Assembly: GCA_030390025.1 (NCBI GenBank)
Contig: CM059453.1
Span: 7,192,001-7,256,000 of the forward strand
Length of the DNA stretch: 64,000 nt
Direction of reading: 5' to 3'
Origin: Squalus acanthias
Taxonomy: Eukaryota
In this document: piece by piece, positions 1-64,000 of the stretch
Position numbering within the stretch: the first letter of the stretch is position 1
Layout of the letters: the number at the start of each line of letters is the position of its first letter
Position numbers and translations under genes: made by a program
The notes under the pieces: model-generated
Seen by the model: only the letters and a program-made list of their open reading frames with translations
Told to the model about the DNA's origin: nothing
The model's database searches: none

Positions 1-826
1 TTTATTTGTATCGTTTGGTGTGATTGAGGGACTTTTAATTAAATTTGAAAAAAATAACATTTATATTTATTAGAATTGTCTGAATTGTAAAATTATTTGT
101 GGATTGCGTTGCATATCATTAGCGGATTCCCTTCGTAAATGACGGCAATGGAATCCGCCACTCTCATTGGAGGACCCGGCCTTCTCGATCCCACAGACGC
201 TCCCGGACTGTCTGCGTCCCTGGGATCCAGGATCCTTTAGCAGGCGTACGCCGCGTGGCCCAGGATCCGAATTCTCCGTAGCTGTGAAGCCAATGTGTAA
301 GTTCAGAAATGTTTCGCAGGTGAGCGGTGTACTCCGGAACTACACCTCCGACCCCAAATTCAGGGCCAATAATAATATATTTATTTGATAATAATTTCAT
401 ACATCTTCAAAACTAACTGGTATCGGGCCAGTATTTGCATAAACACATTTAATACAGTGTATGTGCATACAATTTGGATTTTCAAATGTTTTATTTGAGC
501 CTTAGATATGTCCTTACACTGATGTACACAGGCTCTTTGCGTGCATCAACCTTAAGACTTACATGAACAATTCCTGGGCAGTCGCTGGCCAAATAGCCGA
601 AATCAGCGCCAGCGATTGCATCATCAGAGCCCCTGCGGATGGCCAGTCAATACTTAGGTTCACAGGTCGCAAGTACCAGAAATCTGGAATTACTGCACAT
701 CTCAAAGGGATTACGATGGCATACTCTACCATCTCAGACAACGCAATTCCAGGGCTGACAACTTAAAATTATTTGGATCTCTCGCCAGAACTCGTCTGTG
801 CGCATAATTATGGATCTCTTTAAATT

Positions 827-1559
827 AGCACCAGATTTTTAGGCGCCGAATTTGGCGACCCCTACTGGTGCGTACGAGATGTGTACGCATCTGTCGGGTC
901 ATGCGAAGCGAATGCGCTAATACCCGGCACTTGCGATCTGTCAAAAATCTTTTTGACAGATCCTCCACATCACCGGGAGATGGGCCCCTGCGGGTGGAGA
1001 GTTATGCTTTTTGCACAACTTACACCCGCTGAAAGGCCATAGAATTCTTACGCCCAGTGTAAGATTTTAAAATAACGTTAACAATATTTTTTTAATTATT
1101 TAAACATTAAAAAACCTTTGCAGTAATGTAAGGTTAATTTAGCTGATTTAAAACATTTAGTTTTTATTTTCAAAAAATGTAATTTTTGTTTAAAATATTT
1201 AATAAAATGGCAATTTAATTAATTTTTCATTTGTAATGGTTTTTCTTTATTTCTTTCAGTGTGTTGGTGCATTTTTGTAGTCATCCCCATTCATACTTTT
1301 GACAGTTCTGTGCTGACGGAACACTCAAAAGGATGAAGGGGGATTCGTTTATTCCATTGGTTAGCCCAGCCCACGTTATCGCAGGGGCGCTTGCGAAGCG
1401 CATGCGCCCATTGGGATACCTGGGTCTCTGCGCATTATGAAGAGGAGAGGCCCAGGATCGCAAGCCTCGGTATCTATGGAACCATCAGGTAAGATGTTAG
1501 ATATTTTTCCGATCGGAGGCATCCGCCCGCAGGAAGCCTCCGAACGGAAATGCAGGGCC
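827..1559. mobile_element. PIF/Harbinger-type MITE (copies 41644-42365 and 57833-58563)
   Basis: att|agcaccagatttt...gaaatgcagggcc|att; internal palindromes shared with the family. Confidence 0.8.
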
Positions 1560-2289
1560 ATTGTCTCTGGTGTTTCATTGCAAGCTTTATTGGTAACCTG
1601 GTCCCCGGTTGTGAGTGTTCATACTGTGGACCAATGGATTTCAATAGATTAACAGACAGATACGATCTTAGAAATAGTTTGTAAAATTGTTATTTTCAAA
1701 GAATATATGAAAAAATTTGAAAAGTTACATTAATGAAAAATTCACACTGTCAAACCTACTACAATGAACTCGAACTTGGGAACGTAAATCAAAACATGCG
1801 ACCCATTTTCTGAACGCCCAACATTCTCATAGTCCTTGTTGCAATGCAAAGGTGTTTGATTTACTTTATGTTATCAGGTGTTTTAAAGTATTGTCAGTCT
1901 CAATACCAACCGCGCTGACAGTATAACTCCTGTTCACTTTCAGTTCGGTTAAATTGCTGCATATTCGCAGGTCTCCTCATTTTGAATATATTGATGATGT
2001 TTGCGGAAGTTGGAGACATTGACGGTCGCGTACGCAATCTCGTCAGTCTGAGCTGTTTTAGTCGATTGTGCGGCACCACGACCAGCCTCTGTACATTGAT
2101 GGTCCCTCTGTAACGGAAGGTATTTGTGTTAGATGTGGAGTTATTGCAGATATGGATCAGAATGCGATGGGAGTGTGCTGTCTGCAACAGAACAAATCTC
2201 ACTATTTTATCACTGGTAAGTTTTCTAATGGTACTGATCCATGAAATGAGCGTTGTTAAGTCTTGATGCAAGAAATAAAGAATGTGGAA

Positions 2290-3068
2290 ATTGTATTTTC
2301 GAACGAGTAGATAAGGCTGGGGTGTGCCACTAAATTGGGAACATCTTTCAAACAGCCAGCACAGGTACTACGGGACAAAATGTCGCTTTCTGTGCTGTAA
2401 AAATCTATGATTCTAGGCTTCTAAATAGCATACTTGATCCGGGTTTTTATAAATTGAGGTACAGATTATGAAAACAAGGAAGATACGCTGAATCTTTACA
2501 CATCAGTGGTTATGCCTCGGCTGGAGTATTGTGTCCAATTCTTGCATAACACTGTCAAAAGGATGTCAATGCATTAGAGAGCGTACAGAGCAAATTTACT
2601 ATAATTATAGGAGAAATGAGGGACTGTACTTAAACGGAGAGTCCAGGGAACCTGGAGTTGTTCTCCTTAGTGTAAAGAATGATAAAGCGAGATCAGATAT
2701 TGGTGATCAAAATTCTGCAGAATTTTGTTACAGTAAATAAGGACAGATTGTTTACACTGGCAGGAACTTCGCTAACCAGATAACACAGATTGAAGATATT
2801 TGGGTCAAGAAAAAAATTAGAGGTGAGAAGGTTTTTTTTAACTCAGCGGGTTGTTGTGATCTGGAATGCACTTATGAAAGGGCGGTGGAAACAGATTCGG
2901 TAGTGACTTTCAAAGGGGAAATGGATATATGCGTGAATATGAAAAAAAAAAATCAGGGCTAAGGGCAAAAAGGAGTGTAGTGTGACTAATTGTTTAGCTG
3001 TTTCAAACAGCCAGCACAGGCACCGTGGGCTGAATGGCCTCCTTCTGGGCTGTATGTTTCTGTGATTA
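2290..3068 (+). mobile_element. Old degraded CR1 3' fragment (copies ~43095-43856 and ~59310-60059)
   Basis: ctggagtattgtgtccaattc and gggctgaatggcctccttctg CR1 3' motifs. Confidence 0.7.
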
Positions 3069-3124
3069 TTAAGACCCAAGCGCTGATATGCAATAATGAC
3101 TTTTGAATTCCTGCTGCTATTATA

Positions 3125-3420
3125 GGAAAAATGCAGCAACCAGTTAATTGGATGAATAGCAAATTAATCTGTTTTAGCTGGTGTTCATTGAGGGACAAAT
3201 GTTAGAAAGGGCACTGGGAAAACTCTCATCCGTCCCCTCAGTAGGACCATATGATCGTTTCCCTCCATAGGAGGAAACAAACGTGGCCTTGTTTAACATC
3301 TAATCGAAAGGACGGGTCTTCCGGCAATGCTGCACACCTTCAGTGTTGAAGTGAAGTATCAGCCCAGATTATAGGTTCAAATGCTGGGGCGAAGCCTGAA
3401 GCCAGAATCTTCTTACCCAA
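3125..3420 (-). mobile_element. Degraded Deu-domain SINE (copies ~44660-44950 and ~60116-60410)
   Basis: aggaaa..gcagc...ttgaggga.aaat...tttaacatctaatcgaaagg...gctgcacacc.tcagt, colinear with the 21900 element. Confidence 0.65.
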
Positions 3421-4046
3421 AGTTTTGGACCATGGAGACCACATCGGCAGCAAGATGCAATTCGGAAGTTGCAAATAAACTTGAGGAATGGCAACGATTA
3501 TCCCCTCTGGGGTCGCTGACATTTTGTGATCTTGTTGGGCATTTAGCAGATGAGACCTAATTGGTAGGGGGGTAAGATGACATTGGCAAGGCATTCTTAT
3601 ATTGAGAATTTGTTTTTTCAAGGAACGCCAAGGTGAGAAATACTCCCTAATTGGATTTAGTAGGTCACTACACGTAGAGTCTGTAGCTATGTTGCACTCT
3701 TAGTGACGTGAGGCGGTTAATCCTACCTTAATGGTCAACAAGTTTCTGATACACCAGTTTATCTGTTGGGTATTGCACGTTATGAGTCATTGCTGTTTGA
3801 AAGCACACCAAACATCCTTCAATTGTCAGCCCAGCTTGGCATCACTTACGTCAGCCTTTAGTGCGTACTGCACCCGACTGTAAATCACCAAATCATCGTG
3901 TGCTTCGGAGACACGTGCAGCTGCTCCGTGTTTCTTCCTGAATAGTAACAAATGCAAACGAGGCACTGCTCTTAATTAACTGGAATGTTTAATGAAAGCA
4001 CACTGCGCCTGCGCGATGAAGGACGTCAGTAGGTCAGGAAAGACTT

Positions 4047-5782
4047 AAGAACATAAGAAATAAGAAATAGGAGCAGGAGTAGGCCATACGGCCCCTCGAG
4101 ACTTTTCCGCCATTCAATAAGGTCATGGCTGAACTTCGACCGGAACTTCACTTTCCCGTCGGACCTCCATATCCCTTGATTCCATTGAGTCCAAAAATCT
4201 ATCTATCTCAGCCATGAATATACTCAAAGACTGAGCATCCACAACCCTCTGGGGCAGAGAATTTCAAAGATTCACAACCCTCTGAGCGAAGAATTTCCTC
4301 CTCATCTCGGTCTTAAATGGCTTACCCCTTATCCTGGGACTATGCCCCCTATTTCTAGACAAACCAGACGGGAGAAACAACCTGTCAGCGTCTAGCCTCT
4401 CAAACCCCTTCAGAATCTTGTATGTTTCAAAGAGATCAACTCTCATTCTTCTAAACTCCAGCGAGTATAGGTCCATTCTTCACAAGCTCTCATCATAGGA
4501 CAGCCCTCTCATCCCAGGAATCAACCTAGTGAACATTCGTTGCACCGCCTCCATGGCAAGTATATTCTTCCTTAGATAAGGAGAACAAAACTTTCCACAG
4601 TACTGCAGGTGTAGTCTCACCAAGGCCCTGTAGAATTTTAGCAAGACTTCCTTACTCTTATACTCCAACCCCCTTGCAATAAAGGCCAACATACCATTGC
4701 CTTCCTTATTGCTTGCTGTACCTGTATGCTAGCTTTCTGTGTTTCTTGAACGAGGACAGCCAAATCTCTCTGAATACCAACATTTGAAAGTTTCTCACCA
4801 TTTAAAAAATATTCTCTTTGCTATTCACCATACGAAAGTGAATAACATCATATTTCCCGACATTATTCTACATCTGCCACTTTACAGCCCACTCACTGTG
4901 GGCCAGAAATTCGGGTCTCCACGTGTGAGTAGGCGCTGTGTACTCACCCGTAGACCCAACGAAAGTGCCGGTTTCGCGCATGAACTGCACATGCGCTGGA
5001 AACCAGAACTTCCTTCCCTTGAAGGAAGGGGTTCGGAGGTCAAATGCGTGCGCCGGAGAGGCAGCGCGCACTGTAATTATTTTTTTCAAAAATTTAAATT
5101 TTTGTTTAAACTAGTTAATTTATGCAACTTATGGTTATTTTCAAAATGTTACTGTTTTCTTAAGTTATTTGAAGTTTTAGTTCGGATTTGGGGGGTGATC
5201 TCTGTTTATAGATTTGACAGGTCTTCCAGTCAAATCTATGAATGGAGATTCCCTGCTCCGATTGCCTTCCATGGCCCACGTGATCCCAGGGGACGGCTCG
5301 AACTTACTGCGCCCCTGGGATACGCAAGCACTGCACACCGCCACTGCAGGAGGCTCAGGACAGAAATCTCACGCGGGCCCACAGCACAACGGCAGGCGCG
5401 CAAGGTAAGTGAAGGTCGGGGGCTTGCACCCGCGGGAAGACTCCGACCCGAATTTATTTTCCATTTAGTCTATCTGTATCCCTTAGCAGAATCTTTGTGT
5501 TCTCCTCACAGTTTACTGTCCCACCTAGCTTTGTATCATCAACACAATTGGATACATTACACTCGATCCCTTCATCTAGATCAAAATATAGATTGTAAAT
5601 AGCTGAGGCCCCATTACTGATCATTGCGGCACCCTACTAATTGCAGCCTGCCAACCTGAAAAAGATCCGTTAATACCTACGATCTGTTTTCTGTCTGTTA
5701 ACCTATCCTATATCCATGCTACTATATTACCCCCAACCCCATGAGCCCTTATCTTATGTAATAACCTTTTATGTGGCACCTT
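4047..5782 (-). mobile_element. CR1 3' fragment interrupted by a MITE (copy at ~61038-62774)
   Basis: RT C-terminal ORFs 4264-4692 and 5708-5893; tail taagaacataagaaataagaaatagg. Confidence 0.9.
4900..5462. mobile_element. MITE inserted in the CR1 fragment (copy 61892-62454)
   Basis: TIR aaattcgggtc / gacccgaattt; CR1 sequence resumes colinearly on both sides. Confidence 0.85.
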
Positions 5783-6823
5783 ATGTCTTTTCCTTCTCCC
5801 GATTAGCACAGACCAGATCTGCAACCCAATTCTTTTCAATTTCCACCAGCCAACATTCAAAAGGGAACATTTTACTTTATCTATGATAGGCATTAATATA
5901 CGTTAATGATACGGTGCTGATTGCTCTAGGTGAAAGTTGAGTGTGATAAATAACGGTCAGTGCGAGGTTTATTGATAATTTCAACCTGGGTAAATAGCAG
6001 ATGCAAGTGTTTCAATGTGTAAACGCAGTCCTTTCTATTATTAGGTAGATCGCTTCAACACATTGGAGTTAGAAATTAGGAATACATAAATATTCATCAT
6101 CAATCTTTTTGCGATCATTGAATAGTTGATATTATTAAGCATGGAATTGCCTTCTTTAAATATATCATGGTACAAGAAGGGTTAAAATCTAGCACCACTC
6201 ACAAGAGTCTTCTGGCTCATGTTGCTGCGGTTGTTGCCGAAACATTGGCTGTTGAGGGGCGGCGCCTATCCGAGAAGCAACGTCATAGATTTGAATTGTA
6301 TACATCCTGTCCGATTGGTTGAAGGATAAATTTGATTGGCAGCAGATTGTAAACCTAACTGGGTGTTATTTGAAATCACTTGGAGCCGGTCACAATTCTG
6401 AAGGTAATTATCAGCCTGTCTATTAAAAGCAGCGAGTCTGTCTGGAGCTTTCAAAGAGAGTTGTCAGACCAAATAGCTCAAATCACTGGTAAGAATAAGC
6501 TAACACGTGCAATATAAATAACTGCTTATATCAAATTTTAGCAGATCAATCACACCCAATTATGAAATATAATGTTCGACTCCTTGAGCCAAACAAACTT
6601 AAGAACTACTGTAAACGTATGTGTCACGTTACTTTTACTATTTGCTTGTTGTTTTACTGTTTCCTGGACTAGCTTGATTGATAGAACTTCAGTGTCAATG
6701 TGGTGTAGTGTTATGCTGAGAGCCTGACATGGCAAGTAGGTTCGTGTGAGGCTGCCCATAAAACCACCAGCAGAAACAAACTGAAAGGGATTGTATGCCC
6801 ATTCTTTGAGCATGATGAATACT

Positions 6824-6899
6824 TTATCCAGATTGCACGGGAAGCGTAAACACTCCCTGGCACACAGAGCGCCAGCGATCAGAAGTCCAAAAATGTCCA
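6824..6899 (-). CDS. Siglec-like gene: probable terminal cytoplasmic exon (SGHFWTSDRWRSVCQGVFTLPVQSG*)
   Basis: Pyrimidine-rich acceptor ctgtttccttctgtttaaag; in phase 2 with the TM exon; TAA at 6826-6824. Candidate AATAAA on the minus strand at ~5968-5973. No transcript evidence. Confidence 0.55.
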
Positions 6900-9800
6900 C
6901 TTTAAACAGAAGGAAACAGACCCCAATAACATAACAGGAAGAATGTACAGACAGTCTGATTCAAACAGCCACTAATATTACTGTATATTTGATGCCGGGA
7001 GATGCGAACGACTGGGCAGGAATGATTGACCTTCCTACTTTACGCACCAGTTTAGGCTGATGCCCACTGTACTCACGGGAGTTTAATTTAAAGGAGATTT
7101 TGATATACGGACGTTCTGATGCAGGTTTCCTTTGAAACTTAATTCTATATAATTAATAATCACACCTACCTTTTTATCTTCAGCGTGAGGACGACTGCAA
7201 TTAGAGTAATAAGCCCGATGGTTCCACCTCCTATTATGAGGACGATTGTCCTGGACAATATTCCTAAAATGTTGGATAACATTGCTCTATATTAGGAATT
7301 TGGGATTAAACAACAATCTATCTTGGAAGCACATTTATGAGTGTGAGGAAGCAAGTTTCCTTTATGTTCGGATCACAAAGCTAATGGTAAATTATATTCT
7401 CCACTTGATTCAACCTGTTGATCCTTGCGTAAAAGCCTTTTGTTCCTGTGTTGCGGACTGGCGTCAATTTGAATTAATAAATTAAGATTCACTGATGTAA
7501 AAATCTCAATTTACAAATTGAGTTCACTCCACAACCCACCCTAGGAAAAACAGTGGGCTTAATCTGTTCGGAATACAGGGCCGCCAAGGTCAGCAGTTAC
7601 ATCGGTAAGATTTAAAATCTATAGCGATAATTCAATTTTGCTTAGGCTATTGAATATCGGCTCTACATACCCAAATGTGTCTGAACACGATAGAAATGAG
7701 CATTTAGCTACAAAAGGGTAGATTGCAGTTTGCTATCATGTATTGAGATAATTTTGGATTTTCTAAAGAATTTAACTTAATTCAGAATAATTTGTTTTCC
7801 AAGATCACTGGCTATTTCTGGTGATGAAATCATTTCAAATTTGCTTGAAAATATAAACCGAACAAGTTGCAGAAGAATGAAAGTTAAAATGGATAATGCC
7901 GACCGCACCTTTCAGTTGGTGATTGACAACTGATGAAAGTGGTCCTAACACTAATTCGAGATAGATTCCGTACGGACCTGCTGAGTGAAGCTGATATTTG
8001 CTGACACTTCGACCGTTCAGTTACTGACTTACCAGTGATGCACCAACTCCCTTATAGTATTAAATTACAGATAAATTAAACACGTACCCTTAGAGTGGAG
8101 CTGATATTTACTGACAGAATCACCGTGCTCGTTTGCTGCAACACATGAGATCAGGTTTCCGGTTCCGGTTGGGTGAGTCAATCTCAGAGAGCTCTCCATT
8201 AGCTGACTATTCACCGCCCAGGAGATGATTTCCACATCTGCGTTATTCCCAGTGAGGATTCTCCCATTGAGGCCCCACGTGATGTTTCCCGGGGGATTGG
8301 CTCTGATCCGGCAGCTACAGTTCGTCCAATTCTCAGAGCTGGTGCATGTCGGGCCTGCAAAAATTGTGGCTTTATCTAAAAGAAATAGAAACTTCAATAG
8401 TAAATGATCATGTAAATAGTTGCAGTACCGAAGTACAATTAATGCATGAGTTGAACTTACCATAATAGTTCTGGTAGATATATTTTAAGATGAAGCAACC
8501 TATGTTGCACCAGTTGATGGCGTATTATATGTTCACTTATAATAGGTGAGCTCGTCAGGAACAATTTCATATTAAACCTAATTGGTGTTCAGTCCAACCA
8601 GACCTGTCCTGACAGATATTGTGGGGGGTTCCTCAGACGGAGCAAGGTCAGAGTGTTATTTATCTATAATATACCCACAAACGTGATTCAACCGTCTCTG
8701 TTTTAACAGGTCAATTAATGTCAATTTCTTCACTTTGTGTACTGTTTTCAATATCTTCGTTTGTGGTGGACTGAAGTGATTCTTCAATAAATGTCCGGCT
8801 AACAAGGCGACAGTTCAAAGGACATTGTCTCTGAATATTACACTGTTAACACAACATTAATACAAATAACAGAAGTTGGCTTAACACCATTTTATCAGAA
8901 TTTTTTTGCAGAACATCTGCTCATCAAATTTCTGCATGTCAGTTCTAAGGATTGGAAAATTGCTTACTTCAGACGACGAGTATAATTTATTAACAATTAG
9001 ATGTTGAGTAAAGTTTCCAGAAAATGTGGCCCTGTCGTCACCTCATAAATATAAGACCTGCTGCATTTATGAGACATTGTGCCAGTTTCCACTCCTGTCA
9101 TACTGAGGGGGATGCCAGGGTAGTTTCCATTATTGGATCCATCGAGGTAGTGTGCCGCTATTTCCTCGGGAAGTGGTGAAACTTACCCAAACTCATGCAC
9201 ACGGTCGCCTTCCAGCAAGCAGGCAATTGAAAATTGGAATTTAATGCAGAATTCTTGAAATGAAAGGCTACTATCTAATTGAAGATTCATGCATACTTAC
9301 ATTGTACAGAAATCTGTGTGGAGCGGTTTGTGGTGCCCACAGCATTTTCAGCTATGCACCAATATTCACCGTCGTCCTCAGAACGAATGCTGGGGAATAT
9401 CTGCTTTAGTTCACCAGTGGATGATTTGCTCATCTCTTCACCATTTTTCACAAATCTTAAACTGACCAGGGGTTTCCCACAGGCCGTGCAGTATAATAAT
9501 AATGAACTTCCTTCCACAGCTACTATAGAGGAGTTGACGGTTGGGATTTCCAGTCCATCTGAAACAGGCGTTAATGCAAAACGTGATTGTCGAATAAGCA
9601 TAATTGAGTTCTTAATTAATTCATTATATAGGGTATGGGGATCGGGCAGGAAATTGGAGTTGTGTTCGATGATCAGACATGTTTGCCGGAGTGGCGGAGC
9701 AGGCTCGAATGGGCCGTATGGCGTACTCCTATTCCTAATTCTTAAGTTTTTATTAAGCCCAACCAGAGCTGAGATCTGGTGTCATAGCTTAAGATCCTAA

Positions 9801-12800
9801 CTCGGCATGGCCTTTGTTGCTTCCATTTATGACAGACTAAACTCAGAAGCTGACTGGAAATTCATAGAATAAAGATTAACAATCACATTAAAATATCTGT
9901 TGGAGGCACCATCATTGATTCATGGATATGAATGTTTCTAATGTAATCTGACTGATGAGCATTAGATGAGAGCCATTCCGAACATTTGATTATCGAAGTG
10001 AGCTCTCCTCGTACAGAGGCTGAGCTTTTCATGATGCATTCTTTGATGCAGTTCTAATCCCTAATAAATGATTGTGGTAAAAGTGCAAATTTGGAGCCGG
10101 TTGGCCGACAGGATAAATCTGTTTACTTTAGACCGGACATTTACCTTCAATCTCCAAGGTAAGATTTTGTGCTGAAGGAGTTGGGATACCATCAATTAGA
10201 ATTGTGCAACTCAGAATTTTCCCGTCATGAGCAGATGATGGTGTAAAGGTAATCACGGATGAAACTGTCCGAGAATCTGAACTTTCTTTGCTAATTTCTG
10301 CTCCATCTTGTTGATCCATTGGCGGAGGAAGGGACACATTGTAATTAATCCACTTCAGTGTCAGGTTGCCATCCGGGCAATTGTGGGTGACGGAACAGTT
10401 CAATCGTGCAGTTTGTCCAGCGATCAATTCCCCATAACCTGAAATATCTGGCATTTCTATAAAAACGGGAGAAAACCAGCTTGTTAGGTACATTTCAATG
10501 TTAAAACGGGCGATCGATGGCTTACTACTAAATCTGAGGAAGAATATCACATTTTGTTAATTTTTCTCTGCCACGTGTTGCAAGTGTGTTCACCATTCTT
10601 AATTAATCCTCGCAATTGTAATGCAGTTTTATGCCTCATCGGGTAACATATGGCCCCACTTAATTAAAAAATCAGTCGTTATATCTCCAAATTATTTGTA
10701 TCATGGATATTGTCCAGTGAACAAATTTTGCACGCTGGAATTAGAATTAACGTTAACTCCTGAAATGTCACGAATATTTTATCCTCTCGTATACCTCGTT
10801 CTGCACCAGCAATTGCCTATGTGATGGTGATTAATGCAGACCCAGAGCGATCTCGATTCTGTTGTCAAGAAACGTCAATATAGAACGACAATGCTGAAGA
10901 AATGTACATACCAGACAAAGGACGGGTAACACCACCTTGTGTGGGAGAAGCAGCGCAGGTTCCTCGCAGTAAATCTGAAGAAGGCTTCAGCAGAAATAGT
11001 ATTTGTAGCCGTGGGATTTGAATGAACAAATAAATTATAACTTGAACTGATTTTCACGTTACTGAAATATCTACTTTTTATTTAAGATCTAATTAAAAGC
11101 GGGGTAAATGAGCGCTGGATAGGGAAAGGCACGAACAAAGACTGCATTAATTCACCGCTTTTTAAGTACTCGCGACGTCAAAAGACGCTTCAACAAAAAG
11201 TAACTTGAAATGTAATCAAGCAGCCATTACCGACGGTAAACACAGGAGATTATTGGAGAAGATATGAAGATGTTTGGATTTAAGGATAAGGTAGAAATTG
11301 CAATAAAAACTGTTTAGAAGGGACGATGTAGCGAGTCGCCGTTTAGCGCAGTTGCTCAGAATAGTTCGATCCCAGTACGGTGTCCCACAGTGTTGTGCTG
11401 TGGAATTGCTTCTACTCACTGTGTGCATCAATAATTTGGAGAAAGCGCTAAAGAGTGTGATGTCAAAATTTCCCGGCCGGAATTAAGTGGATTCCATCAA
11501 AATGAAAAATGGGCGGGGTGTACAATGAGAGGCGCATCCAATATCGCCAGTTTGACACCCATGACAACCTTGCAAGTACAGCTCCCAGGTGATAACTGGA
11601 GAACTAAAGCGAGTTACAAACGGATACTGGAGATATAGTAGAATGGGGACATAAGAGGCAGATATAATTAAAGGTCTGAAAATAGGAGGTGGTAGATGAT
11701 CATTTGAACCGTAGGAAGCTGGGAGATGTGGAAGAGCAGAGGAATTTGGGGTCAGGTTCATAAGAGAGTGAAAGCAGCACCTCCAGTGGGAAAGTGTATG
11801 AAGTTGTTTCTGGAGCTCTGGGTTTGATGGCAAGAGATCAATAATATAAATTCGAGAATAGTGGAGATTCTAACGAGAACAGTAGTTAGTTCACAGTTGG
11901 AGTAAGAATGCGGGTATTGGGCTCCAGTCTGTAGGAAGGATTTAGGGCGGATTCGCGTAGTTTCTGGCTGGTATGAGGAAGTTTAAATAACAAGAAAATA
12001 TTTAAAAATTGGGCCAGATCTAATTAGTATAAAATTGATTTTGTGATGATTTGACAGAAGTGCTTAAACTTATTAAGCAACGGGACAGAGAAGATAGAAG
12101 GAGACTGAAGTAGAATTTGAAATGGCCGCCCTGGTCAAATCTCTCACTCCAGATAAGTCACCCATTCTAGCAGCCGCCCTAGTTTAATTGCCTTTCATTT
12201 CATTGGAAATAATGAGCTGCTGGTTTATGTATTGTAAGTAGGACCAAAAATCGTCAGTTTTAGTTTCAGTCAACAAGTACTAATCTATCCTCATGTGAAC
12301 ATTTTCAGAATAGGCTCGACTGGTATTTGAAGGGAATTGCAAAAAAGGGATATGGGAACTGAGCAGACACATGCGATTCGGAGTTTTGCTCATGTGAAGG
12401 ACAAACAGCCACACTGACAGTCTGTTCCGAACGGCCTGTTTTACTGCTGTAATTTCAATATACTTCTGTGTTTAGGATATCAGACGTCTCCGACCCTTAT
12501 CAGTATCCCTGCACCCTATGTTTCAACAACCCTTTGAGATCGGTCAGGGATATTTTAATATTTGCCCACTTTGCACATAGGTTGATTCATACTGAAGCAC
12601 TGGAGTGAAAATGTACAAAAGGAACAAAGGGAATACTCACCTAAAACAGAAAGAAATACGTCAGTACACAGAGTGCGACGTCTATTAGTGGACCAGGCCG
12701 AGGCGATCTCGATGCTGAGTTCGTATGTACCCTCATCACCCTTCCTGATATCCTTTAGCAGGAGGGTACACTGTTTCATTTCAATGTTACACTTGAACTC

Positions 12801-13700
12801 AGCTCTTCCACCATAGTTATTATGCTGCCTGTATGGATCTTTAGAATCATAGATAATGGAGAAACCTTGGTTACCAGGAGCATGTTCCCTCTTTAACCAC
12901 GTCATATCAGCGATTCTCCGATGGACTGGATAATCAAACGTACACCAGATCTCTGCACATGAACCGGCCACCGCCGACACAACTTTTGGCATCAGCACAG
13001 ATAATTCAGCACTAAAAACAACTGCGAAAAATTAATTAGACACCCTTTAATTAGCCATTCAAAATGCATTTCAGCAACTTTATCATCCATTAAAGTATTT
13101 GTTAATTGACAAATAATCGCTCATCACAAAAGCAATTAAAATATCATGTGAAGGCCTTTTCAAAATCAAGAAAAAATTCTAAATAAAATACAAACACAAC
13201 AACTATTGAAATGATCATAGGCGTACCTATTTGATGGGAGATTTATGAATCGGTAATATACATATTTAATACTCATCTAAAAAACGAATACATATCCACT
13301 AACAAGTAAGCGAACACCCAATAAAAATTCCCATTAAATATACATTAAAATATTGATCAAAATAAATATTAAACATCTATTGAATCTCCTTTGAATCACT
13401 CAATCAATATGAAGTAAGTTTTATTAAATGCGCTTTACAATAAAATATTCTGAAAATTCCTATATTTAAATATTATTTGAATAGGCTGTATACGCTGTAA
13501 CACAACAACAACGCACGCGTTCAGCAATCATGAAATTCCTATTTCACAAGTTCTGAAATCAATAACAAAAAAATCATTCATATTCTTTATTTTGCACTTC
13601 CTTTCCCACAAGATATAAATCACTTGCAGAAATTGTAAAAAAGCATCAGAAATGTACCTTCTGTCAACATTAAGAGAGGCAGCAGCACGGAACTCATCAT
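6824..13700 (-). CDS. Siglec/MAG (CD22/CD33-related)-like Ig-superfamily type I membrane protein, 7 coding exons, ~483 aa
   Basis: Exons 13700-13658, 13021-12641, 10456-10145, 9558-9301, 8375-8088, 7263-7170 and 6899-6824 have GT-AG boundaries, compatible phases (1,1,1,1,1,2) and sum to 1452 nt = 483 codons + stop. Siglec signatures: V-set GSCAEIWCTFDYP...WLK...GRAEF...KQCTLLLKDI...DEGTY, and domain-2 LNCSVTHNCP carrying the inter-domain Cys. Confidence 0.88.
7170..7263 (-). CDS. Siglec-like gene: transmembrane exon
   Basis: Acceptor acattttag, donor AG|GTAGGT, 94 nt. Encodes GILSRTIVLIIGGGTIGLITLIAVVLTLKIK (hydrophobic helix followed by basic stop-transfer residues). Confidence 0.88.
8088..8375 (-). 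CDS. Siglec-like gene: membrane-proximal Ig domain 4 exon
   Basis: Acceptor atttcttttag, donor G|GTACGT, 288 nt. CxxxxxxxxCxCxxxANPP...ISCVAANEHG resembles the membrane-proximal domain of MAG/Siglec-10/11. Confidence 0.9.
9301..9558 (-). CDS. Siglec-like gene: Ig domain 3 exon
   Basis: Acceptor cctgtttcag, donor T|GTAAGT, 258 nt. VEGSSLLLYC...EDDGEYWCIAENAVG. Confidence 0.93.
10145..10456 (-). CDS. Siglec-like gene: C2-set domain 2 exon
   Basis: Acceptor gtttttatag, donor G|GTAAAT, 312 nt. GELIAGQTARLNCSVTHNCP...W...SSVITFTPSSAHDGKILSC. Confidence 0.93.
11200..12100 (+). mobile_element. Highly degraded LINE (CR1-like) remnants in the Siglec-like intron
   Basis: RT-like remnants (ggtgtcccacag...ataatttgga...tgtcaaaattt); boundaries approximate. 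Confidence 0.45.
12641..13021 (-). CDS. Siglec-like gene: V-set Ig exon
   Basis: Acceptor tttttcgcag, donor G|GTGAGT, 381 nt open (ORF 12555..12998). Siglec V-set Cys pattern CxxIxC...C on strands B and E. Confidence 0.93.
13658..13700 (-). CDS. Siglec-like gene: signal peptide exon (MMSSVLLPLLMLTE)
   Basis: ttttacag|ccATGATG start context; hydrophobic leader; 43 nt ending at phase-1 donor GAAG|GTACAT. Same length and context as the paralog's leader at 16072-16114. Confidence 0.85.
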
Positions 13701-15106
13701 GGCTGTAAAATGCTGTCGATTTCACTCGCAAAATGAAGAACCCAATTCACAATTTACACCATTCAGATTTCAGCATTCTTCTTTCCAGTCACTTCTTGGA
13801 TTTCTTTGCTAATCAGCATCAGAATATCGGGGAAGTCCGATTCGGTTCCTACCGATCTGTGGGAACAGTGCTCACTCAATCAACTCCGTTGGTGAGGTAG
13901 GCAGCTAACACATCTTGTACATGGGCTGCGTGTGACCGACTGTTACAGAATATGATGTTATAGTATGTTTAAACGTTGCAAAAGAATACTTAATACAGAA
14001 ACAATATCTCTCTCTCTCGAACAAACACACACAAACACCAAATGTACTGTTATTTATGATATTGATATGTTGGCGCCTTTGTCAGAATGGCACCGCCCAC
14101 GCTTGCAGACGCCTCTGACTCACATTTCACACATATTCGCTTTCTGGCAGCTAATACGAGATGAATGTTGAACAGTTGTTGACTACAGTTAGTTAGCATG
14201 CTGCAGTCTATGGACGTGTGGTTTCGTCACCTTCTTGAAGGAGCGCTCCAACATGTATCTCTGACGTCCTAGATAGGAGCTGTTTGACAGTAGACCGTTT
14301 GACGCTGTGGTAAACAGCCTTTCTTCGAAATATTTAACTCTTTACATTCACACTCAAGCTCAGTAATTTTGCAGAACTTAAGACAAATGCCAACCTATTT
14401 GTTGCAGTGCTTTTATTAAGATTTAGTTATGAGGTCTGGGACGTGTGAAATGGACTTAAGGTTCCTGTCGTAAATACAAATATTGCTGTAACAGACACAG
14501 ATAAAATTGATTGAAGCAACATTTTCGGTCAAACAGATCAGTGTTGTCAATATCGGGAGACACTGTTTTTCTCATTGGCCACCCGGTGCGGAGGGAAAGT
14601 CGGAGGACCTCCCAGTGGGTCTGCTTCTGGGCCTGGAAAAGGTGGCCATTCACAGGTCCAGGCATCACCCGGTCCAGGGGATCATTTGGTCTGACTGCCT
14701 GCCTCCCACCACGTTCGTGTGTCCCTGGAGTGGGAGCATGCCGTGATTGCCTGTATGTTTTAATTCCAGATTTATTTAATTTACTGAATTAAAATACCCC
14801 CAGCTGACATGTTCTAGCGCGATCTTTTTAAAACTACCCCGAGCTCAGGGGAATTGCGCCGAAAAGTACCGCATTCGAGCGGATACTCCAGGCCCTTGTA
14901 TTTACATATTGCCATTCACAAACACAGTACATCCAAATACAGTGTTAAACCCAAACTGAGCCCCGATGTTGACCACACATCATTTCAACTTTCGGCATCA
15001 AAGCAAACTGGATCTTGTGTGGAGCTTCATTGAGCAGGGTGCATTGCACCAACCGCCACTCTGGGATTGACCAGACATTATGGGTTATTTTATTGTTAAA
15101 GCAAAG

Positions 15107-15231
15107 TGAGACCTGGGTCTGAACACACATCCCTGAACTAGTCAGTAAAGCCAAGCTGAGACCTGGGTCTGAACACACATCCCTAAACTAGTCAGTAAAG
15201 CCAAGCTGAGACCTGGGTCTGAAAACACATC
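15107..15231. repeat. 50-bp tandem repeat, 2.5 near-identical units
   Basis: tgagacctgggtctgaacacacatccctgaactagtcagtaaagccaagc starting at 15107, 15157 and 15207. Confidence 0.95.
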
Positions 15232-16480
15232 GCAGGGATTTGTTCCCGAAGATAAAAATAGCCACATTCTTTCCAGCAGCGCTGAGACTCGAATCTAAAA
15301 TCTCAAGTTATCACTTCACAGTTCTAGCACTAAATTCAGTAAATTCATAAACCTGTATTTGTAGCAACTCGGATCTCAATGAGTTAATTTCAGCAGATTT
15401 CAGCTCGCTGGACTGTTAATATAACCAGCTGAGGTCACTTATAAAAATGGCAGTTTACGCTCTTGAAACTGTTTTCTGAGAAACACTTGAACTTTTGACA
15501 TTTCAGATACGTGTTGTGCCCCCGAACAACTGAAGGTGATCAACCCACACGTCTGCAGACAACGGCTACAGGACAAACCACGGCTTTACACTTCAAACAC
15601 TCACAGTTCAAGGGCTGATAAATAGCTCAGTGTGTGGGAGTTGAGAGTCGAGGCGTCTAGAGTTGATGTAGAAGGCTATTTTATATATTGCAATATAAAG
15701 TGCCACTGCCTGTCCTATAACTGTGCAGATGATGAGGGGGCTGGTTGTATCGCCGATCAGGTTTCTTTTGCAGTAGGTGAGCCTCATATATCCTGCAACA
15801 GCGGGCCACACACTGATGTAAACTGTTATATTTGAGGAGTCCCAGATTCCCAGCAGTTTGGATCACCAACATTTGAGGAGTGGCGAAAGCTGTGTGAGCA
15901 ACCACGGTTCCCAATGATTGGTGGGTGGCGAACAGCTGACCTCCTAATACTGTGATTCGATTCATTACGAACTCCAATATATTACTGTCGAACCGAACAC
16001 AGAAACTAAATCACTTATATCAGAGATAAAAACAATTTATGCCATTTTGATATCGTCCACCGCCTCTAGTCATGAAGAGTATTACATTTATTTCCATTCT
16101 GCTATTTAGCGCAGGTAAAATATTCATTTTTAATATTGTATGTCAGAAAGAATAACAATGTTTTAGACATAGCATACGGTTAGTCAATGATTTGTGCATT
16201 CACACAGTGGGTATTTAATGTATATTTTATTCGGAACTTTATTATGTATTATATAGGATTGATTTGATAATTACGCTATGACTTATTGGCTTGCAATTGA
16301 TTATTTAATAGAATTTAATGAGTTTTAGAGAAAATTGCACGAATTTCATTAGATGTACGAATGAATATGTTAGTGGGTGTTTAAATGTTAAATTAATAGT
16401 ATTTAACTTGACGGTCAGGGTATGTTTATGTTGCTATATTATTGCGGATTTCAATGGGTGTATAATTTCTATTTTTTCAC

Positions 16481-16864
16481 CATTTGTCCATAATTCACGA
16501 TGGTCTGTGAAGGTGCCGTGGAAGGTGTCGGCGGTGAACAGGTCATGTGCAGAGATCCCGTGCACATTTGATTATCCCCCCTATGGCCTCAGTCCACTGG
16601 GTATGTGGTTAAAGTGGGATCCTGATCCTGTAACCTCAGGGGTCTCGATTATCTATGATTCCCGGGATTCAGAAAACGTGCCCTTGAAATATAGCGGTCG
16701 AGCTGAGTTCACCGGCGAATTTATAAAGAAACAATGTTCCTTACGGTTAAAGGACATCAGCAAGCTCGATCAAGTTGCTTATTATTTCTTGTTGAAGATC
16801 ATCACCGCCCAGAATAATATAGAAAGATATTCTTCCGGATCTAAGGTCACTCTTTCTATTTTAT
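16481..16864 (+). pseudogene. Open V-set exon of the pseudogene
   Basis: 384 nt with no stop (within ORF 16318..16926). SCAEIPCTFDYP...WLK...GRAEF...KQCSLRLKDI; donor T|GTAAGT. Confidence 0.9.
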
Positions 16865-17016
16865 GTAAGTATTTGAATTGTTCCTTTATAGTTTATCTAC
16901 CATCTCCTCAGTGTCATTTAATTTGAGCTTAAATGTAAAGATTTCTTAATACTCATGGCCCAAGTTACAGGCTACAGCGGCAGGGCTGGTACACTGCATG
17001 ATACCCATGATTTTGT

Positions 17017-18610
17017 TATAGAATAGAATCATAGAATCATAGAATCTTACAGCACAGAAGGAGGCCATTCGGCCCACCACGCCTGTGCCGGCTCTGTGAA
17101 AGAGCTATACAATTTAGTACCACACCCTATGATTTTCCACAGAAATTGTAGATCAGCCTTGTTTTAGAACAGCTCTAATTGCTTTAAAAAAATTCCCATT
17201 GAATCGTATTCCACCAGCCTTTCAGGTGGTGCATTCTAAATCTTAGCAACCCTCTGGGTGAAGAAATTTCACCCCATTTCCACACAAGTTCTTATGCCAA
17301 TTGGTTTAAATGTGAGACCTTTGGATACCAACCCAAATGCCAGAGGAAATGTTTTCTCCTTATTTATTCTATCAAAAACCCTCAATTTTGAATAGCACTT
17401 TCAGTTTTCTCGTTATCCTTGTCTGCTATAAGGACAACAAGCACAGCTTCTCCAATCTCTCCACGTAACTGCACGTCCTCATCCCTGGTATTATCTTGGC
17501 AAACGGCTTCAGTACCTCCTCCAGGACCTTGACCTCCTTCCTCAAGTGTAATTCCGAGAATTGTACCCAAAACTCCAGCTGAGGCAAAACCAGAGATTTG
17601 TGAAACTTGAGCATGACTTCCTTGTTATTGTTTTCAATGCCCCTATGTAAAAAGAACCGTAGTGTCCTATGTGCTTTCTTTTTAAACGCCTGGTAAATTT
17701 AACTGACATCTTCAAATAAATGTCAATATGTACCCCATGTCCCTCTGTTCTTGCAGCCTCCCTCAAAATGGGATTATTTAGAGTATGATGCCTCTCCATA
17801 TATTTCTCCCAAACTGCATTTGTGCTTCACACTTATCCGCAGTAAATTGCATCTGCCATGTGCCTGCCCATTTTAACAGTCTGTAGATGTACTCCCGAAG
17901 TCTGCTACAATCATGCTCACTATTTAATACGTTGCCAAGTTTTGTATCACCCGCAAACTTCGAAACGTTACTCCCAATACGCAAGTCTAGGTCATTTATA
18001 TAGAAAAAGAATAGCAATGATCCTAATATCGACCCCCTGGGGGATCCCACATCGGACTTCGCTCCTGTCAGAAATGCAGCCGTTCTCCACGACTCTCTGC
18101 CTCCTATCCCTTAGCCACTTTCCTAATCACGTTGCCACCATCCCTTAAATACACTGTTCTTCTATATTCCGAATAGTCTGTTATGAGTTACTTCATCCAA
18201 TGCCTTTTGAACGTCCACATATACAACATCTACTGTACTACCTTCATCAACCCTCTCTATTACTTCATCAATAAATCAATCGGGATAGACAGTCACGATT
18301 TGCATTTAACAAAGCCCTGCTGGCTTCCCTAATAAACCCATGCATCTCCAAGTGAGAATTAATCTCGTCCTTCACAGTGTACTTATTTAGCTTTCCCACC
18401 ATTGTCGTTTGACTGATTCAGCTGTAGTTCCCAGGATCCTCCGTCTCCACTTTTTTGAACAGCGGTGTAACAGTTGAAATCCTCTAGTCTTCTGGTACCA
18501 CTCCAATATCCATGGAGGATTGAGAGATTGTGGTCAGAGATTCTTCTATATCCATCCTCGCTTCTTCAGCAACCTCGGATGAATCCCATCTGGACCAGTT
18601 GACTTGTTAT
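17017..18610 (-). mobile_element. Older degraded CR1 in the pseudogene intron
   Basis: Tail (atagaatc)n at 17017-17047; RT remnants GSILGSLLFFFYINDL...SKFAGDTKLG. Confidence 0.85.
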
Positions 18611-18829
18611 GTTTTCACCTGAACAGATATTCAGCACTGCCATTCTTACACACTTACATAAATTGGCTGTAATGTTCAGTTAGAAAGAGAAACACTTAAG
18701 GTTGTTTTCAGATGTACAGACTGGCGGGTCAAAATTCAATCCTTCGTGGATTCTGGACAAAAATTTCAAGGTTTGTACTTCTGAGGGGGAATAAGTGGAC
18801 AAGACTTAAGGATAGGAGGGATATCTCAA

Positions 18830-19075
18830 CAATGCAATAGTGACCAGATGATCTGTTTTAGGTGCTGGTTGATGCAAAATATGAACCAGGACACGGGACA
18901 TTTGAAATAATACATTGGGATATTTTACATCCACCTGTGAGGGAAGACGGGTCATCGGTTTAACGTCTCATTCATCAGATGTCATCTCCAGCATTGTAGC
19001 ATTGCATCAGTACTGCAATGGAGTGTCAGGCTACAGCTTGTGATTTAGTCTCTGAATTGGGGCTTGAAACCCTAA
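18830..19075 (-). mobile_element. Degraded Deu-domain SINE
   Basis: ttttacatccacctgtgaggg...tttaacgtctcat...cagtactgcaatggagtgtcag. Confidence 0.7.
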
Positions 19076-21899
19076 CCGGGTCTTGCTTTCTTCTGATATC
19101 TTTGCACTTTCCCGCTGTTGTTAGTGGGAACAAACGAGGATAGTTAACCTTTTCCTCTCCCTGAAGACCATCTGCAGCGCTCCTATCACGACGTTAAATG
19201 AGGTCAAATTAATTATAAGCAAGAGTTGAATTCACCCCTGTCCCACAAATGGTAAATTAAGCGTTTCACGTGACACTGAGCAATTATTCTAAGAGTATCC
19301 TAGATTCTATCCCAAATGCAGATATGGAACATAATCTTGGACCCAGTTTTCTATGTTATGTCAAACCTAATGTTGAGTTGAAGCACTTGTGTTCAATAGA
19401 GTGGTGACTGAACTATAAGAAACAGGCCAGCAATGAATAATTCATGTGATATAGTGGGTGATAATTCGGTTCAGGAACACATATATCAATCGATTGATTC
19501 CGTAACCGTTAAGTAATAACTGACAATAGGCTCCTTCCCCTGTACAATAGAGTCATAACGGCACAGAAGGAGGTCATTCGGCCCATCGAGTACTTGTCCG
19601 TCACCAGAGAACAATGGAAAAAAACAATAATTTTTATTCAAGATATTATCTGATACGTTGGGCTGAATCGCCTTGACTTTCACTCCATAATTTTATTATT
19701 TTGAAAGCCACTGTAACGTGAATTTCTTTCTCTCCTTACAGATAAGTCCTGGATATTAGTCTCTGGGGAACTGATTGCTGGACAACCAGCACATTTGACC
19801 TGCTCATTCACCACCAGTTGCCGTCCGCCAAACCTGAACTGATGTGGATTCAGGACGAGAATAAACGTCCTTCACTGCAAGAGAGTAACACTTCAAGACA
19901 CAGTGGAAAACTTTCGATGGTTCCTGGATGGTTTCATCAAGTTTCACCTTCACCCTATCAATGGACCACAAAGGGAAAAGGATGGGATATAAGCTTGCGG
20001 TTGATGTAATCGTGGGTGCCGTTCAAGAAACACTTAGACTGGACTGTAAGTAACTACTGTACGCTTCATTCTACCATCCTGTTTGTAAATATGATCCAAA
20101 CTTATCTTTATTCTCAGTGGAGTGATAGCTGGCCTGGAAAATTGAAAATTTCAAAACTGCGATGGATAGATTTTTTTTTAGTTAAGGGTATTAAGGGTTA
20201 CAATAAAGCAAAGGCGGTTAGACGGAGTTAAGATATGGATTAACCATGATCAAATTGATCAGTGGAACAGACTCGAAGTGCTGAATGGCCTATGATTCTA
20301 TAATCAATGAACCAAATTGACAATCTGAGATTTATTGTAATTTATATTTTTTAACATTGATACAGACCCGTGGAGTAATATTGGTCGCTCCGTGGTTGTC
20401 ATTTACGTCAAATATTATTCCAAAGGCTCCTAATTCCTGATATAGTTCCAGACAGAGAGTACCTGAAACAGAAGGGTCTGTGTCGAGTTGGCGGGGGCGC
20501 TGGTCCGGTTACTAAAATTGGCCGCAACAGCTCTGTTTAAGGGATGGGAAAGCCCACTGTTCTTGCTCTCGGAGGAATGGCCGCTTGATTGACTTATCGG
20601 TGGAGCAGAACCACGTCCAGGCAGTCATTACAACTCTTTGAAGAGAAGAGGAGGAAAGGTTAAGATAAAGCATGGATCTAAATAAGATTGTCGGTGGAAC
20701 ATCAACAATCTCAAGCTGGCTTTTCAATTTACAGTTGACAATATAACCACCATATCTGCTTTAATATTCTTCGTTGGTTGTCAACCGGATTGTTATTTAA
20801 ACCTCTGCTCCGTCATTTTCCTATAACACCAATGATCTTGCGTGTTTCAGATGCACTGTGGAAACCCAGCCTCAATTCCTCTATAGTAACAGTGGAAGGA
20901 AGTTCATTATTATTATACTGAACGGCCCTGGGGAACCCGACGGTCAGTTTAACATTGCTCCGAGAAGGGACACAGATCAGCAGTTGAACTAAAGCAGAAA
21001 TTTCACAGCATTAGTTCTGATGATGAGGGGGAGTACTGTTGCGTGGCTGAAAATACCCTGGGCACCGCAAACAGCTCCAATCAGATTTCTGTACAATGTA
21101 AGTGTTATGTGAACTTATTTAATTTATAAAGGGACATTAATGGTCGGTCTCAAATGTTGTTTGGTACCGCTCCTCTGAACGTTCGCGGCGCTATCTAAAT
21201 CGGTCGGCTAAGTGATGAGGAGGGGCCAATACTCTTGGCGCGCCGGTACTGGGGCCAGCGGAACCCCAAGATTTCCTTTTCGAGCAGAAGGAGCTGAATA
21301 GGACAATTAGAATGGTGGCAGTGATGAAATAAAGCGGGTTATTCTGGAATATTAAGCGCAGTCTCACCCGGTTCAGTAGCTCCACATCTAACGCACTACT
21401 TTCTGTTACAGAGACAAGACAAATATAGAAACAGTGATGTGAGTGGGGCTCCATCAAACCAGTCAGCTCAAAGTGAAGAGGTCCTGTATGCAGCTGTCAG
21501 TGTTTCAAACGTTCGACAGCAGGAGCGATATCTCCAGCAAGAGGATTCCAGTGAATAAGCCGCAATTAAAAGCAAATGAAAATCAGCGGCATTCACACTA
21601 TTCTGACAGATGGAACTGGTCAATATCTTCACACAATTGTTTTTTATGATATCGAACAGAAACTCGCACTCCGGGAAGTGCTGTGATAATGGAGATCACT
21701 CGGAGAGTAATAGCTAATATTTTAACATCTCTTTGTGAGACGATTTGATTTACAATCCCAAAGATTGTCCACTCCAAACATACTTCCGAAACGTTGCAGG
21801 AAGGGGGCGTGAATGTTCAATGTAATTTTAAACTTTTTTATCTGCTTTAATAATAAAATAACTATTTCCCAGTTCGAACTTTTATTTAATTTCGGAACA

Positions 21900-22400
21900 A
21901 AAAGAACAGAAAGACTTGCATTTCTATAGCGCCATTTAGGACGTCACAATGTGCTTTACAGCCAATGAAGTACTTTTGAAATGTGGTCACTATTGTAATT
22001 TAGGAAACGTGGCAGCGAATTTGCGCACAGCAAGCTCCCAAAAACAGCAATTTGATAATGACCAGATCATCTGTTTTTGTCATGTTGATTGAGGGATAAA
22101 TATTGTTGCATGACACCAGGGCTAATTCCCCTGCTCTTCGTCGAAATAGTGGCAATGGGTTTTCTTACGTCCACCTGTGAGGGCAGACGGGGCCTTGCTT
22201 TAACGTCTCATCCGAAAGACGGCACCTCCGACAGTGCAGCACTCCCTCAGTACTGCCACGCCGACAGTGCAGCGCTCCCTCAGAACTGCCCCTCCCAAGG
22301 TGCAGCGCTCCCTCAGTACTACCCCTCCGACAGTGCAGCGCTCCCTCAGTACTGCACTGGAGTGTCGGTCTAGATTATTGTGATCATGTTTCTGGAGGGG
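21900..22400 (-). mobile_element. Deu-domain SINE (SacSINE1/AmnSINE1-like) with an internal 33-bp tandem expansion
   Basis: Deu core tttaacgtctcatccgaaagacggcacctccgacagtgcagcactccctcagtactgc; about four tandem ccgacagtgcagcgctccctcagtactgc units at 22226-22356. Confidence 0.85.
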
Positions 22401-23774
22401 TCCCCTCCTTATTATGTTGTTAAATAGCCCTGTAGGATACCGTTGACTCTCTCTGTCGGTTGTGGGGTTAGATTTTCACACTCTCCCAGCCCAGTGTAAT
22501 AAACCTTCACCTTCCTGTCAAATTCCATCAGTTTCCTTCACTACAGCAGCTAAACTTTCTATTTATTTTGATTCCATCGGTATTCTTCTGAAAGGTTGGA
22601 ATTATAAAGAGGCGTGTCTGCGAGTAATTCAACTTGAGCTTCATGATTAGAATATTTTTCGACACGCTACCTTGACATACGATGGCAAAGAATGTATTTC
22701 ATTCTCATCCATGGCCGCACTGAGTTTGATTCGACTGAGTGGCTTTCACCAGCTACAAGCAAGTGCAGAGATTCCAACTCTGTGTTCAAACGGCAAGCAG
22801 ATAATATGCATGAAGTGAAGCAAAGAGTCACCTTGGTAAATCGCAAACCTTTACTATAATTCAACCTAATACACACAGGATGTATTGCTAATATGAACAG
22901 GCATTCCAACAGGAACTTTACAAGCTTCACTACGTTTTCCGGTTAAGATTCCACTCAGCTAGCTGAAGCTTCCTGTGCTTTCTCTGCAAAGTGGTTGAAA
23001 TGGCCTTTGGCGCTGTTCCTTCCATCGTCAGGATGTGCGCAAAGCGAACAGATCACAGCACACGCCATCTAACGGACAAAGGAAGCAAGTGCATCACATC
23101 AAGCAGAGCACATTCTCCAGCCACATCTGCTTCGGTCAACGCACCTGTACATACGTAAACAGTCTATGTTGGGGAGGGTGAGGTAAACTAGCAGTTTGTC
23201 TGCGCAAGATGCGGGATTTCTGCCCCTGTTGGACTCAGATGTGTCTGATGATACAGTGACAGATCGCCTATGTAATGCTGTCGGCCTACCACTGTGTGGC
23301 GCTGTTGGCTTGCGAAGCCTTCATTCACACAGAACATGGAACAAGCAAAAGCCCGGGCAGCAGGAGGAATCAGAGCAATTACAACAAACTGCAATTTAAA
23401 TTGCGATTGTAGAATGTCCAACAGTCTGAAAAACCAAGAACCAGTACAGCAATTAGTCTGTCCGCTGTCTAGCTCAACTGGGCTAGTGACTTAAAGTTCA
23501 GTCAGGGCTCCCGCTCCTGTTAAAAATCCCGCCGATAATCGCTTTGAATCTTGCAATCTTAGATCTGATTATTTGAGAGCTACCGGCGGGAATCACATTT
23601 CAACAAGATGTTCAGAAGGGGGCATCATTGGAAAATTGGCCGTGGAAAAATGCAGGGACATTTTCAAAATAACTCTCGGCGGTGAGTGTCGCTGGCAAAT
23701 CCGGCATTTATTGCACATCCCTAGTTTCCCTTGGGAAGTGGGTGCTGAGGCGCCTTCTTGAACAGGTTCAATAT

Positions 23775-24160
23775 TTTTGTTTATTCATTCACGGAATGTG
23801 GGCGTCGCTGTCAAGGCCAGCATTTATTGCCTATCCCTAATTGCACTTAACTGTGTGGCTTAGTCCGCCATTTCAGAGGGCAGTTAAGAGTTAACGACAT
23901 TGCTGTGGTTCGGGAGTCACATGTAGTCCAGACCTGGTAAGGACGGCAGATTTCCTTCCCTGAAGGACACTTGGGAACCAATTGGGTTTTTCCGACAACC
24001 GGTAGTTTCATGGTCAGCATTACTGTTACTAGCTTTCTATTCCAGAATTATTTAATGAACTGAATTTAAATTCCCCGGCTGCCGTGGTGGATTTGAACTC
24101 ATGTCTCCGGATCATTAGTCCAGGCCTCTGGTTTACTACTGCAGTAACACAACCGCTATG
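23775..24160 (-). mobile_element. tRNA-derived SINE with a LINE-like 3' tail
   Basis: B-box GAGTTCAAATCC on the minus strand near 24090-24101; tail tttattcattcacggaatgtgggcgtcgctg...gcatttattgcctatccctaattgc; a second tail fragment at ~23680-23763. Confidence 0.7.
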
Positions 24161-24704
24161 CGGACCTGCAAATTGCCCTAAAAATGTTTACGAATCATCC
24201 TTACAGTGAAAGCGATTTAATAATTCGGTTGGCTCTCCTGTTTAATAGTCTATTAGTACATAGAATAATATAGTTGGAAGTAGCTCAGAGTGATTCAATA
24301 ACAAGCATTAGTCAACACAAAGGAAGTAGCTTCTAATTCTTTGTGTTCACAGGCCGCAACATGGGTCTGCACTGCACCGATTGGTCACAAACTTCCATCA
24401 GTGTACAGCGTGTTTAACATGTCTAATCCGATGAGAAGGCTGTGAAGTTTCCGTCAGAGTTCCCTTACATTGTGTCGATCGCTTGGACACTCGGTAATGT
24501 AACATCTTTCAGACCAGAGTGCAAGGTTTTCCGTTCCTCCCCTTTCCTTCGTTCGCGGACGCCTCCTCCTTATGTAATAAATCAGCTCTCGGTTACCCGG
24601 GGTTTGGCAGTGAGTTGCATCGCACAATTGCTCTCAATGGCTTTAACCGATGCAGTTGAGCAATGCAATTCCGAAAGTAATCAAGTCGCTCGTAAAAACC
24701 AAGA

Positions 24705-25075
24705 AAGAAACGTAGAGATTTAGGAGCTGAAGTAGGCGATTCGGCCCTTCGAGCCTGCTCCGCCATTTAATATGATCATGCCTGATCCTCTATCTCAATA
24801 CCATATTCCCGCTCTTTCCCCATGCCCCTTGACCTCTTTTGTGTCTGGAAATCTATCCATCTCCTTCTTAAATATATTCAGTGACTTGGCCTCCACAGCC
24901 TTCTGTGGCAGAGAATTCCACAGGTTCACTACCCTCTAAGTGAAGAAATTTCCCCTCATCTCAGTCCCAAATGTACTACCCCGTATCCTGAGACAATGAC
25001 CCCTCGGTCTAGAGCCCCCAGGCCAGGGGAAACCTCCTCCCTGCATCCAGTCTGTCTAGCCCTGTCAGAATTTTA
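24705..25075 (-). mobile_element. CR1 3'-end fragment
   Basis: CR1 3' UTR stem-loop region (gcccttcgagcctgctccgccatt) plus ORF2 terminus. Confidence 0.85.
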
Positions 25076-25533
25076 TCTTGGCTGAGGGAATCCAAATGGA
25101 CTCAGAGCCCTGGGTTAGAGAGGGGTATTTCTTCCATAGTATTTATCGATGTTCAGTGAACCCTGCTGCAAGTAGCCTTTTCGATATCCAGTGAGGACAG
25201 TAGCAGACTCCGACGTATTGGGCCGCAGGAGAAACATCATGGTGAAGCAATGCATCTGCAAAAAAGCAGCTTAAGCGAGAGATTGGAGAAATCGAACTCC
25301 AGCAAGCATTCAAGTTGGAAGTGGAGAATATGGGGGAAAATACTGCAAGCAAGAACAACGAGCGTTTCCAATGTCTTGATTGTAAAAACTTGTCGTATCT
25401 CTTCGTTGTAATAATTTGTTCGTTTAGACAAAGAAACTGAAATTTTGACATTCAGAGAAACGTCCTCTCTGAGTTCTGGTCCTTTTCAGGTAAATTTAAT
25501 AGCTGCATATTCGCAAGTCATTTTGCAACAGAA

Positions 25534-25770
25534 AGAACACGTGCTGCATATACAAGAGGACACGTGGTACAGATACCGAAATAACACGTGGTACAGATAG
25601 ACGAAGAACACGTGGTAGAGATACGACAAGAACACGTGGTACCGATCCAATAAGAACACGTGGTAGACATAAGCAAAGAACACGTGGTACAGATACACCA
25701 AGAACACGTGGTACGATACACCAAGAAAACGTGGTACCTATCCAAGAAGAACACGTGGTAGATATAGACA
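25534..25770. repeat. 24-bp minisatellite (agaaCACGTGgtacagatacacca), left part, ~10 units
   Basis: Direct tandem units, each with CACGTG. Confidence 0.95.
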
Positions 25771-25774
25771 AAAA

Positions 25775-28700
25775 GGCCAGTGTCGGGAGCGAAGAGAGCA
25801 GCAGCACAGTGAGTAGTTAAACTCACTTTCGTGGGTGTTTTTGCAGAGGCCAGTGTCGGGAGCGGAGAGAGCAGCAGCACAGTGAGTAGGTAAACTCACT
25901 TTCGTGGGCTTTTTTCAGAGTCCAGTGTCGGGAAAGGGTCCTTGAATGTATCATTTAATTGAAGTGAAATTGGTGGGATTCATTTAATTTAATGTTAATT
26001 TATTAATTAAAGGGTAAATCGTGGCAGGAGAGCTCCGCCCCGTGATATGCTCCTCATGCTATATGTGGGAAATCAGCGACGCTTCCTGTGTCCCTGACGA
26101 GCATGTGTGTGGGAAGTGTACAGGTGCAGCTACTGATAGACCGCATTGAGGAACTGGAGCTGCGGATGGATGCATATTGCAGCATTCGCGACGCTGAGAA
26201 CGTCATGGAGAGCACGTTTAGCAAGTTGGTTCACACAGCAGGTAAAGGGTGTACAGGCAGGAAGTGAATGGGTGACCACCAGACAGAGTAAGAGGTGCAG
26301 GCAGGTAGTGCAAGGGTCCCGTGGCCATCCCCCTCTCAAACAGGTATACCACTTTGGATACTGTTGGGGGGGATGACTTATCAGGAGAAGGCAGCAGCAG
26401 CCAACTTCCTGGCACCATGGGTGGCTCTGCTGCACAGGCTGGGCGGAAAACGTGTGGAAGAGCTGTAGTGATAGGGGGCTCAATTGTAAGGTTAATAGAT
26501 AGGCATTTCTGCGGCCGCAAATGAGACTCCAGGATGGTGTGTTGCCTGCCTGGTGCAAGGGTCAAGGACGTCTCAGAGCAACTACAGAACATTTTGGAGG
26601 GGGAGGGCGAACAGCCAGTTGGCGTGGTGCACATAGGCATCAACGATATAGGTAAAAAACGGGAGGGTCCTAAAAGCAGAATATAGGGAATTAGGAGGTA
26701 AACTAAAAAATAGGAACTCTAAGGTAGTAATCTCAGGATTGCTACCAGTGCCACGTGCTAGTCAGAGTAGAAACAGGATGATATTTCAAGAGAATATGTA
26801 GCTAGAGGATTGGTGCAAGGGGGAGGGATTCAAATTCCTTGGACATTGGAACCGGTTCTGGGGGAGGTGGGACCAGTACAATCGGGACGGTCTGCACGTG
26901 GGCAGGGCCGGGACCGATGTCCTAGGGAGAGTATTTGCTAGTGCTGTTGGGGAGGGTTTAAACTAAAGTGGCAGCGGGTTGGGAATCTGAGCAGGGAGAC
27001 AGAGGAAAGGGAATCAAGGATAAAAGCAAAAGACAGGAAGGAGAAAAACAAAAGTAGAAGGCAAATAACTCAACGGTTTAAATCAAACATGGTCACGGTA
27101 AATAATAATTCATATAGGTCTGAGAGCGTTAAAAAAACAAGCCTGAAGGTTTTGTGTCTTAATGCAAGGAGCATTCGGAACAAGATGGATGAATTAGCCG
27201 CGCAAATAGAGGTAAATGAATACGATTTGATTGGGATTACAGAAACATGCCTCCAGGATGGACAAGGCTGGGAACACAACATACAGGGGTATTCAATATT
27301 TAGGAAAGATAGGCAAAAAAGAAAGGGAGGTGGGGTAGCATTGCTGGTTAAATAGGGGATTAACACAATTGAAAGGAAGGATATTAGCTCTGATGATGCA
27401 GAATCTGTATGGGTAGAACTGATAAATAACAAGGGGCAGAAAACGTTAGTGGGAGTGGTATATAGACCTCCAAACAGGAATACGGTGGTTGGGGACGGCA
27501 TTAAAAGGGAAATTAGTGAAGCATGCAGTAAGGGCACAGCAGTCATCATGGGTGACTGTAATTTACATATAGATTGAGCTAACCAAATTAGTAAAAAATA
27601 CTGTGGAGGAGGAATTCCTAGAATGTTTACGGGATGGTTTTCTTGAACAATATGTCGAGGAACCAACCAGAGATCAGGCCATCTTAGACTGGGTATTATG
27701 TAACGAGAAAGGATTAATTAGCAATCTTGTTGTACGAGGACCCTTGGGTCAGAGTGATCATAATATGATATAATTCTTCATGAGGATGGAGAGTGAAGTA
27801 GGTGAATCAGAGACAAGGGTCCTGAATTTAAATAAAGGAAACTACGATGGTATGAGATTCGAATTGGGTAGGATTGATTGGGGAATGCCACTCAAAGGGT
27901 TGACAGTGGATAGGCAATGGCAAACATTCAAAGACTGCATGGATGAACTACAGAATTTGTTCATCCCAGTGTGGCATAAGAATAAAACAAAAAGGGTGAC
28001 TCAACCGTGGCTAACAAGGGAAATTAGGGATAGCATAAGATCCAAAGAGAGGGCATGTAAATTGGCCAGAAAAAGCGGTAAACCTGAGGATTGGGAGCAG
28101 TTTAGGATTCAACAAAGGAGGACAAAGGGATTAATTAAGAAGGGGAAAATAGAATATGAAAGTAAGCTTGCACGGAACATAAAAACTGACTGTAAGAGCT
28201 TTTATAGATATGTGAAGAGAAAAGGATTAGTGAAATCAAGTGTAGGTCCCCTGCAGTCAGAAGAGGGGGAAGTTATAATGGGGAACAAAGAAATGGCAGA
28301 CAATTAAATGCATATTTTGGTTCTGTCTTCACAAAGGAGGACACAAATAACGTACCAGAGATGTTGGAGAACATAGGGTCTGATGAAAGGGAGGAACTGA
28401 AAGAAATCAGTATTTGCAGGGAAATGGTGTTAGGGAAATTGACGGGATTGAAGGCCGATAAATCCCCAGGGCCTGATAATCTACATCCTAGGGTACTTAA
28501 GGAAGTGGCCCTAGAAATAGTAGATACTTGCTGATCATCTTCCAACATTCTATGGAATCTGGAACTGTACCCATGGATTGGAGGGTAGCTAATGTTACCC
28601 CACTATTCAAAAAGGGTGGGAGAGAGAAAGCGGGGAATTACAGACCGGTAAGGCTAACATCGGTAGTGGGGAAAATGCTAGAGTCCATTATAAAGGATGT

Positions 28701-30046
28701 AAAAGCTGAGCACTTGAAAAACAGAGACAGGATCGGACAAAGTCAACATGGATTTACAAAAGATAAATCGTGCTTGACTAATCTACTGGATTTTTTTGAG
28801 GATTTAACTGGGAAAATAGATAAGGGAGAACCAGTAGATGTGGTGTATTTGGACTTTCAAAAGGCTTTCGATAAGGTCCCGCAGAAGAGATTAGCGTGTA
28901 AAGTTAAGGCACATGGGATTGGGGGCAATGTATTGATTTGGATACAGAACTGATTGGCGGACAGAAAGCAGAGAGTATGAATTAATGGGTCTTTTTCCGA
29001 GTGGCAGGCAGTGACTAGTGGGGTATCGCAGGGATCGGTCCTTGGACCCCAGCTATTTACAATATATATTAATGATCTAGATAAGTGAACTAAATGTAAT
29101 ATCTCCAAGTTTGCAGATGACACAAAGCTGGGTGGACGTGTGTGCTGCGAGGACGATACCGAGAAACTCCAGGATGATTTGGACAGGTTGGGTGAGTGGG
29201 CAGAAGCGTGGCAGATGCAATATAACGTGGATAAATGCGAGGTTATCCACTTTGCTGTCAAAAACAGAAAGGCAGCCTATTATCTGAATGGCAATAGATT
29301 GGGAGAAGGGGAAGTGCAACGAGACCTGGGTGTCCTTGTGCACCAGTCGCTGAAGGTAAGCATGCACGTGCAGCAGGCGGTGAAGAAGGCAAATGGTATG
29401 TTGGCCTTCATATGAAAGGGTTTGAGTATAGGAACAGGGATGTCCTGCTGCAGTTGTACAGGGCCTTAGTGAGACCACACCTTGAGTACTGTGTGCAGTT
29501 TTGGTCGCCTTATCTGAGGAAGGATGTTCTTGCCATGGAAGGAGTTCAGCGAAGATTCACAAGGCTGATAGCTGGGATGGCAGGAATGACATATGAGGAG
29601 AGATTGGGTCGATTGGCCTTATACTCGCTGGAGTATAGAAGAATGAGAGGGGATCTCATCGAAACATATAAAATTCTGACAGGTCTGGACAAACTAGATG
29701 CAGGAAGAATGTTCCCGATGGTCGGAGAGTCCAGAACCAGGGGTCATAATCTAAGGATAAGGGGTAAGCCATTTCGGAGAGAAACGAGGAAGAATTTGTT
29801 CACCCAGAGAGTGATGAACCTGTGGAATTCTCTACCACAGAAGGTAGTTGAGGCGAAGTCATTAAATATATTCAAGGATGAGTTAGATATATTTCTTAAA
29901 GCAAAAGGTATCAAGGGATATGGGGAGAAAGCAGGTACAGGGTACTGAGTTTGGATGATCAGCCAAGATCTCATCGAATGGCGGAGCTGGCTCGAGGGGC
30001 CGAATGGCCTACTCCTGCTCCTATCTTCTATGAATCTATGAATCTA
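25775..30046 (+). mobile_element. Near full-length CR1 LINE (subfamily A), inactivated
   Basis: 5' UTR with 73-bp repeats. ORF1 has Cys-rich zinc finger plus GDSL esterase remnants. ORF2 has APE (CLNARSIRNK, GITET, YRPP) and RT (YLDFQKAFDKV, FADD) with several stops and frameshifts. 3' tail (tctatgaa)n. Confidence 0.95.
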
Positions 30047-30054
30047 AAAAAAGA

Positions 30055-30405
30055 TGGTACAGATACAGCAAGAACACGTGGTACCGATCCAATAAGAACA
30101 CGTGGTAGAGATAAACAAAGAACACGTGGTACAGATACACCAAGAACACGTGGTACAGATATACCAAGGACACGTGGTACAGATACAGAAATAACACGTG
30201 GTACAGGTAGACGAAGAACACGTGGTACAGATACACCAAGAACACGTGGTTCTGATCCAATAAGAACAGGTGGTTCAGATACACAAAGAGCACGTGGTAC
30301 AGATACACCAAGGACACGAGTTACAGATCGAATAAGAACACGTGGTACAGATAAATAAAGAACACGTGATAGAGATGCACAAAGAACACGTGGTACAAAG
30401 ATACC
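30055..30405. repeat. Same 24-bp minisatellite, right part, ~15 units
   Basis: Translates as (RTRGTDTP)n; resumes immediately after the CR1 tail. Confidence 0.95.
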
Positions 30406-31189
30406 AAAAACGTTTTCTGCTTCGATTTAAACAGAATCAGTGTTGGGAAACACAACATACGGGGATAGAGAGATCACTCTGGTCTCTCTTACCTTAGGAT
30501 TCTGTTTTTTAGCGACATTTAAATATAGTTATTATTGCGTGTTCGGATGGATGTGCAGTATCTTTCTACGGCCAGTAGGTGGCGGGGTGGGTCCACTGTA
30601 TTGAATCCCGTGACACACTCTCAGTACACGGGAGATCTAATGCTATTTACAACTAACTGACTGTTCTTGTCAGTTACCAATGTATCCTTCCGTTTCAGAA
30701 CACGTTGGAGCAGTTTTTGTCTTGGACGGTATCTCAAAGACGGAACGGCCGCCTCCCATACGCCCCACTTACTGTTTAATTCCCTGCGATGCGATAAAGC
30801 CAGTTTTACGCAACCGCCTGCGATTAATTTCTAATCTGGCTAGCGCACGGTTATAGGACTTTCAATTGTTCTCTTCGATCCAGTGGACATTGTCACCTCA
30901 AGCGCACTGACTGCCAGTGAGCTCCGTACTCACAGTTGTTCCTGATCCTGGATTTACCCAGCCAAGATACGGGCACGGTGAACAGGTGGGAAGGGCTCAC
31001 TCGGCAGTGATCAGGAATTGGATCACTGGCTGTTTCATTCCATTCAATGTCGATGTCATTCATAGTGCGGCTACTGCCAGCCTGGCACAGACCTGCGATT
31101 GAAGCATGGTAGCAGATTATAACTGGCGCAGACTTCACCCTCAAACCGCATGTGTTAGCTCTGATATAAACTAGCGAGGCAATTAGGAT

Positions 31190-31890
31190 ATAATAAACCG
31201 AACCACTCGATTAGATTCAAGCCTGCAACTCACTCCCGGGTATCTGTTATTCTATATATAAACCCCCCTAACCCCTCGATTAGATTCCAGCCTGTAACTC
31301 ACTCCCGGGTATTCGTTATTCTTTTTATAAACCCCTAAACTCCTCGATTAGATTCCAGCCTGTAACTCAATCCCGGGTACCTGTTATTCTATATATAAAC
31401 CCCCTGAACCCGTCGATTCGATTCCAGCCTGTAACTCACTCCCAGGTATCTGTTAATCTATATATCAACCCCCCGACAACCCTCCATTAGATTCCAGCCC
31501 GTAACTCACTCCCGGGATTCTGTTATTCTGCATATAAACTACCCGAAATCCTCGATTAGATTCCAGCCTGTAACTCACCCCCGAGTTTCTGTAATTCTGT
31601 ATATAAACCACCCGCACTCCTCGATTAGATTCTAGTCTGTAACTCATTCCCCACTGTCGGTTATTCTATATATAAACCCTCCCCCGAACCCCTTGATTGG
31701 ATTCCAGCCTGTCACCTACTCCCGGCTATCTGTTATTCTATATGCAAACCTCACTGAAACCCCTCGATTAAAGTTCGGCCTGTAACACACTCCCAGTTAT
31801 CTGTTATTCTATACATAACGCCCCGTAACACTCCATTAGATTCCAGCCTGTAACTCCCTCCCAGGTATCTGTTATTCTACATATAAAACA
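31190..31890. repeat. ~69-70-bp satellite, ~10 units
   Basis: Unit aaacccccgaacccctcgattagattccagcctgtaactcactcccgggtatctgttattctatatat. Confidence 0.95.
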
Positions 31891-32136
31891 CCCAAAACAA
31901 TATATCAGAATCCAATCGCGAAGTCATTGTTCGATATGTGATAATGTACACATAAGCCATTCGAACCTCCTCGTTAGATTTCAGCCTATGACCTATATTA
32001 AGTTGTGCTTTTCCCCATTTATAAACAGTGCAAACTGCTAGATTGAAATCCATTAGCCAATACTTTTGTCTGGTATGTGGTCTGCCTTCAACTCTTTTCG
32101 ATTTCACTGGAATACAAATTGGAGATAATCTTCAGG

Positions 32137-35100
32137 AACTGCCAGAGAGCTCACTTATTTAAATCTCAGCAGTATATATAAGGGAGACGAGAGTGCAGTT
32201 TGTCACGGAGTGCAGATATGGAATAGAGTGCTAAGCTACGAGTTTGGTGAGTGAGGGAGTAACTCTTAAAGGTTAATCTCTTATTTTTATAAATTCTAGT
32301 CTTGTGTGCTTGCAATTAGCTTTTAAATTTACTGTTTCAAGTTTTAAGTTTCTTCCAGGCTTGGGCAGGGCTAAGCAAGCTCTGTGCTGGAGAGCAGGTG
32401 ATAGTAATTAATTAATTAACTGGTCTAATTGGGTTCTGTAACTGCCAGAATACTCACTTATTTAAATCTCAGCAGTATAAATAAGGGAGACTAGAGTGCA
32501 GTTTGTCACGGAGTGCAGATTTGGAATAGAGTGCTAAGCTGCGAGTTTGGTGAGTGAGGGAGTTCGGGGAGGGAAGTGTGCCTTCCTTTTTCCATCTTTG
32601 CCAGCTTCCTGGTGCGGCGGCGGACCTGTGTGAGGCGAGGCGGCGGCAAAGGGTTTAAAAGGCTCCAGAGACCAGGTAAGGCGGGACCAGTCTCCGAACT
32701 CGGAGGGAGGGAGAGAGGTAAAAATAATCGAGGTGTGACGTCACCAGAAAGCAGGTAATAATTGGTTGATGAGTATTTCTCTCTTTTTAAACTTAAACTC
32801 TGTGGATTGTAGTTAATAAGGCCTTTCTGGTGCAGACTGACTATTGGTAAACCATTTAACTGGTGTAATTTAGAGGGATTGATTTAATTTAAATCCAATT
32901 AATTAGAGGGGATACTAGCATCTATAATCGGTAAGAGAGTGTCCATAACTAACAATAATTTTTTTTTAAATTAATTCCATAGAATCGAGCAGGTCATGTG
33001 TTGCTGTTGCGAGATGTGGGAGCCGGTGGACCCCATTGAGGCTCACGGTGATTACATCTGTGACAAGTGTCTGCTGCTAAAGGAACTCCAGCTCCGTATT
33101 GATGAGCTGGCGTCTGAGCTTCAGACACTGCGACACATCAGGGTGGGGGAGAAGTACCTGGACTTTGTGTTTCAGGAGGTGGTCACAGCTATGAAGTTAA
33201 TTAATTCAGATATAGCCCATGGTCAGGGACAGGACGGTGTGACTACGAGTGAGGCAGTTACGGGGATCCAGGAGGTAGTGTTGGAGTAGCCGCAGCCCTT
33301 GCTCTTGTCCAACAGGTTCGAGGTTCTTACTCCCTGTGGGGACAGGAGCAGGGACTGCAGGGAGGATGAGCAACCTGGTCAAAGCACCGTGGAACGGGGG
33401 GCCATTAAAGAGGGTGGAGTAAATAGAAATGTTGTAGTGGTAGGGGATAGTATTATTAGGGGGATAGTTAGAGTTCTCTGCAGCCGAGAGCGAGAGTCCC
33501 GTAGGCTGTGTTGCCTGCCCGGTGCCAGGGTTAAGACATCTCCTCTGGGCTGGAAAGAAACTTGCAGTGGGAGGGGGTGGATCCAGTTGTCGTCGTCCAT
33601 GTTGGTACAAACGACGTAGATAGGACAAGGAAGCAGGATCTGTTAAAGGAGTATGAGCAGCTAGGGGTCAAATTAAAAAACAGAACTTCAAGGGTATTAA
33701 TCTCTGGATTATTACCTGAGCCACGAGCGAATTTGGCTAGGACAAATAAAATTAGAGAGTTAAATGAGTGGCTCAAAGACTGGTGTGGGAGAAATGGGTT
33801 TTGCTTCCTGGGACACTGGCACCAGTATTGGGGCAGGAGGGAGCTGTTCCGTTGGGACGGGCTTCACTTGGCCAGTGCTGGGACTAGAGTCCTGGCGGAT
33901 CATATAACTAGGGCTGTAGAGAGGGCTTTAAACTAACTAGTGGGGGGGGGAGTTTCCTAGAGAGCAAATAATAAAAATGACAACAGAGAAGGTCATAGAC
34001 TTAGGTAGCAGTGGGGAAATTAAAAACCAGAGTGTGTCAGGAAGGGGCAGAAGGTATGGAGTAAAAGGTAAAGTAATAAAAAGGGCAAAAGCAGGAACTA
34101 AGTGTCACAAAACATACTTGAAAGTTCTCTATCTGAATGCACGTAGCATTCGTAACAAAATAGATGAGTTAATGGCACAAATAACTACATATGAGTATGA
34201 TCTTGTGGCCATTACAGAAACATGGCTGCAGGGTGACAATGCCTGGGAATTAAACATACCAGGTTATTTAACGATCAGGAAGGACAGGCAGGAAGGAAGG
34301 GGAGGTGGGGTGGCTATGTTAATAAAGGAAGGAATCACTGTAATACAGAGAAATGATATTGGGTCAAAATATCAGGATAATGAAACAGTTTGGGTGGAGA
34401 TAAGGAATAATAAGGGGAAAAAAACACTAGTGGGCGTAGTCTATAGGCCTCCGAACAGTTGCAACTCTGTTGGACGGAGTATCAATCAGGAAATAGTTGA
34501 GGCTTGTAATAAGGGAACATCTTTAATTATGGGGGATTTTAACTATCATATTAATTGGACAAATCAAATTGGCAGGGCTGCCTTGAAGATGAGTTCATTG
34601 AGTGTATTAGGGATGGGTTTCTTGAGCAGTATGGAACTGAAATGACCAGGGGGCAAGCAACCTTAGATCTGGTCCTGTGTAACGAGACAGGGTTAATTAA
34701 AAATGTCCTAGTAAAGGATCCCCTTGGAATGAGTGACCATAACATGGTTGAATTCCATATTCAATTAGAGGGTGAGAAGGTTGGATCTCAAACAAGCGTG
34801 ATAAGCTTCAATAAAGGAGACTATGAAGGTATGCGAGCAGAATTGAGTAGAGTGGATTGGGGAAATAGATTAAAGGGTAAAACGATACATGATCAGTGGT
34901 GTACATTTAAGGAGTTATTTTACAACTTCCAGAAAATGTATATTCCACTGAGAAGAAAAGGGTGTAAAAGAAAAGACAGTCATCCATGGCTAAGTAAAGA
35001 AATTAAGGATAATATTCAACTAAAAACAAGGGCTTATAAGGTAGCAAAATCTAGTGGGAGGATAGAGGATTTGGAAAACTTTAAAAGACAGCAAAACATA

Positions 35101-37163
35101 ACAAAAAGATTGATTAAGAAAGGGAAGATAGATTATGAAAGTAAATTAGCAAAAAATATAAAAACAGATAGTAAGAGTTTTTATAGTTATATAAAAAGAA
35201 AAAGGGTGGCTAAAGTAAATGTTGGTTCCTTAGAGGATGAGACCGGGAAATTAATGGTGGGAAATATGGAGATGGCAAGTACACTGAATGAATATATTGT
35301 ATCAGTCTTTACAGTAGAGGACACTAAGAATATCCCAACACTGGAAAAACAGGGGGCTATAGGGGGGGAGGAGCTAAACACGGTCAAAATCAGTAAGGAA
35401 GTGGTACTTGGTAAAATAATGGGACTCAAGGTGGATAAATCACCTGGACCTGATGGCTTACATCCTAGGGTCCTGAGGGAAGTGGCGGTAGGGATTGTGG
35501 ATGCATTGGTAATAATTTTCCAAAACTCCCTGGACTCAGCAAAGATCCCGGCAGACTGGAAAACTGCTAATGTAACACCCTTATTTAAAAAGGGCAGCAG
35601 ACAGAAGGCTGGAAACTATAGACCGGTTAGCCTAACATCTGCTGTAGGTAAAATTTTGGAGTCCATTATTAAGGAGACAGTAACGGGACATTTGGATAAT
35701 CATAATTTAATAGGACAAAGTCAGCATGGTTTTATGAAGGGGAAGTCATGTTTGACAAATTTGCTGGAGTTCTTTGAGGAAGTAACACACAGGGTGGATA
35801 ATGGGGAACCAGTGGATGTGGTGTATTTAGACTTCCAAAAGGCATTTGACAAGGTGCTACACAAAATATTATTGCTTAAGATAAAAAATCAAGGGATTGA
35901 GGGTAATATTCTGGCATGGATAGAGGATTGGCTATCTAACAGAAGGCAGAGAGTTGGGATAAATGGTTCATTCTCAGACTGGCAATCAGTAACTAGTGGT
36001 GTTCCGCAGGGGTCAGTGCTGGGTCCCCAACTCTTTACAATCTATATTAACGATTTGGAGGAGGGGACCGAGAGTAACATATCAAAGTTTGCAGATGATA
36101 TTAAGATGGGAGGGAAAGTAGTGATTGAGGAGGACATAAAAAATCTGCAAGGGGACATAGACAGGCTAAGTAAGTGGGCAGAGATTTGGCAGATGGAATA
36201 CAATACTGGAAAGTGTGAGGTTTTGCACTTTGGCAGGAAAAATAGTAGAGCAAGTTATTATCTAAATGGCAAGAAACTGGAAAGTACTGAAGTACAAAGG
36301 GATCTGGGGGTCCTGGTGCACGAAACTCAAAAGGTTATTATGCAGGTGCAGCAAGTGATTAAGAAGGCCAATGGAATGTTGGCTTTCATTGCTAAGGGGA
36401 TAGAATATAAAAATAGGGAGGTATTGCTTCAGTTGTACAAGGTATTGGTGAGACCGCACCTGGAATACTGCATACAGTTTTGATGTCCATACTTAAGAAA
36501 AGACATACTTGCTCTCGAGTCAGTACAAAGAAGGTTCACTCGGTTAATCCCGGGGATGAGGGGATGGACATATGAGGAGAGGTTGGGTAGATTGGGACTG
36601 TACTCATTGGAGTTCAGAAGAATGAGAGGCGATCTTATTGAAACATATAAGATTGTGAAGGGGTTGGATCGGGTGGATGTGGGGAGGATGTTCCCGATGA
36701 TGGGTGAAACTAGAACTAGGGGGCATAGTCTTAGAATAAGGGGCTGCTCTTTCAAAACTGAGATGAGAAGGAACTATTTCACTCAGAGGGTGTTAGGTCC
36801 ATGGAATATGCTGCCCCAAAAAGCTGTAGAAGCTACATCATTACATAAATTTAAAACAGAAATAGACAGTTTCCTAGAAGTAAAGGGAATTAAGGGTTAC
36901 GGGGAGCGGGCAGGAATTTGGACATGAGTCTAGGTTCGGATCGGTCATGGCCCTGTGGGTAGCGTAGCGGGCCCAGGGGCCGTGCAGGCCGATCCTGCTC
37001 CTATTTCGTGTGTCCAATTCTGTTAGGTTCAGGAGATGGTTCTGTGATAGTAGATTGGAGGTGAGGATCAGATCAGCCATGATCTTATTGAATGGCGGAG
37101 CAGGCTCGAGGGGCCAATTGGCCTACTCCTGCTCCTATTTCTTATGTTCTTATGTTCTTATGT
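32137..37163 (+). mobile_element. Near full-length CR1 LINE (subfamily B) with few lesions
   Basis: ORF1 32996-33936 (CCCCEMW..CDKC, leucine zipper, GDSIIRG, VHVGTND, DGLH). ORF2 ~34110-36927 (APE + 642-aa RT ORF, FADD) with a frameshift near 34575 and a TGA at 36481. Tail (tcttatgt)3. Confidence 0.96.
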
Positions 37164-37532
37164 GCAGGAACCATTGCAGGTGCCAATGCACACATCACAC
37201 GGTGCATCTCTTGTCTCAGTTACGTTTACATCAGTCGCAGTTCAACAGCTCTTCTGCAGAAGTTTGACGTTTAAATAGTTTCACGCCTTTGTCGCTTCAC
37301 TATGAATTGCTGTCAGTTTAACGATGAATTAAAGATGACCCATTTTGATATATGTCCCATTCCCTAACCATGGCGCTGCTCAAACTCTCCATTAGAACTC
37401 TTATAGCTATCAGCATAAAGAGATCCCATCGCATTTCACTGAGTTAGTTTTCAATTGGTGAAGGTAGACGATGTAAAAATTCGCTGTCTCAGTTTGCACT
37501 CCCAGTGTCCTTTAGCCACAATATTGTATATT

Positions 37533-38230
37533 GGCCCGGAATTTGTCGTTGGTGTTGCGGGGTTTGTTAAGGTGCAATTCCTCCTTTTAAATCCACCGCA
37601 AGTTCGGGATTTCTGCTAGCGCTTTCTGGATCTTGCGTAGGTGTTGACAGGCCAGCCGCTAGGACCAAGAGAATGCAATTGTTGGCCAGAAATTGAACAC
37701 GGAAATTTTACGATTGATGCGAACATGCGAAGAGCATGTTTGCATCTGCGTAAGGGAATTTTGCAGGCATGATTGAAACATTTTAATACCGTAAATTATA
37801 CACATACACTGCATAAAATGAGTTTCCGCAAATATTGGCCCAGTTTTGGTTTTAAAGATAATGAAAATAATTATGAAAAAAATACTTTTTTACTGAGGTT
37901 GTTGGAATGATGCTAATTACGATCTAAATTCCAATTCTGTAAATTGTAATTTGATTCGTTTCGGCATTATATTGCATCGCATTACGGGTTTCACTTCGGA
38001 AATGATTAAAATCTAATTCTGCTTTGTGATTGAAGGACCAGGCCCACGTGACCCCGGGTACACTTCCGCACCGCCTGCGTCCCTGGATTCTTAAACCCTT
38101 TCACTGGCCTCCGCCTCCCATCGTCAGACAGCAAGTTTATGGAACCTCGCCGCAATCAGTTAGGTGCATAACTTTTTCACCGGTCGGAGGCGTATGCTGG
38201 ATGAAAAGCTCCCAGCGCAATTTTTTTCCC
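37533..38230. mobile_element. PIF/Harbinger-type MITE (internally deleted copy at 46247-46746)
   Basis: att|ggcccggaattt...aatttttttccc|att; family motif ggaccaggcccacgtga. Confidence 0.75.
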
Positions 38231-49016: not shown

Positions 49017-52000
49017 ATAAGAACATAAGAAATAGGAGCAGGAGTAGGCCAATCGGCCCCACGAGCCAGCTCCGCCATTCAATAAGATCATGGCTGATCT
49101 GATCCTAACCTCATATCTAAAGAACACAAGAAGTAGGAGCAGGACCCGGTCACTCAACCCCTGGGACCGCTCCGCCACCCACAGGACCTTGACCGATCCG
49201 AACTCAGCCTCATGTCCAATTTCCTTCCCGCTCCCCTAACCCCTAATTCCCTTTACTTCTAGGAAACTGTCTATTTCTGTTTCAAATTTATTTCATGATG
49301 TAGCTTCCACAGCTTCCTGGGGCAGCAAATTCCACAGACCGACTACCTCTGAGTGAAGAAGTTTCTCCTCATCTCAGTTTTGAAAGAGCAGCCCCTTATT
49401 CTAAGATTATGCCCCCCTAGTTCTGGTTTCACCCATCCTTGGGAACATCCTTACCGCATCCACCCGATCAAGCGCCTTCACAATCTTATATGTTTCAATA
49501 AGTTCGCCTCTCATTCTTCTGAACTCCAATGAGTAGAGTCCCAATCTACTCAACCTCTCCTCATATGTCCACCCCCTAATCCCCGGGATTAAACGAGTGA
49601 ACCTTCTTTGTACTGCCTCGAGAGCAAGTATGTCTTTTCTTAAGTAAGGACACGAAAACTGCATGCAGTATTCCATGTGCGGTCTCACCAATACCTTATA
49701 TAACTGCAGCAATACGTCCCTGTTTTTATAATCTATACCCCTAGCAATAAAGGCCAACATTCCGTTGGCCTTCTTGATCACCTGCTGCACCTGCATACTA
49801 ACTTTTTGATTTTCTTGCATTAGGACCCCCACATCCCTTTGTATTGCAGTACTTTCCAGTTTCTCGCCATTAAGATAATAACTTGCTCTCTGATTTCTCC
49901 TGCCAAAGTGCATAATCTCACATTTTCCAATATTGTATTGCATCTGCCAAATCTCCGCCCACTCACCCAGCCTGTCTATATCCGATTGTAGGTTTTTTAT
50001 GTCCTCCTCACTTTCTGCTTTCCCTCCCATCTTTGTATCATCTGCAAACGTTGATATGTTAACACTCGGTCCCCTCCTCCAAATCGTTAATATAGATTGT
50101 AAAGAGTTGGGGACCCAGCTCCGACCCCTGCGGAACACCACTGGCTACTGGATGCCAGTCCGAGAATGAACCATTTATCCCAACTCTCTACTTCCTGTTA
50201 GATAACCAATCATCCACCCATGCCAGAATATTACCCCCAATCCAGTGATTTTTTTATCTTGAGCAATAATCTTTTATGTGGCACCTCGTCGAATGCCTTC
50301 TGGAAGTCTAAATACACTACGTCCACTGGTTCCCCTTTATCCACCCTGTACATTATGTCCTAAAGAACTCAAGCAAATTTGTCAGACATGACTTCCCCTT
50401 CATAAAGCCATGCTGACTTTGTCCTATTAAATTATGTTTATCTAAATGTTCCGTTAATGTCTCCTTAATAATAGACTCCAAAATTTTACCCACCACAGAT
50501 GTTAGACTAACTGGTCTATAATTTCCAGCCTTCTGCCTACTAACCTTTTCAAATAAGTGTGTTACATTAGCAGTTTTCCAATCTGCCGGGACCTTTGCTG
50601 ATTCCAGGGAATTTTGGAAAATTATTACCAAAGCATGCACAATCCCTTCTGCCACTTCCATCAAGACCCTAGGATGTAAGCCATCAGGTCCAGGGGATTT
50701 CTCCGCCTTGAGTCCCATTATTTTACTGAGTACCAATTCCTTAGTGATTTTAATCGTATTTAGCTCCTCCCCCCTTAGAGCCCCATGTTTGTCCAGTGTT
50801 GGGATATTCTTAGTGTCCTCTACCGTAAAGACTGAAACAATATATTTGTTCAGCATTTTTGCCATCTCCATGTTTCCCACCATTAATTTCCCGGTCTCAT
50901 CCTCCAAGGGACCTACGTTTGCCTTAGCCACCCTTTTTCTTTTTATATAATTATAGAAACTCTTGCTGTCTGTTTTTATATTTTTTGCTAATTTATTTTC
51001 ATAATCTATCTTCCCTTTCTTAATCAGTCCTTTAGTTACTTTTTGCTATCTTTTGAAGACTTCTCAATCTTCCATCCTCCCACTAAGTTTGGCTACCTGA
51101 AATGTCCTTCTCTTTAGTCGGATACTATCCTTAATTTCTTTACTTAGCCACGGATTGCTGTCATTTCTTTTACACCCCTTTTTCCTCAGTGGAATATATA
51201 TTTTTTGAAAGTTGTAAAGTAACTCCTTAAATGAACACCACTGCTCATGTACCGTCCTACACTTTAATCTATTTTCCCAGTCCACTTTAGTCAATTCCGC
51301 TCTCATACATCATAGTCTCCTTTATTCAAACTCAGTACGCTTGTTTGAGAACCAACCTTCTCACCCTCTAATTGGATATGGAATTCAACCATGTTATGGT
51401 CACTCATTCCAAGGGGATCCTTAACTAGGACATTATTAAATAATCCTGACTCATTACACAAGACCAGATCAAAGGTTGATTGCCCCCTTGTAGGATCAGT
51501 TACATACTGCTCAAGAAATGCATCACTAATACACTCAATAAACTCTTCCTCCAAGCTGCCTTGCCCAATTTGATTTGTCCAGTTAATATGATAGTTAAAA
51601 TCTCCCATAATTATAGCTGTTCCCTTATTACATGCCCCAACTATTTCCTGATTAATACTTCTTCCAGCAGAGTTGCAAATATTAGGAGGCCTATATACTA
51701 CTCCCACTATTGTTTTTTTCCCCTTATTATTCCTTATCTCCACCCAAACTGTTTCATTATCCTGATCCTTTGACCAAATAACATTTCTCTGTATTACAGT
51801 GATTCCTTCCTTTATTAACATAGCCAGCCCACCTCCCCTTCCTTCCTGCCTGTCCTTCCTGATTGTTAAATACCCTGGCATATTTAATTCCCAGTCGTTC
51901 TCACCCTGCAGCCATGTTTCTGTAATGGCCACAAGATCATACCCATACGTAGTTATTTGTGCCGTTAACACCGTCCATTTTGTTACGAATGCTACGTGCA

Positions 52001-52150
52001 TTCAGATAAAGAACGTTCAAATATGTTTTGTGACACTTAGTTCCTGCTTTTTCCTTTTTTAACACTTCACATTTTACTCCATACCTTCTGTCCCTTACTG
52101 ACATGCTTTCCTCTGTCTCCCTGCTCAGGTGCCCAAAGCCCTGCCACTTT
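49017..52150 (-). mobile_element. 5'-truncated CR1 LINE (subfamily B)
   Basis: Minus-strand APE/RT ORFs 49407-52001; 3' UTR matches 36927-37163. Absent from the homologous site at ~39670; flanked by agttgatg/agttaacg (possible TSD). Confidence 0.95.
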
Positions 52151-52291
52151 AGTTAACGGATGAGAAGCAAAAGAGATCAGAGAACGAGTGAACGAGAGAA
52201 TGAGAGTAGCGAAAGAGGAGATAGAGGAAGCAAAATCGCAATTTGAAGTCCTCAGAGAAACGTAATAGAGACCGCACTCTTTGACCTGACC

Positions 52292-55200
52292 AGGGGAAGG
52301 CACCAGCAGCCAGGTTCATGGCACCATGGCTGGCTCTACTGCACAGCAGGGCGGGAAAAACAGTGGTAGATCTATAGTGATAGGGGACTCAATTGTTAGG
52401 GGAATAGACAGGAGTTTCTGTGGCCGCAACCGAGATTCCAGGATGGTATGCTGCCTCCATGGTGCAAGGGTCAAGGATGTCTCGGAGCGGCTGCAGAACA
52501 TTCTGGAAAGGGAGGTTGAAGAGCCAGCTGTCGTGGTGCATGTAGGTACCAACGATATAGGTAAAATGCGGGAAGAGGTCCTACAAGCAGAATTTAGGGA
52601 GCTAGGAGCTAAATTGTAAAGTAGGACCTCAAAGGTAGTAATCTCTGGGTTGCTACCAGTGCCACGTGCTAATCAGAGTAGCATGAACAGGATAGAGAGA
52701 TTAAATACGTGGCTTCAGCAGTGGTGCAGGAGGGAGGGATTCAAATACCTGAGGCATTGGAACCAGTTCTGGGGGAAGTGGTACCTCTACAAAAGGGACG
52801 GTCTGCACTTGGGCAGGACTGGAACCGATGTCCTCGGGTTAATATTTGCTAAGGCAGTTCGGGAGGATTTAAACTAATATGGCAGGGGAATGGGAACCTA
52901 TGTAGCGAAACAGGGGGAAGTAATATGCAGTCAGAAACAAATGTTAGAAGAGTGAGAAACAATAAGGGAAATCCGAGTATACAAATGCAAGAGACACAAT
53001 GGGCCATACTAAATCATAAGTCTGAAAGGACAAAGGGTGTTAATAAAACAAGCCTAAAGGCTCTATGTCTTAATGCAAGGAGTATCCGTAATAAGGTGAA
53101 TGAATTGACTGTGCAAATTGATGTTAACGGATATGATGTGATTGGGATTACAGAGACGTGGCTCCAGAACAATCAAGGCTGGGTACTGAATATCCAGGGG
53201 TATTCAACATTCAGGAAGGATAGAATAAAAGGAAAAAGGGGTGGGGTAGCATTGCTGGTTAAAAAGGAGATTAATGCAATAGCTAGGAAGGACTATAGCT
53301 TGGAGGATGTGGAATCAATATGGGTTGAGCTGCAGAACACCAAAGGGCAGAAAACGTTAGTGGAGGTTGTGTACAGACCTCCAAATAGTAGTAGTGAGGA
53401 GGGGGATGGTATGAAACAGGAAATCAGAGGTGCATGCAAAAAAGGCGCAGCAGTTATCATGGGTGACTTTAATATGCATATAGATTGGCTACTCAAACTG
53501 GAAGCAATACGGTGGAGGAGGATTTCCTGGAGTGATTAACAGATGGTTTCCTATACCAATATGTTGAGGAACCAACTAGAGGGGAGGCCATCCTGGACTG
53601 GGTGTTGTGTAATGAGGAAGGACTAATCAGCAATCTTGTGGTGTGAGGCCCCTTGAGGAAGAGTGACCATAGTATGGTGGAGTTCACCATTAGGATGGAG
53701 AAGGAAACAGTTAATTCAGTGACCATGGTCCAGAACTTAAATAAGGGCTACTTTGAGGGTATGAGGCGTGAATTGGCGAGGTTAGATTGGCAAGCGATAT
53801 TTAAGGGGTTATCAGTGGAAGGGCAATGGCAGACATTTAGAGATCGCATGGATGAACTACAGCAATTGTACATCCCTGTCTGTTGTAAAAAATAAAAAAG
53901 GGAAGGTGGCTCAACCATGGCTTACAAGGGAAATCAGGGATAGTATTAAAAGCAAGGAAGCAGCATACAAATTGGCCAGAAGTAGCAGCAAACCCGGGGA
54001 CTGGGAGAACTTTAAAACTCAGCAGAGGAGGACGAAGGGTTTGATTAGGGCAGGGAAAATAAAATATGAAAGGAAGCTTGCAGAGAACATTAAAACGGAC
54101 TGCAAAAGCTTCTATAAATATGTAAAAAGAAAGAGGTTAGTAAAAACAAACGTAGGTCCCCTGCAGTCAGAAACAGAGGAAGTCATAATGGGGAACAAAG
54201 AAATTGCAGATCAATTGAACAAGTACTTTGGTTCGGTGTTTACTGTGGAGGACACAAACAGCCTTCCGGAAATAAAAGAGATCAAAGGATCTGGTAAGAG
54301 TGAGGAGCTGACGGAAATCCTTATCAGTCGGGCAAAGGTGTTGGGGAAGTTGATGGGACTGAAGGCTGATAAATCCCCAGGGCCTGATGGTCTGCATCCC
54401 AGAGTACTTAAGGAAGTGGCCTTGGAAATAGTGGATGCATTGACGATCATTTTCCAACATTCCTTAGACTCTGGATCAGTTCTGAAGGAGTGGAGGGTGG
54501 CTAATGTAAGCCCTCTTTTTAAAAAAGGAGGGAGGGAGAAAGCAGGGAATTATAGACCGGTCAGCCTGACATCGGTGGTGGGTAAAATGATGGAATAAAT
54601 GTTTAAAGATGTCATAACAGACCATTTGGAAAGTGGCGACATGATAGGTCCAAGTCAGCATGGATTTGTGAAAGGGAAATCATGCTTGACAAATCTTCTG
54701 AAATTTTTTGAGGATGTTTCCAATCGGGTGGACGGGGTGGGTACCAGTAGATGTGGTGTATTTGGACTTTCAGAAGTCCTTCGACAAGGTCCCACACAAG
54801 AGATTGGTGTGCAAAGTTAAAGCACATGGGATTGGTGGTAATGTGTTGACGTGGATTTAGAACTGGTTGGCACACAGGAAACAAAGAGTAGGAGTAAATG
54901 TGTACTTTTCAGAATGGCAGGCAGTGACCAGCGGGGTACCGCAGGGTTCGGTGCTGCGGCCCCAGCTGTTTACATTATATATTAATGATTTGGACGAAGG
55001 AATTAATTGTAATATCTCCAAATTTGCGGATGAAACTAAATTGGGAGGCAGTGTGAACAATGAGGAGGATGCTAGGAGGCTACAGAGATACTTGGACAGG
55101 TTGGGTGAATGGGCAAATGTATGGCAGATGAAGTACAATGTAGATAAATGTGAGGTTATCCACTTTGGTGGTAAAAATAGGGAGGCAGACTATTACCTGA

Positions 55201-55953
55201 ATGGTGGCAGATTAGGGAAAGGGGAGGTGCAACGAGACCGGGGCGTCATGGTACATCAGTCACTGAAGGTGGGAAGGCAAGTGCAGCAGGCAGTCAAGAA
55301 AGCAAATGGCATGATGGCCTTCATAGCAAGTGGATTTGAGTACAGGTGTAGGGAGGTGATGCTACAGTTGTACAGGGCCTTGGTGAGGCCACACCTGGAG
55401 TATTGTGTGCAGTTTTGGTCTCCTAACTTGAGGAAGGACATTCTTGCTATTGAGGGAGTGCAACGAAGGTTCACTAGATTGATTCCTGGGATGGCCAGAC
55501 TGACATATCAAGAAAGACTGGATCAACTGAACTTGTATCCTCTGGAGTTCAGAAGAATGAGGGGGAACTTATAGAGACGTTTAAAATGCTGACTGGTTTA
55601 GACAAATTAGATGCGGGCAGAATGCTTCCAATGTTAGGGAAAACTAAAACCAGGGGTCACAGTCTAAGGATAATGGTGAAGCCATTTAAGACTGAGATGA
55701 GGAGGAACTTCTTCACCCAGAGAGTGGGGAATCTGTGGAATTCTCTACCACAGAAGGTTGTTGAGGCCAGTTCGCTAAATATATTCAAAAGGGAGATAGA
55801 TATAATACTCACAACTAGGGGGACCAAGGGGTATGGCGAGAAAGCAGGAATGGGGTACTGAGGTAGCATGTTCAGACATGAACGCATTAAATGGCGGTGC
55901 AGGCTCCAAGGACCGAATGGTCTACTCCTGCATCTATTTTCTATGTTTCTATG
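52292..55953 (+). mobile_element. 5'-truncated CR1 LINE (subfamily A-like)
   Basis: Starts mid-ORF1 (GDSIVRG, VHVGTND, DGLHL); ORF2 fragments to 55861; tail ctatgtttctatg. Absent from the homologous site at ~39810. Confidence 0.95.
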
Positions 55954-58900
55954 CGTCGAGTGACTGGGAAGATCAAATAAGAAAATATTTCAAAAATGCA
56001 TCTGATGCAATTACTATCAACATTTCTCACCATAACTTCGTGTGGGCTTATTTCTAATGGAACCTGTCTGTGTGAATTGATCAAACTTTAATTACACCCT
56101 CCCGAAATTTCACCTGGGTGCATGGCCAGCTATGCGGGCGGAGCCTGATTGGAGCCAATTAAATCGTCCAAAAACAGCAGAAAGTCAAGCGTTGTCGTAA
56201 GTGAGCGGAAAACAGATTAACAGGACCTGTGATTTTTTTTTAGCCCAGATGCACAATCAGGGCTCATATCAAATACGTCTGAATAAATGATGGGCTGGAA
56301 ATACGCCTCCGACCCGCCAACCAATTACGAACTTACCTGCAGGATCCAGGCTGCCAAAAGTTGCGTTCTCAGGCCTCGTGGCGAAGGGGAGCGTAATTGC
56401 CCACGGGACGCCATGGGCAAAGGCGTTGCGGAAGCGTCCTTGGGAATCACATGGGCCTGGTCCTCCAATGACAAACGAGGATTCCATTGCAGTCATTCAC
56501 AAAGGGAATTCCCTAATGACATGCAGTGGAATCCCAAAAATGAAACTTACACAATTAACAGAATTGGAATTTTATTCATAATTACCTTCCTTCCACCAAA
56601 CTCAATGGGTCAGAATTTATGGTGTCTTTGACGGCATACGCTCAGCCTATGCTCTTCTAATCCTTCAGTTTGGATCCCGCAAATTCCTGGGCTACAAATT
56701 TATTGCGCATGCGCGTAAACGCGGAACTTGCGATCTGTCGAGGTACGCGTGGACAGATCTAAAAAAACCGACAGATAAATCACATTCGCTGGCGCACAGT
56801 TGAGCTATTTGCCCAACCACTGCCCAGCAATTGCCCACCAAACACTGATGGTCGGGAAACGCAGGCGTAGGGCCTGCTTTCACTTGTGAAACGGTTAAAA
56901 TAAATCTTGATTCAAAAATGTAAAAATAAAACAAAGATACACAGACACTTAAAATTCGTTTATGCTAATATTGGCCGGGCTTAAAATGTTTACAATTATT
57001 TTTCAAAAAAATATTTATTTGTTTCGTTTGGTGTGATTGAGGGACTTTAATTAAATTTGAAAAAATAACATTTATATTTATTAGAATTATCTGAATTGTA
57101 TAATTATTTGTGGATTGCGTTGCATATCATTAGTGGTTTCCCTTCGTAAATGACGGCAATGGAATCCGCCATTCTCATTGGAGGACCCGGCCTTCTCGAT
57201 CCCACAGACGCTCCCGGACTGTCTGCGTCCCTGGGATCCAGGAGCCTTTAGCAGGCGTACGCCGCGAGGCCAGGATCCGAATTCTCCATAGCTGTGAAGC
57301 CAATGGGCAAGTTCAGAAATGTTTCGCAGGTGTGCGGTGTACTCCGGAACTACGCCTCCGACCCCAAATTCAGGGCCAATAAAAATATATTTATATGATA
57401 CTAATGTCTTACATCTTCAAAACTGGTATCGGGCCAGTATTTGCATAAACACATTTAATACAGTGTATGTGCATACAATTTGGATTGTCAATTGTTTTAA
57501 TTGAGCCTTAGATATGTCCGTACACTGATGTACACAGGCTCTTTGCTTGCATCAACCGTAAGACTTACATGAGCAATTCCTGGGCAGTCGCTGGGCAAAT
57601 ATGCGGAATCAGCGCCAGCGATTGCATCATCAGAGCCCCTGCGGATGGCCAGTCAATACTTAGGATCACAGGTCGCAAGTACCAGAAATCTGGAATTACA
57701 GCGCATCTCAAAGTGATTAGGACTGCATACTCTGCCATCTCAGACACCGCAATTCCAGGGCTGACAACTTAAAATTATTTGGATCTCTCGCCAGATCTTG
57801 TCTGTGCGCATAATTATGGATCTCTTTAAATTAGCACCAGATTTTTAGGCGCCGAATTTTGCGACCCCTACTGGTGCGTACGAGATGTGTACGCACCCGT
57901 AGGAGCAGGCGAAGCGAATGCGCTAATACCCGGCACTTGCGATCTGTCAAAAATCTTCTTGACAGATCCTCCGCATCACCGGGAGATGGGCCCCTGCGGG
58001 TGGAGAGTTACGCTTTTTGCACAACTTACGCCCGCTGAAAGGCCATAGAATTCTTACGCCCAGTATAAGATTTTAAAATAACGTTAAAAATATTTTTTAA
58101 ATCATTTAAACTTTAAAAAATATTTGCAGTAATGTTAGGTTATTTTAGCTGATTTAAAACATTTAAATTTATTTTTCAAAAAATTTAATTTTTTTTTAAA
58201 ATATTTATAAAAATGGCATTTTAATTAATGTTATATATGTAATGGTTTTTCTTTATTTATTTCAGTGTGTTGGTGCATTTTTGTCGTCATCTCCATTCAT
58301 TCTTTTGACAGTTCTGTGCTGACGGAACACTCAACAGGATGAAGGGGGATTCCTTTCTTCCATTGGTTCGCCCAGCCCACGTTATCCCAGGGGCGCTTGC
58401 GAAGCGCATGCGCCCATTGGGATACCTGGGCCTCTGCGCATTAGAAGAGGGGGTCCCAGGATCGCAAGCCTCGGTATCTACGGAACCAGCAGGTAAGATG
58501 GTAGATATTTTCCCGATCGGAGGCATCGGCCCGCAGGAAGCCTCCGAACGGAAATTCAGGGCCATTGTCTCTGGTGTTTCTTTGCAAGCTTTTTTGGCAA
58601 CCTGGTCCCCGGTTGTGAGGGTTCATACTGTGGGCCAATGGATTTCAATAGATTAACAGACAGAGACGATCTTAGAAATAGTTTGTAAAATTGTTATTTT
58701 CAAACAATATATGAAAACATTTGAAAAGTTTCATTAATGAAAAATTCACACTGTCAAACCGAATACAATTAACTCGACTTTGGGAACGTAAATCAAAACA
58801 TGCGACCGGTTTTCTGAACGACCACCATTCTCATAGTCCTTGTTGCAATGCAAAGGTGTTTGATTTACTTTATGTCATCAGGCGTTTTAAAGTATTGTCA

Positions 58901-61037
58901 ATCTCAAGACCATCCGCGCTGACAGTATAACTCCTGTAAACTTTTAGTTCTGTTTAATTGCTGCATATTCGCAGGCCTCCTCATTTTGAATATATTTATC
59001 ATGTTTGCGATAGTTGGAGAAATTGACGGTCGCGTACGCAATCTCGTCATTCTGAGCTGGTTTAGTCGATTGTGCGTTGCCACGAGCAGCCTCTGCACAC
59101 TGATGGTCCCTCTGTAACAGAAGGTATTTGTGTTAGATTTGAAGTTATTGCAGATGTGGATCAGAATGCGATGGGAGTGTGCTGTCTGCAGCAGAACAAA
59201 TCGAACTATCTAATCACTGGTAAGTTTTCTAATGGTACTGATCCATGAAATGAGCGTTGTTAAGTCTTGATGCAAGAAATAAAAAAGTGAAATTGTATAT
59301 TCGAACGAGTCGATAAGGCCACTAAATTGGGAACCTATTTCAAAAAGCCATCACAGGTACTACGGGCCGAAATGTCGCTTTCTGTGCTGTAAAAATCTAT
59401 GATTCTAGGCTTCTAAATAGCATACTTGATCCGGGTTTTTATAAATTGAGGTACAGATTATGAAAACAAGGAAGATAGGCTGATCCTTTATACATCAGTG
59501 GTTATGCCTCGGCTGGAGTATTGTGTCCAATTCTTGCATAACACTGTCAAAAGGATGTCAATGCATTAGAGAGCGTACAGAGCTAATTTGCCAGAATTAT
59601 AGGAGGAATGAGTGACTGCACTTAAACGGACAGTCCAGGGAACCTGGAGTTGTTCTCCTTAGTGTAGAGAATGTTAAAGGGAGATTAGATATTGGTGATC
59701 AAAATTCTGAAGAATGTTGATACAGTAAATAAGGAGAGATTGTTTCCACTGGCAGGAGCTTCGCTAACCAGATAACACAGATTGAAGATATTTGGGTCAA
59801 GAACAAAATTAGAGGTGAGAAGGTTTTTTTTAACTCAGCGGGTTGTTGTGATCTGGAATGCACTTCTGAAAGGGCGGTGGAAACAGATTCAGTAGTGACT
59901 TTCAAAGGGGAAATGGATATATGCGTGAATGTGAAACATTAAATCAGGGCGAAGGGCAAAAATCAGTGTAGTGTGACTAATTATTTAGCTCTTTCAAACA
60001 GCCAGCACAGGCACCGTGGGCTGAATGGACTCTTTATGGGCTGTATGATTCTGTGATTATTAAGACCGAAGCGCTGCTATGCAATAATAACTTTTGTATT
60101 CCTGCCGCTATTGTAGGAAACATGCAGCAACCAGTTAATTGGATGAATGGCGAACTAATCTGTTTTAGCTGGTGTTCATTGAGGGACAAATGTTAGAAAG
60201 GGCACTGGGAAAACTCTCATCCGTCCCCTCAGTAGGACCATATGATCGTTTCCCTCCATAGGAGGAAACAAACGTGGCCTTGTTTAACATCTAATCGAAA
60301 GGACGGGTCTTCCGGCAATGCTGCACACCTTCAGTGTTGAAGTGAAGTATCAGCCCAGATTATAGGTTCAAATGCTGGGGCGAAGCCTGAAGCCAGAATC
60401 TTCTTACCCAAAGTTTTGGACCATGGAGACCACATCGGCAGCAAGATGCAATTCGGAAGTTGCAAATAAACTTGAGGAATGGCAACGATTATCCCCTCTG
60501 GGGTCGCTGACATTTTGTGATCTTGTTGGGCATTTAGCAGATGAGACCTAATTGGTAGGGGGGTAAGATGACATTGGCAAGGCATTCTTATATTGAGAAT
60601 TTGTTTTTTCAAGGAACGCCAAGGTGAGAAATACTCCCTAATTGGATTTAGTAGGTCACTACACGTAGAGTCTGTAGCTATGTTGCACTCTTAGTGACGT
60701 GAGGCGGTTAATCCTACCTTAATGGTCAACAAGTTTCTGATACACCAGTTTATCTGTTGGGTATTGCACGTTATGAGTCATTGCTGTTTGAAAGCACACC
60801 AAACATCCTTCAATTGTCAGCCCAGCTTGGCATCACTTACGTCAGCCTTTAGTGCGTACTGCACCCGACTGTAAATCACCAAATCATCGTGTGCTTCGGA
60901 GACACGTGCAGCTGCTCCGTGTTTCTTCCTGAATAGTAACAAATGCAAACGAGGCACTGCTCTTAATTAACTGGAATGTTTAATGAAAGCACACTGCGCC
61001 TGCGCGATGAAGGACGTCAGTAGGTCAGGAAAGACTT

Positions 61038-62774
61038 AAGAACATAAGAAATAAGAAATAGGAGCAGGAGTAGGCCATACGGCCCCTCGAGACTTTTCCG
61101 CCATTCAATAAGGTCATGGCTGAACTTCGACCGGAACTTCACTTTCCCGTCGGACCTCCATATCCCTTGATTCCCATTGAGTCCAAAAATCTATCTATCT
61201 CAGCCATGAATATACTCAAAGACTGAGCATCCACAGCCCTCTGGGGCAGAGAATTTCAAAGATTCACAACCCTCTGAGCGAAGAATTTCCTCCTCATCTC
61301 GGTCTTAAATGGCTTACCCCTTATCCTGGGACTATGCCCCCTATTTCTAGACAAACCAGACGGGAGAAACAACCTGTCAGCGTCTAGCCTCTCAAACCCC
61401 TTCAGAATCTTGTATGTTTCAAAGAGATCCCCTCTGATTCTTCTAAACTCCAGCGAGTATAGGTCCATTCTTCACAAGCTCTCATCATAGGACAGCCCTC
61501 TCATCCCAGGAATCAACCTAGTGAACATTCGTTGCACCGCCTCCATGGCAAGTATATTCTTCCTTAGATAAGGAGAACAAAACTTTCCACAGTACTGCAG
61601 GTGTAGTCTCACCAAGGCCCTGTAGAATTTTAGCAAGACTTCCTTACTCTTATACTCCAACCCCCTTGCAATAAAGGCCAACATACCATTGCCTTCCTTA
61701 TTGCTTGCTGTACCTGTATGCTAGCTTTCTGTGTTTCTTGAACGAGGACAGCCAAATCTCTCTGAATACCAACATTTGATAGTTTCTCACCATTTAAAAA
61801 ATATTCTCTTTGCTATTCACCATACGAAAGTGAATAACATCATATTTCCCGACATTATTCTACATCTGCCACTTTACAGCCCACTCACTGTGGGCCAGAA
61901 ATTCGGGTCTCCACGTGTGAGTAGGCGCTGTGTACTCACCCGTAGACCCAACGAAAGTGCCGGTTTCGCGCATGAACTGCACATGCGCTGGAAACCAGAA
62001 CTTCCTTCCCTTGAAGGAAGGGGTTCGGAGGTCAAATGCGTGCGCCGGAGAGGCAGCGCGCACTGTAATTATTTTTTTCAAAAATTTAAATTTTTGTTTA
62101 AACTAGTTAATTTATGCAACTTATGGTTATTTTCAAAATGTTACTGTTTTCTTAAGTTATTTGAAGTTTTAGTTCGGATTTGGGGGGTGATCTCTGTTTA
62201 TAGATTTGACAGGTCTTCCAGTCAAATCTATGAATGGAGATTCCCTGCTCCGATTGCCTTCCATGGCCCACGTGATCCCAGGGGACGGCTCGAACTTACT
62301 GCGCCCCTGGGATACGCAAGCACTGCACACCGCCACTGCAGGAGGCTCAGGACAGGAATCTCACGCGGGCCCACAGCACAACGGCAGGCGCGCAAGGTAA
62401 GTGAAGGTCGGGGGCTTGCACCCGCGGGAAGACTCCGACCCGAATTTATTTTCCATTTAGTCTATCTGTATCCCTTAGCAGACTCTTTGTGTTCTCCTCA
62501 CAGTTTACTGTCCCACCTAGCTTTGTATCATCAACACAATTGGATACATTACACTCGATCCCTTCATCTAGATCAAAATATAGATTGTAAATAGCTGAGG
62601 CCCCATTACTGATCATTGCGGCACCCTACTAATTGCAGCCTGCCAACCTGAAAAAGATCCGTTAATACCTACGATCTGTTTTCTGTCTGTTAACCTATCC
62701 TTTCTCCATGCTACTATATTACCCCCAACCCCATGAGCCCTTATCTTATGTAATAACCTTTTATGTGGCACCTT
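61038..62774 (-). mobile_element. Duplicate of the 4047-5782 CR1 fragment
   Basis: Near-identical at offset +56992. Confidence 0.9.
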
Positions 62775-63815
62775 ATGTCTTTTCCTTCTCCCGATTAGCA
62801 CAGACCAGATCTGCAACCCAATTCTTTTCAATTTCCACCAGCCAACATTCAAAAGGGAACATTTTACTTTATCTATGATAGGCATTAATATACGTTAATG
62901 ATACGGTGCTGATTGCTCTAGGTGAAAGTTGAGTGTGATAAATAACGGTCAGTGCGAGGTTTATTGATAATTTCAACCTGGGTAAATAGCAGATGCAAGT
63001 GTTTCAATGTGTAAACGCAGTCCTTTCTATTATTAGGTAGATCGCTTCAACACATTGGAGTTAGAAATTAGGAATACATAAATATTCATCATCAATCTTT
63101 TTGCGATCATTGAATAGTTGATATTATTAAGCATGGAATTGCCTTCTTTAAATATATCATGGTACAAGAAGGGTTAAAATCTAGCACCACTCACAAGAGT
63201 CTTCTGGCTCATGTTGCTGCGGTTGTTGCCGAAACATTGGCTGTTGAGGGGCGGCGCCTATCCGAGAAGCAACGTCATAGATTTGAATTGTATACATCCT
63301 GTCCGATTGGTAGAAGGATAAATTTGATTGGCAGCAGATTGTAAACCTAACTGGGTGTTATTTGAAATCACTTGGAGCCGGTCACAATTCTGAAGGTAAT
63401 TATCAGCCTGTCTATTAAAAGCAGCGAGTCTGTCTGGAGCTTTCAAAGAGAGTTGTCAGACCAAATAGCTCAAATCACTGGTAAGAATAAGATAACACGT
63501 GCAATATAAATAACTGCTTATATCAAATTTTAGCAGATCAATCACACCCAATTATGAAATATAATGTTCGACTCCTTGAGCCAAACAAACTTAAGAACTA
63601 CTGTAAACGTATGTGTCACGTTACTTTTACTATTTGCTTGTTGTTTTACTGTTTCCTGGAATAGCTTGATTGATAGAACTTCAGTGTCAATGTGGTGTAG
63701 TGTTATGCTGGGAGCCTGACATGGCAAGTAGGTTCGTGTGAGGCTGCCCATAAAACCACCAACAGAAACAAACTGAAAGGGATTGTATGCCCATTCTTTG
63801 AGCATGATGAAAACT

Positions 63816-63891
63816 TTATCCAGATTGCACGGGAAGCGTAAACACTCCCTGGCACACAGAGCGCCAGCGATCAGAAGTCCAAAAATGTCCA
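63816..63891 (-). CDS. Terminal exon of a second, near-identical copy of the Siglec-like gene (rest lies beyond the window)
   Basis: Matches 6824-6899 at offset +56992. Confidence 0.55.
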
Positions 63892-64000
63892 CTTTAAACA
63901 GAAGGAAACAGACCCCAATAACATAACAGGAAGAATGTACAGACAGTCTGATTCAAACAGCCACTAATATTACTGTATATTTGATGCCGGGAGATGCGAA

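Follow-up and report, generated by a model that had tools for sequence, protein, structure and literature searches.

We think it probable that gene A, on the minus strand of the window (the whole 64,000-nucleotide stretch of Squalus acanthias DNA that was analysed), is an intact Siglec/MAG-type receptor with four Ig domains and two ITIMs, likely inhibitory on leukocytes and likely with a non-sialic ligand, within an elasmobranch cluster in which ITIM genes share V domains with likely activating membrane-Arg genes.

Gene A encodes a predicted four-Ig receptor with two ITIMs

Gene A is predicted to be intact, with eight exons and a 540-aa ORF encoding four Ig domains. An intact 4-Ig Siglec-like gene had been proposed from the letters alone, and the open ORF and GT-AG boundaries at seven of seven introns bear this out. 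The 3' limit then placed at 6824 was wrong, as this position lies inside intron 6 and the gene reaches 1949.

13658..13700, minus strand: exon 1, signal peptide (ATG, phase-1 GT donor)
12641..13021, minus strand: exon 2, Siglec-type V-set domain with C36, C41 and C99 (sequence and structure comparison)
12714-12716, minus strand: codon of Ser117 in exon 2, at the essential-Arg position (sialoadhesin alignment)
10145..10456, minus strand: exon 3, C2 domain D2 with C162, C168 and C225
9301..9558, minus strand: exon 4, C2 domain D3
8088..8375, minus strand: exon 5, Ig domain next to the membrane, four Cys, similar to MAG domain 5 (homolog P0004 compared with MAG)
7170..7263, minus strand: exon 6, uncharged transmembrane (TM) segment
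3850..3937, minus strand: exon 7, cytoplasmic, ITIM VIYSRV (27 tblastn matches in the fetched DNA)
1949..2107, minus strand: exon 8, ITIM IAYATV, distal TCEYAAI motif and stop

Two other readings around the TM segment, a hydrophobic frame near 6950-6880 taken as an exon and a short intron at 7130, were rejected because of the shared intron 6 and the conserved 94-nt TM exon. The sequence-only reading had overlooked the two ITIMs, both cytoplasmic exons lying outside 6824..21097. It had also missed that the essential Arg is absent and that ITIM-less counterparts with a membrane Arg exist.

Three runs guessed to be RNA yielded two contigs that fall within the D2 exon (similarity 89% and 92%) and a further contig matching the V exon up to the acceptor, with 36 letters left over. 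These contigs may weakly hint at expression of paralogs, not of gene A.

Siglec identity and the missing arginine

Gene A has a Siglec-type architecture, with an N-terminal V-set domain followed by C2-set domains in a type I membrane protein. The best PDB sequence match of its V domain is sialoadhesin (2e-12), and that of homolog P0004 is MAG (4.7e-52; fold match 3.7e-30). The V fold compares to sialoadhesin with a Z of 16.8 and an rmsd of 1.7 over 111 residues, tied with CRIg/Vsig4 and MAG. Siglecs are marked by a B-E intra-sheet Cys pair in the V domain together with a Cys pair that joins V to D2. In gene A, C36, C41, C99, C162 and C168 occupy the Siglec positions, as judged from position only, and these cysteines show little or no variation when homologs are aligned with three MAGs. 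In V, D2 and the membrane-proximal domain the cysteines are patterned as in MAG (Siglec-4; PDB 5lf5) and sialoadhesin (1od7, 1qfo), whereas the shark family differs from both in having four Ig domains, no essential Arg, a separate clade and multiple copies.

The essential F-strand Arg is absent from gene A, the sialoadhesin Arg being aligned to Ser117. It is present in nine of 75 V rows of the same genome and in none of the 15 full genes, and is missing in all nine readable group-I proteins from other sharks. An Arg-bearing V lies at C30:7051014. Judged from this residue in the sequence, the ligand of gene A is likely something other than sialic acid.

Relatives of gene A were found in at least eight shark genera and in rays; the family, once proposed to be lineage-specific, is elasmobranch-wide. 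In a tree with three MAGs and sialoadhesin, and no named CD22, Siglec-15 or CD33-related rows, gene A falls within a 15-row elasmobranch clade (100/100), while MAG and sialoadhesin form their own groups, so that gene A is a one-to-one ortholog of neither. The same tree does not settle whether groups I, II and III form a single clade. CD22 and Siglec-15 differ from gene A in domain count, tail and copy number. A sawshark protein, P0001, has 52% V identity and the same tail motifs; XP_078093182.1 and XP_078093181.1 belong to the same family, their names being given by similarity only. Two Mustelus proteins, P0023 with an ITIM and P0024 with a membrane Arg and a tail of 12 aa, group at 100/100 by V+D2. 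Literature searches found no functional study on the elasmobranch family.

A large cluster with two proposed signalling classes

Contig C30 carries at least 88 V-anchored loci, the cluster being put at about 80 gene copies over 2 Mb, and a block of about 740-960 kb that repeats at 97-99.7% could be a second haplotype inflating these counts. Gene A and its inverted neighbour are thus not the only two loci, and the earlier picture of a large birth-and-death cluster of Siglec-fold receptors with sequence exchange in a cartilaginous fish stands. V exons across the cluster share 30-98% aa identity. Fifteen genes on the contig are fully intact; fully intact activating-type genes number three (Ib 1/11, IIb 2/10), and IIa has none (0/11). 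The full Ib gene is at C30:6253458 and the two full IIb genes are at C30:6921606 and C30:7773409. Matches to the LSR, ETF and EPTP families, used as 19q13-synteny probes, sit on contigs other than that of the cluster.

Both ITIMs are kept in 11 of 12 full Ia genes, and the one in the distal exon in all 12. A membrane Arg occurs in all 11 Ib and all nine scored IIb genes, in 4/27 Ia and in 0/11 IIa. Ib tails are out of frame ahead of the ITIM (11/11), and IIb tails end at a stop after about 28 aa. The TMs of Ib and IIb have the Arg but lack the Asn of NxxR, a motif reported in FcR-gamma partners (excerpts of PMC2413239). FcR-gamma-like and CD3-zeta-like adaptor exons are present in the genome.

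V domains are exchanged between the classes

What is actually paired are ITIM genes on one side and ITIM-less genes with a membrane Arg on the other; their V exons share 88-99.5% identity and are interspersed in trees. AU tests reject a single Ib clade for V (p 2.6e-95), D2 (4e-35) and D4 (0.007), and a single IIb clade for V (1.5e-34). With the TM plus flanks, Ib lies on one side of the tree at support 100, a grouping that is partly circular since gene types were assigned from the TM exon. The Ib membrane Arg is one event, not 11. In Ib_6680337, the V exon is 99.5% identical to an Ia V, and the TM region only 77%. Exchange declines from V toward the TM, as in Siglec-5/14 (excerpts of PMC4042635). 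Gene A is itself pieced together from three paralogs: 501-3500 is 98.8-99.8% identical to a paralog 455 kb away, and 7501-10000 is 99.4-100% identical to one 390 kb away.

Within group I, dN/dS is higher in V (1.00) and D2 (0.90) than in D3 (0.44) and D4 (0.55). For the 13 full genes, it is 0.83 (0.61-1.12) in V and 1.22 (0.89-1.76) in V loops, which were picked after site variability had been seen; both intervals include 1, and a dN/dS above 1 was demonstrated neither in these genes nor in group I.

Pseudogene B and the 57-kb repeat

The divergent ATGs reported at 13700 (minus) and 16072 (plus) were recovered, 2372 bp apart. The neighbour, B, is indeed a related gene lying head-to-head with gene A; it is dead and belongs to a different subgroup (group II).

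13701..16071, no strand: divergent intergenic region A/B, promoters inferred (distance between ATGs)
16072..16114, plus strand: pseudogene B signal exon, group II type
16484..16864, plus strand: V exon of pseudogene B, reading frame open, splice acceptor destroyed; identity 88% with a group IIa V and 61% with A
19742..20048, plus strand: pseudogene B D2, frameshifted with stops
20851..21098, plus strand: pseudogene B D3, stop and deletions
21412..21579, plus strand: pseudogene B tail exon, VLYAAV relic, stop at the distal Tyr

In the V acceptor CAG has become CAT, D2 has lost a single nucleotide at each of two sites, D3 carries a stop as well as deletions, and the tail has its own stop; D4, TM and the first cytoplasmic exon were not found ahead of the tail exon. 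Among 22 B-type V exons, 19 are dead, 3 are partial and none is open, which led us to reject B as a secreted decoy. None of the 22 B-type pseudogenes has D4 or TM, and 21 of them face a group-I gene. Dead B likely persists because unequal crossovers of 30-60 kb would copy A and B as one.

Window positions 1-7008 recur at 57014-64000 with 96.6% identity. The gene's 3' end had been described as reappearing near-identically 56,992 bp downstream; the offset is confirmed (56,991-56,992 over 2.0-7.0 kb), and the identity is patchy, at 92-96% over 1-3000 and 99-100% over 3500-7000. Likewise, the proposed 57-kb amplified unit reflects a real duplication, without its regularity: it is a single tandem duplication with a unit of about 55 kb, 57 kb is its spacing, and neighbouring cassettes are 32-59 kb apart (13 listed).

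1..43886, plus strand: duplication unit 1, part in the window (the unit runs from about -11.3 kb to 43.9 kb); its collinear copy lies 57.0-57.55 kb further downstream
45750..64000, plus strand: start of duplication unit 2 (continues to about 101.4 kb)
42729..42896, minus strand: orphan ITIM tail exon
58944..60928, minus strand: last two exons of the next, intact gene A copy (60841-60928, 58944-59111)

The remaining exons of this copy lie beyond the window, with the ATG at window-equivalent 70687. Besides the orphan tail exon, no other family exons were found in 42897-57000.

Alternative explanations

The layout of A and B recalls SIGLEC11/16, and one may read them as such a head-to-head converting pair amplified as a regular 57-kb unit. 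The head-to-head arrangement does recur at 21 of 38 group-I genes and the duplication is real, but the irregular spacings, the group II descent of B and the absence of any open B-type V exon make this reading hardly credible. A and B share only 61% nt in V and 58% in the signal exon plus upstream, with a best shared piece of 77%, against 97-99% in the 5' region of SIGLEC11/16 partners (excerpts of PMC5701461), so the analogy fails for A/B. A large part of the expansion, with the 57-kb pair among it, might be an uncollapsed haplotype or a mis-assembly, given that the two copies are 98-99.5% alike over long stretches and that a block of about 800 kb is repeated at 97-99.7%. This is improbable, since the left ~11 kb of the unit is only 87-94% alike, the A/B cassette is found at four places (95-98% identity), and the V exons range over 30-98% aa identity. 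Dozens of loci would be left even after halving. We give very little weight to the idea that these proteins serve in nerve or epithelium, as adhesion molecules like MAG, and not on leukocytes. In its favour, the ectodomain matches MAG best in structure, fish MAG has an ITIM (excerpts of PMC7226832) and a restricted search of the same genome, with a stricter first look, found no clear MAG ortholog. Against it, the three MAGs fall outside group I, which forms its own clade at 100/100, and the many copies, their turnover and the bias of divergence toward V are in keeping with immune receptors.

An inhibitory-only family deserves more attention, although we regard it as rather unlikely. The membrane-Arg, ITIM-less copies would be decaying or would be non-signalling decoys, and V sharing would follow neutrally from unequal crossing-over within the tandem array. 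Consistent with this, of the 21 Ib/IIb loci 18 carry a lesion or are of unclear state, the NxxR Asn is missing, an Arg also occurs in some Ia genes and the dN/dS intervals include 1. However, Mustelus P0024 has the same combination of membrane Arg and short tail as IIb, and Cetorhinus P0073 has the IIb type of TM; the design arose separately in Ib, at the same TM depth and with its own tail frameshift in 11/11, and exchange fades from V to TM as in Siglec-5/14.

Comparison with known systems

Like primate Siglec-5/14 and Siglec-11/16, the shark cluster combines a V plus C2 ectodomain, an ITIM form with an ITIM-less charged-TM form, and exchange that peaks in the first two domains (excerpts of PMC4042635, PMC5701461 and PMC6288428). 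Arg loss is also known in ape Siglec-5 and human Siglec-XII. In place of pairs, the shark has about 80 loci with many-to-many exchange. Moreover, the shark ITIM-less form has two separate origins, the essential Arg is absent from 15/15 full genes, and the head-to-head partner is dead and unconverted, unlike in SIGLEC11/16. The shark membrane Arg lies near the N-terminal end of the TM, while Siglec-14 uses DAP12. LILR/PIR and Xenopus XFL (at least 75 XFL genes) likewise form large clusters with two TM classes, and carry the Arg in the N-terminal part of the activating TM (excerpts of PMC2413239). From FcR-gamma-coupled families the shark cluster differs in its Siglec-type ectodomain and lack of the NxxR Asn, and adaptor binding is putative.

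By analogy with Siglec biology, ligand binding would lead to ITIM phosphorylation and recruitment of SHP-1/2, membrane-Arg forms would rely for their signal on an ITAM adaptor, with FcR-gamma the likeliest candidate, and exchange would keep both forms on the same, probably microbial, ligands. It is possible, and we advance it tentatively, that a Siglec scaffold has grown here into an LILR/KIR-scale, largely sialic-acid-independent paired system of about 80 loci, in which V is shuffled among signalling ends, activating forms with an FcR-gamma-type membrane Arg emerged twice, the length of the stalk is adjusted through loss of symmetric D2 or D3 exons, and the essential Arg is toggled by single base changes.

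According to excerpts of a teleost Siglec paper, fish genomes are without inhibitory CD33-related Siglecs (PMC7226832). Finding Siglec-fold receptors with and without ITIMs clustered in a shark suggests either that the pairing dates back to the origin of jawed vertebrates or that it evolved anew in sharks. Near-identical V domains on opposite tails, together with natural Arg-plus and Arg-minus versions, are ready test pairs for the 'counter-trap' idea and for the question of which ligands Arg-less Siglecs bind.

Organization of the gene A/gene B pair

Gene A, the minus-strand Siglec-like gene, and gene B, its plus-strand paralog, are divergent, their ATGs lying 2372 bp apart, in agreement with the head-to-head spacing of about 2.4 kb given by the sequence-only reading. 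That reading also described an intact 4-Ig gene, which holds for gene A, but its boundary at 6824 falls inside intron 6, and the signalling tail is encoded 3-5 kb beyond. The main features of the window, which spans C30:7192001-7256000, are as follows.

1-7008: segment recurring at 57014-64000 (96.6%)
12641-13021, minus strand: V domain of gene A, with two extra Cys
13700, minus strand: ATG of gene A
16072, plus strand: ATG of gene B, a pseudogene
25560-25771, 30055-30397 and 31201-31892: minisatellites, units of 24/72 bp and 69 bp
26382-37153 and 49017-55953: several degraded LINE-like copies that retain long open frames, classed by composition and repeats
34555-36483: longest LINE-like open frame (642 aa)

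In the splice model, gene A has 8 exons and 540 codons, with canonical GT-AG introns. The exons follow the order signal, V, three C2-type domains (D2 to D4), an uncharged transmembrane (TM) segment and two cytoplasmic exons, which encode VIYSRV, IAYATV and a distal TCEYAAI. The extra Cys of the V domain, C92 and C133, occur in 19 and 5 of 76 V rows, respectively, and a new disulfide is possible.

Gene B has lost its V acceptor, is broken in D2 and D3, carries a stop in the tail and is devoid of D4, TM and the first cytoplasmic exon. Its V exon is 88% identical to that of a group IIa gene and 61% to that of gene A. SIGLEC11 and SIGLEC16 share 97-99% (PMC5701461); hence, the proposed analogy with that pair does not stand.

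A Siglec-like architecture without the essential Arg

The best PDB sequence match of the gene A V exon is sialoadhesin (2e-12), followed by MAG. With its AlphaFold model (pLDDT 86), sialoadhesin again ranks first, with a Z score tied with CRIg/Vsig4 and MAG. Beyond V, the comparison was made on the homolog P0004 in place of the spliced gene A protein, and MAG is its best match in both sequence and fold. A 22-row alignment shows the Siglec/MAG Cys positions to be conserved. However, the binding Arg of sialoadhesin aligns with Ser117 of gene A. Gene A is therefore classed as Siglec-like: it has the Siglec architecture without the essential Arg. Named relatives are found in sharks and rays. A 53-row tree of V+D2 places gene A in a 15-row elasmobranch clade (support 100/100), apart from MAG and sialoadhesin, the placement that the sequence-only reading had left to phylogeny; the tree does not resolve groups I, II and III into a single clade.

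The essential Arg position was read in 76 V rows (75 of our own plus sawshark P0001; 13 of the 88 loci were excluded as frameshifted or partial). It holds Ile in 24, Ser in 22, Lys in 10, Arg in 9, Leu in 5 and other residues in 6. Six Arg rows show the canonical YYFRV (C30:7051014, 7739506, 7864807, 7914104, 7102219 and 7844931); D2 is broken in all six, and inverted in place in two. These six V exons also bear an extra Cys ahead of the C-strand Trp. The three other Arg rows are Ib, with a broken D3. Group II codons AAA, AGA and ATA are one step from Arg. Because, in other sharks, Arg is kept by 4 of the 6 group II proteins that could be read and by none of the 9 of group I, the residue was likely lost early in group I and, in this species, from most of group II.

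Other multicopy Siglec-like families have the essential Arg (L152, L155, L160, L167 and L170, on C17, C3542, C3426 and C3486), and two C17 stretches (L150 and L154) have Tyr there.

Constraint decreases toward the receptor tip. Pooled pairwise dN/dS over all open group I exons is 1.00 for V, 0.90 for D2, 0.44 for D3 and 0.55 for D4; in 13 full genes, the values are 0.83, 0.77, 0.53 and 0.55. In these 13 genes, V loops reach 1.22 (0.89-1.76), an interval that does not establish a dN/dS above 1, that is, positive selection.

A large, repeatedly duplicated cluster

The V exon yields at least 135 matches, mostly at C30:6.0-8.03 Mb; the count is a floor since 150 of 196 candidates were scored. The locus census covered exon-bearing stretches of about 1.46 Mb including the window, C30 V matches near 271 and 304 kb lying outside it. 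It gave 88 V-anchored loci, of which 81 belong to the main cluster and 7 lie at 0.18-0.33 Mb. By type, 27 are Ia, 11 are Ib, 11 are IIa, 10 are IIb and 22 are B-type (like gene B), with 7 others. The fully intact loci number 12 in Ia, 1 in Ib, 2 in IIb and none in IIa. In a further 17, the lesion is confined to D2 or D3. Both exons are symmetric, and other-shark models lack single domains (P0001 D3, P0009 D2), so some of these genes may work through exon skipping. A group I gene lies opposite 21 of the 22 B-type loci, none of which has an open V exon.

The downstream repeat noticed from the sequence alone is part of a duplication whose two copies stay collinear over about -11.3 kb to 43.9 kb, offset by 57.0-57.55 kb. 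Similarity is 87-94% on the left side and mostly 97-99.5% across 4-42 kb. The downstream copy of gene A is also intact and differs by 0-3 nt per exon, apart from the tail, where 15 nt differ. The minisatellite array near 31.2-31.9 kb has another length in this copy. The A/B cassette occurs at two further sites, about 390 kb and 430 kb upstream (95-97%); the 13 neighbour spacings listed range from 32 to 59 kb. A block of roughly 740-960 kb, repeated at 97-99.7%, could be a second haplotype.

Several other loci were observed. C30:178-341 kb is a second, smaller cluster copy, separated by 5.7 Mb from the main cluster and containing close relatives of gene A. Within the cluster, C30:6126940-6144136 (L094, L095) holds one MAG-like gene with five Ig domains (type III), whose tail is of the ITIM type and which has Ala in place of the Arg; it groups with Carcharodon P0027, itself Arg-bearing. 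An additional TM type at C30:6039750-6045400 (L088) matches the short-tailed Heptranchias P0007. At G000:C3542:1151042 and 1172961, V-like matches lie within open frames 1558 and 1083 aa long, unusual in an exon-per-domain family; they are possibly retrocopies.

Two signalling ends sharing exchanged V domains

Ia and IIa genes have ITIM tails. In contrast, all 11 Ib genes carry a TM Arg and lose the tail frame ahead of the ITIM, and the IIb genes carry a TM Arg (9/9 scored) and stop after about 28 residues. The TM Arg is also present in 4 of 27 Ia and in none of 11 IIa. As in FcR-gamma partners, the Arg of Ib and IIb lies near the N-terminal TM end, but the Asn of the NxxR motif of those partners (PMC2413239) is absent from Ib and IIb. 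The genome contains TM exons bearing the acidic residue, which we name FcR-gamma-like and CD3-zeta-like by likeness and Pfam PF11628.

V exons of the 21 ITIM-less genes are 88-99.5% identical to an ITIM gene, whereas TM regions reach 62-79% (20 of 21 compared). In quick trees, V, D2 and D4 each reject a single clade of the 11 Ib, whereas a branch sets their TM regions apart from all others; for V, D2 and D4, IIb gives the same picture as Ib. A Mustelus IIa/IIb pair clusters together in the V+D2 tree. Gene A itself is a patchwork of paralogs: in 500-bp bins, its nearest relative alternates among three paralogs, two of them downstream (455 kb and 57 kb away) and one 390 kb upstream. This agrees with the pattern described for Siglec-5/14 (PMC4042635, PMC6288428).

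The main rival explanation, which we consider rather unlikely, is that the family is inhibitory only and that the Arg forms are decaying. Literature searches, which reached few subscription journals, turned up no publication on a Siglec cluster in sharks. A teleost study describes fish as being without inhibitory CD33-related Siglecs (PMC7226832). For this shark, the most likely reading, held with reasonable though not strong confidence, is a paired system within which gene A would be a putative inhibitory leukocyte receptor with a predicted non-sialic ligand.
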